Shown here: positions 1-64,000 of the stretch, piece after piece | Layout: the number at the start of each line of letters is the position of its first letter | How positions within the stretch are numbered: the stretch's first letter is position 1 | IMG/VR virus record: IMGVR_UViG_3300006163_000001 | Direction: 5' to 3' (one strand) | Origin: a virus | DNA length: 64,000 nt | The notes under the pieces: generated by a model | Database searches by the model: none | What the model saw: only the letters and a program-made list of their open reading frames with translations | What the model was told of the DNA's origin: nothing | Made by a program: the position numbers and the translations under genes

Positions 1-423
1 GGGTTCGCCAACTTCCGCCACGTTCCCCACAAGCACGTCGGCGGCCTCTGCTTCGAGTGCGACGGCTACGGAGTCATCCCGGTCGCCAACGCCGCCGCCT
101 ACCTGCGTCGACAGCAGGCCGCCACGGACGCCCGCCTCGCCCGTGAACGGGCCCGGATCGACGAGCGGAAGGCAAAGGACGCCGCCGCCCACGATGCCGC
201 CTTCGACCGCTACGGCGACGAGTACCGCCTCGTGTACGCGCTGGCCCGCTACGACCACCGCGCCACCCTCGGCGCCTCCATCGACCTCAACGCCTACCGG
301 GCCAACGACAAGGCCGCCATGCGCCGCGTGCGTGACCGACTGCCGTACATGGTCGAAGGCGCAGGACTGGACGGGTTGGGCCTGGAGGAGATCGAAGCAC
401 TCGGAACGCTGGACCCGGAATGA
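1..423 (+). CDS. hypothetical protein, 5'-truncated at window edge; has a DnaJ-type CxxCxGxG zinc-finger motif (CFECDGYG)
   Basis: Frame 1 is open from base 1 to TGA 421-423 with GC-rich third positions. Its stop overlaps the next ATG (ATGA at 420-423). Confidence 0.6.
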   Translation, partial: GFANFRHVPHKHVGGLCFECDGYGVIPVANAAAYLRRQQAATDARLARERARIDERKAKDAAAHDAAFDRYGDEYRLVYALARYDHRATLGASIDLNAYRANDKAAMRRVRDRLPYMVEGAGLDGLGLEEIEALGTLDPE

Positions 424-1298
424 GGTTCTACCTGGGCACTCCCGAGCCGCACTGGTTGTGGGATCCAGACCCGCGATTCAACGACGTGGTGTTCTTCGTG
501 TCCCGCACCCGGCTGGCCCGGCGGGTCACGGAGTTCCCGCGCGCCCTGCACGACTTCTGCCTGGACTCCGGCGGATTCACCGAACTCCAGCGCCACGGCC
601 GGTGGACCCTCACCGCCGAGGAGTATGTGGCCGAGGTACGCCGCTACCGCGACCAGCTCGGCCCGGAACGGATGCTGTGGGCCGCCCCGCAGGACCTCAT
701 GTGCGAGGAGGTCGTCATCCGCGGCGGCTTCTTCCACGGGCAGCTCTTCCACGGCACCCGGGAACTCCGCGGCCTGAAGCCCGGCGACCCCGAGCAGGAC
801 CTGACCACCGCGGTCCGGATCCACCAGCGCCTCACCGTCGACAACGCGGTTGAACTGCGCCGCCTCGCCCCGGACATCCCGTTCATCCTCGTCATCCAGG
901 GCTACAGCCTCGAGGACTACAAGCACTGCGCCCGCCTCTACGCGGAAGCCGGATTCGACCTGGCGGCAGAACCGGTCGTGGGCCTGGGCTCGGTATGCCG
1001 CCGCCAGGACACCGAGGAGATAGCCGAGATCGTCGACTACTTCCACGGCCAGGGCCTCCGCCTGCACGGCTTCGGGGTGAAGACCGACGGGCTCGGCATC
1101 TATGGCGACCAGCTCGCATCCGCAGACTCGCAGGCCTGGTCGTTCGGCTACCGCAAGAAGCGGCAGCGTCTGGCGCAGTGCACGCACCGTGCGAAGACCT
1201 GCGCGAACTGCAAGGAAGGCGCCCTCGCCTGGCGTGCTCGCATACTGGCCGGAGTCACCGAACCTCGCCAGTTGTCGTTCTTCACCCGCGCCGTCTGA
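420..1298 (+). CDS. dpdA: tRNA-guanine transglycosylase-like / DpdA-type 7-deazaguanine DNA transglycosylase
   Basis: 292 aa. N-terminus MRFYLGTPEPHWL, TGT-type motif LDSGGFTE, and C-terminal Cys cluster CTHRAKTCANC (Zn-site-like). ATGA-coupled to the upstream ORF. Confidence 0.75.
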   Translation: MRFYLGTPEPHWLWDPDPRFNDVVFFVSRTRLARRVTEFPRALHDFCLDSGGFTELQRHGRWTLTAEEYVAEVRRYRDQLGPERMLWAAPQDLMCEEVVIRGGFFHGQLFHGTRELRGLKPGDPEQDLTTAVRIHQRLTVDNAVELRRLAPDIPFILVIQGYSLEDYKHCARLYAEAGFDLAAEPVVGLGSVCRRQDTEEIAEIVDYFHGQGLRLHGFGVKTDGLGIYGDQLASADSQAWSFGYRKKRQRLAQCTHRAKTCANCKEGALAWRARILAGVTEPRQLSFFTRAV

Positions 1299-1319
1299 GC
1301 CCCGCCACCGTGCGGGGCT
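1298..1319. terminator. stem-loop between convergent genes
   Basis: AGCCCCGC-caccgt-GCGGGGCT, an 8-bp stem directly after the dpdA-like stop. Confidence 0.6.
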
Positions 1320-1322
1320 TCG

Positions 1323-2054
1323 TCATGCCGCGACTCCTGCCGCTTCGGCGAGCACGGCGTCTTGTGCGGCCCGGAGTTCCCGCCATTCCCCGATCGTCTC
1401 CCACCGGGTGTTGCAGCCGCCGCATCGCACGCGGTGGCTGGCGGCGGTGGCGGTGAGCGGCGTCCAGCACAGGCTGTCGCCGACACGGACTGGGCAGTTG
1501 CCGATCTGCACGCGGCCGGGGCGGCGTTCGTCCCGCACCAGCGCGGTGCATTCGGCGTGGAGGCGGCAGATCGTCTCAATGTCCTGGCCGACCGACTCAT
1601 AGGAGCCGCACGCCCACAGCAGGTTGTCGGCAAGGAACTTGGCATGGGCGGGCACCATGCGTGCCGGGTCGGTACGCCACAGCGCGAACACCCGATACTC
1701 GTCGGCGTGGACGACGGGGGCCCATTCGAGGGTCTTCCGCCACGAGTCCTCGATCTCTTGCAGTGCGGCGACGACTCCGCCGGGGCCGACGAGGTTGAGG
1801 ACGTCGAGGCGGGCGGGGATCGGCGCGGTGCGTGAGCCGGAGCCGCCGTTGGTGGCACGGCGGGCGCCCTTCATCAACGCGGCCGTCGTGTCCAGCTGCC
1901 GGAACAGGTGCGGGAGTTCGGTGATGCGGGCCAGGGTGCGGTCGCCGCACGGCCGGCAGGCGTACCGGTCGAGTTCGTCAGTCCACAGGTCTCGGCCGCA
2001 GGCGACGCATGTCGGCCATACGTAGTCGAGTTCGGCGGGGGCGGTGTCGTGCAT
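1323..2054 (-). CDS. hypothetical protein with CxxC...CxxC zinc-ribbon motifs
   Basis: Start moved to the internal ATG (MHDTAPAELDY), which is preceded by GAGGAG. The upstream part of the listed ORF looks non-coding. Confidence 0.7.
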   Translation of the reverse strand: MHDTAPAELDYVWPTCVACGRDLWTDELDRYACRPCGDRTLARITELPHLFRQLDTTAALMKGARRATNGGSGSRTAPIPARLDVLNLVGPGGVVAALQEIEDSWRKTLEWAPVVHADEYRVFALWRTDPARMVPAHAKFLADNLLWACGSYESVGQDIETICRLHAECTALVRDERRPGRVQIGNCPVRVGDSLCWTPLTATAASHRVRCGGCNTRWETIGEWRELRAAQDAVLAEAAGVAA

Positions 2055-2370
2055 GGTGCGGCTCCTCGGCGGCGGTACGAGAAACAGGGGCACTACTGAG
2101 CCAATTGTGCACGAGGGGTTGACACTCCGGACCAATGGCACAGCACATGCCCTTCTGGCGGCTTCCGTGGTTCAACACCCGCTCCCCCACCGTCCGCGCC
2201 ACACTGCCGGTATGGACGACGTCGCCTACATGGTTCGCGGCCGGACACGGGCGCTCTGCCAGGAAGCCCTGGACCGTCTGTGCGCCGCCCTGGGTGCGCG
2301 GCCGACAATGCTGCCGTCGGACACCGTCGGCCCAGGGTGGGTGGCGCGGGCCGTGCCGGACACGACGAAA

Positions 2371-2391
2371 GCCCCGGCCGGCGGCCGGGGC
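2371..2391 (-). terminator. stem-loop downstream of gene 2407-2895
   Basis: GCCCCGGCC-ggc-GGCCGGGGC, 9-bp stem. Confidence 0.55.
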
Positions 2392-2406
2392 CCTGCTGCT
2401 GGCTGA

Positions 2407-2895
2407 TCAGGCGGTCGCCGCCTCGCTCCTCTGCCGGTAGGTGACCACGGCCGCGTTCTCCCACTCCCCGTCGGTGAGGAGCCGGTACGGCCCTTCGGCG
2501 CCCTCGCCGCTCGCGAAGAACGGCTCAAGGACCGGGCTGCCGTCGCGCTCGAATCCGGTGTGCTTCCAGACGATGCCGCGCCCGTCGTAGCGGGTTCCAG
2601 CGGGCAGGAACTGGTCGCGGAGGTCGAACTCTTCGCCGGTGTCGGGGTTGGTCCACGTGTTGGCTTTGTCGGCGGCCTCGGAGCAGGCCTGGCACTGGTT
2701 GTCGCCGTACAGATGCTGTCCGCAGAAGTAGCCGCCGCAGCCGTGTTCGTCGCCGCCGGGGAACTTCCCGCAGAGGTAGGCGAGTCCGCGGTCGATCTTC
2801 TCGTCGCAACCGTCTTCCTCGCAGACGGCTTCGACGCTGTAGCCGGCCTCGATCTTCTCGCCGTTGTGGGTGATCTCGTAGTACGCGTATCCCAT
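2407..2895 (-). CDS. Cys-rich hypothetical protein
   Basis: 162-aa ORF with realistic composition and many Cys (CEEDGCDEK...CGGYFCGQH...CQAC). Confidence 0.75.
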   Translation of the reverse strand: MGYAYYEITHNGEKIEAGYSVEAVCEEDGCDEKIDRGLAYLCGKFPGGDEHGCGGYFCGQHLYGDNQCQACSEAADKANTWTNPDTGEEFDLRDQFLPAGTRYDGRGIVWKHTGFERDGSPVLEPFFASGEGAEGPYRLLTDGEWENAAVVTYRQRSEAATA

Positions 2896-2928
2896 GGGGT
2901 GAGTGTCCTCTCGTGTACGGTCCGGGCT

Positions 2929-2959
2929 GAGCCCGCGGCGCTTCGATCGCCGCGGGCTC
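2929..2959 (-). terminator. strong stem-loop
   Basis: GAGCCCGCGGCG-cttcgat-CGCCGCGGGCTC, 12-bp perfect stem. Confidence 0.6.
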
Positions 2960-2977
2960 GCTGGATGGTTGGGGCGG

Positions 2978-3256
2978 CTACTGGCCGGCGTTGTCGATCA
3001 GCCACTGGCCGTAGGTGCGGTCGGCGTCGGCGTGGATGTCGGCGGGGTCCCAGCCGGCGTCGGCGGCGTGCTGGATGGCGGGTATGACGTGGAGCAGGTA
3101 GTGCATGCGGTGTGCGTCGGCGGCGCGTTGCAGGCGCTGGTTGTCGATGAGGAAGCGGACGGCTAGGTCGCGGAGTTCGTGCCGGTCGTCTTCGGTGTAG
3201 GCGCCCGGGGTGATGACTCCGGTCAGGAATTCGGGGGCGTCGATGGTGGTGCGCAT
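2978..3256 (-). CDS. hypothetical protein
   Basis: 92-aa ORF with GAAGGAGAA upstream of the ATG. Confidence 0.7.
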   Translation of the reverse strand: MRTTIDAPEFLTGVITPGAYTEDDRHELRDLAVRFLIDNQRLQRAADAHRMHYLLHVIPAIQHAADAGWDPADIHADADRTYGQWLIDNAGQ

Positions 3257-3279
3257 GGTCTTCTCCTTCGGTGGTGGGG

Positions 3280-3693
3280 TCAGGGCTTCTTCTTGCCGGG
3301 CTTGAGGCCGAGCTTGGTTGCGGTCCAGCCGACGGCGAGGACGACGGCGGCGAGGGACACGGCGACCATGGGGATGTTGGCGGAGACGACGCCGATGATC
3401 CCCATCAGGGTGCCGCCCATGATGACGGTGACGGCGCAGGCGCAGCCGGTGAGGACGACGGCGACGACGAGCCAGATGAGCGCGTACATCATGAACTCGC
3501 GCTGCTCACGGCTCATGCCCTGCTGCTCCGGCAACTGGACGACGATGTTCGCCGGGGGCGGGGGCTGGCCGATGGTGAAGTGGTAGGGGACGCCGTTGCG
3601 GTACATGACGTGCGGCGGCTGGTGGTGGGCGGGGATGACCGGCTGCTGCCCGAGCATCACGTCGGGCAGCTGCTCGGGCGGCAACTGGGTCAT
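3280..3693 (-). CDS. membrane protein (Pro/Gln-rich N-terminus, 2-3 TM helices, Lys-rich tail)
   Basis: 137-aa ORF with hydrophobic stretches LIWLVVAVVLTGCACAVTVIMGG and MVAVSLAAVVLAVGW. RBS GAAGGAGA. Confidence 0.75.
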   Translation of the reverse strand: MTQLPPEQLPDVMLGQQPVIPAHHQPPHVMYRNGVPYHFTIGQPPPPANIVVQLPEQQGMSREQREFMMYALIWLVVAVVLTGCACAVTVIMGGTLMGIIGVVSANIPMVAVSLAAVVLAVGWTATKLGLKPGKKKP

Positions 3694-3712
3694 GGCGTAG
3701 GTCTCCTTCGGG

Positions 3713-3856
3713 TTAGTGGCGGTTGCTGTCGCAGACGGGGAGCTTGCGTCCGCCGAAGAAGCCGACGGAGATGAAGCGGGTGGCGGGTCGCCCGCACCGG
3801 TAACAGGCGTGGCCGTTCGGCTGGGGCTTCGGGCGCTTGTAAATCTCGTAGGTCAC
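3713..3856 (-). CDS. small zinc-ribbon protein (47 aa; not in ORF track)
   Basis: GTG start preceded by GAAGGAGAACCC. Translation is VTYEIYKRPKPQPNGHACYRCGRPATRF...LPVCDSNRH, in a GC3-rich frame. Confidence 0.5.
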   Translation of the reverse strand: MTYEIYKRPKPQPNGHACYRCGRPATRFISVGFFGGRKLPVCDSNRH

Positions 3857-3866
3857 GGGTTCTCCT

Positions 3867-4055
3867 TCAGGTGAGTTGGATGTTGGTGGCGGTCCAGGGG
3901 CGTCGGGCTCCCTTGCGGATGCCGTCCTGCCGAACCCAGTTGGCGACGGCGCTGCGGGCTTCGGCTTCGCTGCTGGCGCGGACGGTCCCAGCGGATTCGC
4001 CGTCGTCGTACTTGCCGTCGCTGACCTGGGCGGTCCAGCGGAAGGTCTTCTTCAC
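3867..4055 (-). CDS. hypothetical protein
   Basis: 62-aa ORF. Its GTG start overlaps the upstream stop (GTGA). Confidence 0.65.
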   Translation of the reverse strand: MKKTFRWTAQVSDGKYDDGESAGTVRASSEAEARSAVANWVRQDGIRKGARRPWTATNIQLT

Positions 4056-4273
4056 CGACGCCCGCGCTTGGGCTCGCTGTCGACGGCGGCGCCGAGGATC
4101 TGGAAGGCGATGGCCCGTCCGTCGAGCCCAGCGGCCTCGGCCTTCTTGACGACCTTGTCGGCGTGGCTCTTGCTGCCGCGGCCGAGGATTCCGCCCTGCT
4201 GGAGTTGGCGGCCGGCTTCGCGGATGTCGGCGGCGGTCGGGCTGCTGTCGGTCTTGCTCTTGCGTCCGAACAT
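4052..4273 (-). CDS. hypothetical protein (73 aa)
   Basis: Internal ATG (MFGRKSKTDSS) preceded by GAAGGAGAA. The rest of listed ORF 4052-5017 is Arg/Pro-rich shadow. Confidence 0.6.
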   Translation of the reverse strand: MFGRKSKTDSSPTAADIREAGRQLQQGGILGRGSKSHADKVVKKAEAAGLDGRAIAFQILGAAVDSEPKRGRR

Positions 4274-4289
4274 GGCGTTCTCCTTCGGG

Positions 4290-4619
4290 TCAGCGGAACT
4301 TGCGGGCGGCGGAGTCGGCGCGGTTGCGCTTCTGCTTGGCGTCGTTGCGGGCCTTGCGGGCGGCCTGCTTTTCGGGGCCGCGGGCGGTGCGCAGGGCGAC
4401 CTCGGCGCGGGCCAGGTCGTCCTCGGCGGCGTCGAGGGCGCTGAAGGCGATGTGCGCCTGTCGGTCGCGCCGCTCCTGCGCCTTGTCGTAGATGCGGTCG
4501 GATCGGTCACCGTGACCGCCGTCCGCGGCCTCGTGACCGTTGCGGACGACCTGACGGCCGCCCTTGACGGCGTGTCCGGCGATGCCGAACACCTCGCCCC
4601 ACGTGAACATGCCGGGCAT
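4290..4619 (-). CDS. hypothetical protein, charged/coiled C-terminus
   Basis: 109-aa ORF with RBS AAGGAGA. Confidence 0.65.
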   Translation of the reverse strand: MPGMFTWGEVFGIAGHAVKGGRQVVRNGHEAADGGHGDRSDRIYDKAQERRDRQAHIAFSALDAAEDDLARAEVALRTARGPEKQAARKARNDAKQKRNRADSAARKFR

Positions 4620-4647
4620 TGGATCTCCTTCTGTTTGGGTGTTGGGA

Positions 4648-5388
4648 TTACTTGGATCGGTGGATGCTCAGCGCTTCCAGGACTCGCTGACGAGCGATGG
4701 AGGCACGGCCTTGGTACGGGTAGGGCGGGGCGCCCGCTGCTCGCAGCACGCGCGTGAGGTCCTGGAACGTCCAGCTCCGATAGGTGTCGGGGGCGCGTTC
4801 CGCAAGGCGCTGTAGCGCTTCCTGGGTGCGCATGCGGGGTGCGTCGTCGAGGATCGCCGTCAAGTCGTCGAGCAGCGCGATCTGCTCGGCCTCGGTCGGC
4901 TGCTGGTGAACGACGACTCGCCTGCGAGCCTCGGGTGTCGCTCGCTCGCCCTGGCGGGGCGTCTGGCGGTTGCGGTCCTCGATGTAGCGCTTGATCTGCG
5001 GCGAGAGTTGGAACCACTCGGTGTCGTCGACTCGGTCGTTGGCGAAGCGTGCGTGGAGGGCCCGCTCAAGGTCGGGGCCGCCGGCCAGTGCGAGCAGCAA
5101 ATTGTCCGGTCGCAGTGTCAGGCCGTTGACGCGCTTCTTGAGGTTCGAGGTGTACCCGATCTTTACGCGGTCACCGTGGGCGATGAAGTAGACGACCAGG
5201 TCGTGGCCACCCTGAAGGAGGTGGTTCATCTCGACGGGCTGGGCTTCGCTCGCCATCTGGTCGCGCAGGACGTCGGGCACCACGGCGAGGGCGACCTGCA
5301 GGCGGTGACTGGCGCACAACGGCACCGGGTCGACCATGACGGGATCAAGGTCACAGGGGCGACCATCGTCGCGGGCCACGCAGTGCAT
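4648..5388 (-). CDS. T5orf172 / GIY-YIG-superfamily domain protein with C-terminal DNA-binding-like region
   Basis: Motif VYFIAHGDRVKIGYTSNLKKRVNGL...LHARF...DTEWF. ATG at 5388 is preceded by GGAGG. Confidence 0.7.
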   Translation of the reverse strand: MHCVARDDGRPCDLDPVMVDPVPLCASHRLQVALAVVPDVLRDQMASEAQPVEMNHLLQGGHDLVVYFIAHGDRVKIGYTSNLKKRVNGLTLRPDNLLLALAGGPDLERALHARFANDRVDDTEWFQLSPQIKRYIEDRNRQTPRQGERATPEARRRVVVHQQPTEAEQIALLDDLTAILDDAPRMRTQEALQRLAERAPDTYRSWTFQDLTRVLRAAGAPPYPYQGRASIARQRVLEALSIHRSK

Positions 5389-5420
5389 AAGGGCCTCCAA
5401 GAGGGGTCATCGGGGGTGGC

Positions 5421-5575
5421 GCTACACCCCCTCTACCGGCATTACTTCGCAGGTCAGAGGGGTCTACCGGGGGCGCTACCGGGGTAATGGGCCCCCGCTA
5501 CTTTCGGGCCCCCGGTAGAGGGCTTGTTGATGTTGGTCGGGTAGTGGGGTTGGTAGAGCCCGTGGGCTCTACCGG
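5421..5575. repeat. array of CTACCGG / CCGGTAG heptamers and nested inverted repeats
   Basis: CTACCGG at 5433, 5464, 5476 and 5569; CCGGTAG at 5512; variants at 5538 and 5552. GGTAGAGCCC-gt-GGGCTCTACC palindrome at 5552-5573. 11-bp IR CCCTCTACCGG / CCGGTAGAGGG. Confidence 0.7.
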
Positions 5576-7684
5576 TCATGCCGCGGCGAGATCGTTGAGG
5601 AGCTCGACGGGTACGGCGTCTTCGATGTCGCGGCGCTGGTAGCCGGCCAAGTTTTCGCCGTTGATCTTCACCTGCTTGCTGGAGCGCTTCACGCCCGCCT
5701 TCTCCAGCTCCGCGGCGAGCTTCTCCGCGTTCCAGTCGCCGTAGGTGTCCTCATCGAGGCGGACCAGGGCGGCAAGCAGGTCAGTGGTGAACATGCGCAC
5801 CGAGTGACGCATCGCTTCGAGGACGTCGGAGACGACCTCGGGCACCGTGTAGCCCTGCTCGCCAGCCGCCGACGTGACGTCGCCAAGCGCATCGCCAGAG
5901 AGCTGACCTGCAGCTTTGCGGAGTTCGCGCCCCTTGGAGCAGACCCCCACGAACGCGGGGCCGTCGAGGTAGTCGGCGAGGACGGTGACGAACGAGGCGG
6001 GTCCGGTGACGAGCACACCCACGCCCTTGTGGTCCTCGGACAGAACGGAGGCGTCCGCGCCCTGGCTGGCCTTCTTCTTGCCGAGGACCATGTCGGAGCT
6101 GGTCTGGTCGACGACCTGCGTGCAGTACCGGAGGGTGACGATCTCCCGCAGTTTCGTCGGAACGCTGTCGGCGTCCGGCCGCTGGGAGGCAAAGTTGCAG
6201 ATGAACCCGGCAGCCGGGCCACGCCGGGCGAGACGAGCGAGGTCGTTGATGACCTGGTCGCGTTCGTCCTGCTCCATCGCAGTCAGGTATTCCTGCAGCT
6301 CATCAATGGTGACGAAAATGAACGGCAGCTTGTACTTGACCTGCAGTTCCTTCGTCAGCTTGCCCTGCGGGCACAGCGAGGTGGGCACGCTGCGGAACAG
6401 GGCGAAGCGGCGCTCCATCTCCGCCAGCAGTTCCTTGAGCATGGCCTTCAGGGCTTGGATGGCGTCGTCCTCGGCGCCCATGACGAGCCGGTGGGCGATG
6501 GCCCGCATGGGCATCCAGTCGGCGCCGCCCTTGCCGTCGGCGACGTAGTGGCGCACCCACGGGTCGAGCACGCCGGCCGCGGTGAGCAGGCGTTGCGCGA
6601 ACGTCTTACCGCGCCGGGGCAGTCCGCCGAAGAACATGGACTGCCAGATGATGGGCAGGTCAATGCGGTTGGCGCGGGCGTCGCGGCCGAACGGGATGGG
6701 CTCCCACACGCTGAAGGTGTCCAGCTTGAGGAGTGGCGAGTTGTTCTGCGGCTCACCGTCGAGCAGGTAGGGGTCGCCGTCTGCAACCCACATCGACACT
6801 CGGCCGGCGTGTCCACCCTTGGCGGCGCGGACGCGGGCCATGATGACCTGGATCTCGTCGACGCCCAGCTCAGCGGCTATCTCGGTGCGTTTGGCGAGGA
6901 CGTCGGCGGCTTTCTTGCCGCCACCTCGGGGCAGGTCGAACACCACTGACCAGCCGTTTCCGTCCCGGAGCGGGCCCATGATGCAGTTGACCTTGGGTCC
7001 TTCGTCGTCGCCCTTGCCTTGCTTGAGGAGGCCGACGGCGCGCAGGGCGTCGTTGAGCTGCTGGGCGTCCATGGCGATCCGCAGGGGCGGCGTGCCGTGG
7101 TCGAGGATCTTCGCCTCGTCGGACCAGCCGATCACGGTGAGACCGCCGCAGACCATGCAGCCGACCAGGGCCTGCAGGCCCAGGCTCGCGAAGGAGACGG
7201 CTGCGGCGCCCACTCCGAGCAGGGCGAATGCGGCACCCCAGCGCCAGCGGCGGGCCTCGGTGCGTTCGCGGTGGGCGACCCGGTAGCGCAGGGCGAGCGC
7301 CTCGTCTTCCGGCTTCTCGCGGGACTGTGCACGCAGCGCCTTGACGGTGCGGGTGTGGTCGTCGGCGGCCAGGACCGGCCACAGGCGGCGGCCGCCACGG
7401 AATGCGCCGCGGGCGGAGTAGCCGGCGACCTTCACCGCGTACTTGGGGCTGCGAATGCCGTGGTAGCGGGCGTGCCACCAGCCGACCTTCCAGAGGGCGG
7501 CGTGGTTGGCGCGGATGGACGCCCAGTTGCGGGCCCACGCGGGCAGGACCGGGGTGTCGGGGACGGTGAGCCAGTCGGCGAGCGGGTTGTCGGCGCGGTC
7601 GACGGCTTCGACAACTTCCTCGGCCGCGGCGATGACGGCTTCGTCGTCCTTGGTGAGGTTGATGGGCTCGGCTGTCGTGGTCAT
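5576..7684 (-). CDS. FtsK/SpoIIIE-family dsDNA translocase (TraB-like)
   Basis: 702 aa with an N-terminal TM region. Walker A GLPRRGKT and Walker B FVTIDELQ. ATGA overlap with the upstream gene. Confidence 0.9.
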   Translation of the reverse strand: MTTTAEPINLTKDDEAVIAAAEEVVEAVDRADNPLADWLTVPDTPVLPAWARNWASIRANHAALWKVGWWHARYHGIRSPKYAVKVAGYSARGAFRGGRRLWPVLAADDHTRTVKALRAQSREKPEDEALALRYRVAHRERTEARRWRWGAAFALLGVGAAAVSFASLGLQALVGCMVCGGLTVIGWSDEAKILDHGTPPLRIAMDAQQLNDALRAVGLLKQGKGDDEGPKVNCIMGPLRDGNGWSVVFDLPRGGGKKAADVLAKRTEIAAELGVDEIQVIMARVRAAKGGHAGRVSMWVADGDPYLLDGEPQNNSPLLKLDTFSVWEPIPFGRDARANRIDLPIIWQSMFFGGLPRRGKTFAQRLLTAAGVLDPWVRHYVADGKGGADWMPMRAIAHRLVMGAEDDAIQALKAMLKELLAEMERRFALFRSVPTSLCPQGKLTKELQVKYKLPFIFVTIDELQEYLTAMEQDERDQVINDLARLARRGPAAGFICNFASQRPDADSVPTKLREIVTLRYCTQVVDQTSSDMVLGKKKASQGADASVLSEDHKGVGVLVTGPASFVTVLADYLDGPAFVGVCSKGRELRKAAGQLSGDALGDVTSAAGEQGYTVPEVVSDVLEAMRHSVRMFTTDLLAALVRLDEDTYGDWNAEKLAAELEKAGVKRSSKQVKINGENLAGYQRRDIEDAVPVELLNDLAAA

Positions 7685-8745
7685 TCGGTGCCGTCCAGGG
7701 AGGGCAGTTCTGCCCGGTCGAGGATCTCGGTTCGGATGTTCTTGGCGGTCGAGTCGGAGGGCCGCCCATGGCCGGCGTTGGCGATGGCGGTGGCGAACTC
7801 GGACGCGGTCGGGTTGCGCTTCAGCCGCTTGAACTCGGCGTGGAAGACGGGCTCGGTGAGGGTCACCCAGTCGTCCATGGCGCGACGGGCCGGCTGCTTC
7901 TTGGCGAGCTTCTGTCGGCTGCTGGCGGCCGTCTTCTTGGCGGCAGGTGTCGGCTTCTTGGCGGGGGCTTCCTGTCGCTTCTTGTCGTCGACAGGAGGGG
8001 CCTCTTGGCGGTCGCTGTTGTCGACAGGAAGGGGCGTCTTGGCGCCGGCAGTTGTCGCCGCTTCTGTCGGCGCCTGTGGCTGCTCCTGGCGGCCGGAGTT
8101 GTCGGCCGGCGCGGGTGCTTCCCGTCGCCGCTTCCGACGTTCACGGCGGGGCTTCGGCGGGGCGGTCATGAGGTGGACGCGCCACAGGATGAGGGAGGCG
8201 ACGGAGGCGACCATGGCGATCAGCCACCACGTCGGGCGGGCGGTCGGGGTGAGTCCGAACAGACGGGCGTCGGCGAGGTGGTAGGCGACGTTGGCGGTGA
8301 TGGTCAGGGTGATCGCCTGGACGATGTCGCGGTGCCGTCGGAACGCTTGGATGACGTAGACGTCGATGACGAACGGCAGGAGCCAGGCGACCTTGGCATC
8401 GAATCCGACCATGCGGGCGAGCGAGTACTCGCCGGAGGCGGTGAGACCGACGGTGCCGGCGATGATGGCGCGGGCCGCCCACGTGTCGAGTTTGTCGTCG
8501 CGCTTCTGCCGGGCCTCGGTCTCGGCGCGGGCCGCGGCCCGGATGCGGTCGGCGTCGGCCTGGGCCGCGTCGAGGGTTCGGGTACGGAGGTCGCGGGCCT
8601 CGGCGCGGGTCTTCTCCGCCTCGGCCTTGGCGGCGGCGTGCATGCGGTTGGCCTCGGCGAGGAGCTTCTCGGCTTCGGCGCGCGCCGCTTCGGTCCGTCC
8701 GTCGCGGATCGGGAGCGGCTGGAAGGCGCCGGGGTCGATGGTCAC
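7681..8745 (-). CDS. DUF2637-like membrane protein with Ala/Lys/Pro-rich linker
   Basis: GTG start (GGAGG upstream, GTGA overlap). TM core AWLLPFVIDVYVIQAF...ITANVAYHL...WWLIAMVASVASLILW. Confidence 0.75.
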   Translation of the reverse strand: MTIDPGAFQPLPIRDGRTEAARAEAEKLLAEANRMHAAAKAEAEKTRAEARDLRTRTLDAAQADADRIRAAARAETEARQKRDDKLDTWAARAIIAGTVGLTASGEYSLARMVGFDAKVAWLLPFVIDVYVIQAFRRHRDIVQAITLTITANVAYHLADARLFGLTPTARPTWWLIAMVASVASLILWRVHLMTAPPKPRRERRKRRREAPAPADNSGRQEQPQAPTEAATTAGAKTPLPVDNSDRQEAPPVDDKKRQEAPAKKPTPAAKKTAASSRQKLAKKQPARRAMDDWVTLTEPVFHAEFKRLKRNPTASEFATAIANAGHGRPSDSTAKNIRTEILDRAELPSLDGTE

Positions 8746-8939
8746 GCGAGCCTCCGGGTCAGGGCGAGCCACACGGCGGCGATGAGGCCGCCGATGATCT
8801 GTACGGCGGGCTGGGCGGCGAGCAGTACGGCGCCGTGTACGGCGAGGAGCAGCAGTGAGCCGATGGCTGCGGCCAGGCCGGGGATGTAGCCGGTGAGGGC
8901 GAGGAGGGCCGCCAGGAGCGACCAGAGCAGCGCGCGCAT
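8742..8939 (-). CDS. small membrane protein
   Basis: 65 aa, almost entirely hydrophobic (2 TM). Confidence 0.6.
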   Translation of the reverse strand: MRALLWSLLAALLALTGYIPGLAAAIGSLLLLAVHGAVLLAAQPAVQIIGGLIAAVWLALTRRLA

Positions 8940-8971
8940 GGCGGGCTCCCTTCAAGTAGTGGGGGCGGGGT

Positions 8972-9169
8972 TCAGCCGCGGCGTGCGGCGCGGTAGACGC
9001 GGATCGGGTCGATCAGGCGGTCGAGGACGTAGGCGGCAAGCAGGGTCACGGCGAGCGCCGCCAACTGCGGCCACGGCGACGGGGCGTTCAGGGAGGCCGT
9101 CGCGTGCCCGACGCTCAGGCCAGCACCCACGGCGGGGACTGCGGCGGCGAGTTCGTACAGGAATCGCAT
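8972..9169 (-). CDS. small membrane protein
   Basis: 65 aa with 2 predicted TM segments. Confidence 0.6.
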   Translation of the reverse strand: MRFLYELAAAVPAVGAGLSVGHATASLNAPSPWPQLAALAVTLLAAYVLDRLIDPIRVYRAARRG

Positions 9170-9170
9170 G

Positions 9171-9377
9171 TCAGCGGCCTCCTCGGCTGCGTCGGGTCGT
9201 GGTCTTCCTGAAGCCGAAGGGCCCCGGCAGGTCCATGGATGTGGTGCGTCGTCCGGTGCTGTTGGCGGTGTAGTGCGGGCCGCCCTTGCCGCCCAACGTC
9301 ACCGACCACGAACGCCGGTTGATGTTGAGGCGGACCCCGGGCAGGATCCGGAAGCTCTTACGGAACGTGATCGGCAT
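9171..9377 (-). CDS. DUF4236-like protein
   Basis: N-terminus MPITFRKSFRILPGVRLNINRRSWSVTLGGKGG matches the DUF4236 pattern as I recall it. Confidence 0.6.
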   Translation of the reverse strand: MPITFRKSFRILPGVRLNINRRSWSVTLGGKGGPHYTANSTGRRTTSMDLPGPFGFRKTTTRRSRGGR

Positions 9378-9841
9378 CAGAACTCCCCGCTCGTGTACGC
9401 GTTGATCTCTCGGGTCTCTGCGGCGACGTAGAACAGGACCGCCTCGGTGTCTTCCGGTCGCATCCAGCCGACGATCTGACCCACCGCAGCGCCGATCTGA
9501 CCCGCGCTGTGGCCGAGAGCGTCGCCAACACGAACGGCAGACACGACTTGATCAGCGATCTCGCGCAGGTCCAGCGGCAGCGGCACGAAGGGCTGGGTGT
9601 CCACCTCGGTACTGCCGTAGCCGGGGCCCGTGACATGGTGCGAACGCCACCGATATGGGCGCCGCAACCGCCACACCTCCGGCTCGTAGTCGAACGCCAG
9701 CGCGTAGTTGATGTTCGGCAGGACGTCCTGCTCTGCGGCGACGCGGGCGGCGTCGGTCGGGTCGTCGGCCCGCACCAGCTGGGCGTAGACGCCGTTCGGG
9801 CGGGTCGGCCACGTCACCGACCAGCTGGGCTTCCGGAACAT
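9377..9841 (-). CDS. hypothetical protein
   Basis: Internal ATG (MFRKPSWSV). Overlaps neighbours by TGATG and ATGA. Confidence 0.7.
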   Translation of the reverse strand: MFRKPSWSVTWPTRPNGVYAQLVRADDPTDAARVAAEQDVLPNINYALAFDYEPEVWRLRRPYRWRSHHVTGPGYGSTEVDTQPFVPLPLDLREIADQVVSAVRVGDALGHSAGQIGAAVGQIVGWMRPEDTEAVLFYVAAETREINAYTSGEF

Positions 9842-10080
9842 CAGGCACCCCGCTTCTTGCGGCTGGGGTGGCGGGCGGCCCAGGCAGCGTCGTTCTCTGC
9901 GGACTTCACCTGCCACATGCGGGAGCTGTCGCCGGTGCGCCGGTAGTGTTCGGCAGCGGCCTTCGCCGCGGAGCTCGCGGGTGCTGACCTCTGGGGGCGG
10001 GTCTCGGTGGGGTTGTCGGTACGGTTCGATGTGGCGCTGTTGGACGTCAACTCGTCCCGGAGGGCTCGAAACAGTCCCAT
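9841..10080 (-). CDS. hypothetical protein (79 aa)
   Basis: ATG (MGLFRALRDEL) preceded by AGAGGAAA. Confidence 0.6.
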   Translation of the reverse strand: MGLFRALRDELTSNSATSNRTDNPTETRPQRSAPASSAAKAAAEHYRRTGDSSRMWQVKSAENDAAWAARHPSRKKRGA

Positions 10081-10091
10081 TTGGTTTCCTC

Positions 10092-10388
10092 TCAGGCGGG
10101 CGCGCCGGTGCGCGCCTTGTGGAATTCGCGGATGAACTCGTCGGTCAGACCGGAGCCGACAGCCGCCCCGACCGGGCCGATCCCGGTGCGCGAGGCGGCC
10201 CACAACTCCAGCCACGCCATGCGGGTCGCCGTGTAGTTGATGACCGGGCGGGCGCAGCGGACGGCGAATACGACGGCACCAAGGCCGACCATCACCGTCA
10301 GGGCGAGGGCCCGCAGCGCCCACCGGCCCACCCAGCAGGCGGCACGATGCAGCCGGCCAGGCTTCGCAGTGATCAGATAGGCGTGCAC
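10092..10388 (-). CDS. membrane protein
   Basis: 98 aa, GTG start, TM stretch LALTVMVGLGAVVFAV. Confidence 0.65.
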   Translation of the reverse strand: MHAYLITAKPGRLHRAACWVGRWALRALALTVMVGLGAVVFAVRCARPVINYTATRMAWLELWAASRTGIGPVGAAVGSGLTDEFIREFHKARTGAPA

Positions 10389-10424
10389 TACGGGCTCCTC
10401 TCTCGGGGTTGGGGTGGTACCGGC

Positions 10425-10541
10425 TCAGCTCTCGTCGTCGCTGGTGGGCGGCGTCGGCAGGGTCATGGAGAAGGTGACGGTGTAGTCGCCGTCGTCCTCG
10501 GTCTCGACGGTGCTGCCGGACTCGGTCTCGTACTTGGCCAC
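10425..10541 (-). CDS. small acidic protein (38 aa; not in ORF track)
   Basis: GTG preceded by AGAGGAA. Translation VAKYETESGSTVETEDDGDYTVTF..., GC3-rich. Confidence 0.4.
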   Translation of the reverse strand: MAKYETESGSTVETEDDGDYTVTFSMTLPTPPTSDDES

Positions 10542-10581
10542 GGCGGGTTCCTCTCGGGTGGGGTGGGTCAGGCGGTGCTGG

Positions 10582-10761
10582 TCACCACCAGCTGGATTCC
10601 TTCTTGGGTTCGATCATGTGGGGCGGGCAGTTGCCGCCCATGTGGCTCAGACAGGGCTGGCAGTCCTCTTTGGGGGCGAGGCTTCGGTGGATGTCCGGGT
10701 CGTAGGCGTGGGTCCAGCACTGGCGGCACTGGCCCGGCTCGACCGGGCGGCGGAGGGTCAC
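10582..10761 (-). CDS. small Cys-rich (zinc-binding-like) protein, 59 aa
   Basis: GTG start overlaps the upstream stop (GTGA). Contains CRQC...CQPC...C. Confidence 0.5.
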   Translation of the reverse strand: MTLRRPVEPGQCRQCWTHAYDPDIHRSLAPKEDCQPCLSHMGGNCPPHMIEPKKESSWW

Positions 10762-10889
10762 GACTTTCCCCGCTTCTTCTTGGCCGGCTTCGCGGCCTTC
10801 TTCGCCGCGGTCTTCTTGGCGGGCTTCTTCTTCGGGTTGTCCCAGCCGGACGTGTAGTCGCCGTCGTAGCGCTGCCAGGGGAAGCTCAT
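10758..10889 (-). CDS. small Lys-rich protein (43 aa; not in ORF track)
   Basis: ATG preceded by GGCGGAGGA. MSFPWQRYDGDYTSGWDNPKKKPAKK... Confidence 0.45.
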   Translation of the reverse strand: MSFPWQRYDGDYTSGWDNPKKKPAKKTAAKKAAKPAKKKRGKS

Positions 10890-11041
10890 CGCGACCGGTC
10901 CTCCGCCTTCTCGGCGGCGACAACCCGGTCGTGCGACTCCAGGTATTCGGGGCTGTTGGGGTCGGTGTCCGGGTGGTTGAAGCGGGCGTTGTGCTCCCGC
11001 TGCTCCGGCGTACCGAGCACGAAGTTGGTGAAGCGGCCCAC
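10886..11041 (-). CDS. small hypothetical protein (51 aa; not in ORF track)
   Basis: GTG preceded by GAGAGGAGCC. ATGA overlap downstream. Confidence 0.45.
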   Translation of the reverse strand: MGRFTNFVLGTPEQREHNARFNHPDTDPNSPEYLESHDRVVAAEKAEDRSR

Positions 11042-11149
11042 GGTGGGCTCCTCTCGTAGGTTGTTGATGTGGTGCGCGCCCCGGGCCGGATTCGACCCCG
11101 CGCCCTCACGGCGTGGTTGCCGGGGCTGTCGCTGTAGGCCGGTGGGGGG

Positions 11150-11338
11150 TTACCGGCGGGGCTGAGTGACGAAGCCCCAGACCCTGGATTCCTTGGCGAT
11201 CGAGGTGAACTTCGCGCCGGTCTGGCTTTCGACCTCGTCGGCAGCCGCGCGGGCGTCGTGGATGCCGGTGACCTCGACCTCTGTGGTGCTGGTCGCGCGG
11301 TGTCCGTTGTCGTAGGAGGTGATCTTCCACTTGGCCAT
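11150..11338 (-). CDS. hypothetical protein (62 aa)
   Basis: Internal ATG (MAKWKITSYDNGH). Upstream part of the listed ORF is shadow-like. Confidence 0.6.
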   Translation of the reverse strand: MAKWKITSYDNGHRATSTTEVEVTGIHDARAAADEVESQTGAKFTSIAKESRVWGFVTQPRR

Positions 11339-11481
11339 GACAGGTGGTTCCTTCCGTTCGGATGGATGGTTGGTGGTGCGCGCCCCGGGCTGCGTTTGAG
11401 GCGTAGGCCCGTGTTCGGCCTGGCCGGGGCTGGTGCCGCTCCCCGCGGGGATGGGGTGACGGGGAGCGGCGGTACGGGGGT

Positions 11482-11643
11482 CTAGCTGGCGGTTTTCCGC
11501 CCGTGCGTGGCCTCGTGCGCCCGCTTGAACCGGTCGGCGGTCGCCCGGTCCGGGTAACGCCCGCCCTGCTGGTCGCACGTGCACGTCCACGTCCAGTGGC
11601 CGTGCCGGGCGTTGCCCTGGCGGAAGGTACGGGCGGTGGCCAT
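11482..11643 (-). CDS. small hypothetical protein (53 aa; not in ORF track)
   Basis: MATARTFRQGNARHGHWTWTCTCDQQGG... One-nt TGATG overlap with the upstream ORF. Confidence 0.45.
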   Translation of the reverse strand: MATARTFRQGNARHGHWTWTCTCDQQGGRYPDRATADRFKRAHEATHGRKTAS

Positions 11644-11807
11644 CAGGCGGCGACCGGGAGTCGCAGCCCGCGAAGCTCGTCGACGAGCCGCGGACCCAGC
11701 TGGGTGACGGCGTCGACACCGGCCGCCTGGTCGAGGATCAGACGGCGCGTCTCCTCATCGGCCTTGAGGTACTGGGCGATCAGGCGAATGCGGTCCTGGA
11801 TAGACAT
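11643..11807 (-). CDS. small hypothetical protein (54 aa; not in ORF track)
   Basis: MSIQDRIRLIAQYLKADEETRRLILDQ..., GC3-rich. Confidence 0.45.
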   Translation of the reverse strand: MSIQDRIRLIAQYLKADEETRRLILDQAAGVDAVTQLGPRLVDELRGLRLPVAA

Positions 11808-11849
11808 GGCGGAACCTTTCAGGCGTAGGAACGTAGGAGCGGTGCAGGG

Positions 11850-12212
11850 TCAGGCGGTGGGGCGGGGCAGGGCCCGGCAGGTCTCAGCGTGGGCCTGGGC
11901 CCAGGTGCGGGCATCCCGGCCGTAGTGGCTGTCGATCAGCCCCTTCAGCGCGGTGGGGTACAGGCCGAGGTAGGTGCCCTCGTCGCTGTCGAGACAGCCG
12001 GAGCAGCGCGCGGTGATCGTCACGTCGATGACCGTTTCGGGGCGCCGCTGGACGCTGAGCCCGTTGCCCATGGGCACCCTGGCGTGCTCGCCGACCTGGC
12101 GCTCGGTGTGCGGCATCGTGATGTCGACGAAAGCGCCGACGACGGTGACGTAGCGGGCGACGACGCCCTCGGGCCAGGCAGCGGGCTCGGTCGTGCGGGC
12201 AGAAGCAGGCAT
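11850..12212 (-). CDS. hypothetical protein (120 aa)
   Basis: Internal ATG (MPASARTTEP) preceded by GAGGAGA. Confidence 0.65.
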   Translation of the reverse strand: MPASARTTEPAAWPEGVVARYVTVVGAFVDITMPHTERQVGEHARVPMGNGLSVQRRPETVIDVTITARCSGCLDSDEGTYLGLYPTALKGLIDSHYGRDARTWAQAHAETCRALPRPTA

Positions 12213-12324
12213 GGCAGGTCTCCTCGGTTGGTCATGCCGGGATGGAATGGGTGGTGCGGGGTTGGGCACCGCGGGCGGCGAGACGGGGGGAGCGTTCAAT
12301 CGCCGCCCGCGGTGGATCAGGGGC

Positions 12325-12462
12325 CTAGTACGGCCAGTACGGGTCCGGCGGATCGTCCATCGCCGCCGGCGAGTCAGGGATGTCGACGATGCCGACCCAC
12401 GTCGCCAGGCCGCCGCACACGACCGCCGCAAGCAGCCGGCAGAAGATCTCGACCCACGTCAC
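12325..12462 (-). CDS. small membrane protein (45 aa; not in ORF track)
   Basis: GTG overlaps the upstream stop (GTGA). Hydrophobic core IFCRLLAAVVCGGLATWVGIV. Confidence 0.4.
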   Translation of the reverse strand: MTWVEIFCRLLAAVVCGGLATWVGIVDIPDSPAAMDDPPDPYWPY

Positions 12463-12632
12463 GACCGCTCACCGCCGTCGTGCAAGTGCGCGCACCGGTC
12501 ACGCCAGTTCAAGTGGATCGGGCACGTCGACCGCAGCTCGGCCGGCGTCTGCCGCGACGTCTCCTGATACAGGCGCAGGAGCAGATCATCCGACGCATCC
12601 GCGGGGATCCGGGGCAGGGTCGGGACGGTCAT
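12459..12632 (-). CDS. small hypothetical protein (57 aa)
   Basis: Internal ATG (MTVPTLPRIP). TGATG overlap with the upstream gene. Confidence 0.5.
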   Translation of the reverse strand: MTVPTLPRIPADASDDLLLRLYQETSRQTPAELRSTCPIHLNWRDRCAHLHDGGERS

Positions 12633-13471
12633 CACGCCACCTCGATCAGGTCGAGGCGGCCGGCCTGCTCCAGCTGGCAGCGGCACATCCGCATCTCGTC
12701 CTGCGCGACCCAGCAGCCGTCAATGTCGTCCTGCGCGGCCAAACGGGCACAGTGCGCGGAAGCCTGCCGGTAGCGGGTCGCGGCCTCCGCCGGCTCGATC
12801 AGATCCAGGCGCCCGGCCTCGGCGAGGACACCGAACGCGTCGGCGACCGTCTGCCGCGCGGCAAGGAACGCATCCACCTCAACCGGCGACAGCGTCGACG
12901 CCGGACGGGCATCCAGCTCGTCGTAGCGGGCCGTCGCGATCTCGAAGCGGGTGACGGCACGGACGATGTGCAACGGCATCGGGACGAACGCGCGCTCCAG
13001 ACGGGCCAGGGCCTCGACGGCGGGCGCGGGAAGCGGGGCGGTGGGGGTGTCGTCGATCCACTGAAGGTCACTGACGGCCATCACGTCGGAGTTGGCGAGC
13101 CTGCCCAGCTCCCGAGTCGTCAGCCCCTGCCGCTGCGCGCCGTCCCACACCAGCTCCGGCGAGACTGCGCCTACCAGAGTCTGTAGCGGGCCCTCACAAA
13201 ACAGGGCCATCAGGGCGGCATCGTCGGCGCGGCTCGCGCCGATCTCACGGCCAGCGGCCAGCGCCGCCTCGTAGGAGGCGTATGAGACCTTGCGGATCTT
13301 TCGGGCCGGAACGTCGGCGGCCTGCTGAGCGGCGGCTTCGCGAAGCGCTTCGGCATCCGCCATGCGCTGCTCGATACGGGCAATGCGGGCCTGAGCTTCG
13401 TCAGCCGACTCAACGTCCAAGCCGGTGGTGCTGCTGCATGTCTGCGCACCATTAAGATCGGTGGTAGCCAC
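12632..13471 (-). CDS. hypothetical protein; first gene of the leftward operon
   Basis: 279-aa ORF with realistic composition. A divergent intergenic region lies upstream. Confidence 0.75.
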   Translation of the reverse strand: MATTDLNGAQTCSSTTGLDVESADEAQARIARIEQRMADAEALREAAAQQAADVPARKIRKVSYASYEAALAAGREIGASRADDAALMALFCEGPLQTLVGAVSPELVWDGAQRQGLTTRELGRLANSDVMAVSDLQWIDDTPTAPLPAPAVEALARLERAFVPMPLHIVRAVTRFEIATARYDELDARPASTLSPVEVDAFLAARQTVADAFGVLAEAGRLDLIEPAEAATRYRQASAHCARLAAQDDIDGCWVAQDEMRMCRCQLEQAGRLDLIEVA

Positions 13472-13632
13472 AGGGTCTCCTCTACAGAACCTGGTGGTTA
13501 GGGCCGGCCTGCGAGTGGAGTCGCGGTGTCCGGCCCGTCTTCTTTTGTGTGCACCGGTGGAGCGATGCGTAAGGCTTCAGGCGGTGGAGCGCCCTTGCCT
13601 TCAACACCATCCTGAACCCAGCCTGAGGCCGT

Positions 13633-13673
13633 GTCAACACTCTATTGAGAATCGGCGTGTTGACTTCTACTCT
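13633..13673 (+). promoter_or_regulatory. candidate leaderless promoter with flanking inverted repeat
   Basis: TTGAGA (13645-13650), 17-nt spacer, TACTCT (13668-13673), 6 nt before ATG 13680 with no SD. The IR GTCAACAC (13633) / GTGTTGAC (13657) brackets the -35. Confidence 0.5.
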
Positions 13674-13679
13674 GGCCTC

Positions 13680-14021
13680 ATGACAGATGCGTTCACGGAG
13701 TCCCTGGAGGCGAAAGTCGCCGAAGTTGAAGCCATCGAAGACCTGCTCACGCAGGGCCGCGCCGCCCTCGAAGCACGCCAGAAACTGGCGGAGAGCGACC
13801 AAGCCCTCTACGCAATCGAGCAGGCCGCCGTGCGAGGGCTGCGCCAGGGACGCACGTGGGCAGAGGTAGGTGAACTGTTCGGGCGTAGCTATGCCTGGGC
13901 GGAAGCCATCGCCAAAGGGCGCAGCTCGAAGCGAGGGAAGACTGACCATGCCGCCGAGTCAACGCCTCGCGCGGGCGCGGCAGAAGGACACTCCCCCGAC
14001 GCCGAAACGCCAGATCCGTAG
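13680..14021 (+). CDS. hypothetical protein, coiled-coil N-terminus, possible C-terminal HTH
   Basis: Internal ATG (MTDAFTESLEAKV) in the listed ORF. Segment GRTWAEVGELFGRSYAWAEAIAKGR looks HTH-like. Confidence 0.6.
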   Translation: MTDAFTESLEAKVAEVEAIEDLLTQGRAALEARQKLAESDQALYAIEQAAVRGLRQGRTWAEVGELFGRSYAWAEAIAKGRSSKRGKTDHAAESTPRAGAAEGHSPDAETPDP

Positions 14022-14096
14022 CACCTAGACACCGCGGCGACACAAGCTAGCCGTCGCCCCGCCAGACCCGAGCGCAGCGAGCACGGGAGCCTCACA

Positions 14097-14735
14097 GTGG
14101 AACTCGTCGGCACCTGGACCGGCAAAACCGCATGCCTCCTTCAGGAGGCCATGCGAATGACGAATGAGGCGTTCGCCGAACGCCTCGGGATCTCCACCCG
14201 GACGATCACTCGGTGGCACGCCAACCCCGAGATGATCCACCGGACCGAGGTTCAACAGATCCTGGACATCGCATACGAGGAGGCGGACGAAACGGTGCAC
14301 CGGCGGTTCGCGCTCCTACTGCGCCCCGCAGAGCCGCGCATGGAAGCGCAGGCGCTGCGGGTAGCGATAGCCGTCGTGCTGCGAGGAGACGATGTGCTGC
14401 TGGTCTGCCGCCGAGGGGACGGCGAGCTGCGCTGGCAGTTCCCCGCTGGCATGGTCAAGCCCGGAGGTGTCGGCGAGACCGTCGCCGTTCAGGAAACCCA
14501 CGGCGAGACCGGCGTGCACTGCACGATCCGCCAGCACCTCGGAGAACGCATCCACCCGGTAACCGGCGTCATCGCCGAATACCACCTCTGCGACTACCTC
14601 GCCGGCGACGCCACGAACCGTGACTCGCTGGAGAACGTGGACGTGACGTGGGTTCCCCGCGCCGCGGTCACGCGCTTCATTCCGCAGGACCAGATCTACC
14701 CGCCAATTCTGAGCGCCTTGGAGGCAGCTGCATGA
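14097..14735 (+). CDS. XRE-type HTH fused to a Nudix-fold domain with a degenerate Nudix box
   Basis: GTG preceded by GGGAG. HTH segment NEAFAERLGISTRTITRW. Nudix-box region GMVKPGGVGETVAVQETHGETGV lacks three consensus catalytic residues. Confidence 0.8.
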   Translation: MELVGTWTGKTACLLQEAMRMTNEAFAERLGISTRTITRWHANPEMIHRTEVQQILDIAYEEADETVHRRFALLLRPAEPRMEAQALRVAIAVVLRGDDVLLVCRRGDGELRWQFPAGMVKPGGVGETVAVQETHGETGVHCTIRQHLGERIHPVTGVIAEYHLCDYLAGDATNRDSLENVDVTWVPRAAVTRFIPQDQIYPPILSALEAAA

Positions 14736-15142
14736 CCGAGACGACGACTGAGAAGCCGGGCATTTCCGCCGCCATCATCGTGAGCGACGGGCGTGTGCTC
14801 ATGGTCAGGCGCCGCGTCTCCGAGGGCGAGTTGATGTGGCAGTTCCCGGCGGGCGCCATCGAGCCGGGCGAGGCCGCGGTGGACGCGGCCGTGCGCGAGA
14901 CAGGCGAGGAGACGGGACTGACGGTGAAGGCGATCCGTCTGCTCGGCGAGCGCATCCACCCCAAGACCCACCGTCTGATGTCCTACACGGCTTGCGAGGT
15001 GGTGGATGGCGAGGCGCGCGTCGCGGACGACGAGGAGCTCGACGCGATCACCTGGGCCGCACACTCCGAGCTTCCCGAACTGGTGCCCTACGGCCTGTTC
15101 GGCCCCGTCCAGGAGTACCTCGACGAGGTGCTGCCGCACTGA
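14732..15142 (+). CDS. Nudix hydrolase (canonical Nudix box)
   Basis: ATGA overlap with the upstream gene and GGAGG RBS. GAIEPGEAAVDAAVRETGEETGL fits GX5EX7REUXEEXGU. Confidence 0.85.
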   Translation: MTETTTEKPGISAAIIVSDGRVLMVRRRVSEGELMWQFPAGAIEPGEAAVDAAVRETGEETGLTVKAIRLLGERIHPKTHRLMSYTACEVVDGEARVADDEELDAITWAAHSELPELVPYGLFGPVQEYLDEVLPH

Positions 15143-15204
15143 TGTGCAGATGCCGTGTGGAGCCCTGCCGCGTGGGTGACCCTGCTGTGAGGCTCCTCTA
15201 ACGC

Positions 15205-15260
15205 GAACGGCCCGGTGCGCGAACACCGGGCTCGTTCCACCAGCGAGCGCGAACTCGCTG
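15205..15260 (+). terminator. two consecutive stem-loops with identical CGCGAA loops
   Basis: GAACGGCCCGGTG-CGCGAA-CACCGGGC(T)CGTTC, then CAGCGAG-CGCGAA-CTCGCTG. Confidence 0.55.
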
Positions 15261-15296
15261 ATCACCAACCCACTCCCCGCTAGAGAAGAGGTCTGG

Positions 15297-15611
15297 ATGA
15301 ACACCTTACTGTGCAAGGCTGCCCACGCGCCTGCGTCATACGCCACAGTCGGCCTGACGCCCGACCGCGTGCTCGACACGCCGCTGCCTGATCTGCTCGC
15401 CGAGCTGGACGTCGAGATCGTGGCCAGCTCGATCACCGACCGCGACTTCTTCGGCGCGGTCGTACAGCGCAAGAGCGGCGAGACGTACCTGTCCATGCCG
15501 GTCGGCCGTAGCGAGCTGGAGCACGACACGGTCGCCCGCTACCTCATCGCGCAGGCCTTCGATGTGGGGCTGCCGCAGTTGCCGGCGCCGTTCGTGACGG
15601 CCGAGATTTGA
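15297..15611 (+). CDS. hypothetical protein (104 aa)
   Basis: ATG preceded by GAAGAGG. Its stop overlaps the TTG of the next listed ORF. Confidence 0.6.
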   Translation: MNTLLCKAAHAPASYATVGLTPDRVLDTPLPDLLAELDVEIVASSITDRDFFGAVVQRKSGETYLSMPVGRSELEHDTVARYLIAQAFDVGLPQLPAPFVTAEI

Positions 15612-15625
15612 GCCGGGGAGCAGAC

Positions 15626-16735
15626 ATGCCTGCCTTTCCTGTTTCACCGAACACGGTGCTGGCCAACGCGCTCAGTTGCGCCGAGGACGTGCTGACGCCT
15701 CGTATCCGCACCGCCGAGCCGGAGCGGATCGTGTTCGTGGTGGGCACGCAGATCAACGGCGTTCCGCACCTCGGTACTTCGCTGGTGCAGTCTCTGACGT
15801 TCGCTGCCGCGGGCCGAGTCCGCGAGCGCTTCGGCATCCCTGTCGAGGTGGTGTTTGGCGCGCTCGACAACGCGCCGCACGAGATCGTCGTGGATCCGGT
15901 GTCGGGGCACCGGTACCAGCGGGCCTACGCGCACGCGCTCGGCGAGGATGCTCTCGCCGGCCAGGTCGAGGAGCTGTATCGGCCGCTGTTTGAGGCTCTG
16001 TCCGAGCGGTTGTCGATCCCGTACTCGATCGAGCTGTACTCGCGGCAGCAGGCCGACGGGCACTTCCGGCAGACGTGGCTGCGTGCTCACCGCCGCATCG
16101 ACGCTGCCCGCTGGTGGCTGGACCCGGCGCACGGCACTCCGCATGTCCGTGTGCCATGCACTGAGCCGGGCTGCGGGTGGGCCGAAAAGTACGCCGACCG
16201 CACCCGCATCCTGCTGGGCGACGAGCACGCCCTGGTGCACGCTGTCTGCCTGCATCACGGCCCATACGAGGTCACCATCACCCTGGGCGGGGGCGGGTAT
16301 CTCGATCTCGCGACGCTGTACCGGAACCTCGTGAAGGAGCTCGCGGCGACCGCGGACCGCGACCGGCTGTCCGTCATGGTGAAGGGTGGCGACTGGGTGT
16401 TCGGGTCGACTCTGGTCGACAACGCCCTGGCCGCAATCGGGCTTACGGCCGGCCAGCTGCCAACGCGGCTGTTCTGTCCGCAGGTCGTCACGGACACCGG
16501 GGCGAAACTGTCCAAGTCCCTGATCCGCGAGGGGCGCGCGTCGTTGCCCGCTGGCTCCGCGCCGTGGATGCTCGATACCCGACTGTGGCCGGGGTCGTTG
16601 TCTGAGTACGCCGATCGGCTGTTGGAGATGGCCGCAGTGTTCTTCAGCGATCCTCGGCATTTTTTCCGTTCGTATTCGGCCGGAGAGCTCGGCCGTCTGA
16701 TGGCCCATTCGACAAGGAGCGTCACGACCCTATGA
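15626..16735 (+). CDS. class-I aminoacyl-tRNA-synthetase-like catalytic-domain protein (class-I LysRS-like), no recognisable anticodon-binding domain
   Basis: ATG preceded by GGGGAG. HIGH-like motif NGVPHLGT, KMSKS-like motif GAKLSKS, and a Cys/His insertion CTEPGCGW...VCLHHG. Only 369 aa. Confidence 0.7.
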   Translation: MPAFPVSPNTVLANALSCAEDVLTPRIRTAEPERIVFVVGTQINGVPHLGTSLVQSLTFAAAGRVRERFGIPVEVVFGALDNAPHEIVVDPVSGHRYQRAYAHALGEDALAGQVEELYRPLFEALSERLSIPYSIELYSRQQADGHFRQTWLRAHRRIDAARWWLDPAHGTPHVRVPCTEPGCGWAEKYADRTRILLGDEHALVHAVCLHHGPYEVTITLGGGGYLDLATLYRNLVKELAATADRDRLSVMVKGGDWVFGSTLVDNALAAIGLTAGQLPTRLFCPQVVTDTGAKLSKSLIREGRASLPAGSAPWMLDTRLWPGSLSEYADRLLEMAAVFFSDPRHFFRSYSAGELGRLMAHSTRSVTTL

Positions 16736-17088
16736 GCACCACCAGGACCGCCCGTAGACACGAACTCAACCTGTACCGCCGCTATTTCGAGCTGGTCGCG
16801 GCGGGCCGCAAGTCGATCGAGGTACGGGTTCGGTATCCGCATCTCGCGGACATGGCGGCGGGCGACGTGATCCGCTTTCGGATCAAGGGTACCGACGAGA
16901 CGTGCGACGTGCTCGTGAAGCGGGTGACTGCTTACGACGGCTTCGAGGCGCTGCTCGACGGCGAGGGCCCGGCGAACGTGAACCCGGCGGCGGGCCGCGA
17001 GGAGCAGCTTGCGAACATTCGCGGGATCTACCCGCCGGAGAAGGAGGCGCTCGGAGCCCTCGCAATCGAGATCGAACTACTCGAATAG
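16732..17088 (+). CDS. ASCH (PUA-like fold) domain protein
   Basis: ATGA overlap with the upstream gene. LNLYRRYFELVAAGRKSIEVRV...GDVIRF...VKRVTAY is typical ASCH architecture. Confidence 0.75.
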   Translation: MSTTRTARRHELNLYRRYFELVAAGRKSIEVRVRYPHLADMAAGDVIRFRIKGTDETCDVLVKRVTAYDGFEALLDGEGPANVNPAAGREEQLANIRGIYPPEKEALGALAIEIELLE

Positions 17089-17143
17089 GCGCCTGGAATA
17101 GGCCACTTGAGTGACAGGTGGCCCGTAGAATGAGAGCAAAAAG

Positions 17144-17179
17144 AAGCGGCCGGACGGGGCTCATTCCGTCCGGCCGCTT
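17144..17179 (+). terminator. strong stem-loop terminator closing the plus-strand cassette
   Basis: AAGCGGCCGGACGG-ggctcatt-CCGTCCGGCCGCTT, 14-bp perfect stem, A-run before and T-run after. Confidence 0.75.
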
Positions 17180-17332
17180 TCGCAATGGGCGGGGCACCAC
17201 CCCCGCTGCCACCAATCACCTGCTGACCGACCGTCGCCAGATAGCCGAGCAGCGTCCCGACCTAGCAGAAAGCCGAGCACTACCCATGACGATAGCGAAC
17301 TGCGCCCACGCCTGCCAGACGGGGGCGGGCGA

Positions 17333-17677
17333 GTGTTGATAGTCCGCCGCTCGAAGCTGCGTAAGGGTTTTTCGCAGCCTCCGAACGAGATGGTGTTCGA
17401 CGAGCGACTGAGCATGCTGGCCAGGATGGTTCTGGTCGAGATCATTGCGAGGCCGCCCGGCTGGCAGACGAATGCGCAGCAGATGTGGGAGAAGGCGTAC
17501 CGGAACCGTGGCGCGCGAGCCGAGGGCAAGCGCGCCTACCGGACAGCGTTCGCAGAGCTGGAGGAGTACGGCTACATGACGCGGGAGACCAAGAAGATTC
17601 CTGCCGGAGAGCCTGGTGGGGGCGGCTTCGTCACGGTACTCACCGCATACGACCTTCCTCGCAAAGCAGACAATTAG
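17333..17677 (+). CDS. winged-helix DNA-binding protein (replication-initiator/DnaD-N-like HTH)
   Basis: Pattern GFSQPPNEMVFDERLSMLARMVLVEI...AFAELEEYGYMTRE. Start (GTG 17333) is uncertain. Weaker GC3 bias than neighbouring genes. Confidence 0.6.
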   Translation: MLIVRRSKLRKGFSQPPNEMVFDERLSMLARMVLVEIIARPPGWQTNAQQMWEKAYRNRGARAEGKRAYRTAFAELEEYGYMTRETKKIPAGEPGGGGFVTVLTAYDLPRKADN

Positions 17678-17782
17678 AGGACGCAGCCAGCGGACCCCTC
17701 GCGGACCGGACCCTCCGGGTTGGAGATAGCCCGCCGCGGACAGTCCGCCAGCGGGTCCCTATTAAGAACACGGGCTACCTAA

Positions 17783-19441
17783 CCTCGCGCTTTCATGAGG
17801 TGGCCTGTCCGCAGGCTGATCAGAAACACAGAAAGTGCTCTTGACCTGCAACGATAGGACTTGCTGAGGGTCCTGTTGGCTGCGAGGGAAAGAGCACTTT
17901 CCGGGTGAGAGAGCCTATCGCGTCGTACCCGCGTGTCCGTGTCCAGGGAGACGGCCGCCAGGTGGTCTCGCAGGCTGGCTCGGTCCTGCTGGTGGAGACG
18001 GTCCGTAGAACCGGCCTCGACCAGGCGATATCCGCGGCGCTGGCACCGTGGCGCAAATCCCGGGCCGTCCATGATCCGGGGAAGATCCTCCTGGACGTCG
18101 CACTGGCGGTCGCGCTGGGCGGGGACTGCCTGGCCGATGTCGGCATGCTGCGGGCCGAGCCCGCCGTGTTCGGGCCGGTCGCCTCCGACCCGACGGTCTC
18201 CCGCCTGGTCGACACCCTTGCAGCCTCCGGAGAGAAAGCTCTGCGGGCGATCCGTGCCGCGCGGGCCGAAGCACGCCAGTGGGCCTGGCAGTTGGCCGAC
18301 GGGAAAGCGCCCGATGCGGGCAGGGCGGTGACCGTCGATCTCGACGGGGTGCTGGTGATCGCGCACTCGGACAAGGAGGACGCCGCACCGACGTGGAAGA
18401 GAACCTACGGTCACCACCCGCTGATGGGGTTCGTCGACCACGGACCGGGCGGCACCGGTGAGCCGGTGGCGGCCCTGCTCAGGCCGGGGAACGCGGGATC
18501 GAACACGGCCGCCGACCACATCACCGCCACCCAACTGGCCCTGGCTCAACTGCCGAAGAAGTACCGGCGCGGACGCCAGACTCTGATACGCACCGACTCC
18601 GCGGGCGGCACCCACGACTTCGTCGCCTGGCTCGCCCAGCGAGGACGGTGGCTGTCCTACTCGGTCGGCATGGTGATCACGGACACGATCCACCAGCACG
18701 TGCTGAAGGTTCCGGCGTCGGCCTGGACGCCCGCCGTCGAGGCCGACGGGGAGATCCGTGACGGCGCCTGGGTCGCCGAACTCACCGGCGATGTCCTGGA
18801 CGGCTGGCCGAAGGGCATACGGCTGATCGTCAGGAAAGAACGACCGCACCCTGGAGCTCAGTTGAGGCTCACGGACGCGGACGGCATGCGGCTGACCTGT
18901 TTCGCCACCAACACCTCCGGCCGGCCGATCGCCGAACTCGAGCTCCGTCACCGGCTGCGGGCCCGGGCCGAGGACCGCATCCGGGCTGCCCGGGCCACCG
19001 GCCTGCGGAATCTCCCTTTGCACCGCACCGCCCAGAACCGGATCTGGCTGGAGATCGCCCAGATCGCACTGGACCTGCTGGCCTGGATGCCGATGCTCGC
19101 ACTGACCGGCACGGCCAGGCTCTGGGAGCCCCGCCGACTGCGGCTCCGTCTTTTCACCACGGCCGGACAACTCGTGAACACCGGCCGTCGGCGGATCCTC
19201 CGCCTGGCCCGGCACTGGCCCTGGACCAGCCACATCACCACAGCTCTCGAGCGGCTCGCACTCCTGCCGAACCCCGGCTGACCAACGGATTCCCGTCCCT
19301 ACGACAGCAGCTCAACACTCGGAGCAGTGGAACCCGGCGCCACCCCGAGGCGACACTCGGGCCCTGGGCCTGCACAGCCTTCGCCCACGGCACGAAAACG
19401 GTCCACCGACTCCGTCGGCGGACCGTCACGAAACTTCGAGG
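17783..19441 (+). mobile_element. IS1380-family insertion sequence (1659 bp) with 4-bp target-site duplication
   Basis: Imperfect terminal IRs CCTCGCGCTTTCATGAGG / CCTCGAAGTTTCGTGACG (rc). CTAA direct repeats at 17779-17782 and 19442-19445. Single transposase ORF. Confidence 0.85.
17905..19281 (+). CDS. IS1380-family (DDE) transposase
   Basis: 458 aa with the characteristic N-terminus ...VQGDGRQVVSQAGSVLLVETVRRTGLD and overall family resemblance. A 12-bp IR (17831-17842 / 17890-17901) lies just upstream of the GTG. Confidence 0.9.
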   Translation: MREPIASYPRVRVQGDGRQVVSQAGSVLLVETVRRTGLDQAISAALAPWRKSRAVHDPGKILLDVALAVALGGDCLADVGMLRAEPAVFGPVASDPTVSRLVDTLAASGEKALRAIRAARAEARQWAWQLADGKAPDAGRAVTVDLDGVLVIAHSDKEDAAPTWKRTYGHHPLMGFVDHGPGGTGEPVAALLRPGNAGSNTAADHITATQLALAQLPKKYRRGRQTLIRTDSAGGTHDFVAWLAQRGRWLSYSVGMVITDTIHQHVLKVPASAWTPAVEADGEIRDGAWVAELTGDVLDGWPKGIRLIVRKERPHPGAQLRLTDADGMRLTCFATNTSGRPIAELELRHRLRARAEDRIRAARATGLRNLPLHRTAQNRIWLEIAQIALDLLAWMPMLALTGTARLWEPRRLRLRLFTTAGQLVNTGRRRILRLARHWPWTSHITTALERLALLPNPG

Positions 19442-19537
19442 CTAATACGGATCTACCAAACCTGCTGGCTAGCAATATTCGGGGGCGCAGCCCGGCCTCA
19501 GTGCGTGCGTGCGCGCGAGGCGAACGAAAGGAACCCG

Positions 19538-19822
19538 ATGATGAAGAAGATCGTTCGCGTGGAGCCGAGCATCCTCGACAGCGTGCTGCGGGACCCGTTC
19601 GAACCGATGACTTACTTCCCGAACGAGCTGATCCACCGACGAGACGTGAGCCTTGCGGCGCTCGGGCTGCTACTGGAACTGGCGGCAACCGAAGGCGACT
19701 TCGACGTCGAGGCCGCGCGGGCGCAGGAGTTGAAGCGGCGGGCTACGGGCCTTGAGCCGGAAGACGTCGACGAGTTGCTCAGCGAGCTGGAGGCGGCCGG
19801 CTACATCACCGTCGGCGAGTGA
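19538..19822 (+). CDS. hypothetical winged-helix-like protein (94 aa)
   Basis: ATG preceded by AAAGGAA. C-terminal ELLSELEAAGYITVGE resembles a wHTH wing. Confidence 0.55.
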   Translation: MMKKIVRVEPSILDSVLRDPFEPMTYFPNELIHRRDVSLAALGLLLELAATEGDFDVEAARAQELKRRATGLEPEDVDELLSELEAAGYITVGE

Positions 19823-19951
19823 CGCTCTGACGCCCCACGCACCCCGCCCGTCAAGCATGGCCGGCGTTTCCCGCGCGCGCCCTTGCTGGAGCCTGGCCTT
19901 CCGCGGACACTCTGCCGGTCAACTGGCGGAAGGCTTCGGGGGGTTGGGGCT

Positions 19952-20272
19952 ATGGAGTGTCCGACATGCAAGTCCACGCACGTGCAGCTGCTGCGCGGCT
20001 ACTGGAACGATTTGCCCGCGGAGTCGCCGAACCGGGGCCGGTACGCACCACCGGATGAGCCGGACGTTCGGCAGTGGCTGGGTGTGCTGGCGGTGGTGGC
20101 CGGCATCTACATCGCGGTCACCGGCAGTGTCGGCTACGGCCTGTTGATCGCGCTGGCGGGTCTGTTGTGGGGGGCGTGGATGGCGGCTCAGGTGCAGCGG
20201 TACCGGGTGGCGTTAGCGGTGTACAACGCGTCGGTGATCTGCAAGGCGGAGTACCGCACGTTCGTGCCGTAG
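19952..20272 (+). CDS. zinc-ribbon membrane protein (106 aa)
   Basis: Internal ATG (MECPTCKSTH), followed by two TM segments. Confidence 0.6.
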   Translation: MECPTCKSTHVQLLRGYWNDLPAESPNRGRYAPPDEPDVRQWLGVLAVVAGIYIAVTGSVGYGLLIALAGLLWGAWMAAQVQRYRVALAVYNASVICKAEYRTFVP

Positions 20273-20284
20273 CGCGCAGCAGGG

Positions 20285-20307
20285 AGCCCCGGCCGTCGGC
20301 CGGGGCT
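20285..20307. terminator. bidirectional stem-loop between convergent genes
   Basis: AGCCCCGGCC-gtc-GGCCGGGGCT, 10-bp stem. Confidence 0.65.
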
Positions 20308-20310
20308 TCG

Positions 20311-21003
20311 TCATTCGCCCGCCTTGCGTAGGTCCCAGGTCCGGTCGTCGACGGCGGCTTCGTCGACAGTCGGCCCGTCGTTGTGGCCGGCTGCCGCCCC
20401 GCCGAACATGGTCGTGATCTCGCTGTACAGGCCGGGGTTGCTGCTGGCCAACTGCCGTCCGCATTGCGCGCCCTTCAGCCATTCCCGCACGTCGCCGGTG
20501 GTGATCTGCCGGTGTTCACGGTCGGCGATGTTGCAGCATTCGCCAACGAAGTCGAGGGCGTCCTGGGCGCGGTAGAGCTGGATGCTGAGGTCGTCGGCGA
20601 GGCTGCGGGCCTCGTCGGCGGTGAGGCCCGCGCCGTCGGCCGGTTCGGCGGCCCGTCCGACGCGGGTGCGGGCTTCACGGATGATGTCGCCGACCCCCCA
20701 GCCGTGGCCGCCGGCGTCGACGTGGTCGAGCATGGCGTCGATGTGCCGGCGAATGCGGTGTATGTCGTCGTCGGTGACGGTGTGGATGTGCCCGCAGGGC
20801 TGCACGGTGAGGCGGGTTTCGGTGGCGAACCCGCGGCGAATGTTCACGGTGTCCGCGGTGTGCACGCTGCTCCGGCAGGTGGGGCAGGGCGGGAACGGCA
20901 TCAACAGGATCCGGATCCCGGCCCGCTGCTGCCGGATACGGCAGTCGAGCACGACCGCCCAGGCCAGCAAGTCGGCGTCGGGCATGGGGTGCGGGGCGGT
21001 CAC
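20311..21003 (-). CDS. hypothetical protein
   Basis: 230-aa ORF. GTG start overlaps the upstream stop (GTGA). Confidence 0.75.
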   Translation of the reverse strand: MTAPHPMPDADLLAWAVVLDCRIRQQRAGIRILLMPFPPCPTCRSSVHTADTVNIRRGFATETRLTVQPCGHIHTVTDDDIHRIRRHIDAMLDHVDAGGHGWGVGDIIREARTRVGRAAEPADGAGLTADEARSLADDLSIQLYRAQDALDFVGECCNIADREHRQITTGDVREWLKGAQCGRQLASSNPGLYSEITTMFGGAAAGHNDGPTVDEAAVDDRTWDLRKAGE

Positions 21004-21455
21004 GGCTGCTCCTGGGTGTCGGTCGCTTGTGCCGCTGCCGCCTCGGGCGTGGGGCCGTCGATACGGTTACGGAGGTCGGTGGCGAGGGCGTTGTACAGCC
21101 GCCGGTCGTCTTGCTTGAGGGCGTTTTCGCCGAACTCTTCGAGCCGGCTAGCGAGCGCGTGCACCCGTTTGAGTGCGGCTTCGGCGGTCTCGGCGCGCAT
21201 GGTCTCGGCGTAGCTGCTGTCGAGGGCGCGGGCGCAGGAGGCGCAGGTGGTGTGCCAGTTGATGATGTGGTCGATCTCGGCGATCTTGGCGCGGAGTCGG
21301 TCGTTTTCGCTGTCCAGCGCGGCGACCTTCGCGGCATGCCGCTCGTCGGAGCAGATCAGCGGCATGTTGCCGCCGGTTGCTGCGCCGGTGCCGGTCTGCG
21401 GGTTGACGATGAAGCCGAGCGACGGGGCGTGCGGGTCGATCGGGACGTCGGTCAT
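21000..21455 (-). CDS. hypothetical coiled-coil protein
   Basis: 151-aa ORF with ATGA overlap upstream. Confidence 0.75.
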   Translation of the reverse strand: MTDVPIDPHAPSLGFIVNPQTGTGAATGGNMPLICSDERHAAKVAALDSENDRLRAKIAEIDHIINWHTTCASCARALDSSYAETMRAETAEAALKRVHALASRLEEFGENALKQDDRRLYNALATDLRNRIDGPTPEAAAAQATDTQEQP

Positions 21456-21712
21456 GCGGCGGTCTCCTTTGCGGGTTCGAGGTCGAGTTCGTCGAAGCGG
21501 ATGACGGCGCGCCGTAGGGCGATGACGACGGCGTGTGTGCGGGATCGGGCGCCGAGGCGGACTTGGGCTTCCTTGAGCCGCAGGTGGACGCCTTGTTCGG
21601 TGGTGTCGAGGCGGGCGGCGATCTGCCGGGATGTATAGCCGGATGCGGCGAGGCGGAGGGCGGCGATCTGCCCGGGGCTGAGGGGCTTGCCGGTGTAGCC
21701 GGGGGATCTCAC
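21452..21712 (-). CDS. LuxR/GerE-type HTH protein (86 aa)
   Basis: GTG preceded by GGGGAGGAG. LSPGQIAALRLAASGYTSRQIAARLDTTEQGVHLRLKEA. Confidence 0.75.
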   Translation of the reverse strand: MRSPGYTGKPLSPGQIAALRLAASGYTSRQIAARLDTTEQGVHLRLKEAQVRLGARSRTHAVVIALRRAVIRFDELDLEPAKETAA

Positions 21713-21906
21713 GTTGCTCCTCCCCCGCGCCGTGCTGCTGTTCGTTCGCGTCGGGCGTCGGCTGCGGCCATGCGCATGAGTGCGCGTTCGATGACGACGG
21801 CGCGGACTTGTCCGGCGTAGCGGCCGTCGAGGATCCGCTCGGAGGTGTGGGTGATCAGTTCGCGGGCCTGCGAGCGGCGCTTCGGGGTCGGCTGGGTGTC
21901 GGTCAT
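21709..21906 (-). CDS. hypothetical protein (65 aa)
   Basis: Internal ATG (MTDTQPTPKRR) with overlaps on both sides. Confidence 0.55.
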   Translation of the reverse strand: MTDTQPTPKRRSQARELITHTSERILDGRYAGQVRAVVIERALMRMAAADARRERTAARRGGGAT

Positions 21907-22334
21907 CGTGCGCGCCTTCCTGCGGCGAAGCCCCGGGCGTAGGCGTCGTCGTCGGGCTTGGGCCGGACGTTGAGCCGGATGCCGCTCTTCTGCTTGCCGC
22001 TGCCCCAAGGCAGCGCGAGCCCATCGCCCTTGGAGCGAGGAACCAGGTGCAGATGAAGATGCTTCACCGTCTGGGTCGCTTCCCGACCGCGGCTGGTGAT
22101 CAGGTTCACCGGGCCTATCTCGTCGGCGAGTTGGGCGGCGCGGCGCATGGTGGCGGCGGACACGATCGGGTCGGCGACGAAGTCGGTGACGTGTGTCTTC
22201 GGGATGACGAGGGTGTGGCCGTCGACTACGGGGTTGAGTGGGACGATCGCGATGGCGTCGGACCACTCGTGGACGAACGTGGCTGGCGCGCGTCCGGTGT
22301 TGATCTCGCAGAACGGACAGGGCTGGTCGGTCAC
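21903..22334 (-). CDS. HIT (histidine triad) family nucleotide hydrolase/transferase
   Basis: CPFCEI N-terminal motif and histidine triad HLHLHLVPR. GTG start. Confidence 0.85.
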   Translation of the reverse strand: MTDQPCPFCEINTGRAPATFVHEWSDAIAIVPLNPVVDGHTLVIPKTHVTDFVADPIVSAATMRRAAQLADEIGPVNLITSRGREATQTVKHLHLHLVPRSKGDGLALPWGSGKQKSGIRLNVRPKPDDDAYARGFAAGRRAR

Positions 22335-22501
22335 AGGAGGTCGCCTTTCACGGTGACGTCGGTCATGTGGTCGAGGTCGTGGCCGGTGAGGCCGTTGCCC
22401 CACAGGTCCGGGTAGCGGCACCACGGCCCGTCGCCTTCGTCGTCGGGGTCGGGGTCGAAGGCGGACGCGGGGAGTTCGCTGGCGGTCCACAGGACGGTCA
22501 T
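22331..22501 (-). CDS. small acidic protein (56 aa; not in ORF track)
   Basis: MTVLWTASELPASAFDPDPDDEGDGPWCRYPDLWG... GTGA overlap with the HIT gene. Confidence 0.45.
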   Translation of the reverse strand: MTVLWTASELPASAFDPDPDDEGDGPWCRYPDLWGNGLTGHDLDHMTDVTVKGDLL

Positions 22502-22646
22502 CGCTCGCCCCCGAAGCCCTGTGCGCCCGCCTGGAGCCCGTTAGGGCACTCCGGACGTCGCGAGGCACCGACGAGCGGGGTTGAGGCGCTCTCAGGGCCG
22601 TCTGAGCCGCTTCTCGGGGCTGAGTTGGTGGGGTGGGGATCTGCAC

Positions 22647-22868
22647 TCACGACTCATCTCCCGGTTCTGTGACGGTTTGCGGCATTTCGACACCCATGCG
22701 GAACGCGGCCAGCTCCACCGCCTCCGCAATCGACAACTCGCCGTCCGACTCAGCCCACATCTGCGCCGCCCGCCGCGACAGTTCGTCAGCAACCGCCTGC
22801 ACCTCCGGCGGCATCGGAGCCCGACCCCTCCGGCTCCGGCGGCCAGGCGTGAACTCGTGACCCGTCAC
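22647..22868 (-). CDS. hypothetical protein (73 aa)
   Basis: GTG overlapping the upstream stop (GTGA). Confidence 0.5.
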   Translation of the reverse strand: MTGHEFTPGRRSRRGRAPMPPEVQAVADELSRRAAQMWAESDGELSIAEAVELAAFRMGVEMPQTVTEPGDES

Positions 22869-24127
22869 CGGGCCTCCCTCGGCTGCTGCGCGGCGGCGGG
22901 CCCCGTGCACGTGATGGGCGCCTCGCTGCTGATCCGGTCGGTGAGCGGGAGTTCGAACGGGGTGCGTCCGCAGCAGGGGGTGAGGCCGGAGCCGTCGGGC
23001 GGGCAGCCGTGCACGACCTCGGGCTGCTGCGCGACGGCGGGCGCGGGCTCGGCGGCCTCCCAGTTGTGCCAGTCCTCGCCGCCGTCCGGGCAGGCCGTAC
23101 ACCGTCCGGGGCTGACCGGGTCCTCGCCGTCCTCGTGGACAGCCTCGGGGTGGCCGCACTCGGCACACAGGGCGGGCGCGGACTCGGCGGCCATACGGCG
23201 CAGCTCCGGGTTGTCGTCGAGGAACTTCTCAGCGGTGGCGTCCCCGGCGGACTGTTCCAGCCGCCACAGGAAGTCCCGCAGCACGGTGGCCCGGTACTCG
23301 GCCACCAGTCCCAGCCGTCGGGCAACGGGATCCTGATCGAGCGGCGGGAGCCCAAGCTCCGTGGCCCGGTCGTGGATGGCGTCCCACGGCGCGCCCGTCC
23401 CCAGCCCGAGCGCATCGGACAGGGCGAGGCGGTGCTCCTCGGCGGGCGCGGGCAGCACAGCGTCGAGGGCGGCGTGTACGGCGTGCCAGATCATGGCGTT
23501 GCGTCCGACGACGGTGACGGGCAGGAAGTCGACTGGCTGCTTCCGGAGGTAGGCGAACACGGCGTCGTAAGCGGGCTTGCGCAGCACGGCCCGGTCGGTG
23601 GCGGCCAGGGGCGCGCCACACCCGGGATCACACGCCACGACGCGGTGGCAGCCCTCGTCGAACTTGCAGACGGGCGCAGCCTGGTCGGTGGTGGCGTAGT
23701 ACGGGTCGCGGCCGTGCACGCCCTCGCCGGGACCGAACCGGGCGCCAGGCTGGTCGGTGGCGGGCTTCCCGCCGTGGACGCACTCGCCTGCGTCGGTGTC
23801 GCACGCGGTCTCGGACTGGCCCTCAGCGAGACAACGGCCGGAGATGGACGCGACGCACTCGCGGTCGGTGGCGGGCGCCACCCCGGCAGACACGGCGGGG
23901 GCCGCGGCAGCGTCAAGCCGTTCCCGCACACGCAACGCCCGCAGCACCGCGTAGGCGTGATGCAGCGGCACGCCAGGCACCGCAGCCCGGATGCGCTGCG
24001 CCATCGCCCTGTCGGACGCGTTCCACTCGGCGATCTGCTCGGGCGTGGGCCGGTCGTTGGCCACGGCGGCCATCGCGCGGCGGATTCCTTCGAGGCGCCC
24101 GGCGAGGCGGTCGGTGGGTTCGGTCAT
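22865..24127 (-). CDS. hypothetical Cys-rich protein (420 aa)
   Basis: Long ORF with realistic composition. Contains the motif LPPLDQDPVARRLGL, which is shared with gene 52581-52964. Confidence 0.8.
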   Translation of the reverse strand: MTEPTDRLAGRLEGIRRAMAAVANDRPTPEQIAEWNASDRAMAQRIRAAVPGVPLHHAYAVLRALRVRERLDAAAAPAVSAGVAPATDRECVASISGRCLAEGQSETACDTDAGECVHGGKPATDQPGARFGPGEGVHGRDPYYATTDQAAPVCKFDEGCHRVVACDPGCGAPLAATDRAVLRKPAYDAVFAYLRKQPVDFLPVTVVGRNAMIWHAVHAALDAVLPAPAEEHRLALSDALGLGTGAPWDAIHDRATELGLPPLDQDPVARRLGLVAEYRATVLRDFLWRLEQSAGDATAEKFLDDNPELRRMAAESAPALCAECGHPEAVHEDGEDPVSPGRCTACPDGGEDWHNWEAAEPAPAVAQQPEVVHGCPPDGSGLTPCCGRTPFELPLTDRISSEAPITCTGPAAAQQPREAR

Positions 24128-24192
24128 GGTCGTCTCCTGGTCGTTCCGGTGTCGGTTTCGTTCACGCGGCCCTCAAAGCCGCTGTGCGGCCC

Positions 24193-24477
24193 TCAGAGCG
24201 GCGTTGCGGCCTCGGCGGCTCCCGGCGGGCCTTCAACGCCCGCCAGCCGCTCAGGCGCGCCCCCAGCACCCTCCACGGGCACCAGATGCGCGCCGCCACA
24301 CACCGCGCAGTCACCCGGCGTCAACCAGGCCGCCGCAGCAGACAACGCCGGCCCCAGGGACGCCCGCGCCAAATCGGCGCTCGCAAACCGCGGCAGACCC
24401 GTAGGACACGGCGGACGGCGAACCGTGCGCGGCGGATGGGGCAGCCAGGGGCGGCGGCGGGGGTTTCCGGGCGACAT
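24193..24477 (-). CDS. hypothetical protein (94 aa)
   Basis: ATG overlaps the MTase stop (TGATG). MSPGNPRRRPWLPHP...TPGDCAVCGGAHLVP. Composition is only moderately convincing. Confidence 0.45.
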   Translation of the reverse strand: MSPGNPRRRPWLPHPPRTVRRPPCPTGLPRFASADLARASLGPALSAAAAWLTPGDCAVCGGAHLVPVEGAGGAPERLAGVEGPPGAAEAATPL

Positions 24478-25472
24478 CACGCGGCCACCCCCAGCGCCGG
24501 CGCAGTGGCCGCCTGGGCGAGCGCTGCGGCGAGCGGGACCGGGCAGGCGTTCCCACATTGCTGCGGGATGTCGTTGCCGCTCCACGGCCAGTCGGCGGGG
24601 AAGCCCTGCAGCAGTCCGGCCTCCGACGGGGTGAGCCGCGGGAGTTCCCGGCCGTCGAGGTCGACAAGCCGCAGCCGGCTGATCTTCCCGGTGACGGTGA
24701 AGGCGGGTTCGAGGTGTGTGCGCCGGCCGCGGTTGCGGGGGTCGCCGCCGGTGCCGTAGTTGGAGATCACCGTGAACGGGCCGCGATGCGGAAGGACGTC
24801 GGCCATGGACCGCCACGGCAGCAGACGGACGTCTCCCGCGTCCTGGGCGATCCCGCGGCGGTACGGGCGATGCGTCGGCTCCGGCAGTCGGGCCTCACCG
24901 ACGAGGCGGGCGACGAGAACAGCCCGGCGGCGGGTCTGCGGCACCCCGAACTGCTCGGTGCGCAGAATCCCGGTGGCCACCGAGTAGCCCTCGGCGCGCA
25001 GGACTTCCGCGTAGGCGTTCCACACCTGCTGCACCTGCTGCACCTGCTCCAGCACAACCGCCTCGTAGGGGCGGCCGGCGTCGGCGGCCTCAAGGGCCCA
25101 CCGCAGCGGCTCCAGGACGAGCCCGGTGCGCTCGTCCTCGAAATCCTTCAGCGCCTGGGCGATGCCTTTCCGGGCGGCGAGCATCTGCGCCAAACCGAGG
25201 ACGACATCAAGGGCCTTCCTTCCCCGCCCTATGCCACCAACAGAGAACGGCTGGCACGGCGGGGAGCCGATGAGGTCGGTGGCGTCCGGGAAGTCGGCTG
25301 GCCCATAGGTGCGCACGTCGCCCTCGACGGTTCCCAGGCTGGCGGCCCTCCGCGTCTCGCAGGCGGCGTGATCGCGTTCGATGCCGACTACGCGGAGCCC
25401 GAGCCGGGTGGCCCCGACGTCCCAGCCGCCCGGACCTGCGAACAGGTCGACAGCCTGGCGCGCGCCCGGCAT
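24477..25472 (-). CDS. DNA (cytosine-5)-methyltransferase
   Basis: Motifs DLFAGPGGW (I), SPPCQPFS (IV), LEQV (VI), QTRRR (VIII) and QCGNACPVPLA (X). Confidence 0.9.
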   Translation of the reverse strand: MPGARQAVDLFAGPGGWDVGATRLGLRVVGIERDHAACETRRAASLGTVEGDVRTYGPADFPDATDLIGSPPCQPFSVGGIGRGRKALDVVLGLAQMLAARKGIAQALKDFEDERTGLVLEPLRWALEAADAGRPYEAVVLEQVQQVQQVWNAYAEVLRAEGYSVATGILRTEQFGVPQTRRRAVLVARLVGEARLPEPTHRPYRRGIAQDAGDVRLLPWRSMADVLPHRGPFTVISNYGTGGDPRNRGRRTHLEPAFTVTGKISRLRLVDLDGRELPRLTPSEAGLLQGFPADWPWSGNDIPQQCGNACPVPLAAALAQAATAPALGVAA

Positions 25473-26548
25473 CACGCCGCCACCTGCCCTGCCAGGAACG
25501 GCACGCCCGAGGCGGCACCCGCCACATGGGCGGCGAGCAGCGGGGGGACGGCGTTGGCTATCTGGAGGAACTGCTTCGACTGGCTGCCGTGGAACGGATG
25601 CGTGGGGCGGAAGCTCTGGAGGACGGCCGCCTCGGAGATGAGCAGGGGGCGCTTCTCCAGTGCGTCCTCGCCATCGACTTTGACCCACTCGTAGTCGTGG
25701 CGGGCGTGCCCGGCGACCAGGGTGGCCGCCGGCTGGTCGATGCGGCGCACAGTGGCGTTCGAGCGCTTGCTGTGCCGCAGCACCCACCAGGAACGGCACT
25801 TCTCGGTGAGCGCCCACGACGGCTCGTCGACGGGGAAGTTGTTGCCGCCGGGCGTCTTCCGGTCGCCACGGGTGTTGATCTCAAGGCCGGGCTCTAGGCC
25901 GAGAGCCTGGGCCATGGTCACCCAGGGCAGCCGGGTGAAGCCGAACAGGTCGGTTTCGGTGTTCTCGCCGTGTGTCGGGTCCGGTGCGCTCACATCCCGA
26001 ACGCGGGAGGCGATCAGGATGGCGCGACGCCGGGTCTGCGGAAGCCCGTAGTCGGCGGCGTTCAGCACGCCGGTCCACACGCTGTAGCCCCAGCCGCGGA
26101 GGATGCCCGCGTACTGCTTCCACAGGAGCAGCACGTCGGGGACCTGCTCCATGCACACCCATTCGGGCCGCAGATCATGCAGCCACCGCATCGGCTCCGC
26201 GGCCAGGATCGACTTGTCGTCCTTGCAGGCAGCCTTCACCCGGGCCCGGGTGTCACGGCCGTGGGCGAGATCTTCGACAGCCTGGTAGACGAGCGGCAGA
26301 TCGGCGAGACCGCCCAGCTTGCCGGCCCGCGAAAACGGGGTGCACACCGGCGAGGAGATCTTGCCTGTGATGCGGCCGCGGAACGGTGCGGTGGGGTACT
26401 GGGTGACGTCGCACCGGATGGTGAGGTGGCCGGCGGCGTGCGCGGTGCGGCAGGCGTCGGCGTCGAGCTCCAGGCCGACGTCGGTGAGGCCGAGCAGGCG
26501 GAGGCCTTCGGACCAGCCGCGCGGGCCGCTGAACAGGTCGACGATCAC
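25472..26548 (-). CDS. C5-MTase-like paralog with non-canonical motifs
   Basis: DLFSGPRGW (I), SSPVCTPFS (IV, Val-Cys rather than Pro-Cys), MEQV, QTRRR, IANAVPPLLA. GTG preceded by GGAGACGG. Confidence 0.8.
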   Translation of the reverse strand: MIVDLFSGPRGWSEGLRLLGLTDVGLELDADACRTAHAAGHLTIRCDVTQYPTAPFRGRITGKISSPVCTPFSRAGKLGGLADLPLVYQAVEDLAHGRDTRARVKAACKDDKSILAAEPMRWLHDLRPEWVCMEQVPDVLLLWKQYAGILRGWGYSVWTGVLNAADYGLPQTRRRAILIASRVRDVSAPDPTHGENTETDLFGFTRLPWVTMAQALGLEPGLEINTRGDRKTPGGNNFPVDEPSWALTEKCRSWWVLRHSKRSNATVRRIDQPAATLVAGHARHDYEWVKVDGEDALEKRPLLISEAAVLQSFRPTHPFHGSQSKQFLQIANAVPPLLAAHVAGAASGVPFLAGQVAA

Positions 26549-26616
26549 GCGCCGTCTCCGTTCCGGTGGTTGGTGTGCATGGGGTGCTCCTGGTGTCGCG
26601 GGTAGGGTGCGGGGCA

Positions 26617-26647
26617 GAGCTGGGCGCGTTAACGGCGCGCCCAGCTC
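26617..26647 (-). terminator. strong stem-loop just upstream of the MTase pair
   Basis: GAGCTGGGCGCG-ttaacgg-CGCGCCCAGCTC, 12-bp stem. Confidence 0.55.
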
Positions 26648-26695
26648 GCGGCGTTCACGGGGCGGGAATGGCGGGCCAGGTAGCGAGCTCGACGG

Positions 26696-26992
26696 TCATG
26701 CGACGCCTCCCGTCTGCGCGGCAACCCACGTCCGATGCGCGGCCCGGGCGTAGATCCCGGCAGCCAGCCACTCGGCGGTGGCCTTCGCTGCGGCTTCCTT
26801 GCGCCAGCCGCGCTTGGCCGGGCGGGGGTAGAGCTCGCCGTCCTGCCAGCTGTCGCCGCAGTGGCAGCAGGTGGTGGTGACGCCGTACCAGACCTCGTCC
26901 TGCCAGAGCATGCGGCGGCGGGTCTTGCAGGTGGGGCAGCGGAAGATCCGGCGGATGTTGTACCGGCGGGCACGGCAGACGATGACGTTCAC
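26696..26992 (-). CDS. zinc-ribbon protein (98 aa)
   Basis: GTG with GTGA overlap. CPTCK...CCHCG. Confidence 0.6.
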   Translation of the reverse strand: MNVIVCRARRYNIRRIFRCPTCKTRRRMLWQDEVWYGVTTTCCHCGDSWQDGELYPRPAKRGWRKEAAAKATAEWLAAGIYARAAHRTWVAAQTGGVA

Positions 26993-27276
26993 GCGGCTTC
27001 TCCTGTCTGAGGTCGGTGGGTGGCGCGGCTGTTGGGGTTGCCGCCGCATCGGGCGCACGTGCACTGGTCGGCGGGCGGGGTGGGGCCGGTGACGGCGGTG
27101 CCGAGCGGCCAGCCGCCGGTGTGGGCGATCCGGTAGCCCGGTGACGGCACTGCGGCCAGGGTCGGCTTCGGCTTGGCCGTCTCGGGCCGCTGCACCGCGT
27201 TCACGAGGCCGAGCAGGTAGTTCTTCAGGTCGCCCTGCTGGCGCATGACGGCGATGTCTTCGATCTCGGGATTCAT
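26989..27276 (-). CDS. hypothetical protein
   Basis: 95-aa ORF that overlaps the DnaB stop. Confidence 0.6.
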   Translation of the reverse strand: MNPEIEDIAVMRQQGDLKNYLLGLVNAVQRPETAKPKPTLAAVPSPGYRIAHTGGWPLGTAVTGPTPPADQCTCARCGGNPNSRATHRPQTGEAA

Positions 27277-28640
27277 CAGGGGGCCGCCATATCGACGAAC
27301 TGGGCAAAGTGGAGTTGGGCAGCGACCGTCACGGTGCCGATCTGGCCGCCGCGATGCTTGTCGACGATCAGGTCGGCTTCGCCGGCCCGCGGGGACTCGC
27401 GCTCGTAGGCGTCGTCGCGGTGGAGGAGGATGACGATGTCGGCGTCCTGCTCGATGGAGCCGGATTCGCGAAGGTCGGATTTGGTGGGCCGCTTGTCCTG
27501 GCGCTGTTCGGGCCCGCGGTTGAGCTGCGCCAGGATGATCACGGTGATGCCGAATTCGCGGGCGAGGAGCTTGATGCCGCGGCTGAGCTTCGACACCTCG
27601 TTCTGCCGGTTCTCCGCCTTGGGCGCGGTCATCAGCTGGAGGTAGTCGACGATGACGAGGCGCAGCCCGTCGGTTCGGACGTGCTGGCGGACCTTGGCGC
27701 GCAATCCGGGCAGGGTCAGGCTGGACACGTCGTCGATGAACAGGGGGGCTGCGGCGATGCGCTGTCCGGCTTCGGCGGCACGGACCACGCCGGCGTCGTC
27801 AACGATGCCCTGCTTGAGGTGGTGCAGGGCGATGCGGGCTTCGGCGCACAACAGCCCGTTGGCGATCTCGTCTTCGCTCATCTCCAGGGTGTGGAACAGG
27901 CTGGCGATGCCGTTCTTGACGGCGGCGGCTCGGGCGAACCCGGCCGCGATCGTCGACTTGCCCATGGCGGGCCGAGCGCCGATGACGACCATCTGGCCGG
28001 GCGCCCATCCGCCGCAGAGCAGGGCGTCGAGGTCCATGAAGCCGGTCGGGATGCGGTCTTCTTTGGAGGGCGGGGTGATGCAGCGTTCCAGGGCGGCGCC
28101 GATCAGTTCGCGGACGTGCTTGGCCTGGCGTGCCGCGTCGGGCTTTGCGACGCCGTCGAGGGCGTCCTGGAGGGCGGCGACGTCGGTGTCGGGGTCGAAG
28201 GCGGCGCTGTTGCCGCGACTGGCGGCGTCGTGGCCGAGGGCGACGATGCGGGCGGCGACGGCCTTGTCGGCGACCTTCTTGGCGTACCAGGCGGCGGCGC
28301 CGGGCTGGGCGTAGTCGTAGATCTGGCGGAGGTCTTGTTCGAGGAGGGGGCGGGCGACCATGCGGCCGTCGGCGTGCCAGGTCTCGAGCTGGCGGGCTAC
28401 GGGCAGGTAGCGGATTTCGCCGTCGCGGAAGCTGGTGCGGAGTTCTTCGACGGCGTACCAGACCCACCGGTACTGCTCGGTGCTGATGTCGGCGGGGTCG
28501 AAGCCTTCTGCGGCGAGTTCGTCGACGACGTCGGGGCGGGCCATGGCGGAGGCGATGAGGACTTTCTCGGCCTCCTGGTCGCGGGGCATTTTGGGGCCGA
28601 TGTCTTCGATGGCGTCGGCCCAGTCGATCTCGGTGGTCAC
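27276..28640 (-). CDS. dnaB: replicative DNA helicase DnaB
   Basis: GTG with GTGA overlap. N-terminal PRDQEAEKVLIAS, Walker A GARPAMGKST, Walker B LVIVDYLQLM, and ILAQLNRGPEQR. Confidence 0.9.
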   Translation of the reverse strand: MTTEIDWADAIEDIGPKMPRDQEAEKVLIASAMARPDVVDELAAEGFDPADISTEQYRWVWYAVEELRTSFRDGEIRYLPVARQLETWHADGRMVARPLLEQDLRQIYDYAQPGAAAWYAKKVADKAVAARIVALGHDAASRGNSAAFDPDTDVAALQDALDGVAKPDAARQAKHVRELIGAALERCITPPSKEDRIPTGFMDLDALLCGGWAPGQMVVIGARPAMGKSTIAAGFARAAAVKNGIASLFHTLEMSEDEIANGLLCAEARIALHHLKQGIVDDAGVVRAAEAGQRIAAAPLFIDDVSSLTLPGLRAKVRQHVRTDGLRLVIVDYLQLMTAPKAENRQNEVSKLSRGIKLLAREFGITVIILAQLNRGPEQRQDKRPTKSDLRESGSIEQDADIVILLHRDDAYERESPRAGEADLIVDKHRGGQIGTVTVAAQLHFAQFVDMAAP

Positions 28641-29362
28641 GCGGCCACACCCCGGCGGCGGTCGTCGCCCTTGAAGACGACGCGCTGGCACATCTCGATG
28701 AGCCGGCTGGTGACCCGGTCGCCGAGGCGTTCGGCGATCTCCTTCGGTAGCAGGTTGGAGGTGATGAGCGTCGGCATGTGGTGCTCGTACCGGTAGTTGA
28801 TCAGCCGGAAGTTGACCTCTTCGGTGAACTCGGTCGGCTTGCGGTCGGCGCCGAGGTCGTCGATGAGGAGGATGCGGGCGTCGCGGTAGTGGCGGAACTC
28901 GGCTTCGGAGTCGACGCCGTGGCGGGGGCGCAGGGCGGCGTACAGGTCGGCGGTGGTGGTGACGCCCCAGCGGGCGGCGACGCCGGTGAGGGCGAGTTCG
29001 CGGATGGCACCGTAGGCCTGGTGCGTCTTGCCGGTGCCGGTCGGGCCGAGCAGCAGCAGGGAGCGGCCTTCGAAGACGGAGGCGACGGGGGCGCCGCGGC
29101 TGGCCTGGTCCTCGCGGGCGGTGGCGACGAGTTCCTGCAGCCAGGTGTGGATCTCGGGGCTGTCGACGGACGCGGCCCGGTAGTGGGCGGGTACGAGCTT
29201 GGCGGCCTCGACGATGGAATAGCGGGCGATGTTGGCCGGGTGATACGGGTCGCTGTCACCGGAGTTGAGCCAGTCGAGGCTGACGCCGCGGGCGGCGAGC
29301 AGCTGCTCAAGGTGGTAGCGCTTCGGGTTGATCGGCGGAGTCCACTGCACGGTCAGTTCCAT
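28637..29362 (-). CDS. DnaC/IstB-like AAA+ helicase loader
   Basis: Walker A GPTGTGKTH and Walker B LLIDDLG. Confidence 0.85.
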   Translation of the reverse strand: MELTVQWTPPINPKRYHLEQLLAARGVSLDWLNSGDSDPYHPANIARYSIVEAAKLVPAHYRAASVDSPEIHTWLQELVATAREDQASRGAPVASVFEGRSLLLLGPTGTGKTHQAYGAIRELALTGVAARWGVTTTADLYAALRPRHGVDSEAEFRHYRDARILLIDDLGADRKPTEFTEEVNFRLINYRYEHHMPTLITSNLLPKEIAERLGDRVTSRLIEMCQRVVFKGDDRRRGVAA

Positions 29363-30249
29363 CCCTGGTCGTAGTCGGAGTCGTTCTCGGGGTTGCGGTG
29401 CGGGCCGCTGGGCGGCTGGGTGTCGATCGGGTCGTCGTAGCTGCCGGCGTCGAGCCAGGTGCTGGAGTACGGCGTGAATTGCTGGTCTTCGTTGCGGCGG
29501 GCGAAGGCGTAGGCCTTGGCGGCTTTGACGATGTGGCCGGGATCGGCTCCGCGGTCGAGAGCGTCACGCCATGCCTGCTTGGTCTTCTGCGGCTTCATGG
29601 GCCGCGGGTAGCAGACCCAGAACTCGGCGAAGACGGGCCAGTGGTAGTCGCGCTCTTCGTCCGTAGCGGCTGCGCGTGACGAGTCGCGGGCGCCGTAAGA
29701 GTCTTTTGGTTCAGCTCTTGGTTCTGTCTTTTGGTTTGGGTGACGTCCACGTCGCCCCTCCTGCGACGTGGACGTCACCCCATCCGCGACGTCGGCGTCA
29801 CCCCTGACGTCCACGTCACCCCTGACGTCCACGTCACCCGTCAAATCGGACGCGACATCTTCTGAGCTGGGCTTCTTTTTCCCGCCGCGCCGACGGGATG
29901 ACGCCAGCGTCACCCGTGACGTCCGCGTCACCTCATCTGCACTGGCGCGGCCTCCCGGAACGGTGCGCTCGAGAGCGAGGTCGTAGACCTCCGGACGCTT
30001 CCCCTCGGGAAGGTGTGCAGCCTTCGACTGGTCGCCGAGGCGGATGAAGCCGAGCTCTCGCAGCTGCTTGAGGTCACGCTGGACGGACCGCTCGGCCTTG
30101 CAGGTGTACGCGGCCAGCCGGGCCACGGACGGGTACGCCCCGCGGCCCTTCTTGTCGGCGTGACGCGCAAGCCCGCTCAGCGTGGCGACGAGCTGCGCCG
30201 GCATCGGCGGAGCCTTTTCGAGTGCCCAGTCCATGGCCTCAGTGCTCAC
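29353..30249 (-). CDS. replisome organiser / replication initiator (N-terminal wHTH, repeat-encoding linker)
   Basis: N-terminus MDWALEKAP...PSVARLAAYTCKAERSVQRDLKQLRELGFI. Its position upstream of the loader and helicase fits this role. The linker reads DVDVRGDVDVRGDADV. Confidence 0.75.
   Translation of the reverse strand: MSTEAMDWALEKAPPMPAQLVATLSGLARHADKKGRGAYPSVARLAAYTCKAERSVQRDLKQLRELGFIRLGDQSKAAHLPEGKRPEVYDLALERTVPGGRASADEVTRTSRVTLASSRRRGGKKKPSSEDVASDLTGDVDVRGDVDVRGDADVADGVTSTSQEGRRGRHPNQKTEPRAEPKDSYGARDSSRAAATDEERDYHWPVFAEFWVCYPRPMKPQKTKQAWRDALDRGADPGHIVKAAKAYAFARRNEDQQFTPYSSTWLDAGSYDDPIDTQPPSGPHRNPENDSDYDQGWN
29701..29840. repeat. iteron / inverted-repeat cluster inside the organiser gene (candidate origin)
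   Basis: GTCTTTTGGTT x2 (29701, 29726). 16-bp perfect IR GTGACGTCCACGTCGC / GCGACGTGGACGTCAC (29740-29778). 18-bp unit CGTCACCCCTGACGTCCA x2.5 (29796-29840). Confidence 0.65.
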
Positions 30250-30408
30250 TTCGGGTCTCTTCTCAAGGAGGGGTGTCTCTGCTGGTCATTCGCTGTTTTG
30301 AGGCAGCCCTCATGGGGGCGATGCGGTTCGTGTTGCCAGTGATTCGCTCGCCATTGAATTGTACAACGCGACGGACATTACATCCACGCTCATGTGTATG
30401 CTGGTCTC

Positions 30409-30708
30409 ATGAGTGAGTCCGGGATCCGACAGCTGGGCGTCTCCGAAGCCCGCGCGAACATGACCGAGGTCATCGCCGAAGTGCGCCTGCTCGGCCATCC
30501 CGTGGCGCTCACTCGACGGGACAAGCCGCAGGCCATGCTGATTTCCATGGACCGCTGGAAGGCTGCCGTCCTTGACGCGGAGATCCGGCCCATCTACGAC
30601 GACCTCGTGCGCCGGCTGAACAAGCTCGCCAACGACCCCGAGTTCGCCTCGGTCCTTGAGCGCAAGGACGCGACGCTCCTCGAAGTGCTTGAGAGCGGCA
30701 CTCTCTGA
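30409..30708 (+). CDS. Phd/YefM-family antitoxin-like protein (solitary)
   Basis: MSESGIRQLGVSEARANMTEVIAEV...VALTRRDKPQAMLISMDRW. Opposite strand to its neighbours, with no adjacent toxin ORF. Confidence 0.7.
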   Translation: MSESGIRQLGVSEARANMTEVIAEVRLLGHPVALTRRDKPQAMLISMDRWKAAVLDAEIRPIYDDLVRRLNKLANDPEFASVLERKDATLLEVLESGTL

Positions 30709-30734
30709 CTCCACGCCCCTCCTCCCTTCCTCCT

Positions 30735-30755
30735 GGGCCCCGCTGTGCGGGGCCC
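30735..30755. terminator. bidirectional stem-loop
   Basis: GGGCCCCGC-tgt-GCGGGGCCC, 9-bp stem. Confidence 0.6.
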
Positions 30756-30765
30756 TCGTCGTGTC

Positions 30766-31638
30766 CTAGGCGGCGAGCTCGGCGTCTGCCGGTTCGTCGG
30801 CGGGCTGATGGCCGCGGCGTGCCTGGTGGGCCCTCTTGGCGCGTTCACGGAGCACGACGTTGAGCTGGTCGGTGGTGTACTTCTCGTTGGCGCCGAGCTG
30901 CTTGGCGATGGACGGCACGGATTCACCGAGCAGGTAGAGGTGTTCGATCTCCGCTTTGCGCAGGGAGTCTCGGCCGTTCTTCGCGGCCGGCTTGTAGGTG
31001 GGCAGCCGTTCGGGCTTCGCGGTGGGGTCGTCGATGTTTCCGTCCCAGGCGAAAGGGCCGCTCCAGCCGCGGCGGCGCGCGAGATAGGGGGCGCGACGGG
31101 AGGGGCCTGGCTGCCAGCGGAGCTTTTCGTAGAGGGCTGCCATGCCCTGGGCGACGGCGGCGCTGACGGTGGTCGGCTCGTGGTAGAGGATCCGGCCGAG
31201 GTGGTTGGTCGCCATGGGCACGCCTTCGGCGATGGCGTAGATCGGGTAGCCGATGGCGTGGAGGGCTTGGCCGCGGCGGATGGTGCCGGTGCTGTCTACG
31301 CGCGCGTTCATGGGGGTGCCGGTCGGGCCTGGTGAGCGCAGGATGCGGGCGGCGACGCGTGGTGCGATGGTGGGCTGCCCGCGGAGGAGCTTGGAGATGT
31401 CGCCGGATTTCTTGCCGACGGCGTCTCCGATCTGCGTCTGGCTGTAGCCCTGGTCGACCCAGTCCTGCAGGCGGGCGCGGACGGGCGTTGCGTCGACGCG
31501 CACGGGCTGGCGGACGGTTCGCATTCGGTACTGCTTGCAGTAGCGCTTGTTGGCGTTGATGCAGGGCAGGCAGCGGCAGCCGCGCATGTAGCGGGGGCGC
31601 TTTCCATGCGGCGGCAGCGGCTTGGCGGCGGTGGTCAT
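30766..31638 (-). CDS. DNA-binding protein with two HTH-like segments
   Basis: ATG preceded by GGGGAGA. CRCLPCINANKRYC, then GYSQTQIGDAVGKKSGDISKLLRG and SVPSIAKQLGANEKY. Confidence 0.7.
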   Translation of the reverse strand: MTTAAKPLPPHGKRPRYMRGCRCLPCINANKRYCKQYRMRTVRQPVRVDATPVRARLQDWVDQGYSQTQIGDAVGKKSGDISKLLRGQPTIAPRVAARILRSPGPTGTPMNARVDSTGTIRRGQALHAIGYPIYAIAEGVPMATNHLGRILYHEPTTVSAAVAQGMAALYEKLRWQPGPSRRAPYLARRRGWSGPFAWDGNIDDPTAKPERLPTYKPAAKNGRDSLRKAEIEHLYLLGESVPSIAKQLGANEKYTTDQLNVVLRERAKRAHQARRGHQPADEPADAELAA

Positions 31639-31937
31639 TTCTCCCCCGTTCGGTGTTGGTTGGTGGCGTTGAGGATTTGCAGGCAGGTGAGGAGGTCGTC
31701 GCTGTTGCTGCCGGGGGCGGTGTCGTGGGCGGGCGGCGCGTCGCACAGCAGCCGCCAGGCTTTGGCCCGGTCGCGGCGTTCCTGACGCCGGGCTTCGAGC
31801 CGCTGCCAGATCCGTCCAACACCCCAGAGGGCGGTGCCGCCGGCGACGGTGATGCCGATGCCGGGCCCGTAGGTGTCGATGGCATGTTGCAGGCCGGTGA
31901 GCCCGTTGGTGACGGCGTCGATCTGTTCGGGGGTCAC
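31635..31937 (-). CDS. hypothetical protein (1 TM)
   Basis: 100-aa ORF with ATGA overlap. Confidence 0.6.
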   Translation of the reverse strand: MTPEQIDAVTNGLTGLQHAIDTYGPGIGITVAGGTALWGVGRIWQRLEARRQERRDRAKAWRLLCDAPPAHDTAPGSNSDDLLTCLQILNATNQHRTGEK

Positions 31938-32038
31938 GTCCGCCTCCCGGTGCGTGCGGGGCGGACGATGAGGGCGAAGACGACGGCGGCGACGCCGATG
32001 GTGGCGGCGAAGCAGGCGAGGAAGAGGGCGGCGGTCAT
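31934..32038 (-). CDS. tiny membrane protein (34 aa; not in ORF track)
   Basis: MTAALFLACFAATIGVAAVVFALIVRPARTGRRT. ATGA overlap with the MTase stop. Confidence 0.4.
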   Translation of the reverse strand: MTAALFLACFAATIGVAAVVFALIVRPARTGRRT

Positions 32039-32787
32039 GCGGCGCCTCCGGCGAGCGTCAGCGGTATGGCGGCGAGCCGGAGGGCGGCGGCCTCGCAGTA
32101 GTCCTCGCGGGCTTCGATGCCGATGGCGCGTCGGCCCGCGGCTTGGGCGGCGTCGAGGGTGCTGCCGGATCCGGCGAACGGGTCGATGACGAGGCCGCCT
32201 TCGGGGCATGCGTAGCGGATCAGTTGGTCGAGGATCTCGACGGGTTTCTCGGTGGGGTGGCGCCGCTGGTAGCGGACGGATGCCGCCTGGATGACGGAGC
32301 GGGCGAGGCGGGTTCCGTCGTCGACATAGGTGTGCGCGCCGATCTTCCCGGTGTGTGGGGTGCGGGAGTCGCGTCCGCGGGCGGATTTGTCGGGTCCCCT
32401 GTAGGCGGTGCGCGGGGTGTCGTGGTGGATGCCCCGCCAGTCGCCGCGGTACCAGTGGGTGACGTGTTCGTGGACGCGGCGGAAGCGGTCGCGGGCGAAG
32501 CCGGAGCCGTTGCGCTTCTCCCACACCACGTCTTGGCTGAGCTTCCAGTCGGTGAACTCGCCTGCCCGGTCGAGGAACATGCGCATGCTGCCGAAGCACC
32601 ACATGCTGCTCGCGGCTGTGGCGGCCAGGGTGGGCCATCCGTCGGGCCAGACGTCCCAGCCGAGGCTGGTCGACTGGTACGGCGGGTCGGCGACGATCAG
32701 GTCCGCGGTGATGCCGAGCGCGGGGAGTATCTCCCGCATGTCGCCGAGGTACAGCTGGACGGTGTCGTCCTCGTAGTAGGCCTCCAT
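32035..32787 (-). CDS. DNA N6-adenine / N4-cytosine methyltransferase (beta-class motif order)
   Basis: IVADPPYQ (motif IV) lies N-terminal and DPFAGSGST (motif I) C-terminal. Confidence 0.9.
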   Translation of the reverse strand: MEAYYEDDTVQLYLGDMREILPALGITADLIVADPPYQSTSLGWDVWPDGWPTLAATAASSMWCFGSMRMFLDRAGEFTDWKLSQDVVWEKRNGSGFARDRFRRVHEHVTHWYRGDWRGIHHDTPRTAYRGPDKSARGRDSRTPHTGKIGAHTYVDDGTRLARSVIQAASVRYQRRHPTEKPVEILDQLIRYACPEGGLVIDPFAGSGSTLDAAQAAGRRAIGIEAREDYCEAAALRLAAIPLTLAGGAA

Positions 32788-33195
32788 CTACGCGGCCCTC
32801 CGCTCGTCGGCGCGGGCTTGCCGCCGTGCGGCGCGTTCGTCGCGGCGTCGGGCGGCGACCATCTCCCGCATGGCGGGCGGTACGCCGATCCACACGTGGA
32901 CCAGGCTGTGGTGGGCGCGGACGCTGGTTCCGGCCGTGTGGTGGCGGATGATGCCCGCGTTCTGCAGGCGGATCGGCAAGCCGCCCCATTGGCTCTGCGG
33001 CTTCGGCGGATCGGGCAGCCGGTGCTTGCTAGAGATCTCGTCGATGGTGAAGGGCTGACGGGTGTCGGCGGCGGCCACGTAGTACGGCCAGACTTCGTCG
33101 ACCCACGCCTCGTAGTCGTCGATGACGCGGCGGGTGGTAGCGGGGGCCGGGGCGGTGAGCTCGGTGCCGTCGAAGGCGGGCTGGATGTGGGTCAT
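32788..33195 (-). CDS. hypothetical protein
   Basis: 135-aa ORF. Confidence 0.7.
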   Translation of the reverse strand: MTHIQPAFDGTELTAPAPATTRRVIDDYEAWVDEVWPYYVAAADTRQPFTIDEISSKHRLPDPPKPQSQWGGLPIRLQNAGIIRHHTAGTSVRAHHSLVHVWIGVPPAMREMVAARRRDERAARRQARADERRAA

Positions 33196-33524
33196 GACGC
33201 TGCCTCCTCGGGCGTGCCGTGCTGCTCGAGCTCGGCGTCGGTCATGAGCGGGTGCGGGATCCGGCCGGTACGCAGGACGTCGCGCAGGTCGGCGGCGGAG
33301 GTGCGGAGGGTGTGGTTGCGCTCGATCCGCGCGGACTCGGCGGGTGTGACCTCGTCGACGAACAGGCCCTCACTCGGGTCGGGCTTCGGGCCGGCGATCT
33401 GCTCCCAGCGGTCGGCGAGTGTGGTGAGCGTGGCGCGAAGGTCTGTCTCGGAGTGGGTGGGCAGGTCGTAGCCGGGCCCGGTGTGGGTAAGGCCCGCGAG
33501 GACGCGGCGCCAGACGTTGGTCAT
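33192..33524 (-). CDS. hypothetical protein
   Basis: 110-aa ORF with RBS AAGGAGA. Confidence 0.7.
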   Translation of the reverse strand: MTNVWRRVLAGLTHTGPGYDLPTHSETDLRATLTTLADRWEQIAGPKPDPSEGLFVDEVTPAESARIERNHTLRTSAADLRDVLRTGRIPHPLMTDAELEQHGTPEEAAS

Positions 33525-33542
33525 CTGTGGTCTCCTTGGAGT

Positions 33543-33569
33543 GGCCGGCCGCGCTGCCCGCGGCCGGCC
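33543..33569 (-). terminator. stem-loop
   Basis: GGCCGGCCGCG-ctgcc-CGCGGCCGGCC, 11-bp stem. Confidence 0.55.
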
Positions 33570-33584
33570 GTTCGCGTGTGCGGG

Positions 33585-34520
33585 CTACTGCTCGGCGTCG
33601 ACGAGTTCGGCGTCGTAGGCGCCGTCCTCGTCCGGTCCGACCGCCTCTGCCTTCTTGCGGTCGGCGATTTCCTTGAGGTCGGCGATGAGCTGGTCGTTGA
33701 GGTGGCCTGCGGCGAAAGCGCGGCGGTAGACGTCGCCGACGTCGTCCGGGGTCAGGGCGCCTTCGGCTTCGGCGAGGTAATCCGGGCGGGGCCCCTCGAT
33801 CGCAGCCACGGCCCGGCTGCCGCTCGCCGGATCCAGGGCGACTGCGGCGGTCATCGGTCCGGCCAGCGCCTGCCGCGGGGTCACCCCGCGAAGCTCGACG
33901 ACCACGACGGGGAACTTCTTCGTCTGGCCGTCGCGGACGACCTGCCGCGGCTCGATCCGCAGCGTCACCGGCACGAAGCCCTTGCCGTCGGTTCCGGCGA
34001 GGACCATGTCGACCATGCCGCCCCACTCCCCTGCGGCGTAGAAGGAGTGGGTCTCGGCCCGCCACATGCCCATGCCGGACAGATCCGGCAGCATCACGTT
34101 GAGGCGGGACGTGGTGGAGCAGACGGTGCCCTTCTTCTGCTGGTGCCAGTCCTCGCCGAACCGGGCCGCGCAGATGCACGGCTGACGTGAGAGAAGCTCG
34201 GTGTCGCCGTCGCAGCGGCGCTGGCAGCCACCCGCGGACCACATCTCGTTGTACTGATTCAGCGGGTCCCCGGGGGTGATCAGCGCCTCAATCGAGGACG
34301 CCTTGGTGATGACCCGCCACTGGGTGATCGTCGAGTTGAGCGGCTGCCACTGCTCGGGTTCGCCGCCCCACAGTTCGGCCGCGGCGCGGACGTGCTCCTC
34401 GGAATGGGAGGTGACGACCCACGTGGCGGACCGCATGGGCCGCTTGCCCTGGGTGTAGCCGGTGCGGAGGCGGCCGTGCTCGGCGGCACGGGCCTGAATG
34501 TTGCGGAGTCGGGAGCCCAC
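33585..34520 (-). CDS. putative ssDNA-binding/annealing (recombination) protein; family unresolved
   Basis: GTG preceded by GAAAGGTGG. It sits directly downstream of the exonuclease and has an acidic C-terminal tail (DEDGAYDAELVDAEQ). The function is inferred from context only. Confidence 0.6.
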   Translation of the reverse strand: MGSRLRNIQARAAEHGRLRTGYTQGKRPMRSATWVVTSHSEEHVRAAAELWGGEPEQWQPLNSTITQWRVITKASSIEALITPGDPLNQYNEMWSAGGCQRRCDGDTELLSRQPCICAARFGEDWHQQKKGTVCSTTSRLNVMLPDLSGMGMWRAETHSFYAAGEWGGMVDMVLAGTDGKGFVPVTLRIEPRQVVRDGQTKKFPVVVVELRGVTPRQALAGPMTAAVALDPASGSRAVAAIEGPRPDYLAEAEGALTPDDVGDVYRRAFAAGHLNDQLIADLKEIADRKKAEAVGPDEDGAYDAELVDAEQ

Positions 34521-34522
34521 GG

Positions 34523-35368
34523 TCAGGCCACCTTTCGGAAGTTGCGCCACCGGGCCGGGACGGGCTGGTCCGGGGCGAGGAGGGCGGGATATGAGGAGGG
34601 GGCGGCGTGGTGCCACAGCGCGTTGACGAGGGCGCCGCGGAACGCCCTGTGGGCTTCACGTCCGGCGGGCATCTCGACGAGGGCGTGGGACTTGGCCCGC
34701 AGGTTGAGGACGCCGGTCCGTTGGATCTCCGGCATCGGTTGCTCGGTGTCGTCCGGAAGGAGGACGGTCTCGCAGTAGCGCAGTGCCGCCAGCTGCTGGG
34801 TGTTCTCCGGGTAGACGGCCTTCGCGGAGCGCGTGGCTGACGTCTTGAAGTCGATCAGCCACAGTTCGAGGGCGCGGCGCTTGCCGGTGGGCAGCCAGAT
34901 CATGAGGTCGGCGGTGCCGGCGTAGCCGAGTCGGCGGTGCAGGCAGGTGATCTCGGCGGCTTCGACGTGCTTGTCGATGTCGACGCCCCAGAAGCCGAGG
35001 AAGGCTTCCAGTTGAGCGAGGTAGGGGGCGACTTCGCGGGCGACTGCGAATGGGGCGCCGAGGAGGCGCAGTTCGGCGGCCTTGTGGATGACGGTGCCGA
35101 GGTCTGCGGCCTGGTCGCGGGCGTCGATGTGGATCTGCTTGAGCTGCTTGGTGAGCGCTGCCCGGTCGGTGATCGCTCGGCGGGCGACTTCCATGCGGTG
35201 GTCGAGGATCCACTCGACGGTGAGCTTGACCGCCCACGGCATCAGTGACCGCGTCTTGTTGACCGAGGTGTCGAGGACGTTGGTGACGGAGACGAGGTCG
35301 GGTCCACCAGCTGGGTCGGTGTAGTAGCGGCCGTTTTCGGTTTCGCGGGCGTGGCGTGGCTCGGTCAC
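34523..35368 (-). CDS. PD-(D/E)XK RecB/Cas4-like exonuclease
   Basis: GTG with GTGA overlap. YTDPAGG...VSVTNVL, GTADLM and ELWLIDFKTS (D...ExK core). Confidence 0.8.
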   Translation of the reverse strand: MTEPRHARETENGRYYTDPAGGPDLVSVTNVLDTSVNKTRSLMPWAVKLTVEWILDHRMEVARRAITDRAALTKQLKQIHIDARDQAADLGTVIHKAAELRLLGAPFAVAREVAPYLAQLEAFLGFWGVDIDKHVEAAEITCLHRRLGYAGTADLMIWLPTGKRRALELWLIDFKTSATRSAKAVYPENTQQLAALRYCETVLLPDDTEQPMPEIQRTGVLNLRAKSHALVEMPAGREAHRAFRGALVNALWHHAAPSSYPALLAPDQPVPARWRNFRKVA

Positions 35369-35700
35369 GCGACACCGTCCAGCGGCATCGGGCGGGCGCA
35401 GGCCTCGCACAGGCCGGACGGCACGAACGGCCCGTCGTTCTGCTTGCAGCGGGTGCAGCGCCCAGCCGCGATGTCCTGCAGCCGGTCCACGCCGTCGGGG
35501 TCGTAGTGGATGGCGGTGATCGCGGCCACGTACTCGGGGAACCCGGCGGCCAGCCGGTCGAGGTTGGACGGGTCGGCGGTCCCCATGGCGGTGAGGAGTG
35601 CGGTGGTGAAGGAGCCGGCCTGGTAGCCGCCCTCGCGGCCGTAGTGGAACAGGACGTGCGCTGCGACGTCCGGCGGAATGGTGGGGCTGCTGGTGCTCAT
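35365..35700 (-). CDS. hypothetical protein with C-terminal CxxC...CxxC
   Basis: 111-aa ORF. Confidence 0.7.
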   Translation of the reverse strand: MSTSSPTIPPDVAAHVLFHYGREGGYQAGSFTTALLTAMGTADPSNLDRLAAGFPEYVAAITAIHYDPDGVDRLQDIAAGRCTRCKQNDGPFVPSGLCEACARPMPLDGVA

Positions 35701-35729
35701 GTGTCCTCGTTTCTGGGTGCACTAAGGGC

Positions 35730-35773
35730 GGGCCCGCTCCGCTGGGCGGGGGGTGCTCCGGCGGAGCGGGCCC
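35730..35773 (-). terminator. stem-loop
   Basis: GGGCCCGCTCCGC ... GCGGAGCGGGCCC, 13-bp stem with an 18-nt loop. Confidence 0.5.
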
Positions 35774-35827
35774 TGGATGGCCGCGGCGCACAACGGGGGG
35801 AAAGCGCCAGGCGGCCGGTCTGTGTGG

Positions 35828-36373
35828 CTACTTGGCCTTGGCGGCGAGTGCGGCCCTGACTGCGGCGGTGATCTGGTCGCTGACCTTGTTGCCGAGCTCG
35901 CCGGCGACCATTTCGCGGGCCTGCTTGACGGCGTCGGCGATCTCCGCCCCGAACGCCTTGTGGACCTCGTCGCGCACCAGCTTCTGCAGGACGGTGCCGT
36001 CCTCGCGCCGGTACTTGTCGGCGGGCTCCTTCATGAACTTGCGGGCCTCGTCGACGATGACCTCGGACAGTGTGGTGACCTGCCCGGTGGGTTCGCCGTA
36101 GCCGTTGGTTTTCTTGATGGGCCGGGTTACGGCTTCGACGATGGCGGGGCGGATTGCGGCCCGGATCTCCTCGTCGCGGATCTCGGTGACCCGCTCTTTG
36201 AGGCGCGGGTAACGGTCGTCGCGGACGACGCTGGTGACGATCCGTTCAGCGACCAGGTCGGCGACGGTCTTCTCTCGGCCTGCGGGGACAAGGTCTCCGT
36301 CCTCGTCGTAGCTCATGACGTCTGCGACGACGGTCGAGAGGGTGATGTCGTCGACCTTGATTTCGATGTTCAC
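35828..36373 (-). CDS. hypothetical protein
   Basis: 181-aa ORF with mixed-charge helical composition. Confidence 0.7.
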   Translation of the reverse strand: MNIEIKVDDITLSTVVADVMSYDEDGDLVPAGREKTVADLVAERIVTSVVRDDRYPRLKERVTEIRDEEIRAAIRPAIVEAVTRPIKKTNGYGEPTGQVTTLSEVIVDEARKFMKEPADKYRREDGTVLQKLVRDEVHKAFGAEIADAVKQAREMVAGELGNKVSDQITAAVRAALAAKAK

Positions 36374-36437
36374 GCGTTCTCCTGGGATGCTTGTTCGGAT
36401 CCCCGGGTGTCTGCCGCACTCGGGGATTTTGGGCGGG

Positions 36438-37079
36438 TCAAGCGGCGGTCGGCTCAGCGACCGGCTCGTCGCGCTTTGCGGCCTTCCACGCGTCGAGTTC
36501 GCGGCGGAGTTCGAGGTCGGCGCCTTCGCGACGGATCGGCATCTGCCCGCCGAGGAAGTCGGCGGCGACGATCAGCGACATGCGGCCCTCGCCCGTCGAC
36601 CACATCTGGACGGGCTTCGGCAGGTTCTTCCAGGCGCCGAAGAACTTCGGGTCCATGGCCATCTGGGCATCGGCGGCGGGCTTCTCCAGGGCGGGCAGGA
36701 GCAGCTTCCGCCAGTCCAACGGGGCCTTGGTGTACGGGCTGAAGTCGACGGCGACCCGGTGCCCGCGCTTCCCCGAAAGGATCAGCTGGCTGTCGGTGCG
36801 CTCCAGTTGGACGGTGTCCGCGTCGAGGAGGCGCACAGCGGCGGCGAGCTCGGGAATCTGGGTGCGGTGGACGATGGCCGCCCACGGTTCGTCGTCTCCG
36901 CCGGTGACCTGCGTGCGGGCTACGGCGATCGTGTACCGGTTGGTGGCCATGGCGTACAGGTGGCGGCCGTCGTGGTCGAAGGTGATGCACTGGACGGCTT
37001 CGGCGTCGACCAGGTTCCCGACGTGGGGGCGGGTTTGGGCGACGAGGCGACTGAGGGTGTGGTCGGCGATGGTGATCAC
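36438..37079 (-). CDS. short beta-clamp (DnaN)-like paralog
   Basis: 213 aa. LSRLVAQTRPHVG...HLYAMATNRYTIAVAR resembles the DnaN domain signature (ATDGHRLA-type). Confidence 0.6.
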   Translation of the reverse strand: MITIADHTLSRLVAQTRPHVGNLVDAEAVQCITFDHDGRHLYAMATNRYTIAVARTQVTGGDDEPWAAIVHRTQIPELAAAVRLLDADTVQLERTDSQLILSGKRGHRVAVDFSPYTKAPLDWRKLLLPALEKPAADAQMAMDPKFFGAWKNLPKPVQMWSTGEGRMSLIVAADFLGGQMPIRREGADLELRRELDAWKAAKRDEPVAEPTAA

Positions 37080-37100
37080 AGCTGGGGTCTCCTGGGCGGG

Positions 37101-38210
37101 TCAGAGGCGGACGGGCATGACGAGGTGGCGGTAGTCGGTGGTGTCGTCGCCGTCTGCGTGGACGAGGGCCGGCTTGGTGGGCGCGGTGAGTCCGATGCGG
37201 ACCTGTTCGGTGCCGGCGACGGTCAGCGCGTCGAGGATCGGCGCGGGCTGGAAGGCGATCTGCAGCGGCGGCCCGTCGATGTGGCGGCCTTCGATGTAGT
37301 CGAGGGCGACAGCGCCGGTGTCGTCGCCGGCGGCCCGCACGGAGATGTCGTCGGTGCCGAAGCCGATGAGGATTTTCGGCTTGCCGTCTCCGGCGACCAG
37401 GCAGGCTCGTTTGATGGCGGTGACTAGGCCGTCGACGGGGATGATCGCCTCGGTGGTGAACTGCTCCGGGATGAACTGGTGCGGGTCGAGGCGTCCGGTC
37501 TCGTCGAGCCGGTCCACGGTCGAGTAGCGGATGCTGTCCGCGACCCCGACGGTCTTTCCGGTCAGGGCGAGGCCGATTGTTCCGGTGAGGCCGCGGACCG
37601 CATCGGCGAGGGACTTGCCTGCGATGAGCGCCCCGACCGGGCCCTGTTCCCGGGCCGGTGTCCACGGGATGGAGCGTTCGGCCATGCGGTAGCGGTCGGT
37701 TGCCCACAGCGTCAGCCGGTCGCCGACGGCGGTGAGTTGTACGCCGGCCCGCCACACCTGCAGGTCGTTGACCTTCGGGTCGGTTGCGGACACGGTCTGC
37801 CGGACGGCCTCGGCGAGTTCTGCGGCGTCGACGGTGCCGTCCGCCTCCAGCTGGTCGGCGACCTGCGGGTAGTCGGCGGCCTGCAGCAGCGACAGCCGGA
37901 ACCGGTCCCGGCCTGCGGTGATCTCGGCCTGCTGGTGGTCTGTGGCCAGTTCGAGCAGCTCGGACCGGTAGGAGGCGACGACTTGGGCGGCCATGCGGCC
38001 GGGGACGACGATCCGGCCCGGCTCCAGGACGTCGGCGGGCAGGGTGGCCCGTGCGCCTCCGCCGTGGCTGGCGGCGCCGATGGTGACGGTGTCGTCGGCG
38101 GCGTCGATGAGCAGCCCGGCGAAGATGGGCATGGTGGGTTTGGCGTCCAGCTGGGTGGCGGCCCAGGCGAGGAGGTCGGCGAACTGGCGCCGTGTGACAC
38201 GGGCCTTCAC
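37101..38210 (-). CDS. dnaN: DNA polymerase III beta sliding clamp
   Basis: GTG preceded by GGAGGAGG. 369 aa with three-domain length, LTLWATDRYRMAE, and C-terminal YRHLVMPVRL. Confidence 0.85.
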   Translation of the reverse strand: MKARVTRRQFADLLAWAATQLDAKPTMPIFAGLLIDAADDTVTIGAASHGGGARATLPADVLEPGRIVVPGRMAAQVVASYRSELLELATDHQQAEITAGRDRFRLSLLQAADYPQVADQLEADGTVDAAELAEAVRQTVSATDPKVNDLQVWRAGVQLTAVGDRLTLWATDRYRMAERSIPWTPAREQGPVGALIAGKSLADAVRGLTGTIGLALTGKTVGVADSIRYSTVDRLDETGRLDPHQFIPEQFTTEAIIPVDGLVTAIKRACLVAGDGKPKILIGFGTDDISVRAAGDDTGAVALDYIEGRHIDGPPLQIAFQPAPILDALTVAGTEQVRIGLTAPTKPALVHADGDDTTDYRHLVMPVRL

Positions 38211-38368
38211 GCCGCCTCCTCCGCTCCGGTGTCGTCGAAGGCGAGCTGGTCGGGGTCGGCGGCTGGCGTCTCCGGCTCGGGCTCCGGGGCGGCGACGGGC
38301 CAGGGCTGGGGCTGTCCGCTGCCGGTGACGGCGGTGTCGGGGAACAGGGCGAGCTGGGTGGCGTCCAT
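38207..38368 (-). CDS. small acidic protein with N-terminal clamp-binding-like motif (53 aa; not in ORF track)
   Basis: ATG preceded by AGGAGA. MDATQLALFPD... GTGA overlap with the dnaN start. Confidence 0.5.
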   Translation of the reverse strand: MDATQLALFPDTAVTGSGQPQPWPVAAPEPEPETPAADPDQLAFDDTGAEEAA

Positions 38369-38386
38369 GGCGGTCTCCTGGCAGGG

Positions 38387-39052
38387 TCAGGCGGCCGTGG
38401 CCGCGGAAGGGATGGGGGCGCCGGCCTGTTCGGCGGGGACGTCGTCCATGGCGCGGATCAGCTCGCAGCCGGGGCATTCGCAGCGCCAGCCGTTCTCGCC
38501 ACTGCCCTTCTGGCCGTGCTCGGCGTGCAGTCGCTGGCCCTGCTCGGCGACGAACTCGCGCAGCCGCCAGATCTCGTCGCGCTGCTTCTCGACGAGCTGG
38601 ATTTCCTGGTTCTGGCGGCGAACATCGGCGAGCTGGCTTTCGCCGCCGCCGAACGCGCCAAGTGGCAGATGTCCGGCCTGATCGGCGGCGGCCTTCAGTT
38701 CACGGGTGAGCTCGACCGGCACCCGCCCGTCAGGCAGTTCGGCCGCGCGATGGATCAGTGCGTTGATTTCGCGGGCGGACTGGGAGACGAGGCTGTTCAG
38801 GTAGATTCCGGCCCAGGCCCGCCTGTCCTCGACGGCCGTGCGTCGGGCCGCGGTGCGGGTGGCGCGCTCGCTCTTCGCTCGGTCCTGCAGCAGGTTGCTG
38901 TAGTTGTTCTCGTGGCGGCGGGACTCCTTCCAGGAGCGGTCCACCTCGTTGAGGAGTACCTCGACGTCGCTCAGGCCGGTGACGTTGTCGCCGAGTCGGG
39001 CATGCTCTTCACGTAGGGCGGCGACACGCTCGGCGGCGGATGTGTTGGTCAT
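38387..39052 (-). CDS. hypothetical coiled-coil protein
   Basis: ATG 39052 preceded by GGAGG. 221 aa. Confidence 0.7.
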   Translation of the reverse strand: MTNTSAAERVAALREEHARLGDNVTGLSDVEVLLNEVDRSWKESRRHENNYSNLLQDRAKSERATRTAARRTAVEDRRAWAGIYLNSLVSQSAREINALIHRAAELPDGRVPVELTRELKAAADQAGHLPLGAFGGGESQLADVRRQNQEIQLVEKQRDEIWRLREFVAEQGQRLHAEHGQKGSGENGWRCECPGCELIRAMDDVPAEQAGAPIPSAATAA

Positions 39053-39086
39053 TGCGGGCAACCTCCGTGGGATGCTGGTGGTGGAT

Positions 39087-39111
39087 CCCCGTCGACTTCA
39101 CCTCGACGGGG
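39087..39111. terminator. stem-loop
   Basis: CCCCGTCGA-cttcacc-TCGACGGGG, followed by GTTTCTTCTT on the plus strand. Confidence 0.5.
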
Positions 39112-39164
39112 GTTTCTTCTTGGGCGCCGCCTCGCCGACCGGTGGCATCCGGCGCGGCGGCTAG

Positions 39165-39620
39165 TCAGTGGGTGGCGATGTGCCCGGGGTCGGTGACGGG
39201 CCCGAGGAGTCCGGCGTCGCGGGCTTCCCAGAGGGCGGTCACGTTGATCGGCCCGGTCGCCTGGTCTTCGATCGCGCTGGTGTCGCGGACCATGGGCGGC
39301 ACGTCGACGCGGGCCGCGTTGGCTTCGGCGGCGAGCTGGGGTCCGAAGCGGGCCTGCAGTTGCAGGGCGCGGTCCCGCCACTCGTTGCGGTCGGTGGTGA
39401 GTTCGTCGATGTCGGCCTGCTGCTGCACGACGATGAGTTCGGCGTCGCCCTGCCTGGTCCGGGCTTCGTCGAGGTCTTGGCGAAGGAGTGCGACCTCGTC
39501 TCCCGCGGCGTGCAGGTTGCTGAGGAGGATGACGTTCTCCCGGCGGAGCTCGGCCACCTTGTCGACGGCGCGGCGGCTGCCGGATCCCCGCAGGCCGGGG
39601 ATGAGTTCGGTGAGTGTCAC
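39165..39620 (-). CDS. hypothetical coiled-coil protein
   Basis: 151-aa ORF with GTG start. Confidence 0.7.
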   Translation of the reverse strand: MTLTELIPGLRGSGSRRAVDKVAELRRENVILLSNLHAAGDEVALLRQDLDEARTRQGDAELIVVQQQADIDELTTDRNEWRDRALQLQARFGPQLAAEANAARVDVPPMVRDTSAIEDQATGPINVTALWEARDAGLLGPVTDPGHIATH

Positions 39621-39715
39621 TGCTGTCCCTTCCGGGCTTGGATGCGGGCGGCGATGTACTCGCCGAACAGGAGGAGGAAGACGGCCCCGGCGATCAGGAG
39701 CGCGTTGAGGATCAC
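39617..39715 (-). CDS. tiny membrane protein (32 aa; not in ORF track)
   Basis: VILNALLIAGAVFLLLFGEYIAARIQARKGQQ with GTGA overlaps at both ends. Confidence 0.4.
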   Translation of the reverse strand: MILNALLIAGAVFLLLFGEYIAARIQARKGQQ

Positions 39716-39933
39716 GGCGCCTCCAGTCCGAGCGCGGCGAGGAGTTCGAGGACCCCGGCGGCCACTGCCGGGTCTTTGGCGATGAGCCGGCCGGACAGGC
39801 GCGGCATGCAGTCGTCCAGCGGGTGCGGGTGTTCGGCGGCGACCCGGTCGGCGCAGTGCACGGCCGCGGCCCGGCGGACGGCTGCCGTGAGGTCGCCGAC
39901 GACGAGGGCCTCCTGCTTCAGCTCGGAGCCCAT
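39712..39933 (-). CDS. hypothetical protein (73 aa)
   Basis: Internal ATG (MGSELKQEALVV). Confidence 0.55.
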   Translation of the reverse strand: MGSELKQEALVVGDLTAAVRRAAAVHCADRVAAEHPHPLDDCMPRLSGRLIAKDPAVAAGVLELLAALGLEAP

Positions 39934-40079
39934 CAGGCCTCCTGGCTGAGTCGTTCGAGGTAGGCCTCGTAGGAGTCGTCGGTGGTGTCGGGTTCCGGCG
40001 GCGTCTGGCCGAGCCAGGCGGCGAGGCCGGGGACGACGATCGTCGGAGGCAGGGCGGCCAGGTCGATGACGGCACTCAC
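39933..40079 (-). CDS. small hypothetical protein (48 aa)
   Basis: GTG preceded by GGCGGAGG. GTGA overlap with the upstream ORF. Confidence 0.4.
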   Translation of the reverse strand: MSAVIDLAALPPTIVVPGLAAWLGQTPPEPDTTDDSYEAYLERLSQEA

Positions 40080-40255
40080 GAGGCCTCCGCCCATCCGAAT
40101 TCGGCGTGCACGGCGTTGATTTCGTCGAAGTAGTCGCGCCACTGTTGCGGCGTCCACAGGGCTTCGTCGCAGCCGAAGTCGGCGTGCAGGCGCTGGTCGA
40201 CACGGGCCAGCTCGGACACCTCGGCGTCCGCAGGGCGGGGAAGGGCGGTCGCCAT
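40076..40255 (-). CDS. small hypothetical protein (59 aa; not in ORF track)
   Basis: ATG preceded by GGAGGTGG. MATALPRPADAEVSELARVDQRLHADFGCDEALWTPQQWRDYFDEI... Confidence 0.5.
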   Translation of the reverse strand: MATALPRPADAEVSELARVDQRLHADFGCDEALWTPQQWRDYFDEINAVHAEFGWAEAS

Positions 40256-40256
40256 C

Positions 40257-40508
40257 TCACGCCACCTCCGGGAGCTTCTTGATCTGCTCCTGCCGCTGCA
40301 CCCACGCCTTGAGTTCGGCGACGGCGGTCTCCAGCTCTTCGAGCGCCTCGACGGGCGAGCGGGTGACGGAGATGGCGATGGACTGGGTGCCCTCGCCGAG
40401 GACGAGGCGGGCGTTCGGCTTGCCGTCGAAGTCGCTACGCGAGTACTGGGTGCGGATCGGCCCGTCGAGCAGGTCGAGGGCGATGCCGCCGTACAGCTGG
40501 GCAGTCAC
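40257..40508 (-). CDS. hypothetical protein (83 aa)
   Basis: GTG with GTGA overlap. Confidence 0.6.
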   Translation of the reverse strand: MTAQLYGGIALDLLDGPIRTQYSRSDFDGKPNARLVLGEGTQSIAISVTRSPVEALEELETAVAELKAWVQRQEQIKKLPEVA

Positions 40509-41053
40509 GATGCCTCCTTGGGCGGGAAGATTTCGGGGTGGTCGGCCTTCCACTGCAGCCAGTTGGTCATCGGCTTGTCGGTGATGGTGTGGACGCGGTC
40601 CATGACCTGCTCCAGCGACAGTTGGCCGGTCGCCTCGCGGCTGGGGGATCCGGCCGGGCCGGGCACGAACGTCGGCCCGTAGATCCACGAGCAGCGGCGG
40701 TATCCCCAGTCGTCCACCCCGTACTTGATGAAGACGGTGGTGTTCCAGCCGGAGTCGATGTCGAGGGGCCGCTGGTCCATCTTTCGGGCGTAGCCCTCGT
40801 TGCCGAACCAGTAGTTGCGGTGCTCCAGCAGGAAGGAGACGAGCATCTGGGCCTCGGCGTCCGTGGGGCGCTCGGCGGATGCGAACGGCCACGGCGGGTC
40901 GAAGGTGTTGCCGGTGTCGGCGCTCGTCCCGAGGTAGGCGGCGACGTAGCGCCACGCCGGGTTGAAGCTGGTGACGACCGGGATTCGCAGCGCGGTCAGC
41001 GGGTCGTCCTGGATGGCGTCCGTGCCGAACGGCCACGCCTTGGTTGCGGTCAC
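40505..41053 (-). CDS. hypothetical protein
   Basis: 182-aa ORF, Trp/Tyr-rich globular composition. Confidence 0.75.
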   Translation of the reverse strand: MTATKAWPFGTDAIQDDPLTALRIPVVTSFNPAWRYVAAYLGTSADTGNTFDPPWPFASAERPTDAEAQMLVSFLLEHRNYWFGNEGYARKMDQRPLDIDSGWNTTVFIKYGVDDWGYRRCSWIYGPTFVPGPAGSPSREATGQLSLEQVMDRVHTITDKPMTNWLQWKADHPEIFPPKEAS

Positions 41054-41250
41054 TTCGTCGCCTCCTTGGGCGTGCAGGCACAGGTTTCGGGGTGGGCGCA
41101 GGCCATCTGGTCGAAGACCCGCTCGTACCAGTCCGCGGGCTGCTGGACCGGGGTGTGGCCGAACGGCGGTGCGGCCAGCAGGGACTGCAGGGCGGCGTCC
41201 GCCTCCACGGCGGGCAGCGGCACATCCAAGGCGGCGATCGGGAGGGTCAT
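41050..41250 (-). CDS. hypothetical protein (66 aa)
   Basis: Internal ATG (MTLPIAALDV) with ATGA overlap. Confidence 0.55.
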   Translation of the reverse strand: MTLPIAALDVPLPAVEADAALQSLLAAPPFGHTPVQQPADWYERVFDQMACAHPETCACTPKEATK

Positions 41251-41528
41251 GACGTGGCCTCCTCGTCGAGGGGCGGACGGCCCGGGATGTCGATGCCCTC
41301 GCCGAGCGCGGGCAGGTTGTAGGAGGCGAGCACGGTCTGCCACTTGCGGCGGAACCGGGCGGCCCGCCACAGCGACCACGCTGTGGTGACCGCCTCCGAC
41401 AGCAGCAGCGTCGTCATCAGCGACGGGACATCGCCCGTGGCCGCCAGCCAGACACCGTTCGCGACCAGACCGCCAGCAACGCCGGAGGCGGCAGCCTCGA
41501 CGATCAGACGCAGGATCGGGCGCTTCAT
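41247..41528 (-). CDS. membrane protein
   Basis: 93-aa ORF with 2 TM. Confidence 0.65.
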   Translation of the reverse strand: MKRPILRLIVEAAASGVAGGLVANGVWLAATGDVPSLMTTLLLSEAVTTAWSLWRAARFRRKWQTVLASYNLPALGEGIDIPGRPPLDEEATS

Positions 41529-42133
41529 GCGGCCACCGCCTTACGGGCGGCGTCCCACACGTCGATGCCGTGGCGGATCGCGTAGCAGGAGTGCAGGAAG
41601 CCTGGCGTGTAGTCGCTGAAGTCCCATTCCGGCAGATCGCCGAAGTCCCAGCCCTCGTGCCGGAAGTCCGCCAGGGCTGCGCGGGCACCAGCCTCGTGAC
41701 TGATGTCGCCCATCTCGAAGATCTCGCGGGTGACCTCGGCGCCGATACCGCGCGGCGCCTCGCCCTCACGGATGGAGTGAACGACGTAACGCTTGACTTG
41801 CTGCTCGAAGAGGTCGTCACTGAAGCCCTCGACCTCGTCGCGTCCAGCGCGGACCTTCTCCGACCAGTAGCCGGGGTTGATCTGGCCCGTCAGTGCGGTG
41901 CGGCGGAACAGGTCGAACATGTCCGGGGTGGCGTCGATGTCGAAGTGGAACGTCCAGCCCGTCTTGACGACGAGGTTGTACGGCCACGTGATGAGCTCGA
42001 ACGCGCCGAACGAGCCGTGCTCCGGGTTCATGAACTTCAGGTGCCGGTAGAGGCCTTCGTCGTGCTTGACGGTCATCTCGTGGGCGGCCGTCTCCCGGGC
42101 GAACCGGGCAGCGATCTCCGGGTAGGCGGTCAT
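41525..42133 (-). CDS. hypothetical protein
   Basis: 202-aa ORF with realistic composition. Confidence 0.8.
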   Translation of the reverse strand: MTAYPEIAARFARETAAHEMTVKHDEGLYRHLKFMNPEHGSFGAFELITWPYNLVVKTGWTFHFDIDATPDMFDLFRRTALTGQINPGYWSEKVRAGRDEVEGFSDDLFEQQVKRYVVHSIREGEAPRGIGAEVTREIFEMGDISHEAGARAALADFRHEGWDFGDLPEWDFSDYTPGFLHSCYAIRHGIDVWDAARKAVAA

Positions 42134-42351
42134 GCCGCACCTCCGGCCGTGTCGGCGGGGTGGTATTCGATGCGGCCGTCGCCGTACACCGTCACCGCGG
42201 CGACAGCACCCTCCATCGACGCGCCAGGACCGTGAGACCCGAACTGCGCCACCTTCAACAAGCCGCCGAACGACGGCGAGATGTGCAGGTACTCCGTGTC
42301 CGAGTCGATCCGCTCAACCAGCGGAGACTCACCAGGGACCGGGGCGGTCAT
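42130..42351 (-). CDS. hypothetical protein
   Basis: 73-aa ORF with ATGA overlaps. Confidence 0.6.
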   Translation of the reverse strand: MTAPVPGESPLVERIDSDTEYLHISPSFGGLLKVAQFGSHGPGASMEGAVAAVTVYGDGRIEYHPADTAGGAA

Positions 42352-42872
42352 CGGACACCGCCCGACTCGCCGAGGCGGATCAGCGCGGACGGGTAGTGGC
42401 CGCCACCCTTCAGCGGGTCGATCTCGTCGGCCGCGTTACGCATGGTCGACGCGGTCTCGGTCATGGTCCCGAGCGCGCCATCCAGCTTGGCGGCCGTCAT
42501 ACGCAAGTCCTTCGCGGCTTCCTCGACGGCCCGGTTGCCAATGGCCCGCTGATAGTTCAAGTGCACGTCCTCTGCGAGGCGGGCGGCCAGGAAGCGGTGC
42601 ACCTCGGACGGCGTGACGGAGAAGCGGGACAGGTACTGCGCCTCGCCGATGACGTTCTCGTCGATGGAGAGCAGCGAGAGGATCCGGTTCAGCTCGTACT
42701 GAGCGGCGAGCGCCTCGGTGCCCGGGTCGGCGGAGTCGTCCATGAAGTGCTGGAGCTGGACAGAGACGCGCTTCGCTGCGGCGGCCAGCTCGTCACGCTC
42801 GATCGTGAGGCGCTCGATCTCGCGGGCCATCTCGTTGCCAGCCAGGGTGACGTTCGTCAGCTCGATACTCAT
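42348..42872 (-). CDS. hypothetical helical protein
   Basis: 174-aa ORF. Confidence 0.75.
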   Translation of the reverse strand: MSIELTNVTLAGNEMAREIERLTIERDELAAAAKRVSVQLQHFMDDSADPGTEALAAQYELNRILSLLSIDENVIGEAQYLSRFSVTPSEVHRFLAARLAEDVHLNYQRAIGNRAVEEAAKDLRMTAAKLDGALGTMTETASTMRNAADEIDPLKGGGHYPSALIRLGESGGVR

Positions 42873-43234
42873 GCGGCACCGTCCGAGCAGGTGCAGTTGG
42901 AGCTGATGCCGCCGACGTAGGCGCAGTCCGAGTCGTGGCCGCCGTTGGGCGGGAAGGGCTCCTCGGTGCGGGCCGCGTACAGGGCTTCGCGGTGGTCGTC
43001 CATCGCGGCGTCGCGGTTGCCCGCCTTCTTGGACGACCTGTTGATCACGTAGCCACCGAGGAGGAACCCGGCGTGCCTCTTGTCGTCGCTCTCGTCGAAG
43101 ATGACGGTGTCGTAGTAGCCGCCGCCGATACGGACGGTCGACACGAGCAGGTCCTTGGTCCCGGACTTGACCGGCGTCTGCCGGACGATCTCGGGAAGTC
43201 GGTTACGGGATGAGACCATGTTCATCAGGTCCAC
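42869..43234 (-). CDS. hypothetical protein
   Basis: 121-aa ORF. Confidence 0.7.
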   Translation of the reverse strand: MDLMNMVSSRNRLPEIVRQTPVKSGTKDLLVSTVRIGGGYYDTVIFDESDDKRHAGFLLGGYVINRSSKKAGNRDAAMDDHREALYAARTEEPFPPNGGHDSDCAYVGGISSNCTCSDGAA

Positions 43235-43331
43235 TCCGGTTTCTCTCAGGGATGTGTGGGTGGATCGGTGCGGCCGAGGCCGCGACGCCCCTGCTGCCGG
43301 TGTGTGAAGGCCCGGCGTGGGGGCGTTTTGC

Positions 43332-43586
43332 CTAGGCGGCGGCGCGGGTGCGGCGCTGGCGGGGCACGGTGGGCCCTATGCGGCTGGCCTCGTAGTAGGC
43401 GGCAATGTCGGTGTCGCTAATGCGGATGACTCCGCCGGGAACTTCCTGGCTGTAGCCGAGGCGGCCGGCCTTCAGGAGGCGGTGCACTGTGCGGACGCTG
43501 CACTTGAGGATCGCGGCGGTCTCGCGGACGCTGTGGTAGCGCAGGGCGGTCACAGTGGGGGTCTGGGGGGACTGGCTGGTAGCCAT
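43332..43586 (-). CDS. excisionase-type (MerR-like) HTH DNA-binding protein
   Basis: HSVRETAAILKCSVRTVHRLLKAGRLG...IRISDTDI. RBS AGGAAG. Confidence 0.75.
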   Translation of the reverse strand: MATSQSPQTPTVTALRYHSVRETAAILKCSVRTVHRLLKAGRLGYSQEVPGGVIRISDTDIAAYYEASRIGPTVPRQRRTRAAA

Positions 43587-43587
43587 T

Positions 43588-43833
43588 TCACTTCCTTTCT
43601 GGGGGGTCCGTGTGGGGGGCGAGGAGTTCGGTGTCGGTCGCGTTCAGGGCGGCTCGGAGTGCCTGGTAGGGGCCAGGTCTCATGCGGGTGCGGTCGCCGC
43701 GCTCTACCTTTCGGAGGTAGTTGGCGGTGATGCCGACCTTGTCGGCGAGCTGCTGGACGTCCATCCCCGCGTTCATGCGTCTGGTGCAGATAGCCGTCCC
43801 GTCCACCGTGAAGGTGGTTGGGGTTTGTGCCAT
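43588..43833 (-). CDS. XRE-family HTH, Cro-like
   Basis: MDVQQLADKVGITANYLRKVERGDR. Divergent from the CI-like gene. Confidence 0.75.
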   Translation of the reverse strand: MAQTPTTFTVDGTAICTRRMNAGMDVQQLADKVGITANYLRKVERGDRTRMRPGPYQALRAALNATDTELLAPHTDPPERK

Positions 43834-43850
43834 GCGTAGAAGTTACCCAC

Positions 43851-43922
43851 AGATGCCCACGCTGTCTAGCCATAGATGACCCTAGAGGGTCACCTGTTGC
43901 CACTAGATGGCCGTAGATGCCC
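43851..43922. promoter_or_regulatory. operator-like repeats in the divergent switch region
   Basis: AGATGNCC at 43851, 43874, 43905 and 43915. Perfect 14-bp palindrome GACCCTAGAGGGTC at 43878-43891. Confidence 0.6.
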
Positions 43923-44009
43923 TCTGAGCTGGGCAAATGGAGGGGCGAGTTTGGGTCTAAGTAGCCCCTAGTCCTGGCTGGTCCCCGCCAGTCCTGCCAA
44001 GATGAGGGC

Positions 44010-44444
44010 ATGCCCTCCGTTGTTGATCACGACTTCGACCGTCTGGCGCGACTCGCCCGCAGCCGTCGCGCCGATCTCGGCCTGGCCCTGAACGACATCA
44101 ACGCCAAAGCCGCCGGCATGTCCAAGCACACGTGGCAGCGCGTCGAGAAGGGCCTGCCTATCCGGGAGACCAACTACGTCAAGATCGATGGAGTCCTTCA
44201 GTGGGCACCTGGCAGCTGCCTGAACGTCCTGAAGGGGGGCGAGCCCACGCCCGTGGAGGAGCTGAAGGACCCGGATGCCGCCAGCGTCCAGAAGTCGCCT
44301 CTCCCTCGGGAGATTCTCGACCGGGAGGCCTTGGACGCCGTGCAGCTGGCGCTCATCGCGACAGCGAAGGGGACACCCGCGGAGGAGATCCGCGAGATGA
44401 GTGAGCGTGTAGTGCGCGACTTGCGTGAACGCGGCCTGATCTAG
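44010..44444 (+). CDS. XRE-like HTH repressor candidate (CI-like)
   Basis: LNDINAKAAGMSKHTWQRVEKGLPIRETNY. Its position fits a lysogeny switch. Confidence 0.7.
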   Translation: MPSVVDHDFDRLARLARSRRADLGLALNDINAKAAGMSKHTWQRVEKGLPIRETNYVKIDGVLQWAPGSCLNVLKGGEPTPVEELKDPDAASVQKSPLPREILDREALDAVQLALIATAKGTPAEEIREMSERVVRDLRERGLI

Positions 44445-44517
44445 GCGAAGTTCACTCATTCGACGTACAACTATTTGCATTTACCGTTTTGTTACTTCAA
44501 TTGCACAAGCCACTTCG

Positions 44518-44543
44518 GTCCCACATAGTCCCAACAGGTCCCA
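44518..44543. repeat. three GTCCCA hexamers phased at 10 bp
   Basis: GTCCCA at 44518, 44528 and 44538, in a lower-GC intergenic stretch. Confidence 0.6.
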
Positions 44544-44604
44544 AACGTGGCAGAGTCGTGACACGTCCTCGGAGGCTTCCCTACAGGCGACTTAAGGGGG
44601 AGCC

Positions 44605-44808
44605 ATGCTGCAAAACAGCGCGATCGTCGTCGACTACGGGCCAAAGTTTGACGGGACAGCGGTTCGGACCGGCGACGGAATCGTCTGCGTGGTTCCGAGC
44701 CAGATACGCCAGAGACCAGAAGTGCGGGCCTCGATGGCGGAACTGGTGAGGGACCTCGGTGGTGAATGCGGTCACTGTGCAGCCTGCCCCCTCGGGCAGG
44801 CAGGCTGA
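44605..44808 (+). CDS. hypothetical protein (67 aa), C-terminal CGHCAAC
   Basis: ATG preceded by AAGGGGGAG. Confidence 0.6.
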   Translation: MLQNSAIVVDYGPKFDGTAVRTGDGIVCVVPSQIRQRPEVRASMAELVRDLGGECGHCAACPLGQAG

Positions 44809-44885
44809 GCGACCATGATTGATGCGGAGTCCCGGCAGCAGGGGTGCCTGCCGGACTACCGCACCACCACGACAAGGGGGCGAGT

Positions 44886-46169
44886 ATGGCCAGACGAGCG
44901 CGAGACGTCTACGTCGAATGGCGCGGCGGCACATGCCGCGTGAAGTGGTGGACCGGCGAGTACCACGACGACGGCCGCAAACGCTTCGAGTCCAAGGGCG
45001 GCTTCACCGACGAGGACGAAGCCTACGACTACGGCCTCGACAAGATGAGCGAGATCCGGCACGGCACTGGGGTCTCCAACCGCGACGGCGCCACCCTCAT
45101 GACGGACTGGATCGAGGACTGGTTCGCGGCCACGGACCACACCTATACGACACACAAGAGCTACAAGGCCATCATCAACAAGCACATTCGCCCGTACTTC
45201 CGCGGCAAGACCGTCGGCGAGGTCGACGTCATCGCCTACCGGGCCTTCCGGATGCACATCCAGAAGAAGCTGCCGGCGGCGGGAAGCGTGCGCAACGTCA
45301 TGATGGTGCTGAATATGATCCTCGACGATGCGGTTCCCCGACTCATCAAGGTTTCGCCCGTCGAGCGCAAGCGGCAGCGCGGCCGGTACGTCAAGAAGAC
45401 GCAGCGGGAACGCAAGCGGGACATGGACATCGCCGCCGTCGACCAGCTGGCACGCAACGCCGAGGTCGTCTTCGGCTACCCGGGCTACGTCATGATGTGG
45501 ACGATGGCCGTGACCGGCATGCGGCCTGGCGAGCTCTTCGGCCTGCGCCGCGAGTACTGCTACCCCAACTGGCCGGCCAACGACCCCCGCCCGGATCCGG
45601 ATGAACAGGAACGGTACGAGGACGACGTGCTCCGCTACGGCAAGGGTGAAGGGCTCATGCCGGCCATTCGCGTGCAGCAGCAGGTGCAGCAGGAGAAGGG
45701 GCGACTGGCTGAAGTGCCGCCGAAGTACTTCTCCTACCGGACGCTGGTGGTACCTCAGTTCCTGGCGGACATGCTGGAGAAGCTGCTGGCCTCGCACGAC
45801 AGGCAGTGGGTCTTCCCTGCCATCGAGGGCGGATGCTTGGGGACGGCACGGTTCTCGGCCGACTACTGGCCGCCCATCTCGCAGGGCGCCGAGGAGCGCA
45901 AGAAGGTCCGCGGCGGACGGAATCAGCGGCCCGTGATTCCTGTCGTGCCCGACTTCGACGGCAAGCGCATGTACTTGCTCAGGCACGGCCACAAGGCATG
46001 GCTGGACGAGGACGGGCACAGCCGGTTCGCGGTGGAGTCCCGGATGGGCCACGAGGTGCCGGGAGTTGAGGGCACGTACAGCAGCGTGACCGTGCCGATG
46101 GAGCGTGCGATTATGGCGGCGCTGCAGGAGCGCTGGGAGAGGCACCAGGAGGACCGAGACGGCTCCTGA
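44886..46169 (+). CDS. int: tyrosine integrase
   Basis: ATG preceded by GGGGG. N-terminal SAM-like core-binding region. C-terminal LLRHGHKAWL...MGHEVPGVEGTYS (catalytic His/Arg/Tyr context). Confidence 0.9.
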   Translation: MARRARDVYVEWRGGTCRVKWWTGEYHDDGRKRFESKGGFTDEDEAYDYGLDKMSEIRHGTGVSNRDGATLMTDWIEDWFAATDHTYTTHKSYKAIINKHIRPYFRGKTVGEVDVIAYRAFRMHIQKKLPAAGSVRNVMMVLNMILDDAVPRLIKVSPVERKRQRGRYVKKTQRERKRDMDIAAVDQLARNAEVVFGYPGYVMMWTMAVTGMRPGELFGLRREYCYPNWPANDPRPDPDEQERYEDDVLRYGKGEGLMPAIRVQQQVQQEKGRLAEVPPKYFSYRTLVVPQFLADMLEKLLASHDRQWVFPAIEGGCLGTARFSADYWPPISQGAEERKKVRGGRNQRPVIPVVPDFDGKRMYLLRHGHKAWLDEDGHSRFAVESRMGHEVPGVEGTYSSVTVPMERAIMAALQERWERHQEDRDGS

Positions 46170-46180
46170 TGCCGGGCCGA

Positions 46181-46510
46181 TTTCCCAGTTCTTTCCCATT
46201 CCGGGTTGTTTGATCAAGGGAACCCGAGGTCAGTCCCCTCCAGTCCCTCACCCTTCGGTGTTCCTGCAGAACAACTGAGCTGATCCAATGGGATCTTTGC
46301 GGCCTGCATGATTGTCGGCCACCAGGCCTGTGAGCAGTACCTTTCCTGCTGCACACTTGCCATGTGTGGCCATGTATTGCCACGTGAAGCCATGATCGTT
46401 TCCCACTCGTTTCCCAGTGGCACACTGTGTCCTAGGCGACGCCCCCCACAGAGCGCCGGGCCCGACTCCCTGGGATGCCCTCGGAGGCAATGGCAGGAGT
46501 CGGGCCCGGC
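46181..46510. other. attP-like repeat-rich non-coding region
   Basis: TTTCCCA pairs 11 bp apart (46181/46192 and 46399/46410). CAGTCCC x2 (46231, 46241). Four 10-bp repeats GCCAYGWNNN (46359-46398). 15-bp IR at 46455-46469 / 46496-46510. Confidence 0.5.
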
Positions 46511-46943
46511 TTCTATTCAACGAGTGTCCCATGCGTCGATAACGACACAGGGGCTCCCGTCGAGGTTCACCACACGGCCGCAGACGGGCGCCCGCGCGGT
46601 GAACCTTCGGCGTCGCGGGACCTGAACCCCGCGGCGCCGAAGTCTTCAGTTGTCTCGCCGGCCTGTGTGGCCGCCGTTCCCATCGGATACCACCAACATT
46701 CGTTGGTGATTCCTCGATTCACCCTTTCGAGCGAACACCAGTTCGACTGCGGACACTACCTGCCGCCCTGCGGCATATGCCAGTCCGCAGGGCTGCCAGT
46801 GGGGGGTTGGCAGTGGTGGTGCTGCGGGCCCGGTACGGGGCTCCGCATGTTCTACGGCGGCGGGCGGCTCGTCCGTCGCCGGGATTTCAAGAGCGACAGT
46901 TTAGGTACTGACGCAAGATCGCTAGACGCTAACGCTTCGTCGG

Positions 46944-47186
46944 GTGCCAGCTCGCCGCAACCCACGACCCGACTGGGTCCGCATCCGCCAGATCGCCCTC
47001 GGTAAACGCATCGCCGACCTTCGCCGGGCCGCCGACCTCTCCCAGGAGGAGCTCGGCAACCGCATGGGTGTCGAGCGGCGAACCATCCAAAGGTATGAGA
47101 ACGCTGTGACTGATCCGCGCTATGCGGATCTGCTGCTCCTCGCTCGGGCGTTGCGTGTCCCGCTTGGTGATCTCATTGGCGGCTGA
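46944..47186 (+). CDS. XRE-family HTH regulator
   Basis: LGKRIADLRRAADLSQEELGNRMGVERRTIQRYENAV. GTG start is uncertain. Confidence 0.65.
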   Translation: MPARRNPRPDWVRIRQIALGKRIADLRRAADLSQEELGNRMGVERRTIQRYENAVTDPRYADLLLLARALRVPLGDLIGG

Positions 47187-47389
47187 GTTGCGGTGCGCGG
47201 CTACGGTTCCGAACCGCGCGCTGCTTTGATTTGTATTCAACGACACGTACCCGCCAAGTGACGGCGCTTTCTGCATATATCTGCGCGGGTCCTGTGGGCC
47301 GGATGTGAACGTCTCGCCGACCGTGATCCGTTGGCCAAACGTTCCGCCCGGTAACCCGTCCCGCCGCACCGCCCGCGACGGGGCGGGCG

Positions 47390-47635
47390 CTATGTCGTCC
47401 CGCGGTTGTACCGGCGGAGCGCCTCCCCGTCGGCCTTCTGGTAGGCGCTGTACAGGTCCTCGGCTTCGGTGCACTTCACGGCGTCGCGGCTGCGGCAGCT
47501 GGGGCAGTGGGTGGCGTGTTCGACGTAGGCACCCCAGGCTTCTTGTGGCGGGGTGAGGTGGGCGCCGGAGGCTATGAGACCGGATGGCGGCAGGCCGCTT
47601 TCGTACTCGGCGGGCGGGTCTCTACGATCGTCCAT
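47390..47635 (-). CDS. hypothetical protein with CPSC motif
   Basis: 81-aa ORF. Confidence 0.6.
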   Translation of the reverse strand: MDDRRDPPAEYESGLPPSGLIASGAHLTPPQEAWGAYVEHATHCPSCRSRDAVKCTEAEDLYSAYQKADGEALRRYNRGTT

Positions 47636-47724
47636 GGCGGCGCTCCAGCGGTGTCGTCCACGCCCCTGGGCCGTTGTCGGCGGTCGCAGGGGTCTTTCTG
47701 TGAATTTGCAGGCTAGCCCGACTT

Positions 47725-47754
47725 GTATCGCTCTGTCTCGCGACGTCTCGATAC
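47725..47754. promoter_or_regulatory. inverted repeat upstream of the GntR-like gene
   Basis: GTATCG-N18-CGATAC, which fits the GT...AC style of GntR operators. Confidence 0.4.
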
Positions 47755-47799
47755 GTAGCCCGAGATGCCGCCTTGTAGGTGGCTGCCTAGCTTCGGATC

Positions 47800-48063
47800 A
47801 TGACCGCTGATCCTGATGCCGAGATCGACCACGAAGGCCCGGTGACGCCATACCGGCAGCTCGCGGCCATCCTGAAGGCCAGGATCGCCCGCGGCGACTG
47901 GGCGGAAGGCAGGCCGATCGCGTCCGAGACGCGGCTGGTGCAGGAGTACGGGATCGCCCGGACGACCGTGCGGCGCGCCCTTGACGTCCTCGTCGACGAG
48001 CGGGTCGTGTGGAAGGTGCAGGGGCGCGGCACCTACGTGGGACAGCCGCCCGCCGAGGGCTGA
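47800..48063 (+). CDS. GntR-family winged-HTH domain protein (no effector domain)
   Basis: PYRQLAAILKARIARGDW...SETRLVQEYGIARTTVRRALDVLVDERVV. Only 87 aa. Confidence 0.75.
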   Translation: MTADPDAEIDHEGPVTPYRQLAAILKARIARGDWAEGRPIASETRLVQEYGIARTTVRRALDVLVDERVVWKVQGRGTYVGQPPAEG

Positions 48064-48071
48064 CGTGCCGA

Positions 48072-48091
48072 AGCCCCGCCGTAGCGGGGCT
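48072..48091. terminator. bidirectional stem-loop
   Basis: AGCCCCGC-cgta-GCGGGGCT. Confidence 0.6.
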
Positions 48092-48099
48092 CGGGGGCA

Positions 48100-48291
48100 C
48101 TACGGTCGGGGTCCGAGGCGGTCGTCCCACGCCTTGGTGGGCAGGTCCTTCAGCCAGCGGGCGATGCATTCGCGGGCATAGTCGGCCTCGATGTCCTCGT
48201 CGTCCCACTGCTCGACCAGGCGCCCTGCGGCTTTGACGAGATGCTCGGCGACTTCGCGCTTCTGCCATGGCTTGCTCATCCCGACGGACAT
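48100..48291 (-). CDS. hypothetical protein (63 aa)
   Basis: ATG preceded by GAAGGAGA. TGATG overlap. Confidence 0.55.
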   Translation of the reverse strand: MSVGMSKPWQKREVAEHLVKAAGRLVEQWDDEDIEADYARECIARWLKDLPTKAWDDRLGPRP

Positions 48292-48503
48292 CAACGAGTC
48301 TCCTTCTCGATCTCTTTGCATCTCCGGCAGGTGGGGAACTCGTTGAGCGCTTCCCAGCTGTTCACACGGCGCGGGAGCGGAGTGCCGCAGAGGGCGACGT
48401 TCTCCGCCCTGTCCTGCCACAGGCCACCCGCCACGAGGTGCTTGGTGCGCCCCCGGCGGGTCAGCCCCATGGACGGGTCCCAGTAGACGAGGTTCCGGCT
48501 CAT
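48291..48503 (-). CDS. hypothetical protein (70 aa)
   Basis: Internal ATG (MSRNLVYWDPS) with ATGA overlap. Confidence 0.55.
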   Translation of the reverse strand: MSRNLVYWDPSMGLTRRGRTKHLVAGGLWQDRAENVALCGTPLPRRVNSWEALNEFPTCRRCKEIEKETR

Positions 48504-49366
48504 CGGACGAAGTTGAGTTGGGCCGCCTTCGCGTCGGCTTCCTCGCGGCTCGTGCGCGTGCCGACGGCAAGGTCTGTCCGGGTGTCGCGGATCTCGAAGT
48601 AGTTCGGGCCCAGCTCCATCACCACGTAGCGCTTGTTCAGGCGCCCGCGAAGCCACGTGTGCGGGTCGACCAGGAAGCCGGTGTCCTTCGTCGCCTCCTC
48701 CACTTCTGGGCGCTTCCAGCCGCCGTGCTCGTTCTTCTCCGGCAGCTCGTAGCCCTCCGGCAGGCCGGGCTCCCACGGCTTCTCACCGGACCCCGGGCAG
48801 ATGTCGCCGTCCGACTGCTGCGGCAGGCCGCCCGCGAGGGTGACGTGACCCATGTCGACGGACTCCCGGTGCTTGCGCATGGTGCCGTCCTTGCGGAGCT
48901 TGCCCGCCCACTTGCAGCGCGGGCAGGTGGCGTAGCTGTTGTCGGCGGTAGCGAAGTCGTCGGTCACTGCAACTTCCTGGTTGGTGTTGTCGTCGGTGGT
49001 AGGCGTCTCGGCAAGGTGCGGCTTCATGCAGTAGTGGCAGACGCAGACGCCGCCAGCCGTAATGTTCTGGCACGAGTTCCAAGGTTCGGTCTTGCAGCGG
49101 TCACAGGAGCAGACGCCCCCGGGGGCTGCAACATGCCCGATCTCGTTGAGCTCGTAGGTGCCGGGCTCGTACCAGCACTCGGCCCAGCGGCCCTCGAAGG
49201 GGCGGGAGTCGACGTCGTCGACGGTGCGCTTGGCCCACTCGATGACGTCCGCCTGGGTGCCGAGCCATTCGCCGCACTCGGTGCCGTTCACAGAGATCCG
49301 CGACTTGCCGTAGGCCTTGCCCTTGACGGCCTTGAGCTGGCGGCCCTTGTAGGTCTCGCGGATCAT
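48500..49366 (-). CDS. Cys-rich hypothetical protein (288 aa)
   Basis: ATG preceded by GGGGAGA. Several CxxC pairs (CSCDRCK, CVCHYC, CPRCK). Confidence 0.75.
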   Translation of the reverse strand: MIRETYKGRQLKAVKGKAYGKSRISVNGTECGEWLGTQADVIEWAKRTVDDVDSRPFEGRWAECWYEPGTYELNEIGHVAAPGGVCSCDRCKTEPWNSCQNITAGGVCVCHYCMKPHLAETPTTDDNTNQEVAVTDDFATADNSYATCPRCKWAGKLRKDGTMRKHRESVDMGHVTLAGGLPQQSDGDICPGSGEKPWEPGLPEGYELPEKNEHGGWKRPEVEEATKDTGFLVDPHTWLRGRLNKRYVVMELGPNYFEIRDTRTDLAVGTRTSREEADAKAAQLNFVR

Positions 49367-49392
49367 TTTGTCTCCCCTGTTCGGCGCTTGTT

Positions 49393-49469
49393 TCTGTTTA
49401 ACAAGAATGACGCACACGGCACCCCTTGTCAACCCATCGCGCCAGATGGATGCTAGATTCTGTTAAACA
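49393..49469. promoter_or_regulatory. paired palindromic sites in a divergent promoter region
   Basis: TCTGTTTAACA (49393) and TCTGTTAAACA (49459). Each contains a TGTTWAACA palindrome. Confidence 0.5.
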
Positions 49470-49486
49470 CTTACCGAGGGGGAACG

Positions 49487-49669
49487 ATGGGACGACCCGC
49501 CACCGGGCAGACCAAGGTCATGGGCTTCCGGCCGCCCAAGCCGCTACGCGACAGGTTCGAAGCGCTCGCCGAAGCCGAGGAGCGCACGCCCTCAGACGCG
49601 CTCGTCGAGGCCATGCACGACTGGGTGAAGAAGAAGGAGCGCGAGCACCCCCAGCCGCCCGCCGACTGA
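49487..49669 (+). CDS. ribbon-helix-helix (CopG/Arc-like) protein
   Basis: ATG preceded by GGGGGA. KVMGFRPPKPLRDRFEALAEAEERTPSDALVEAMHDWV. Confidence 0.7.
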   Translation: MGRPATGQTKVMGFRPPKPLRDRFEALAEAEERTPSDALVEAMHDWVKKKEREHPQPPAD

Positions 49670-49697
49670 ACGCTCTGACAGTGGCCGCGACTAGACT

Positions 49698-49895
49698 TTG
49701 GCCATGCCCCCCACGCCCCAACCGTCTGGCCGTGTGCGCCCGTCTGACGTGGTGAACGCGGCGATCCGGGCACTGCTGCTACGCACCGGCGGCTGGCTGT
49801 ACGGGGACACCCGCGCCGAGTACGAGCAGCTGCGGGACGAGTGGACGGTGGCTGTCGCGGCCGAGCGGCGGGTCGACGTCGTCGAAGCGGCGTGA
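49698..49895 (+). CDS. hypothetical protein
   Basis: Listed ORF. Start is ambiguous (TTG 49698 or ATG 49704). Confidence 0.5.
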   Translation: MAMPPTPQPSGRVRPSDVVNAAIRALLLRTGGWLYGDTRAEYEQLRDEWTVAVAAERRVDVVEAA

Positions 49896-50438
49896 TCAGA
49901 TGTCGAGGATGATCCCGAGGCTCATCAGGCGGTAGCTCATCGCGGCGGAGCTCACCTCAAAGCGCGGGGCCAGCAAGTCGACCAGCTGCGCGGCCGTGTC
50001 GAAGTCCGCCTCTCGCGCCATACGCCGGACCGCCCCCTCTGGCATCAACAGGGCGCCAGCGAATCGGTTCGCCTCCGCCTCCTCGCGATCCGTCGGCATG
50101 CACAACAGGTTGCCGTGCCGATGTCGGGCCATTCCGTCGAGGATGAGTTCCCGGCGCCGATGAATCTTGAGGTGCCCCACGAGGTGAGCCAGGGCGAACC
50201 GCTCACCGGCAGTACCCAGGTTTGCGTTCAGGCCGATCACGAGTTGCCCGTCGCGTCGCAGCAGCATGCCCGATACATCGTTGTCGGTTGGATGCCGCGC
50301 GACTGTGGCGCCCAGTTCCCGGGCGACCTTCTCGGGGTCGACCGGTAGATCCGCCAGGGCGAACTCGGCTACGAACTCGCGGGCGGCGACGTCGGCTCTG
50401 GACACAGCCCCTCCCTCCCACGGCAACAACCCCAGCAT
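49896..50438 (-). CDS. ImmA/IrrE-like (DUF955) domain protein with altered metal motif
   Basis: ERFALAHLVGHLKIH sits where HEXXH is expected (Glu replaced by Leu). EEAEANRFAGALLMP lies downstream. Confidence 0.65.
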   Translation of the reverse strand: MLGLLPWEGGAVSRADVAAREFVAEFALADLPVDPEKVARELGATVARHPTDNDVSGMLLRRDGQLVIGLNANLGTAGERFALAHLVGHLKIHRRRELILDGMARHRHGNLLCMPTDREEAEANRFAGALLMPEGAVRRMAREADFDTAAQLVDLLAPRFEVSSAAMSYRLMSLGIILDI

Positions 50439-50449
50439 AAGATCCCCCA

Positions 50450-50671
50450 GTGCCTCACACGTTCGAAGACCTCGTGACCCTGGAGCGGGCCGCGGTCGAC
50501 GCCCTCGCCGCCATCGCCACCGCCGACGACCCCGACACGGCGCGGGCTGCGGCCGTCGACGCCGCAGCTGCGTTCCAGGCCGCCGTCACCCAATACGCGG
50601 CAGACAAAAACGAGTCGCGGGTTGAGGTGGAGATGCGGGCCAAGCGGGCCGTGCGGCACGGGGAGGGTTAG
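50450..50671 (+). CDS. hypothetical Ala-rich protein
   Basis: Listed ORF with GTG start and no SD. Confidence 0.45.
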   Translation: MPHTFEDLVTLERAAVDALAAIATADDPDTARAAAVDAAAAFQAAVTQYAADKNESRVEVEMRAKRAVRHGEG

Positions 50672-50841
50672 CGGCGCCGTCCACCTTCAGCCTCGACCTG
50701 GCGGGCGCGGTCGTACATGTCCCGGGCTGGCTTCGCCTCGACCGGAGCGAGGAGCCCATGCATGGCGAGCGTGTTCGACAGATAGAGGAGCGCATCCTCC
50801 AGCTCCTTCACCCGCGCCCGCAGCGCGTCGACCTCGTCCAC
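50668..50841 (-). CDS. small hypothetical protein (57 aa; not in ORF track)
   Basis: GTG preceded by GGAGGGG. VDEVDALRARVKELEDALLYLSNTLAMHG..., GC3-rich. Confidence 0.45.
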   Translation of the reverse strand: MDEVDALRARVKELEDALLYLSNTLAMHGLLAPVEAKPARDMYDRARQVEAEGGRRR

Positions 50842-50859
50842 GGCCCCTCCAAGTTCGAG

Positions 50860-50887
50860 GCCCCGCCCGGCATCACTCGGGCGGGGC
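50860..50887 (-). terminator. stem-loop
   Basis: GCCCCGCCCG-gcatcact-CGGGCGGGGC, 10-bp stem. Confidence 0.55.
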
Positions 50888-51233
50888 AGCGCGTGCAGCC
50901 ATGCAGCGCGGATGTGATGGGGCCAGCCTACTGGCGGGGACCGACAGCTCCGGCTACAGCGTCACGAGTCGGATCCCGGCGAGGCCCGGCCCCACGCGAC
51001 GGAGGCCGTACTGCGGGCCAGTCCTCAATACCTCAGCCAGCTCACGCATGGCCTGGGCGGCGTCACGAATCTTCTCTGCGGTGGTCTTTTCCATGCCGCC
51101 AGCATGGCAGACGTCACCCGTCCTGCGGCCACTCGTCGAGGGTTTCGTCGGTCTCCTCGTCGACGAGCGTCACCCGGGCATCCGCCATGCTGCACGGGGC
51201 GGCCGGCGGAGAAGAGGGTGACGTGGAAGTGGG

Positions 51234-51455
51234 TCACGTCAGCCGGATCCCTCGCGGCCGGCCGGGTTCGCGGACGATCGCGCCCTTGGTCTCCAGTTCC
51301 CGCAGCTGGTAGTGGACGCTGCCGACCGCCAGGCCCACGGCGGCGCAGATCTCCTTCACCGTCGGCGCCTCACCGTCATCGACGATCGCCCGGCGGATGA
51401 CGTGCAGGATGCGCTCCTGGGTTTCGGTCAGGTAGTCGACCTTGTAGCGGACCAT
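51234..51455 (-). CDS. LexA-N-terminal-type winged-HTH protein (no peptidase domain)
   Basis: LTETQERILHVIRRAIVDDGEAPTVKEICAAVGLAVGSVHYQLRELETKGAI. 73 aa from the internal ATG. Confidence 0.65.
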   Translation of the reverse strand: MVRYKVDYLTETQERILHVIRRAIVDDGEAPTVKEICAAVGLAVGSVHYQLRELETKGAIVREPGRPRGIRLT

Positions 51456-51461
51456 GCAGGC

Positions 51462-51491
51462 ATTAGAGCGCGTGTTCGAATTATGGGGCAA
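51462..51491 (-). promoter_or_regulatory. candidate leaderless promoter
   Basis: On the minus strand: TTGCCC, 18-nt spacer, TCTAAT, then 6 nt to ATG 51455 with no SD. Confidence 0.45.
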
Positions 51492-51508
51492 GTCGGCAGG
51501 CAGCAGAA

Positions 51509-51540
51509 CGCCCGGTCCGACGGGGGTGACAGACCGGGCG
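51509..51540 (-). terminator. stem-loop downstream of recombinase gene
   Basis: CGCCCGGTC ... GACCGGGCG, 9-bp stem. Confidence 0.5.
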
Positions 51541-51567
51541 CACGGTCAGCATGGCAGAAGGAGACGA

Positions 51568-52584
51568 CTACAGGCCGATGTCCTCGGATGCGGCGTCGGT
51601 CCATTTGTCGGCTTCGCGGATGTAGCCCCAGAAGGCGGGGCTGTTGGCGGCATGCCCGGACTGAGCGCGGATCTTCTCCTCGCGCTTCCCGGCTCGGCGG
51701 CTGGTGGTGATGAACCCGGCTCGCATGCTGTGCCCGGTCAGCCGTACCGACAGGCCGGCGCGTTCGGCGTTGCGGGCGATGATCTCGCGGACGGCTTCCG
51801 GGGAGAGCGCGCGGTCGCCGATCCGACCGTGGACAGTGATGGGCAGGAAGGCGGGCCCGCCGGTGATTCCGGCGGCCGCGCGCCAGGTCGACCAGGCGCG
51901 GACGGGGCAAGTGTCGGGGTCCTTGCCGTAGGCGACGACGACGTCCCGGGGCGGCCGCCCTTTCACCGCGGGGACGTGGACGTCGAGTCCTTGGCTGACG
52001 AGGCTGATGCCGTCGGCGGTTAGGGCGGCGACTTCGGCGGAGCGTCCGGCGATGCCGAAGGCCATGAGCCAGAGCGCCCGGTCGCGGAGTCCGGTGAGTC
52101 CGGCGGCCGCGGCCGCGCTCATCTTGCGGAGTTGGTCTGGGGTGGCGGCGGCCGCCGGTCCGCGGCCGCGGGCTTGGCGTTCGGGGTTGGCCTTCATCGG
52201 CTTGAGGGCCTGCCGCGCTGCAACGGTCACGGCCTTGGGGACTTCGATGCCGCGGCCGCGAAGGGTGACGGTGACGCCGGTGATGCGCCGGTCGATCGAG
52301 TTGGGCGCGGCCGCCTTGATGGTGTCGAGCCAGACGACGAACCCAACGAGGGTGCCCTTGGTGACGGCGGTCAACGGCAACGGCTGCCCGGTACGTTCGG
52401 CGAGCCAGTCGTGGAACTCCTCCCAGAGCGCCCAGTCGTTGGCGTAGCTGCGTTTGGTGTTGTGGGGGCGGATGGCGTCGAGGTGCTTCTCGGCTGCCTC
52501 TTCCATGGCGGCCAGGACAGCGAGTGTCGCAGCGTCGTAGGCGGCGGGGGTGGCGTCCGGCTGGCGGGGGACGAGGTCGGTCAT
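51568..52584 (-). CDS. second tyrosine recombinase/integrase
   Basis: Internal ATG with ATGA overlap. NTKRSYANDWALWEEF (SAM-like N domain), AGRSAEV, HSMRAGF and GHAANSPAFWGYI (RHRY context). Confidence 0.85.
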   Translation of the reverse strand: MTDLVPRQPDATPAAYDAATLAVLAAMEEAAEKHLDAIRPHNTKRSYANDWALWEEFHDWLAERTGQPLPLTAVTKGTLVGFVVWLDTIKAAAPNSIDRRITGVTVTLRGRGIEVPKAVTVAARQALKPMKANPERQARGRGPAAAATPDQLRKMSAAAAAGLTGLRDRALWLMAFGIAGRSAEVAALTADGISLVSQGLDVHVPAVKGRPPRDVVVAYGKDPDTCPVRAWSTWRAAAGITGGPAFLPITVHGRIGDRALSPEAVREIIARNAERAGLSVRLTGHSMRAGFITTSRRAGKREEKIRAQSGHAANSPAFWGYIREADKWTDAASEDIGL

Positions 52585-52964
52585 GCCGACGCCTCGTTTT
52601 CGGAAGCCTCGTCGGCCATGCGGCGCAGCAGGTCGGCGGCGTCCATGACTCCGCCGTTCCATGCGTCGCGGTAGGTGTCGTAGCCGTAGTCGTTGCAGTC
52701 GGTGTCGTAGTCCATGCGACCGAGCTGGTCGGCAGCCTCGCGCAGCACGGCAGCCCGCCCGTCACTCGCGGGTAGCAGGCCCAGCCGCCGAGCCACGGGG
52801 TCCTGGTCGAGAGGCGGAAGCGCCGGGTCTCGACCGGCCAGCGCCCTCACGATCTCGAACTGCCCCTCGATCGCCTCCCGCTGCTCCGGCGGCAAACTCG
52901 ACAGGTCCGGCTCGGGGCCGAGGCCGCGCAGGAACCGCAGGTACTCCTCGATCAGGTCAAGCAT
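52581..52964 (-). CDS. hypothetical protein
   Basis: 127-aa ORF. Shares LPPLDQDPVARRLGL with gene 22865-24127. Confidence 0.65.
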   Translation of the reverse strand: MLDLIEEYLRFLRGLGPEPDLSSLPPEQREAIEGQFEIVRALAGRDPALPPLDQDPVARRLGLLPASDGRAAVLREAADQLGRMDYDTDCNDYGYDTYRDAWNGGVMDAADLLRRMADEASENEASA

Positions 52965-53022
52965 CGGATGCTCCTTCGGGAGGCCGACTGCCCCGCGAAC
53001 AGGACAGCCGGGGGTGGGGTGG

Positions 53023-53760
53023 TCAGCGGGCTGGTGGTGCGATGTGGTCGTCCATCAACTGGACGGTGACGGTGCCGTCTGCCTCGGCCAGGTACTCGTC
53101 GAGGAGGCCGCGGTGATGACGGCGGCAGCCGAACCGAAGCCGCCAACGGCCCTCGACCTGAAAGCGGTAGCGGTAGTCCCCGTCATGGCCGCCCCCGCCA
53201 AGCACGCCCGCGCTGCCGCCGCCGCAGGGCCGGTAGGTGCCTACCGGGTAGCGGGCGAGAGTGCGGCGCTGCACGAAGTTGTGGCCGTCCTCGTACAGGG
53301 CGCAGTCCCCGTCGTGGGCCAGGCAGACGATCGCGTACTCGGGTAGCCACTCATCGACGGTCAGCCGGTCACCGAGCGGCATACGGCCGGGCTGGACGAA
53401 CTCGTTGAGGACACGCACGGCCCGCTCCCACGAACCCGACATCTCGCGCACCCCGGCCGGTTCGCCGACGATCCCCTGCTGGACGGTCCATTCCGAGCTG
53501 AGGCGACCGGGCGCTGCAACCCACAGGGCGTGCCGGGTGTCGCCGTGCTGGTAGGAGATCCGCAGGGCGTGACCGCGCATGGCGTGGAGTTGGGCGCCGG
53601 TGAGCGTGGGCCCGAGGTGGCGGCTGGTGATCGGCCAGCCGGTAGGCGGCTGGGGTGCAGGGCGCGGGGTGTTGCATGCGGCGAGTGCGGCGCGGGCGCC
53701 CTCAATGAACGCGGCGGCCTCGGGATCCACGGTCACGAGACTCTGCGGGCTGAGGGTCAC
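53023..53760 (-). CDS. hypothetical protein
   Basis: 245-aa ORF. Confidence 0.7.
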   Translation of the reverse strand: MTLSPQSLVTVDPEAAAFIEGARAALAACNTPRPAPQPPTGWPITSRHLGPTLTGAQLHAMRGHALRISYQHGDTRHALWVAAPGRLSSEWTVQQGIVGEPAGVREMSGSWERAVRVLNEFVQPGRMPLGDRLTVDEWLPEYAIVCLAHDGDCALYEDGHNFVQRRTLARYPVGTYRPCGGGSAGVLGGGGHDGDYRYRFQVEGRWRLRFGCRRHHRGLLDEYLAEADGTVTVQLMDDHIAPPAR

Positions 53761-53963
53761 GTGGAGTCTCCTTCGCGGACGACCTCTGGCTTGTACAGGA
53801 ACTGGTAGAGGGCTTGTTGGAGGTTGAGGAAGTCCAGCCCGTTGGTGATCTCCGGGTAGCCGTGGGCTTGCAGGACGTCGGCAACGTCCTTGGCGAGGCC
53901 GAACGTGAACCGCAGGTCGTCGTCGGGAGCGGGGCTGATGGGGTACTGGCGCAGGGCGGTCAT
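53757..53963 (-). CDS. hypothetical protein
   Basis: 68-aa ORF with ATGA overlap. Confidence 0.6.
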   Translation of the reverse strand: MTALRQYPISPAPDDDLRFTFGLAKDVADVLQAHGYPEITNGLDFLNLQQALYQFLYKPEVVREGDST

Positions 53964-53997
53964 TGAGGTCTCCGTTCAGGGCCAGTTGCCGAATCGT

Positions 53998-54062
53998 GGT
54001 GGCTTGCCACCATGATTGCGCACACCTTTGACCGGTGGCAAGCCACCTGCCATGATTCGCAC
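53998..54062 (+). promoter_or_regulatory. two palindromic operator-like sites plus a leaderless promoter
   Basis: GGTGGCTTGCCACC (53998) and GGTGGCAAGCCACC (54034), each followed by CATGATT. TTGACC (54028), 17-nt spacer, CATGAT (54051), then 6 nt to ATG 54063. Confidence 0.55.
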
Positions 54063-54296
54063 ATGACCAGCGAAGAGGAACGCCGCCGACAGCACCGCCA
54101 CCGGCACAAGCAGCGCGTGCTGCGCGGAATCGACGACGACCTGGTCAACGACTTCGACGCCGCCGCCCACGCAGCAGGCAGCGACCGCAGCCGCATCACG
54201 CGACAGTTGTGGGAATGGTTTGCCAGACGGCCCGGAGCGGAGCTACCTGAGCGGCCGGAGCAACCTCAGGCCGAGTCGGACAATCCCCCCAAATAA
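54063..54296 (+). CDS. ribbon-helix-helix-like small regulator (77 aa)
   Basis: Internal ATG. RVLRGIDDDLVNDFDAAAHAAGSDRSRITRQLWEWF. Confidence 0.6.
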   Translation: MTSEEERRRQHRHRHKQRVLRGIDDDLVNDFDAAAHAAGSDRSRITRQLWEWFARRPGAELPERPEQPQAESDNPPK

Positions 54297-54394
54297 TGCC
54301 CGCGATATGGCATGTTATCGAGAGCCGTTCCGCACGATCGGGGTCAGCCGGCGCAGGGCTGGGCTACCGTGAACCCAGCGCGCTTCCCAGCGGC

Positions 54395-54434
54395 ACGACG
54401 CCCCGCCCCTACCTCGACAGGAGCGGGGCGTCGT
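54395..54434 (+). terminator. stem-loop
   Basis: ACGACGCCCCGC ... GCGGGGCGTCGT, 12-bp stem with a 16-nt loop. Confidence 0.55.
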
Positions 54435-54486
54435 CGCGTCTGCGGGCAGGGCGCACCCAAGGGAACGTTATGCGCTAGCCACACCC

Positions 54487-55116
54487 TTGCATGTCCATCA
54501 CTGGACATGTACCGTACTGGACATGACGCGACAGACCAGTGCACCCCTCGAACACCTGAGCCTGAACGCGGCCGACCGCCAAGCCCGCGAGATCGCCCGC
54601 TCGTTCACCGAGTTCGGCCTCGACCTCAACCCGCCCTACCAGCGCGGCCGAGTCTGGACCGAGGACCAGCAGATCGCCCTCATCCGGTCGTGGCTCACCG
54701 GCACCCCCACCGGAGTAGTCATCTTCAACGACCGCTGCACGCCCGAGTGGAAGGACGCCAACGGCTACGACCCTGCCGAGCGCGACGAGGCTATCTACGC
54801 GTGCATCGACGGCCAGCAGCGCATCAGCGCCGCCCGCGCCTGGTTCGGTGATGAGCTCGCGGTGCCCGTCTCGTGGTTCGCCCCCGAGGACGTCGCGCAG
54901 ACCGAAGACACCGACGACGGCCCCTACGTCCGGTGGAGCGGACTCACCCTCCCCCGGCAGCGGCACTTCGCCAACCGGGCGCACCTCACCGTCGCGACCG
55001 CCCGCGTCGCCACGGTGCAGGACGAGGCCGCGATCTACCTCCTCGTCAACGGCGGCGGTACCCCGCAGACCGATGCCGACATGCAGAACGCGGCCGACGT
55101 GGCGGCGCAGCGATGA
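54487..55116 (+). CDS. DUF262 (ParB-like nuclease superfamily) protein
   Basis: NPPYQRGRVW and CIDGQQRISAA hallmarks. Start is ambiguous (TTG 54487 or ATG 54523). Confidence 0.75.
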   Translation: MHVHHWTCTVLDMTRQTSAPLEHLSLNAADRQAREIARSFTEFGLDLNPPYQRGRVWTEDQQIALIRSWLTGTPTGVVIFNDRCTPEWKDANGYDPAERDEAIYACIDGQQRISAARAWFGDELAVPVSWFAPEDVAQTEDTDDGPYVRWSGLTLPRQRHFANRAHLTVATARVATVQDEAAIYLLVNGGGTPQTDADMQNAADVAAQR

Positions 55117-55331
55117 GCGAACAGCGCGACAAGCTGACCCACCGCGCCGAGGAACTGCGAGACCAGTACGCCTCGATCCCGTTGCAGTTGAAGGATGTGG
55201 CGGCCGAGTTGTGGCGAGACGGCCTGGAGAACGTCCGTGAACTCAGGCGGCTCACCGGGTTGTCCCGCACCACCCTGTACGCCGCCCTCCGTGAACGCGG
55301 CATCGAGCCCACCGACCGCACCGACAAGTAG
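55113..55331 (+). CDS. small HTH protein (72 aa)
   Basis: ATGA overlap with DUF262. LRRLTGLSRTTLYAALRERG. Confidence 0.65.
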   Translation: MSEQRDKLTHRAEELRDQYASIPLQLKDVAAELWRDGLENVRELRRLTGLSRTTLYAALRERGIEPTDRTDK

Positions 55332-55342
55332 GAGGCTGGGAG

Positions 55343-55429
55343 GAGTGCCCGCGTGGCTGCGGCTACGTCGGCGCCCCCGCCAGCGTCACCAACCACATCC
55401 GCAAGCACCATCCGACCAAGGAGAGTTGA
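55343..55429 (+). pseudogene. coding-like C2H2-type zinc-finger frame without a canonical start codon
   Basis: The frame ECPRGCGYVGAPASVTNHIRKHHPTKES* is almost all G/C at third positions. No ATG/GTG/TTG lies in frame after the stop at 55292. Confidence 0.3.
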
Positions 55430-55431
55430 GC

Positions 55432-55674
55432 ATGACCGATGTTCTGGCCCGGCGGATGGCGGACAATCAGGTCCGCCTGTTCGCCGAGTCTCTGGCCCGG
55501 GACGCTGACCGGCTCGCCCAGTCAGCCCGGCAGTACGCCGACGACACGGCGGACGGCAAGCCGGAGTCTGGCGGCGCCTATCGGCTCGCCCAGGCTGCCG
55601 CCGACCTACTTCGGCAGGCATCCCGCCTCGACGGCATGCGCGACATCGCCGCACTCATCGACAAGGAGGCCTGA
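55432..55674 (+). CDS. hypothetical helical protein (80 aa)
   Basis: ATG preceded by AAGGAGA. Confidence 0.65.
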   Translation: MTDVLARRMADNQVRLFAESLARDADRLAQSARQYADDTADGKPESGGAYRLAQAAADLLRQASRLDGMRDIAALIDKEA

Positions 55675-55676
55675 CC

Positions 55677-55883
55677 GTGCAGACGAAGCCCCGTAAGCCG
55701 TGGCGGGTGATCCTCACCCAGAACGGCGTCCAGCTCGTCGAGATCGACCACAGCAGCGAGGCCAAGGCCTTCGAGCACGTGCGGACGGCGCTCAAGGCTG
55801 GCGCCGACACCGCGAAGGTCATGCAGTGGGAAGACGGACGCTGGTGGCACTTCGAGACCATGCACGCCGAGGAGGTGCAATGA
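55677..55883 (+). CDS. hypothetical protein
   Basis: GTG preceded by AAGGAGG. Confidence 0.65.
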   Translation: MQTKPRKPWRVILTQNGVQLVEIDHSSEAKAFEHVRTALKAGADTAKVMQWEDGRWWHFETMHAEEVQ

Positions 55884-56062
55884 CCCGCGAGGAGTACGAG
55901 GCCCAACTCCGCCGCCTCGACAACGACATCGAAGCCGCCTACGCCACATTCAACCGCGCCCGCGACCACTGGGACGCACTCAGCAAGGAACGCCGCGAAC
56001 TCCACTGGCAGTGGCGACGCCAGCAGCAAGCCGACGCCCTGGATGCCGCCGCCGAGACGTGA
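55880..56062 (+). CDS. hypothetical coiled-coil protein (60 aa)
   Basis: ATGA overlap and GGAGG upstream. Confidence 0.6.
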   Translation: MTREEYEAQLRRLDNDIEAAYATFNRARDHWDALSKERRELHWQWRRQQQADALDAAAET

Positions 56063-56064
56063 GC

Positions 56065-56095
56065 GGTCCCCGCCTGCCGTTAACAGGCGGGGACC
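56065..56095. terminator. bidirectional stem-loop between convergent genes
   Basis: GGTCCCCGCCTG-ccgttaa-CAGGCGGGGACC, 12-bp stem. Confidence 0.7.
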
Positions 56096-56180
56096 ACCCC
56101 GAAGCGTAGCCGCACAACGAAGCCGCCCCCGCTCCCCCGCCGCCATCGGCAGCGAGAGGAACGAGGGCGGCTCTGTTCGG

Positions 56181-57809
56181 TCAGGCGGCCTGGTTCTCCC
56201 ACGGCCAGGCGGCGTCGCGCCCGCGCGAGAGCAGGTCGACCATGGTGAACAGCTTGTCGGAGAAGCCGGCCACCTCGTACCGGTTGGGCTTGCTGCTGTC
56301 GATGGTGGCCTGCGCGTAGCCGGTGGTGTTGATGCCGAACATGGGGACGTGCGCCGGGATCGCGTCGGACACAGATACGTCGGAACGTCGGCCGTAGCCC
56401 CAGCCCAGACCACGTGTTCCGTAGCCGGGGTGAGCAAATGCCTGCATGTCGGAGATGATGACGACCCGGTCGTGGCCCCTGAACGACGCCTGCAGTGCGA
56501 CCACCGTCTCGGTTCCATGGCCGACTTCGCCGATCCGGTTGCAGAACGCCTCAGCCTGACGGAGGACGGTGCCGCCCTTGGTGAGCGAGTGCTGGAAGGC
56601 GCCGTCTGCGTAGCCGACGAGGTCTACATCGCAGCCGCGCGCGGCGAGAGCGACACCGAAGAGGGAGCCTACGTCGACGTGCCGGATCTGACTCTTGCCG
56701 GACACGCTGTTCCGCATCGACGCCGACGTGTCGACGAGCACGAGGGTGCGGCCCGTCAGGGCGGGGATGTTTGCCGTCGACTCGGACAGCGCCTGCTCGA
56801 GCGCATGCCCCCAGCGCAGCGACGGCGCGGCGCGGTAGGCGGACAGGAACCGGTACGGGAACTGCCGCGAGCGGCGGACCTCTTCCCGGTCAGCCAGCCG
56901 TGCACACACCTGGGCTGCGACCTCATCCGGGACGCCGGCCTCGTCGAAGTTCCTGAGATTCCTCGTCAAGGCCATCAGCCCCATCTGCGGGATGATCGCC
57001 GACCAGGCGGCAGCATCCATCTTCCCGAGGGACGACAGTTGCTCCCACGTCATGCCGGCGTCGCCGAGCCGCGCCGGATCGGCGAGGAACCAGGCGCGCC
57101 GCTCCGCCTCGGGCATCTCCATGGCGGCCCGGTAGGCGGACAGGATCGGGAGCCGATCGGTGACGCGGACCGTGCCGCGGTTCCAGCGCCGGTCGGCCAG
57201 GTAGTCGAACAGGTCGGCCTGCCACTGTCCGCGGGGCTCCGGCTTGGCCAGGGCCACGATGTCCGCCATCCGCCACTGCGACGCGGCGCCGTCGTACTTG
57301 AGCGCCGACTTCTCCGTGTACAGGCGCGCCACCGCATCCGCGACACCCCGCTGCACACCGCCGGGCAGCGTCTTCTTGCCGGTGCGCTGCTTCCAGTAGG
57401 CGAGGAACTCGGCGGGCTCGTCGGCCCGCAGCATGGCGTCGGCGACCATCTTCCGCACCGGGATGGTTGGTTCGCGGTCGCAGCCCGTCTTGCGGGCGAG
57501 CGCGGACTCTGCGGCCATGACGATGGCCGCGGACCGCATGTTCATCTGGCCGCGCAGATACGGGACGAACGCGGCGACCCAGTCGGGGTCCTGCTTGGTG
57601 GCCGCGTGGACGAGGTTCCGGAAGCGCTGGTCGCGGTCGCCGGCCTTCTCGTAGAAGGTGTCCTCGCCGACCATGTTGGTGGCGGCGAAGATGAACAGGT
57701 CGCTCTTCACGTCGCGGGTGAAGGCGGCGCCGCCCTCAAAGGTGGCCGTCGTCCCGGTCGTAGTCACGGGGCTGGAGGGTGCGGTGCGGGTGCGGGCGAA
57801 CTTCGCCAT
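56181..57809 (-). CDS. rsr: Ro60 ortholog (TROVE domain + vWA domain)
   Basis: ATG preceded by GAGGAGA. TROVE-like N-terminus (FAATNMVGEDTFYEKAGDRDQRFRNLVH). vWA MIDAS motif LVLVDTSASM. Confidence 0.85.
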   Translation of the reverse strand: MAKFARTRTAPSSPVTTTGTTATFEGGAAFTRDVKSDLFIFAATNMVGEDTFYEKAGDRDQRFRNLVHAATKQDPDWVAAFVPYLRGQMNMRSAAIVMAAESALARKTGCDREPTIPVRKMVADAMLRADEPAEFLAYWKQRTGKKTLPGGVQRGVADAVARLYTEKSALKYDGAASQWRMADIVALAKPEPRGQWQADLFDYLADRRWNRGTVRVTDRLPILSAYRAAMEMPEAERRAWFLADPARLGDAGMTWEQLSSLGKMDAAAWSAIIPQMGLMALTRNLRNFDEAGVPDEVAAQVCARLADREEVRRSRQFPYRFLSAYRAAPSLRWGHALEQALSESTANIPALTGRTLVLVDTSASMRNSVSGKSQIRHVDVGSLFGVALAARGCDVDLVGYADGAFQHSLTKGGTVLRQAEAFCNRIGEVGHGTETVVALQASFRGHDRVVIISDMQAFAHPGYGTRGLGWGYGRRSDVSVSDAIPAHVPMFGINTTGYAQATIDSSKPNRYEVAGFSDKLFTMVDLLSRGRDAAWPWENQAA

Positions 57810-57860
57810 GCGTCGGTCTCCTCGGCAAGTTGAGGGTTCCGGGCCGACGGTCAACTGCTG

Positions 57861-57998
57861 GGCGCCGCGAGTACCTGTCGCGTGAGCTACATAGCGTGCT
57901 GCCGTTACACCACAGCCAGGATCACCTGGCCACCAGGATTCGAACCTGGACTACTCGAACCAGAATCGAAGTATGCCCCTGCTGCGCTTCGCGGCGCC
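57861..57998 (-). ncRNA. Y-RNA-like module C with circularly permuted tRNA-like domain (138 nt)
   Basis: Ends pair over 10 bp (GGCGCCGCGA / UCGCGGCGCC). T arm CCAGG-UUCGAAU-CCUGG. 8-bp acceptor-like helix capped by UGAU. D arm GUGU-AACGGCA-GCAC. Confidence 0.6.
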
Positions 57999-58058
57999 TA
58001 TGCAGTTGTCGGCCCGGCCGCGAGGCGACCAGAACGAGGGCGGCGACTGAACACGGGA

Positions 58059-58196
58059 GGCTGGCGAGTACCAGGCGCGCGAGCTACGTAAGCGCTCTAG
58101 CCAACTGAGCTACACCGACCGAGGTCGGCGACAGGACTCGAACCTGCGACCTCTCGCTTAACAGGCGAAGTAGGCCCGCACTGCGCTTCGTCAGCC
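58059..58196 (-). ncRNA. Y-RNA-like module B with circularly permuted tRNA-like domain (138 nt)
   Basis: Ends GGCUGACGA / UCGCCAGCC. Anticodon-like arm UUCGC-CUGUUAA-GCGAG. T arm GCAGG-UUCGAGU-CCUGU. 7-bp helix capped by CUCG. D arm GCUC-AGUUGGCUA-GAGC. Confidence 0.6.
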
Positions 58197-58226
58197 ACCC
58201 GTATCCAGTTGTCGTCCCCGAAGGGT

Positions 58227-58296
58227 GCTGCGAGTACCTGGCGCCTGAGGAACTGATTCCAGAGCAGGGAAGTAACCCCAGGCTTCGCTTCGCGGC
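58227..58296 (-). ncRNA. Y-RNA-like module A (simple stem-loop, no tRNA-like domain)
   Basis: Shares the flanking motifs CGAAGCGAAG and CAGGUACUCGC with modules B and C. Internal 8-bp helix GCCUGGGG / CCUCAGGC. Confidence 0.45.
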
Positions 58297-58376
58297 GATC
58301 GCCACCGTAGCAACAGGGCACGCCAGACGTCTCCACCTTTTGCCCTTTTCGCAACATGACTTGCCGAACGTGCGAA

Positions 58377-58410
58377 TCGCCCCGCCCTCCCCGATGGGAG
58401 AGCGGGGCGA
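58377..58410 (-). terminator. stem-loop downstream of HNH gene / upstream of RNA array
   Basis: TCGCCCCGC ... GCGGGGCGA with inner CTCCC / GGGAG pairing. Confidence 0.55.
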
Positions 58411-58541
58411 ACACCTGTCGGTTCAGAGGCCGAGTGCGACGGACAGGCTGACGTAGAGATGGACGAGAACGGACAGCATCGGTTCACCCCCTCTCCCGGC
58501 TGGTGGGGCAGTCGGGCTGCGGCCGGTGGGGCGGCCGACGG

Positions 58542-58859
58542 TCACAGGGTGGGCGCGGGCGTGAGTCCGTGTTCGGCGGCGATCGCGAGACCCTGCTTGG
58601 CCAGGGCGACGCAGCGGCGCGGGATCGCCGACACGTCCCGGCCTGCCAGGATGGCGTCTATCGAGGCGTGAACATCGCCATGACATGACGGGCAGATCGC
58701 GACGATAGGCGTGGCCACCGGCACTCCGGCCGCCTCCCACCAGCTGAGCGGGGCGACATGGTGCCGGTTCAGCACCGCACAGCCGTGCCCCTTATATAGG
58801 GAGCAGGCCTGCAGTAGGACGCGGCCGTCGGCGACGACCAGCTCCCGCGGCGTGCTCAC
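58542..58859 (-). CDS. HNH endonuclease-like protein
   Basis: NRHHVAPLSWW...ICPSCHGDVH. GTG with GTGA overlap. Confidence 0.65.
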   Translation of the reverse strand: MSTPRELVVADGRVLLQACSLYKGHGCAVLNRHHVAPLSWWEAAGVPVATPIVAICPSCHGDVHASIDAILAGRDVSAIPRRCVALAKQGLAIAAEHGLTPAPTL

Positions 58860-59023
58860 TCCGCCTCCGCCGTGTCGAAGGGCGGCAGGTCGGGTTCGAG
58901 GAACGGCTGGATCGATGGCGCCGGCAGGGGCTGCGGGTCGAGGCGGCCGAGGCGTTCCAGCGAGCTGGCATCGGCGGCCGTGGTGTCGCGGCGCGGTGTG
59001 CGGGCGACGGGCGGTTCAGGCAT
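58856..59023 (-). CDS. small Pro-rich protein (55 aa; not in ORF track)
   Basis: ATG preceded by AGGAG. GC3-rich. Confidence 0.45.
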   Translation of the reverse strand: MPEPPVARTPRRDTTAADASSLERLGRLDPQPLPAPSIQPFLEPDLPPFDTAEAE

Positions 59024-59777
59024 CGGCACTCCTATCGGTCTGAGCTACCGGTGTCGCCAGCCGGGGAACGCGGGCAGCCTGTTGGACGCGCCGGTACGAG
59101 GCGGTCGCCGTGAACATGGCCGCGCCCAGCAGTCCCTGCGGTGACGGCGACGGATTCGGCGTCGAGGAGCCGGTCTCAGGGCAGTCGTACTGCGGCGCGC
59201 TGTCCGGCGAATCCGCGGTGCGCTGGCAGGTGTAGGTGTGGGTGACCCCGGCCGCATCCGTCCACTGCCACGTCCAGCCGGCGGGCGGATGCCCGTCTGT
59301 TCCGTCCTGGCCGTCGACGCCGGCCGGTCCCGGCACGCCTTGCGGTCCGGGAGGCCCGGGGCTGCCTTGGGCTCCGTCGGCGCCGTTGGCTCCGGCGGCC
59401 CCTGACGCGCCGGGGGACGGCGTAATCGTGGGTGCGGCCTTGCCGGGATCCCCCTTGTCGCCCTTCGGTCCGGGAGGCCCAGGAATTGGTACGGGCACTG
59501 CGGCCCGGTCAGGCAGATTTTTGACGGCCTTCGTCGGATCCGGTGCGACCGGCGTCGAGCCCGCGGACTTGATCTGCTGCCGCAGTGATCGGACGTCGCC
59601 AGCGAGGACGCTGACTGCATTGCCGCGCAGGTTCGCCTCAGACTCGAGGCCATCGGCGCGATGCGACTCCTGGGCGATCAGTAGCAGTGCGACTGTTACG
59701 CCGCCGCCCACGAACAGCAGGCCTGCGGTGAGAAGTCCCAGCCAGCGGCGGCGCCATAGCTGTTCGCCGCGCGTCAT
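59016..59777 (-). CDS. membrane-anchored collagen-like (G-X-Y repeat) protein
   Basis: N-terminal TM segment LGLLTAGLLFVGGGVTVALLLIA. GPPGPKGDKGDPGK and GAAGANGADGAQGSPGPPGPQGVPGPAGVDGQDGTDG. Confidence 0.8.
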   Translation of the reverse strand: MTRGEQLWRRRWLGLLTAGLLFVGGGVTVALLLIAQESHRADGLESEANLRGNAVSVLAGDVRSLRQQIKSAGSTPVAPDPTKAVKNLPDRAAVPVPIPGPPGPKGDKGDPGKAAPTITPSPGASGAAGANGADGAQGSPGPPGPQGVPGPAGVDGQDGTDGHPPAGWTWQWTDAAGVTHTYTCQRTADSPDSAPQYDCPETGSSTPNPSPSPQGLLGAAMFTATASYRRVQQAARVPRLATPVAQTDRSADA

Positions 59778-60061
59778 GGCGTGCCCCCGAGTTGCGTCAC
59801 CAGCAGCCTCAGGCGGGCGATCTCAAGTTCTGCGGCGGCGAACCGCTGCTCTGCGGCCAGGGCTCGTTGTTCCGCTTTCTGCTCGTCGGCTTCGGCTTTG
59901 TCGCGTTCGGCGACGAGCTTCTGTGTCAGGTTGTCGTACCCGGTCAACGCTCCGCCTTCCCGCTGCACGCGAGACGCGCCCCGGGTGCTGTACACGGTTG
60001 CCGCCGCGGCCACGGGGCCGCCGATGAAGGCGGCTAGCGCCGTGACCATCGCGGCATCCAT
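59774..60061 (-). CDS. membrane/coiled-coil protein
   Basis: 95 aa. RBS GGAGGCGGC. N-terminal TM followed by a charged helix. Confidence 0.65.
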   Translation of the reverse strand: MDAAMVTALAAFIGGPVAAAATVYSTRGASRVQREGGALTGYDNLTQKLVAERDKAEADEQKAEQRALAAEQRFAAAELEIARLRLLVTQLGGTP

Positions 60062-60091
60062 GCCGCCTCCAAGACGCTTGCAAGGGGCAGG

Positions 60092-60412
60092 TCAGGCGCC
60101 CTGCGGCGTGCGGGCGGTGACCAGCGTGTCTTGCGCCTTGCCGGAGATTCCGGTGGGCTTCAGGAGCCCGAAGTGGACGGCGACGGCGGTGACGAAGCTG
60201 ACGGCCGCATAGAAGACGCCGTTGGCGACGTTGTAGCCGGGGCCCGCGCTGCCGAGTTCTACGAGGAAGCCGTTCGCCGCGGTGAGGAGCAGGAGGAGGA
60301 CGGCCTTGGTTCCGGCCGAGGTGACGCGGGTCGTGACCAGGCCGACGAGGACCGGCAGGACCAGGGTGACGAGCAGGCCGATGATCTGGGCCTTGGAAAT
60401 GTCGAGGTTCAT
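60092..60412 (-). CDS. holin-like membrane protein (3 TM)
   Basis: Internal ATG (MNLDISKAQIIGLLVTLVLPVLVGLV...). Its position downstream of the endolysin fits a holin. Confidence 0.6.
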   Translation of the reverse strand: MNLDISKAQIIGLLVTLVLPVLVGLVTTRVTSAGTKAVLLLLLTAANGFLVELGSAGPGYNVANGVFYAAVSFVTAVAVHFGLLKPTGISGKAQDTLVTARTPQGA

Positions 60413-60425
60413 GGGTGTTCTCGTT

Positions 60426-60767
60426 TCAGACGGGCTGCGCGAGCTGTCTGCAGCCGATGACTGTGCCGGTGCTGTTGCGCACCTCGCGGTAGGGGACGAG
60501 CAGGTCGCTGCGCCGGTCGGCGAGCGCCAGCGCGACGACCAGGGAGACGATGTGCTGGACGCCATCCCGCTTCGGCGGGAGGTTCTGGGCGTGCCCGAAC
60601 TCGACCAGCACGGGCCACATGCCGCTACTGACTTCGAACGTGGCCAGCCGGGCGGGCGTCTCCTCGGGCGGAATGACCTCGCGCAGGCCCGGTTCGAGGT
60701 CGTCGATGCCGTCGGGCCGGTCGCTGCTGTACAGGCGGATCGGGTGCGGGGTCAGGTTGAGGATCAC
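60426..60767 (-). CDS. hypothetical protein
   Basis: 113-aa ORF with GTGA overlap. Confidence 0.65.
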   Translation of the reverse strand: MILNLTPHPIRLYSSDRPDGIDDLEPGLREVIPPEETPARLATFEVSSGMWPVLVEFGHAQNLPPKRDGVQHIVSLVVALALADRRSDLLVPYREVRNSTGTVIGCRQLAQPV

Positions 60768-61156
60768 GTTGCCTCCCGCTGCCGCACGGGCTCGATGTCG
60801 ACAGCGGTGAGCGCGTCGGGCCAGTTGGTGAACCGCACGGCGCGGTCGTCGATGTACGCGATCGCGGCCAGCTTCCGGTCCGTGACCAGCAGGACGCCCT
60901 GCTCATTCCAGAACCCGGAGCGCGGCACGCGGGTGGTGCACTCGAAGGCGTAGCCGGACTTCTGCTCGATCCACCGCGCGACCTGCTTGGCATCGCGGGT
61001 GGTGTGGATGAACACGGCGTACCGCTGCATGAGCTGCGACAGGGCGACAACTGCGCCGGGCTTCCAGTCGCCGTAGATCGTGCCGTCGTGCCAGCCCTTG
61101 TCGTAGCTGTGCAGGACGCCATCGAAGTCCACGGCGACCGTCTGGACAGCGGTCAC
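60764..61156 (-). CDS. HAD-like phosphatase/nucleotidase-fold protein (130 aa)
   Basis: GTG with GTGA overlap. VAVDFDGVLH (DxDxV motif I). Confidence 0.6.
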   Translation of the reverse strand: MTAVQTVAVDFDGVLHSYDKGWHDGTIYGDWKPGAVVALSQLMQRYAVFIHTTRDAKQVARWIEQKSGYAFECTTRVPRSGFWNEQGVLLVTDRKLAAIAYIDDRAVRFTNWPDALTAVDIEPVRQREAT

Positions 61157-62031
61157 TCGACCACCGTGAACCCGTGCTTCGCGCCGAGCTTCGACAGGCT
61201 GGTCTGGCCCGGGATGCCGTCGGCTGCACTTCCGGTGTAGTTGAGGCGCTGCTGCCACGCCTTGTAGGCGGAGACCGTCTTCGATCCGAAACTGCCGTCG
61301 ACATACTGGCTGGCCAGCAGGCCCTCCGCCTGCAGCGCCTTCTCGACGAGAAGGACTTCGGCCTTGTAGCTGGCGTGTCCCTGCGCGGCGGCCGGGTCGT
61401 GCTCCGCGGCGTACACGGCGTGCGCGAGGCTGACCTTGGGCTTCGTCGTCGGAGTGACCGGCGTGGGGCCGACGGCGAACAGGTCCGGCATCGGTCCCGG
61501 ATCGACATGACTGTTCCCAGGGATCTGGTGGTGCCCGTAGTGCCCGCCGTGGTTCAGCCAGGTGTCCAGCGGGACGGTGTCGCGGGCGAACGCGGTCGGC
61601 GCACCGCCGGGCCAGGTGTCGGCGATACCCAGCGACCGCAGCCACGCCATGATGCCGTCGAGGCCCTTACATGGGGTGTCGCGGACAGTGGCGTACTTCT
61701 TGCCGTTCACGGTCTCGCCCGCGGTGAACACGGTCTCGATCTGGATGCAGTAGGCGCCCGTGCGGTTCGTCCGCACCGTGCCGTCGTTCTGCAGCGACAG
61801 GCTGCGGCTGTCAGCCGGGAACATCTGCGCGATCTCGCCGGTGAACGGCTCCCACAGCAGGTGGGGGGCCATGTCGGCGCCGCCTCCGGTGAACCAGCCG
61901 AGCTCGTTCTTGAACGACCAGTCCTTGTCGTTGCTGGTGATGTGCCAGACGGCCCGCGCCGGGCCGCCGTCCATCGCACCGGTGTTGCCGAGCGAGTGCC
62001 GGGCCGCGCCGGGCATCCACAGGTCGACCAT
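61153..62031 (-). CDS. endolysin: N-terminal catalytic domain (class unresolved, amidase-like) plus C-terminal PG_binding_1 domain
   Basis: C-terminus YKAEVLLVEKALQAEGLL...VDGSFGSKTVSAYKAWQQRLNY...ADGIPGQTSLSKLG. Lies in a lysis-cassette context. Confidence 0.8.
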   Translation of the reverse strand: MVDLWMPGAARHSLGNTGAMDGGPARAVWHITSNDKDWSFKNELGWFTGGGADMAPHLLWEPFTGEIAQMFPADSRSLSLQNDGTVRTNRTGAYCIQIETVFTAGETVNGKKYATVRDTPCKGLDGIMAWLRSLGIADTWPGGAPTAFARDTVPLDTWLNHGGHYGHHQIPGNSHVDPGPMPDLFAVGPTPVTPTTKPKVSLAHAVYAAEHDPAAAQGHASYKAEVLLVEKALQAEGLLASQYVDGSFGSKTVSAYKAWQQRLNYTGSAADGIPGQTSLSKLGAKHGFTVVE

Positions 62032-62300
62032 CAGACACGCTCCCAGTCGTCAGCGAGTGCGTCGCTCTGGCTGATGACCCACGGGACAAAGTCGTCCTGC
62101 GCGGTCTTCATCATCAGATACGGCCGGAAGATGCAGACGGTGCCCTGCGGGATGCCCGTCGCCTCGGCCGTGTTGGCGTTGATCGGGATACCGTCGGGGT
62201 AGCCCTTCTGGTGCACCACGAACATGCCCGTGCCGTTCCAGCCGGACCGGGAGATACGGGCGCCGTCCTTGGCCGCCCTGAGCGCTTCACCGAAATCCAT
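62031..62300 (-). CDS. DUF2829-family protein (Tad2-like)
   Basis: ATG preceded by GGGAG. MDFGEALRAAKDGARISRSGWNG...PYLMMKTAQDDFVPWVISQSDALADDWERV. Confidence 0.7.
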   Translation of the reverse strand: MDFGEALRAAKDGARISRSGWNGTGMFVVHQKGYPDGIPINANTAEATGIPQGTVCIFRPYLMMKTAQDDFVPWVISQSDALADDWERV

Positions 62301-62302
62301 GG

Positions 62303-63253
62303 TCAGGCTCCCGTCACGTTGTTGTCGTGCGCCCACGCCTTCATCGCCTGCCACGCCTGAACCAGGTGAGGATCCAGGACAGGAGCCGGAGAAGGAGCGG
62401 GCGACGGAGGAGGGGAAGGCGCCGGGGCCGGCTGCGGCGGGGCGACGACCGGGAACGGCTTGCCGTTGGTCAGCACCGCGTAGTCCGCGGCCATCGCGGC
62501 CAGGTCGATGCCCTCCTGGAACGCAGGGTGCTTGAGGTGCTCGTCGAAGATGGCGACCCAGGCCTCTTCGACCTTCCGCGACCAGTACTGGTCGGTGAAC
62601 GAGGTCTCCTGCGCCCAGGTGATGAAGCGTTCGTCACCGCCGAGCGGGCCTGCGCCCGGGGCACCGTAGCCGCCGGTGATGACGGAGTGGCCGCCGTCGT
62701 CCGGCGACGAGCGGTGGTAGTCCCAGGGCTTCCCGTCGTTGAAGTCCTGCATGTTGGCGTTCTGGACGATGAGGCCGGTCCAGACGAAACCGAAGATACT
62801 GATGGCGGCCTTGACCTCGTCCGGGCTGGAGGGATCGACCTTGGCGAAGGCGAGGACCTTCTTGCCGTCCGGGCCGCCGTGCTTGTGGAGGTATTCCAGC
62901 AGGGTCTGGATGTCCATGCCGTTGTCGTGCGACGAGCCGGGCCCGTTGGTGTCGGCGGTGCCGTTCGGGTCGAAGCCCGAGTTCTGCGTCTTGTAGACGG
63001 TCCACACCTCGTCCTGCGAGGGGTAGTCCTCGACGCCGGCAACGTAGCTGACGAGGCGGCGGACGTTGGCCCATGTGACCGCCACGCAGTCCCCGGCGAC
63101 GTCGTTGCCAAGCATGTCCCACGCGGAGAGCCGGGCCAGGTAGTCGGCCGCGACCGGGTGTGCCGGAATCTTCCCCGTGAAGATGCGGGAGAACTTCAAG
63201 GCCGGCGTGTTCTTCGGCGCGCGGCGGCCGTACTGCAGAGAGGAGGTGGGCAT
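62303..63253 (-). CDS. papain-like cysteine peptidase (candidate second lysin) with Pro-rich linker
   Basis: ATG 63253 preceded by AGGAG. Cys motif GDCVAVTWAN, His motif GGHSVITGGYG, and linker PPQPAPAPSPPPSPAPSPAP. Confidence 0.65.
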   Translation of the reverse strand: MPTSSLQYGRRAPKNTPALKFSRIFTGKIPAHPVAADYLARLSAWDMLGNDVAGDCVAVTWANVRRLVSYVAGVEDYPSQDEVWTVYKTQNSGFDPNGTADTNGPGSSHDNGMDIQTLLEYLHKHGGPDGKKVLAFAKVDPSSPDEVKAAISIFGFVWTGLIVQNANMQDFNDGKPWDYHRSSPDDGGHSVITGGYGAPGAGPLGGDERFITWAQETSFTDQYWSRKVEEAWVAIFDEHLKHPAFQEGIDLAAMAADYAVLTNGKPFPVVAPPQPAPAPSPPPSPAPSPAPVLDPHLVQAWQAMKAWAHDNNVTGA

Positions 63254-63272
63254 GGTGCTCCTGGGCATGGGA

Positions 63273-63293
63273 AAGGCCCCGTTGCGGGGCCTT
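63273..63293 (-). terminator. stem-loop
   Basis: AAGGCCCC-gttgc-GGGGCCTT. Confidence 0.55.
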
Positions 63294-63317
63294 GGGGTGG
63301 AAGGTTGCGCCGGAAGT

Positions 63318-63527
63318 TCAGGAGACTTCGGGCTGCGGGTCGAGGAGGGTGGCGGTGAGGATTTCCATGTGCTGGCCGCACTTCCCGCACTGCACGAAGC
63401 AGTTGGTGCCCGCGTTGGAGTAGAACTGCGGGACGTCGAAGACCTGCTCGTAGTTCACACAGTCCGGGTTCGTGTCCTGTGCGGTCACGTCGTAGTACAG
63501 GGCAGGCTGGAACGTCACATCGCTCAT
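63318..63527 (-). CDS. small protein with CGKCG motif (69 aa)
   Basis: Internal ATG (MSDVTFQPALYY) with ATGA overlap. Confidence 0.6.
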   Translation of the reverse strand: MSDVTFQPALYYDVTAQDTNPDCVNYEQVFDVPQFYSNAGTNCFVQCGKCGQHMEILTATLLDPQPEVS

Positions 63528-64000
63528 AGGCCGATCACCATCCAATTGCAGGTGGTTGTGGTCGTGTTGGTGCGGGTCAGCCACACAGTGAGGCCGCTCG
63601 ACGTCAAGTTGTTGAAGGAGACGCCGGTGACTTGCGTGCCGGGCACGCTCGTATTCGGTGCGACGAGGGCCATGAAGGTGCTGCCGGCGACGCTCAGGCC
63701 CGTCACGGCGCCCGACGTGGGCGTGTTCGCAGCGCTGGGGGTGATGTTGATGGTGCCCCACGCGAAGTTGCTCGTCGTGAAGACGCCTTGCACGTTCATG
63801 TTGCAGTTGCCGCTTGCCCCGGCGCCGCCCACCTCGCGGAAGCCGCTCACGCCCACGTTGGGTGTGCTTCCGCTGGTCGAGCCGATGTCGACCACGGCGC
63901 GCCAGTCCGTTGCCCCGATCGCCCCGGATTCGATGGTCAGGTCGCTGGAGGTGCCCTCGATCTCGTCGTAGGAGATGCTGGCAGGGACTCCAACCAGGCC
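63524..64000 (-). CDS. Ser/Thr/Gly/Asn-rich structural (tail-fibre-like) protein, 5'-truncated at window edge
   Basis: The frame stays open from 63524 to base 64000 (159 complete codons). Beta-rich, low-complexity composition. Confidence 0.6.
   Translation of the reverse strand, partial: GLVGVPASISYDEIEGTSSDLTIESGAIGATDWRAVVDIGSTSGSTPNVGVSGFREVGGAGASGNCNMNVQGVFTTSNFAWGTINITPSAANTPTSGAVTGLSVAGSTFMALVAPNTSVPGTQVTGVSFNNLTSSGLTVWLTRTNTTTTTCNWMVIGL

Follow-up and report, generated by a model that had tools for sequence, protein, structure and literature searches.

Organization of the Region

The plus strand of the window, a stretch of viral DNA of 64,000 nucleotides (IMG/VR record IMGVR_UViG_3300006163_000001), carries six consecutive open reading frames, designated here g1 to g6; calling genes independently on the source contig gave the same six. 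The elements listed in the original prediction are all present, including the ATGA overlaps of g2/g3 and g5/g6, an inverted repeat, the CGCGAA-looped twin hairpins, a 14-bp stem, and a downstream IS1380 element. The features are as follows.

13601..13673, plus strand: putative promoter/operator region with half-sites and hexamers
13680..14021, plus strand: g1, 113 aa, acidic, no family match, GC3 0.71
14097..14735 (alternative start 14157), plus strand: g2, 212 or 192 aa, XRE-like HTH with degenerate Nudix
14732..15142, plus strand: g3, 136 aa, canonical Nudix hydrolase (Pfam NUDIX, 1e-22)
15205..15260, plus strand: twin hairpins, both loops CGCGAA, in the g3-g4 interval
15297..15611, plus strand: g4, 104 aa, acidic, no family match
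15626..16735, plus strand: g5, 369 aa, class I LysRS-like core
16732..17088, plus strand: g6, 118 aa, ASCH (Pfam, 5e-9)
17144..17179, no strand assigned: hairpin with 14-bp stem, 3' of g6
17783..19441, plus strand: IS1380-family insertion sequence (Pfam DDE_Tnp_1_4, 5e-91), outside the module

The block was originally taken to end at 17179, but plus-strand genes extend through a 114-aa gene, the insertion sequence and two further small genes to approximately 20272. Nor was the reported enrichment of A/T at third codon positions borne out, mean GC3 being 0.83 for the six genes vs. 0.88 for 12 flanking genes (Mann-Whitney p = 0.21, not significant). Composition thus provides no significant argument for horizontally acquired cargo, whereas the sharp homology edges of g5-g6 show that this pair is mobile cargo. 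In the 81 g5-bearing genome and phage loci of the first scan, DNA homology to the window is limited to 15610-17084, and homology of g5-g6 relatives begins just 0-16 nt 5' of the g5 ATG. Orthologues of g1, g2 or g3 were found in none of these 81 loci and in none of 11 viral contigs carrying g5-g6. Two related Streptomyces elements (L108 and S. tendae L109) hold a g1-like gene, a 212-aa HTH-Nudix gene, a 137-aa Nudix gene and a g4-like gene together without g5-g6, with FtsK/SpoIIIE, DUF4236 and small minus-strand genes preceding the g1-like gene. The match to L109 stops at 15142, and that to S. mirabilis L003 begins at 15256.

The region is a mosaic, and the six genes are not one unit. In a family of Streptomyces mobile elements, the backbone includes g1-g2-g3 together with the twin hairpins and a gene of g4 type; these form a divergently transcribed regulatory block, into which g5-g6 were inserted as a two-gene cargo. 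The original prediction had instead described a self-contained cassette in which a sensor/regulator, a nucleotide pyrophosphatase, an adenylate-forming ligase and a modified-base reader make up one system. The common strand, close spacing and one apparent promoter of the six genes agree with such a system, as does the recurrence of Nudix genes near the g5 family (about 10 Streptomyces loci, L088, and the Amycolatopsis plasmid L094, where one lies near a g5-g6 pair). However, the recurrent Nudix genes are 37-48% identical to part of g3 and lie 3' of g6, not 5', and two strong, conserved hairpins stand between g3 and g4. Co-occurrence across the 81 loci and 11 viral contigs contradicts a six-gene system, as do the g1-g3 blocks found without g5-g6, and such a system is very improbable.

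The IS1380 element arrived near g5-g6 after the cargo insertion. It is flanked by a 4-bp target duplication (CTAA, at 17779-82 and 19442-45), and IS1380 copies carried by plasmids match it at 82-88% identity; in S. mirabilis L003 the insertion site is uninterrupted.

The g1-g3 Regulatory Block, g4, and Associated Hairpins

Half-sites are located at 13601-07 (TCAACAC), 13633-40 (GTCAACAC) and 13657-64 (GTGTTGAC), the latter two forming the inverted repeat. The hexamers TTGAGA (13645-50) and TACTCT (13668-73) are separated by 17 nt, with TACTCT 6 nt 5' of the ATG at 13680. As a promoter, this arrangement matches 8 of 12 consensus positions, and a consensus promoter scan of the stretch returned no sites. 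The promoter is nonetheless probably real, as previously proposed, because S. tendae L109 matches it at 90% identity, with both repeat arms and both hexamers unchanged, where adjacent coding DNA is about 79% identical; it may function as an operator and leaderless promoter. Searches of Pfam, NCBIfam, PADLOC, and PHROG returned no family match for g1. It is a real gene, since homologues hold the same position in L109 (77% amino acid identity) and L108 (41%), and it belongs to the element backbone.

The domain calls of the original prediction were right. The g2 Nudix domain (Pfam 2e-11) is degenerate, with box substitutions E>G124, R>Q132, and E>G136; its XRE-like HTH is less secure than originally described, every Pfam HTH match being under the cut-off. 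More than 1000 relatives of g2 were found, mostly in Streptomyces, and its homologue is always followed by a g3-type Nudix gene in L108 and L109. Regulation of the block probably falls to g2. The Nudix box of g3 is catalytically complete (G41-x5-E47-x7-R55-E56-x2-E59-E60); the protein is 81-84% identical in L108 and L109 and matches the PADLOC candidate PDC-S07 (3e-16). [quoted passage not shown] GntR genes fill the same slot 5' of g4-g5-g6 in L101, L002, and L004-006.

The twin hairpins (15210-31 and 15241-60) fold with -35.9 kcal/mol (z = -4.9), and both are kept in L108, where the second stem shows compensatory change (CAGCGAG/CTCGCTG to CGGCGAG/CTCGCCG). They are probably a terminator or attenuator, marking the mosaic junction. 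The g4 gene, also lacking a family match in Pfam, NCBIfam, PADLOC, and PHROG, accompanies g5-g6 in the closest relatives (L002, L003, L006, L097, L098, L100, L101), and a g4-like gene accompanies g1-g3 without g5-g6 in L108 (54%) and L109 (41%). Of the terminator predicted at 17144-79 the stem is confirmed (folding z = -5.4; kept in L003 with one G-U change), but its T-run lies on the minus strand only and the plus strand has no U-tract. Across the loci, 56% have a strong hairpin no more than 150 nt from g6 vs. 16% in a coding control, and the 17144-79 hairpin probably ends the g4-g6 transcript.

The g5-g6 Pair

An ASCH gene follows g5 at all 81 genome and phage loci and on all 11 IMG/VR contigs, and the pairing holds in every further g5 relative of at least 45% identity, as well as in all plasmid relatives of at least 52%. 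The 4-bp ATGA overlap (-4) is kept in 79 of the 81 loci, and the two families are alike in size (719 matches for g5, 646 for g6). Two natural g5-ASCH fusions (P0122 and P0134) place the ASCH domain at the C-terminus; a separate fusion joins a 25-30% identical g5 relative to a different ASCH subtype, the ZmASCH type. Co-conservation, proposed originally as a test, is thus strict for the aaRS-like and ASCH genes but does not extend to the six as a set, g5-g6 being the only co-conserved genes among them. The pair is an autonomous, translationally coupled module, sometimes fused. Its Streptomyces carriers number in the hundreds, counting genomes, plasmids, and phages, and it moves among chromosomes, plasmids, AICE-like elements, and temperate phages, of which Picard is one.

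The g5 protein contains the predicted PHLGT (HIGH, residue 47) and KLSKS (KMSKS, residue 294) motifs, as well as GGDW at residue 254 and a Cys3His site (Cys178/Cys183/Cys208/His211). It has no sequence match in Pfam (including tRNA-synt_1f), NCBIfam, PADLOC, or the PDB; it matches PHROG 35625 (1.5e-180), and a profile search of the PDB returned the class I LysRS 1irx (E 0.009). Some databases label g5 relatives "Lysine--tRNA ligase," "Methionyl-tRNA synthetase," or "tRNA synthetase." The AF2 model (pLDDT 80, pTM 0.83) predicts a class I aaRS core, for which 1irx is the best Foldseek match (E 4e-9; 359 aligned columns), with the LysRS-I core retained through the post-KMSKS helical region and no anticodon-binding domain. 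The family comprises more than 400 clusters at 50% identity, with ATP motifs invariant throughout, and mean column identity is 78% among 30 Streptomyces sequences. An ordinary or decaying lysyl-tRNA synthetase, with an incidental ASCH neighbor, would fit database names such as "Lysine--tRNA ligase," but identity to LysRS-I is 14%, and the HIGH, GxDW, KMSKS, and Cys motifs are invariant in relatives down to 21-25% identity. Such an enzyme, which the original prediction had named as a refuting outcome, was rejected on the strong constraint, the missing anticodon-binding domain, and the systematic ASCH adjacency, overlap, and fusions, and its probability is practically nil. The g5 enzyme is uncharacterised and descends from a tRNA synthetase.

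The g6 protein is compact and belongs to the PH0355/YqfB type of ASCH (PUA-like) proteins. Its octapeptide G25-R-K27-S-I-E30-V-R32 contains the motif GxKxxExR, of which G25, K27, E30, and R32 are invariant across the 81 loci. PDB sequence matches are PH0355, PF0469, and PF0455; the AF2 model (pLDDT 90) matches 2z0t in Foldseek (TM 0.84-0.91), followed by the YqfB ac4C amidohydrolase (9kyf/9kyh, E 2e-5, TM 0.71-0.81). ASCH proteins with a GK(E/T)R motif cleave ac4C both as a nucleoside and within tRNA, an activity that requires Lys and Glu (bioRxiv 10.64898/2026.02.27.708502). Removal from tRNA was demonstrated in vivo and in vitro, free ac4C is not hydrolysed by the GKER-type proteins ZmASCH and TRIP4, and ac4C34 of B. 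subtilis is written by the synthetase-like TmcAL.

Distant g5 relatives are accompanied by nucleotide-processing enzymes in most annotated contexts, including LOG/TIGR00730 with an NTP pyrophosphatase, a methyltransferase, and a transporter; PNPOx with Nudix (L088); and a dCTP-deaminase-family gene immediately 5' of the ZmASCH fusion, with another near a g5 relative in L114. The Nudix genes 3' of g6 in about 10 Streptomyces loci, the one on plasmid L094, and a PycTM effector gene on plasmid L095 add to this nucleotide theme. Further members sit in small-molecule biosynthesis-like clusters. Regulators (NsdA-like, WhiJ/XRE-like, anti-sigma-like) are the neighbors in most Streptomyces loci and are uninformative on substrate. 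The nucleotide-enzyme neighbors are single instances beside distant relatives (25-45% identity), and the L114 dcd gene may be housekeeping.

Possible Functions of the Pair

A nucleotide or nucleic-acid aminoacylation pathway, one of the roles first suggested for the whole cassette, is the best-fitting idea for g5-g6 only, judging by fold, motifs, and neighbors. The account preferred here, mosaic included, is tentative and falls somewhat short of an even chance: g5 and g6 would be an amide-forming and an amide-hydrolysing enzyme sharing one cytosine-containing molecule, on which one makes and the other breaks an acyl- or aminoacyl-amide. The g5 protein would be an active enzyme on a class I LysRS core that has retained the nucleotide-binding motifs and lost the anticodon-binding domain, with Cys3His as a metal or Fe-S site; it may activate or receive an amino acid or other carboxylate and transfer it onto an amine, which yields an amide bond. 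The g6 protein would be an ASCH amidohydrolase of the N4-acyl-cytidine type. Candidate substrates include a cytosine nucleoside, a nucleotide, or an RNA cytidine, the most likely being a cytosine nucleoside or nucleotide in free form, or else an antibiotic of the cytosine nucleoside class, which the pair would mask and unmask or detoxify. Resistance, immunity, or addiction are candidate benefits to the carrier. A make-and-break pair is futile if both steps share time, place, and substrate, and a tRNA substrate would be suited equally well by the stem-contact-like C-terminal region of g5 and, by analogy, by the tRNA activity demonstrated for ASCH proteins.

A pair directed at tRNA or other RNA is unlikely, if still worth weighing. 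Here g5 would acylate a cytidine in the manner of GluQRS or TmcAL, and g6 would erase the mark, possibly as toxin and antidote, or would bind RNA as a PUA-like subunit replacing the lost anticodon-binding domain. The whole LysRS-I core is kept in g5 to the post-KMSKS helices, the fusions put ASCH exactly where an anticodon-binding domain is expected, and both the stripping of ac4C from tRNA by ASCH and the writing of ac4C34 by TmcAL fit; tight translational coupling and plasmid, prophage, and AICE-like locations suit an addiction-type module. However, neither a tRNA gene nor a conserved RNA was found next to g5-g6, the homology reaches just 0-16 nt 5' of the g5 ATG, both proteins are acidic to neutral (pI 6.5 for g5 and 5.8 for g6), and distant g5 members lie among small-molecule and nucleotide enzymes rather than translation genes. 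TmcAL is absent from the best 50 of 77 significant g5 structural matches, and a stable toxin-antidote fusion would be unusual.

An anti-phage or anti-plasmid immune module centered on nucleotides is a rather improbable candidate. ASCH would sense or reset a modified cytosine nucleotide, and g5 would act as effector or signal generator by aminoacylating (d)CTP, depleting ATP, or making a signal for PycTM-type effectors, so that prophage or AICE carriage excludes competitors. In phage Picard the pair lies between lysis genes and integrase, with DUF397, WhiJ-like, and anti-sigma-like genes; a PycTM effector gene is immediately 5' of it on the 34-kb plasmid L095; and neighboring genes include Hachiman HamB, a type I restriction subunit, mad3, and IetA. 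The dCTP-deaminase-family gene beside the distant fusion agrees with this, as do the variable genes immediately 5' of the pair, typical of defense loci. On the other hand, about 5 of 92 neighbor families match PADLOC defense models at E<=1e-10 (a raw count, without a background rate), the commonest neighbors are developmental-type regulators and a methyltransferase, and neither g5 nor g6 has a PADLOC model.

Comparison with Known Systems

The expectation that no known system would be matched was upheld for g5 and g6: with no PADLOC model for either gene, Pfam and NCBIfam have none for g5, and a literature search found no paper on the pair. In the RNA-directed reading g5 would resemble GluQRS and TmcAL, which are likewise class I synthetase-like, without an anticodon-binding domain, and which acylate a base in tRNA. 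The layout of g1-g3, an operator promoter, then an HTH protein whose Nudix domain is dead, then an active-type Nudix, fits the Kor/Pif-like regulator-plus-Nudix module of AICEs.

Separation of a Two-Gene Core from the Block

Six plus-strand open reading frames are present in the block as the original prediction had described them, and gene prediction done separately on the metagenomic contig of 94.6 kb returns the same genes:

13680 (start), plus strand: g1, 113-aa protein
14097 or 14157 to 14735, plus strand: g2, XRE-like helix-turn-helix with degenerate Nudix domain
14732-15142, plus strand: g3, Nudix protein
15297-15611, plus strand: g4, 104-aa protein
15626-16735, plus strand: g5, LysRS-like core, 369 aa
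16732-17088, plus strand: g6, ASCH protein, 118 aa

The original observation is largely confirmed; its interpretation as one six-gene system is not, as tblastn and blastn comparisons over 81 and 26 loci show no six-gene co-conservation. In a scan restricted to one genome per species, a g5 relative was found in 323 genomes, and the best 80 of these 323 were examined together with the Streptomyces phage Picard, giving 81 loci. The suggested co-occurrence of the synthetase-like and ASCH genes holds throughout, with an ASCH gene immediately after g5 in all 80 genomes and in Picard. The suggested co-occurrence of g1-g3 with g5-g6 does not hold, orthologues of g1, g2 and g3 being found in 0 of the 81 loci; g4 is present in only three. 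DNA similarity to the window is limited in all 81 loci to 15610-17084, that is, from the ribosome-binding site of g5 to the stop codon of g6, and the 4-bp overlap between the two genes is retained in 79. The ASCH gene also follows g5 in 11 of 11 IMG/VR contigs and on every plasmid relative with at least 52% identity, and the numbers of matches for the two families are close (719 for g5, 646 for g6). One clade of the g5 family is firmly tied to an ASCH amidohydrolase, in over 300 actinomycete species as well as in phages and plasmids. Both Picard and Mojorita, two Streptomyces phages, carry the pair (protein identity 71% and 82%) in the interval from the lysis genes to the serine integrase; its annotation there as "tRNA synthetase" and "RNA-binding protein" can now be corrected.

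Single-chain fusions of g5 to ASCH also occur, namely P0122 (484 aa) and P0134 (443 aa). A more distant relative of g5 (P0223, 25-30% identical) is fused to a different ASCH subtype, its C-terminus matching ZmASCH (2e-10) and giving no match to the g6 profile in hhalign; the synthetase-like/ASCH association therefore arose more than once. When re-read, this fusion comes to 571 aa and includes a PHVGS motif of its own. The deposited call (489 aa; metagenome contig Ga0316628_100000591, 3411-6470 of locus L110) misses the N-terminal 82 residues with this HIGH-type motif. Another apparent fusion, the 494-aa P0126, seems to be a gene call with a frameshift and was left out of the evidence. Beside unfused g5 relatives below about 45% identity, no ASCH gene was seen in the loci examined. 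Comparative genomics could show no tighter coupling than that of g5 and g6.

Predicted Regulatory Signals and Element Backbone

The upstream genes have a different distribution. A g1-g3 block without g5-g6 is found in two related integrated elements, L108 of Streptomyces sp. Z423-1 and L109 of S. tendae, and the g2 family alone exceeds 1000 proteins. The gene order in both elements runs from FtsK/SpoIIIE and DUF4236 through a string of small minus-strand genes to a divergent set comprising a g1-like gene, a 212-aa HTH-Nudix protein, a 137-aa Nudix protein, and a g4-like gene, beyond which minus-strand genes including GerE match the layout of the window. L109 aligns to 13464-15142 of the window at 79%. 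In sister elements carrying g4-g5-g6, GntR regulators replace g1-g3.

The description of g3 as a canonical Nudix protein is borne out (Pfam NUDIX, 1e-22), its Nudix box GAIEPGEAAVDAAVRETGEETGL at residue 41 containing every catalytic residue (GX5EX7REUXEEXGU). For g2, the predicted Nudix fold (Pfam, 2e-11) and its degeneracy stand, and the helix-turn-helix is matched only below Pfam cut-offs. The box of g2, GMVKPGGVGETVAVQETHGETGV, carries the replacements E>G124, R>Q132, and E>G136; because these Glu/Arg residues are replaced although the fold match is kept, g2 is a Nudix-fold protein and probably not a hydrolase. PADLOC v2.0 (library of 2023) matches g2 and g3 only to the single-gene Nudix candidate PDC-S07 and has no match for g1, g4, g5, or g6. 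No Pfam family was matched by g1, g4, or g5.

The predicted sequence signals are largely present: the ATGA overlaps, the 8-nt inverted repeat upstream of g1 (GTCAACAC repeats), the twin hairpins with identical CGCGAA loops, and a 14-bp hairpin were all found. Both sets of hairpins fold far better than shuffled sequence (z = -4.9 for the twin hairpins and -5.4 for the 14-bp hairpin), and the twin hairpins are kept in L108, the second stem with a compensatory change. The proposed promoter receives no call in a consensus scan, with 8 of 12 consensus matches; the promoter/operator stretch is nevertheless 90% identical in L109, where the two arms of the repeat, a third half-site, and the two hexamers all remain the same. 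As for the proposed terminator at 17144-17179, the hairpin exists and its T-run sits on the opposite strand. Two other claims fail. The plus-strand block does not end at 17179 and extends to about 20272, and the supposed excess of A/T at third codon positions is not significant (GC3 0.83 vs. 0.88 in flanking genes, p = 0.21), so a compositional anomaly of the six genes was rejected. No known RNA family or tRNA gene was found in or near the block, nor any tRNA gene within the 64-kb window.

[quoted passage not shown] The same layout is seen here, with a regulator adjoining a Nudix gene in an element that has an FtsK/SpoIIIE-type transfer gene, a replication protein, and recombinases. From the shared backbone, the AICE-type layout, and the GntR substitution, g1-g3 with the hairpins and the g4-type gene are therefore read here as the element's own putative regulatory and Pif-like block, and g5-g6 as cargo inserted into it. 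The Nudix genes near the pair in the window would belong to a separate, already understood type of module.

The Mobile Element

Among the genes of the window are those for FtsK/SpoIIIE, a replication initiator, DnaB, DnaN, a Gp3-like directionality factor, and two tyrosine recombinases, and the ORFs scanned showed neither capsid nor terminase genes. AICE, plasmid, and prophage are all candidate types for the element. Megablast of 24 kb of the window against PLSDB gave no plasmid match beyond the insertion sequence. This is the IS1380-family element that had been noted downstream of the block, and it is confirmed by its transposase domain and target duplication. Its ends, CCTCGCGCTTTCATGA and CCTCGAAGTTTCGTGA, form imperfect terminal inverted repeats flanked by a 4-bp CTAA duplication (17779-19445 overall). 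Its insertion is recent, since the uninterrupted site is present in Streptomyces mirabilis (L003). Features of the element outside g1-g6 are as follows:

17333-17677, plus strand: basic 114-aa protein, pI 10.0, with a faint HTH_36 match, just past the g6 hairpin
17783-19441, plus strand: IS1380-family element, 1659 bp (Pfam DDE_Tnp_1_4, 5e-91)
21452-21712, minus strand: GerE regulator, downstream of the block
21903-22334, minus strand: HIT-family protein, downstream of the block
24477-25472 and 25472-26548, minus strand: two adjacent C5 cytosine DNA methyltransferases, downstream of the block
33585-34616, minus strand: Gp3-like recombination directionality factor
36438-37079, minus strand: second, partial clamp-like ORF
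37101-38477, minus strand: full DNA polymerase III beta clamp
44844-46169, plus strand: tyrosine-recombinase-like ORF (Phage_int_SAM_3)
51568-52662, minus strand: tyrosine-recombinase-like ORF (Phage_integrase, just below cut-off)
56181-57854, minus strand: 557-aa ORF with a TROVE (Ro60-like) domain (Pfam, 5e-17)

The 114-aa gene, with a GC3 of only 0.78, is conserved alongside g4-g6 in S. mirabilis L003. The TROVE ORF may point to an RNA quality-control or Y-RNA-type module carried by this element. The cytosine methylases and the HIT nucleotide hydrolase lie near a putative cytosine-directed module, which may be coincidence.

A Synthetase Core without an Anticodon-Binding Domain

The class I synthetase motifs predicted for g5 are present, as is the class I Rossmann core. 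In the AlphaFold model (pLDDT 80, pTM 0.83) the HIGH-type PHLGT (47-51) follows a strand at 34-42 and the KMSKS-type KLSKS (294-298) a strand at 280-283. The best structural match in the PDB is the class I LysRS of Pyrococcus horikoshii, 1irx (E 4e-9, TM 0.57 over 359 columns), followed by GluRS, MetRS, CysRS, BshC, and MshC. There are 77 PDB matches at E<=1e-3, and the best 50 of these are almost all class I synthetases and the paralogues MshC, BshC, and PyrN; TmcAL and GluQRS are absent among these best 50. In sequence searches, a profile of 28 diverse family members finds 1irx alone in the PDB (E 0.009), g5 matches no Pfam or NCBIfam family at E<=0.1, tRNA-synt_1f included, and phmmer against the PDB is empty. 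Based on the model, g5 can be assigned to the class I aminoacyl-tRNA synthetase catalytic-domain superfamily.

Positions P47, H48, G50, K294, and K297 are invariant in the 28 sequences, down to 21% identity. Invariant or near-invariant in the family are P47-H48-x-G50 (HIGH), G254-x-D256-W257, G292-x-K294-x-x-K297 (KMSKS), and C178, C183, C208, and H211. The model stops about 70 residues past KMSKS, and g5 therefore has no anticodon-binding domain; family members are uniformly 350-377 aa. The protein matches no class I LysRS model above cut-off and lacks the C-terminal anticodon-binding domain of that enzyme, being a stand-alone core of the kind seen in GluQRS/TmcAL-type paralogues. The caution that g5 might prove to be an ordinary or decayed LysRS can be set aside on motif constraint, the lack of a tRNA-synt_1f match, and the missing domain. 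From the invariant motifs and the missing domain, g5 is therefore best described as a constrained stand-alone enzyme, neither LysRS nor remnant, and presumably active.

The ASCH Protein and a Possible Shared Substrate

The predicted ASCH domain of g6 is recovered (PF04266, 5e-9; 37.3 bits vs. a cut-off of 21.2). The AF2 model (pLDDT 90) superimposes in Foldseek on Pyrococcus PH0355 (2z0t; TM 0.84-0.91, rmsd 1.8 A) and on YqfB, the ac4C amidohydrolase of E. coli, its complex with ac4C among the matches (TM 0.71-0.81). Across the 81 loci, the ASCH octapeptide of g6 keeps G25, K27, E30, and R32 without exception, and the octapeptide G-x-K-x-x-[E/T/S]-x-R is present also in the fusions P0122, P0134, and P0223. 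ASCH proteins of the GKTR and GKER types deacetylate N4-acetylcytidine both as the nucleoside and in tRNA, the Lys and Glu being essential as shown in TthASCH, EOLA1, and TRIP4, and some GKER-type members are inactive on free ac4C (bioRxiv 10.64898/2026.02.27.708502).

A pair of opposed activities on one cytosine-containing molecule is tentatively proposed, g5 forming an amide and g6 hydrolyzing one; we infer this as the preferred reading and hold it with less than firm confidence. In this scheme g5 would transfer an activated amino acid or carboxylate, and the donor could be ATP-activated or an aminoacyl-tRNA, as reported for the LysRS-like protein BlsK. g6 would hydrolyze an N4-acyl-type amide, and the shared molecule would most likely be a free nucleoside, a nucleotide, or a nucleoside antibiotic. 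The main rival places the same chemistry on a tRNA cytidine, with the ASCH protein as eraser or as a stand-in for the lost anticodon-binding domain. The activity of ASCH proteins in tRNA and the inactivity of some on the free nucleoside are consistent with it, their activity on free ac4C and the gene neighborhoods of the wider g5 family with the proposed small-molecule substrate; the tRNA version is considered unlikely.

Gene Neighborhoods

The commonest neighbors of the pair in Streptomyces chromosomes are regulators. They include WhiJ/XRE-type regulators, a TPR protein of the NsdA family accompanied by a methyltransferase, and, immediately upstream of the pair, a small anti-sigma-like ATPase; genes for mobility (relaxase, DUF3631) are also found. 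In phage Picard (NC_047794, 3610-7460 of its locus) a complete WhiJ-like set lies upstream of the pair, consisting of a DUF397 protein, a 324-aa DNA-binding protein, and the anti-sigma-like ATPase gp26, and regulators of these types also lie beside the pair in many Streptomyces chromosomes. Nudix genes occur 3' of g6 in about 10 loci.

A role in defense or addiction, which would be compatible with either nucleoside or tRNA chemistry, is judged improbable. Carriage by phages and plasmids fits such a role. About 5 of 92 neighbor families match defense models (HamB, a type I restriction subunit, mad3, IetA, and PycTM were seen), a count taken without a background rate, and the neighbor survey gives no evidence for a defense island. 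A known defense system was rejected on this count and because PADLOC v2.0, as had been expected, gives nothing for g5 or g6. A more specific version casts g5-g6 as a nucleotide-centered conflict module of temperate phages, plasmids, and AICE-like elements of actinomycetes: g5 would attach an aminoacyl group to the exocyclic amine of a cytosine nucleotide or tRNA cytidine, yielding a new modified base or a poisoned nucleotide, g6 would be the reset or antidote, and the outcome would be immunity against phages or rival elements or else post-segregational addiction. This too has a low probability; if true, both the modification, of nucleic acid or nucleotide, and the enzyme family, with its class I LysRS origin, would be new. 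On a 34-kb linear plasmid of S. koelreuteriae (NZ_CP101650; L095, 3770-4664), an RRQRL-motif zinc-binding protein and PycTM, a Pycsar effector, lie immediately upstream of g5-g6, and no annotated cyclase is found in the 11-kb stretch around the pair.

The wider g5 family tells more than the Streptomyces or defense neighbors. Its members are found with AdoMet-decarboxylase-like and PK-like genes or fused to an AdoMet-decarboxylase-like protein, with two ATP-grasp ligases and an MFS transporter, with PNPOx and Nudix genes (one relative), and in a cluster with a PLP enzyme, AurF, a carbamoyltransferase, a methyltransferase, and a dioxygenase. A dCTP-deaminase-family gene adjoins the ZmASCH fusion (388 aa, directly upstream in L110), and another is near a Streptomyces member. 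As judged from these annotations, small molecules and nucleotides recur, and several of the links are specific to cytosine. A plasmid of Pantoea sp. JZ29 (NZ_CP045242; L111, 4228-8008) carries a 27%-identical relative and, apparently in the same operon, genes for a SAM methyltransferase, a LOG/TIGR00730 protein, a DMT transporter, and a non-canonical NTP pyrophosphatase; the set looks like a modified-nucleobase pathway.

Significance of the Pair

Synthetase paralogues without an anticodon-binding domain have repeatedly yielded unexpected products, among them glutamyl-queuosine, ac4C, and mycothiol. The g5 family, with more than 400 clusters at 50% identity and no Pfam, NCBIfam, or PADLOC model, seems to be one more of this kind, with its origin in class I LysRS. 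The pair belongs with synthetase paralogues recruited for non-translational acyl transfer. Removal of N4-acyl groups from cytidine by ASCH proteins has only just been shown, and a dedicated partner enzyme would point to a new acyl or aminoacyl modification of cytosine or a new metabolite, and would imply a function worth carrying for mobile elements. No paper on a synthetase-like and ASCH pair, or on g5, was found in the literature searched. Because it is small (1.5 kb), the pair is directly testable, and this two-gene core deserves experimental follow-up.

Comparison with Known Systems

The upstream block resembles the Kor/Pif module of AICEs in the placement of a regulator gene beside a Nudix gene, in other genes of its element (an FtsK/SpoIIIE-type gene, a replication initiator, and recombinases), and in having sister elements with GntR regulators in the same slot. 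It differs in that the regulator is fused to a dead Nudix domain, and the element departs from classical AICEs in being far larger (a 94.6-kb contig) with DnaB, DnaN, and methylases, and in having relatives that IMG/VR classes as viral.

With class I LysRS (1irx), g5 shares the Rossmann core, the PHLGT/KLSKS motifs, and a Cys/His-rich insertion at the equivalent place. It is only 14% identical and about 150 residues shorter (LysRS has about 500-530 aa), lacks the anticodon-binding and C-terminal domains, and is borne on mobile elements beside ASCH; from the low identity, the missing domains, and the ASCH-linked mobile context, g5 therefore cannot be called a LysRS. In the blasticidin S pathway, BlsK, annotated as LysRS-like, reportedly has a [3Fe-4S] cluster on three cysteines and is said to serve self-protection by moving leucine from Leu-tRNA onto an amine of a cytosine peptidyl-nucleoside. 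The g5 family likewise has three near-invariant cysteines and a histidine and a cytosine/nucleotide theme. Unlike BlsK, g5 has no blasticidin-type cluster around it, no BlsK annotation occurs among the source names of 20 family representatives, and BlsK is not known as an ASCH partner.

GluQRS/YadB, TmcAL, and MshC are stand-alone cores without an anticodon-binding domain, whose adenylate chemistry acylates or aminoacylates either a base (Q34, C34) or a small molecule, and they derive from GluRS, nucleotidyltransferase, or CysRS lineages, not from LysRS-I. g5 too is a stand-alone core, and MshC and BshC are among its structural matches; it differs in being LysRS-I-like and paired with ASCH, and GluQRS/YadB, TmcAL, and MshC are not known as partners of an ASCH protein, whether paired or fused. 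On the ASCH side, g6 shares with YqfB, PH0355/PF0455, and Thermus TthASCH a compact fold of about 110 aa and the GxKxxExR octapeptide. Those proteins stand alone and act on N4-acetylcytidine, whereas g6, 23-36% identical to them, is coupled or fused to a synthetase-like enzyme.

Follow-up and report, generated by a model that had tools for sequence, protein, structure and literature searches.

A stand-alone subclass Ib-like aminoacyl-tRNA synthetase core translationally coupled to an ASCH-domain protein in a viral genome

The window analyzed here is the whole 64,000-nucleotide stretch of the IMG/VR virus record IMGVR_UViG_3300006163_000001. The gene under study, which encodes a protein resembling the catalytic core of an aminoacyl-tRNA synthetase (aaRS), lies on its plus strand together with the following features.

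15297..15611, plus strand: 104-aa ORF ending 14 nt before the synthetase-like ATG, with a good coding signal (GC3 0.89)
15615..15620, plus strand: Shine-Dalgarno-like GGGGAG, 5 nt before the ATG, read from the sequence
15626..16735, plus strand: stand-alone, subclass Ib-like aaRS-like catalytic-core gene, 369 aa (ORF, PHROG, AF2, Foldseek)
15764..15778, plus strand: HIGH-type motif P47-H48-L49-G50-T51 of the predicted ATP site, counterpart of GluRS PHVGT (alignment)
16157..16258, plus strand: Cys/His knuckle C178, C183 ... C208, H211, between the two Rossmann halves, near-invariant in alignment A2
16505..16519, plus strand: KMSKS-type loop K294-L-S-K297-S298 (alignment A2, motif count in ORFs)
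16732..17088, plus strand: ASCH-domain partner gene, 118 aa, directly downstream of the synthetase-like gene with an ATGA overlap
17144..17179, no strand assigned: GC-rich, terminator-like hairpin of 14 bp, 56 nt past the ASCH stop (consensus scan)

The synthetase-like ORF opens with ATG 15626, which corresponds to the start of the homologues, and a TTG at 15608 represents an alternative upstream start. Its codon-position GC content (GC3 0.83, GC2 0.50) is typical of a genuine Streptomyces gene. The ASCH ATG at 16732 overlaps the synthetase-like TGA at 16733-16735. The 104-aa ORF had no family match in our searches and was found at 3 of 81 loci, indicating that it is not a conserved part of the module. 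Downstream, the hairpin is likely to mark the end of the transcription unit, as judged from its match to the consensus. A megablast search of window positions 1-25000 against phages gave no match.

The fold of the synthetase-like protein was evaluated with an AF2 model (pLDDT 94.3, pTM 0.93), whose best PDB match by Foldseek was the class I LysRS of Pyrococcus horikoshii (1irx, E 6e-9). A model of an independent, fused relative gave the same ranking, again with 1irx at the top (E 1e-9). The superposition on 1irx covers approximately 306 aligned columns with a TM score of about 0.5 and 16-17% identity, suggesting a distant relationship. After LysRS, the best PDB neighbours included GluRS, MetRS, GlnRS and CysRS. 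There were 123 PDB matches at E<=1e-3, and the best 50 of these 123 were 47 class I aaRS and three aaRS-derived ligases, with BshC (4wbd), MshC (8hfm) and PyrN-C (9l8v) among them. Together, the model and the PDB similarities support a split Rossmann fold with an inserted CP module, and they bear out the stand-alone class I aaRS-type catalytic domain proposed in the first-pass annotation.

Single-sequence searches of Pfam, NCBIfam, PADLOC and the PDB returned no curated match for this protein, which was detected solely by PHROGs and by profile and structure methods. The family profile matched GluRS in the PDB (E 0.0019); in this alignment PHLGT pairs with the GluRS PHVGT, and the GxDW motif of the family matches the 'RGED/EH' element of GluRS. 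PF01921 (tRNA-synt_1f, class I LysRS) left the window protein unmatched even at E<=1 and gave weak matches in 9 of 45 family members, the best of them at 8.8e-4. The likeness to class I LysRS noted earlier holds at the level of structure, where 1irx is closest, but the motifs (HxGT, KLSK) are nearer to GluRS. Since structure and motifs point to these two different enzymes, "subclass Ib-like" is the accurate label.

The C-terminal tail comprises 71 residues after KLSKS, modelled by AF2 as three short helices. This is longer than the approximately 50 residues initially reported but, as had been claimed, falls well short of the length of an anticodon-binding domain. A hidden C-terminal domain of this kind was sought and is absent from the model. 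Full-length family members are nearly all 340-390 aa long, leaving no room for it, and in fused relatives the ASCH domain begins at the position where an anticodon domain would stand. The synthetase-like protein therefore lacks an anticodon-binding domain.

The peptides that had been singled out from the sequence, VVGTQINGVPHLGT, TGAKLSKSL and VPCTEPGCGW...VCLHHGPYEV, all occur in the translation, the first of them containing P47-H48-L49-G50-T51. In A2, a diverse alignment of 45 sequences, P47, H48 and G50 are invariant, as are G292, K294 and K297 of the GAKLSKS stretch at residues 292-298. PH[ILV]GT and G[AGS]KLSKS each occur in all 157 intact homologous ORFs. Both class I signatures, the HIGH-type PHLGT and the KMSKS-type GAKLSKS, are thus present as described, and a check for loss of ATP-site residues found them retained. 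This invariance holds across a family that diverges down to 23% identity. A pseudo-enzyme reading was dropped because the catalytic motifs are all invariant. The Cys/His insertion reported between the two signatures is likewise real: it carries C178, C183, C208 and H211, and a Cx2C or Cx4C ... Cx2H knuckle is found in 156 of the 157 ORFs. We presume that the knuckle is a Zn site in the CP/acceptor-binding insertion, a suggestion consistent with the presence of Zn-bound GluRS structures among the top structural matches of both the window protein and the fused relative. The CP-insertion region of GluRS touches the acceptor stem.

A word-indexed search retrieved 719 homologues of the synthetase-like protein, and the family forms about 325 clusters at 50% identity, with close relatives in 323 species genomes. 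PHROG 35625 ("tRNA synthetase") matches the window protein at 1.5e-180. The gene is real, widely conserved and uncharacterised, and no description of a synthetase-like/ASCH family was found in the literature search. The locus scans, seeded with a Streptomyces alignment (A1) and an alignment of the fused clade (A4), addressed the neighbourhood of these genes.

The downstream partner is an ASCH-domain protein, as indicated by Pfam PF04266 (37.3 bits, curated cut-off 21.2, E 4.8e-9), phrog_19935 (2.4e-44) and the PDB entries 2z0t, 1xne and 1s04 (1.6e-9 to 3e-8). Its octapeptide G25-R-K27-S-I-E30-V-R32 is of the GKER type, GxKxxExR. This motif is carried at 161 loci, and G, K, E and R are invariant in 38 fused proteins. 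An ASCH gene lies directly 3' of the synthetase-like gene in 81 of 81 loci, it also adjoins the gene in distant MAG loci, and ASCH is fused or adjacent in 58 of 63 metagenome loci. Natural fusions of core and ASCH form a large actinobacterial clade; a model of one fused protein (pTM 0.86) has a linker of approximately 10 residues, and 2z0t superposes on a fused relative with a TM score of 0.90 and an rmsd of 1.6 Å. The translational coupling first proposed is confirmed by the ATGA arrangement, and the linkage is stronger than had been claimed. It is obligate, except in a distant, ASCH-less branch (24-27% identity) that is part of a small-molecule gene cluster. Clusters of this branch contain AdoMet_dc, AlaDh_PNT and methyltransferase genes, and nucleoside chemistry would therefore not extend to the whole superfamily. 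Neither protein of the pair matches a defence model of PADLOC-DB 2.0.

ASCH domains adopt a PUA-like fold, and characterised members bind and hydrolyse N4-acyl-cytidine, free or in tRNA. GKER-type ASCH proteins strip ac4C from tRNA in a manner that requires the Lys/Glu dyad, and the ac4C itself can be made from acetate by TmcAL, an aaRS-type enzyme (bioRxiv 10.64898/2026.02.27.708502). ASCH proteins also bind tRNA, and their characterised specificity is for N4-acyl-cytidine, not for deazapurines (bioRxiv 10.64898/2026.02.27.708502). In the literature searched, we found no paper on an ASCH domain that is joined to an adenylate-forming enzyme, be it by coupling or by fusion.

The pair occurs in a mobile-element context. 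In Streptomyces phage Picard the lysis genes lie on one side of it and the integrase on the other; it is also found on viral contigs, and beside relaxase, Rep, FtsK and DUF3631 genes. Streptomyces prophages and integrative elements carry the pair as accessory cargo. An AAA_28 P-loop kinase-like protein is encoded directly 5' of the fused gene in 46 of 67 fused-clade loci; searching PDB sequences with it yielded nothing informative. A 301-aa upstream protein had no family match. HAD and His-phosphatase genes recur near the loci. Ser, Val, Gly, Cys and Ala tRNAs were the only tRNAs near the actinobacterial loci, which gave no tRNA-Gln, -Glu or -Lys signal; the tRNAs present are probably integration sites. 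An acceptor RNA was looked for in the window itself, but tRNA genes are absent and nothing there reaches an Rfam gathering score; the Y-like RNAs listed earlier as possible acceptors were not confirmed.

As described above, the core is coupled or fused to ASCH in an obligate manner, which points to ATP-driven acylation of a nucleoside or an RNA. The fusion to a nucleoside-binding fold and the kinase, NUDIX and phosphatase neighbours point in the same direction, namely, to nucleoside chemistry. We tentatively propose, at somewhat less than an even chance, that the core and the downstream ASCH protein make up a two-part enzyme for ATP-dependent acylation of a cytidine-type base. In this scheme, the core would bind ATP through PHLGT, KLSKS and the GGDW ribose motif, together with a carboxylate (an amino acid is the likeliest one), from which it would form an (amino)acyl-adenylate. 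ASCH would occupy the place of the missing anticodon-binding domain and replace it, and might either supply the site for the acceptor nucleoside or hydrolyse and proofread the N-acyl product. Overall, ATP would be spent to attach an acyl group to a cytidine-type base, carried either by a tRNA or by a nucleotide. The two parts, separate but translationally coupled in the window and fused in other actinomycetes, would work as an obligate two-part enzyme. The fold, the motifs, the missing anticodon-binding domain, the obligate tie to ASCH and the mobile-element context are shown; how the adenylate would form, what would accept the acyl group and which role the pair would play are inferred. Against the scheme stands that the ASCH enzymes characterised so far are hydrolases and not acceptor-binding proteins; a writer-eraser fusion would be futile unless ASCH edits or transfers the group. 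The distant structural match and the branch without ASCH also weigh against it. The more general suggestion of the first-pass annotation, amino-acid transfer by the core to a non-canonical acceptor, is plausible. Expression probably comes from the resident element, and the pair probably serves in host or phage conflict or in the tuning of translation.

A more specific form of the scheme is that the core writes a nucleoside modification not described before, N4-aminoacyl-cytidine (e.g., lysyl or glutamyl), via an aminoacyl-adenylate, with either Glu/Gln/Lys-group tRNAs or nucleotides of cytidine as substrates and with ASCH as the acceptor, editing or eraser site. Prophages and integrative elements might use such a pair in conflicts, reprogramming or poisoning translation or replication. 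We consider this version unlikely.

Several other explanations bear on the same observations. The original reading was that of a GluQRS-like enzyme aminoacylating a 7-deazaguanine, either tRNA queuosine or a DNA base installed by DpdA. GluQRS is the textbook truncated paralogue of subclass Ib and has local 'GAKLSK' and GxD motifs in common with the family, and the DpdA gene reported at 420-1298 of the window is indeed there (Pfam PF23859, 5e-66). That gene, however, lies 14 kb from the synthetase-like gene, with oppositely oriented genes between them, and DpdA is missing within 8 kb of the pair in 80 of 80 genomic loci and from the entire Picard genome; the DpdA/7-deazaguanine link was rejected on this co-occurrence. 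A comparison of A2 with E. coli GluQRS by hhalign gave 38.5% probability over 45 columns, and GluQRS membership was rejected for want of full-length homology. GluQRS structures were absent from the profile matches at E<=10 and from the best 50 of the 123 structural matches, and deazapurines fall outside the characterised ASCH specificity. This makes the GluQRS-like reading extremely unlikely. A split minimal aaRS, in which the core charges the 3' end of a tRNA of the Lys, Glu or Gln type and ASCH is a mere RNA-binding substitute, would provide the element with a charging activity of its own. True aaRS are the best structural neighbours, the Cys/His knuckle of the CP insertion is kept, and ASCH proteins bind tRNA. 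Moreover, four of six distant chromosomal loci have a tRNA-Gln, -Glu, -Glu or -Lys gene no more than about 2 kb away, a pattern noticed post hoc in a sample of six; this proximity also speaks for the two-part acylating enzyme. LysRS-I, GluRS and GlnRS require tRNA for amino-acid activation. Subclass Ib enzymes depend on a stem-contact and an anticodon domain, both of which the core lacks; mere binding would not call for a strictly conserved ASCH Lys/Glu dyad, and neither Picard nor the window has tRNA genes with the pair. We regard a split aaRS as improbable.

The core might also be a small-molecule ligase like MshC, BshC or PyrN that forms an amide or ester between an amino acid and a metabolite other than a nucleoside, with ASCH as an accessory hydrolase, for example in resistance or maturation. 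The significant structural matches to BshC, MshC and PyrN-C speak for such a ligase, as do the AdoMet_dc, AlaDh_PNT and methyltransferase genes that cluster with the distant members lacking ASCH. The ASCH-linked clade, in contrast, stands outside biosynthetic clusters, occurring on prophages and AICE-like elements as a unit of two genes, and its fusion to a nucleoside-binding fold and its kinase, NUDIX and phosphatase neighbours fit a metabolite ligase poorly; we give this possibility a low probability, too. A further alternative is a synthetase of a nucleotide signal or a dinucleoside polyphosphate, in which a nucleotide attacks the adenylate (as in the Ap4A-type side reaction of aaRS), NUDIX degrades the product and ASCH senses the ligand. 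NUDIX genes lie beside the pair in the window, at 9 of 81 loci and near a 31%-identity relative, and the upstream NUDIX proteins of the window match the PADLOC defence candidate PDC-S07. Nevertheless, NUDIX occurs at a minority of loci and the obligate partner is ASCH, and a nucleotide-signal synthetase would leave both the ASCH catalytic dyad and the Cys knuckle of the CP insertion unexplained. We therefore judge it very unlikely.

The truncated aaRS paralogues with solved functions, such as GluQRS, TmcAL, MshC and the cyclodipeptide synthases, are few, and each gave new chemistry. What is new here is a well-delimited family in which the motifs of an adenylate-forming site are intact and the anticodon domain is exchanged for ASCH, in trans or fused. 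The finding is timely, as the action of ASCH on N4-acylcytidine in tRNA has only just been demonstrated. If the proposed two-part acylating enzyme is correct, it would amount to a new form of nucleoside acylation driven by ATP, provide ASCH domains with a partner "writer" and add a new kind of cargo function to Streptomyces phages and conjugative elements. Otherwise, the pair is still a clean two-gene unit that can be tested in a cultivable phage and host, Picard and S. venezuelae.

Among the systems compared, the gp28/gp29 pair of Streptomyces phage Picard belongs to the same family; its genes likewise overlap and its products are 71% and 82% identical to those of the window. They are annotated "tRNA synthetase" (PHROG 35625) and "RNA-binding protein" (PHROG 19935), names that are annotation only, and no functional study of them was found in the literature searched. 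Class I LysRS (1IRX) and the window protein have in common the Rossmann core, the inserted CP module and the HIGH/KMSKS-type motifs; the window protein differs in having no C-terminal anticodon region, in its motif variants (HxGT, KLSKS) and in its ASCH pairing. GluRS aligns with the family at 'PHxGT', 'GxD/E' and 'KLSK' as well as being its profile match. GluQRS (YadB), which transfers Glu onto queuosine, is a precedent for a subclass Ib enzyme that acylates a modified base without an anticodon domain. The present family is not linked to genes for queuosine or 7-deazaguanine, and GluQRS is not known to have an ASCH partner. MshC, BshC and the C-terminal domain of PyrN are precedents for aaRS cores with non-tRNA acceptors, but they rank below LysRS-I and GluRS structurally, have different insertions and lack an ASCH partner.

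TmcAL is an analogue in function only: it activates a carboxylate and acetylates N4 of cytidine (C34 of tRNA-Met), forming the bond that ASCH hydrolyses (bioRxiv 10.64898/2026.02.27.708502). It has no detectable sequence relationship to the synthetase-like family, and its structures are not among the best 50 of the 123 structural matches. Its Pfam family, which we take to be HIGH_NTase1/DUF795, was not matched by the window protein and is not among the 25 families listed for 45 relatives. We know of no pairing of TmcAL with ASCH. Finally, the partner shares its fold with the known ASCH amidohydrolases (E. coli YqfB, T. thermophilus TthASCH 2DP9, human EOLA1 and TRIP4-ASCH), and its GKER-type octapeptide keeps the Lys and Glu that are essential for ac4C removal in these enzymes. 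The known ASCH enzymes stand alone or are fused to HTH or other domains, whereas the ASCH protein of the window is coupled to a synthetase-like core.

The region at 15626-16735 on the plus strand is a real gene with a codon-position pattern typical of Streptomyces coding DNA (GC3 0.83, GC2 0.50). A ribosome-binding site (GGGGAG) lies 5 nt upstream of the ATG, and the start methionine of the aaRS-like product is the same as in its homologues. All peptides quoted in the first-pass annotation were found in the translation, from which PHLGT (residues 47-51), GAKLSKS (residues 292-298) and an intervening Cys/His cluster (C178, C183, C208 and H211) were read; 71 residues follow KLSKS, rather than the approximately 50 first counted. 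Immediately downstream lie:

16732-17088, plus strand: ASCH gene (Pfam ASCH, 4.8e-9), starting within the aaRS-like stop codon (ATGA overlap)
17144-17179: 14-bp GC-rich hairpin, 3' of the ASCH gene

As a single sequence, the aaRS-like protein had no match in Pfam, NCBIfam, PADLOC or PDB sequences, and it matched phrog_35625 ('tRNA synthetase', 1.5e-180) in PHROGs. A word-indexed search recovered 719 homologues, mostly from Streptomyces and labelled 'hypothetical protein', and an exhaustive search gave 325 clusters at 50% identity, with nearly all full-length members measuring 340 to 390 residues. In a diverse alignment of 45 sequences, diverging down to 23% identity, P47, H48, G50, R233, D256, P285, G292, K294 and K297 were invariant, and C178, C183, C208 and H211 nearly so. 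Among 157 intact ORFs taken from the fetched loci, PH[ILV]GT and G[AGS]KLSKS were present in all and the Cys knuckle in 156. The family profile matched GluRS in the PDB with an E value of 0.0019, through the PHxGT and 'GxD...KLSK' regions, and class I LysRS with an E value of 0.45; weak PF01921 (class I LysRS) matches were seen in 9 of the 45 members.

A confident AF2 model built from this alignment (pLDDT 94.3, pTM 0.93) was compared with the PDB using Foldseek. The top match was class I LysRS 1IRX (E 6e-9, TM ~0.5, ~306 columns), followed by GluRS, MetRS, BshC, GlnRS, CysRS, MshC and PyrN-C, and an independently modelled fused relative gave the identical ranking. Only three short helices follow the KLSKS loop. 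An anticodon-binding domain would not fit there and is not present in hidden form, bearing out the earlier description of a class I catalytic domain without one. The core adopts the adenylate-forming fold of class I enzymes, and all of its ATP-site motifs are conserved; the apt label is 'subclass Ib-like (LysRS-I/GluRS)', the protein belonging to neither family.

The key feature of the family is its ASCH partner, linked in almost all loci examined. The ASCH gene was directly downstream in all 81 loci compared (80 species genomes and the Streptomyces phage Picard) and likewise in distant MAG loci (~45% identity); of 63 metagenome loci that extended far enough downstream, 58 had ASCH fused or adjacent. 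Both parts are joined in a single ~480-residue polypeptide in a large clade of actinobacteria (Pseudonocardiaceae, Nocardiopsis and others); in the model of a fused protein (pLDDT 88, pTM 0.86), the linker spans ~10 residues and the ASCH domain overlays Pyrococcus PH0355 (2z0t) with a TM of 0.90 and an rmsd of 1.6 Å. The octapeptide GxKxxExR occurs in 161 loci, with G, K, E and R invariant in 38 fused proteins, and reads G25-R-K27-S-I-E30-V-R32 in the window. According to a 2026 preprint (10.64898/2026.02.27.708502), 19 ASCH proteins, including a 'GKER' subgroup that depends on its Lys/Glu dyad, remove N4-acetylcytidine from tRNA, the same modification that the aaRS-type enzyme TmcAL makes from acetate. 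The aaRS-like core is obligately coupled or fused to an ASCH with this catalytic dyad conserved. In several non-actinobacterial loci, a second, divergent ASCH paralogue adjoins the pair, giving two ASCH genes per module:

L082, 5589-5915
L083, 5395-5733
L088, 7520-7867
L187, 2752-3081
L189, 5583-5912

In Streptomyces, the pair is mobile-element cargo. It was found on 11 viral contigs, lies between the lysis genes and a serine integrase in Picard, following an XRE/DUF397 pair, and has relaxase, Rep, FtsK and DUF3631 genes, XRE-type regulators, anti-sigma-like ATPases and a methyltransferase as genomic neighbours. The window is itself a mobile element, also encoding DpdA and an FtsK/DUF3631 protein, together with:

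17905-19281, plus strand: intact DDE transposase (IS; DDE_Tnp_1_4, 4.7e-91), ~800 nt downstream of the module
25472-38477, minus strand: replication/modification block with two DNA methylases (C5 and N6/N4), DnaB, a Gp3-like recombination directionality factor, a full DnaN and a shorter DnaN-like ORF
44844-46169: integrase

The IS looks like a recent insertion, since the genes matching 17333-17677 and 19505-19822 adjoin each other in a close relative (L003).

Recurrent, non-obligate neighbours of the pair handle nucleotides. NUDIX genes occur near it in the window, in 9 of the 81 loci and in one 31%-identity relative; those of the window share a plus-strand island with the module, in tandem just upstream:

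14097-14735, plus strand: NUDIX gene with N-terminal HTH (PADLOC candidate defence model PDC-S07, 5.2e-16)
14648-15142, plus strand: NUDIX gene (PDC-S07, 4.1e-7), probably starting at ATG 14732, which overlaps the stop of the preceding gene

HAD and histidine phosphatases also recur, and an AAA_28 P-loop kinase-like gene lies directly upstream in 46 of 67 fused-clade loci, often accompanied by a conserved 301-residue protein for which no family match was found. The fused clade has a conserved three-gene operon, ordered 301-residue protein, AAA_28 protein and fusion, found in L085, L098-L103 and some 46 loci from metagenomes, among them L110 4494-7452. The AAA_28 Walker A motif is unusual, GGPSxGK being followed by D or V in place of S/T.

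Four of six distant chromosomal loci carry a tRNA gene within ~2 kb of the module, two of them directly upstream on the same strand:

L082, 5508-5579: tRNA-Gln(CTG)
L083, 9101-9174: tRNA-Glu(TTC)
L088, 8394-8468: tRNA-Glu(CTC)
L190, 5000-5073: tRNA-Lys(TTT)

Gln, Glu and Lys are the substrates of subclass Ib synthetases. This signal comes from six loci and is post hoc, with a chance roughly estimated at 5e-5 before post hoc correction. A distant branch (24-27% identity; L087 6001-11279 and L104 648-4402) is without ASCH and lies beside AdoMet_dc-type decarboxylase, AlaDh_PNT dehydrogenase and methyltransferase genes, suggesting an amino-acid-derived small-molecule pathway.

The first-pass annotation had proposed a GluQRS-like role linked to 7-deazaguanine. 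DpdA, at 420-1298 on the plus strand, does belong to the DNA 7-deazaguanine transglycosylase family (Pfam 5e-66). Nevertheless, it lies 14 kb from the pair, no homologue was found within 8 kb of the latter in any of the 80 genomes or in the whole Picard genome, an hhalign comparison of the family with E. coli GluQRS gave 38.5% probability over 45 columns, and the window yielded no tRNA gene and no Rfam match at gathering score. The link was therefore rejected, and we consider it highly improbable. The Y-like RNAs suggested at 57.9-58.3 kb likewise gave no such Rfam match; a TROVE-domain (Ro60-like) protein is encoded at 56181-57854 on the minus strand (Pfam 5.3e-17).

We tentatively infer, at somewhat less than even confidence, that the core forms an (amino)acyl-adenylate and that ASCH takes the place of the anticodon domain, either offering a cytidine-type amine as acceptor or hydrolysing or editing an N-acyl product, with a tRNA or else a free nucleotide as the target. 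In class I enzymes, the alpha-amino group is bound by an acidic residue located after the second strand, and the corresponding residue of 'LDNAP' would favour an amino acid as substrate. A tRNA target is favoured by the nearby tRNA genes and by retention of the CP knuckle, a nucleotide by the neighbouring kinase, NUDIX and phosphatase genes. A true aaRS split into parts seems unlikely, and a small-molecule ligase, recalling the pathway suggested for the ASCH-less branch, is similarly doubtful. A synthetase of a nucleotide signal appears quite improbable.

Some members are already labelled 'tRNA synthetase' or 'class I tRNA ligase family' in databases, so fold recognition is not itself new; our literature search found no paper on the family, on its coupling or fusion to ASCH, or on the other genes of its operons. 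A cultivable phage and its host are available for testing the module. Overall, the aaRS-like/ASCH family would represent a variant of the truncated aaRS paralogues that use noncanonical acceptors.
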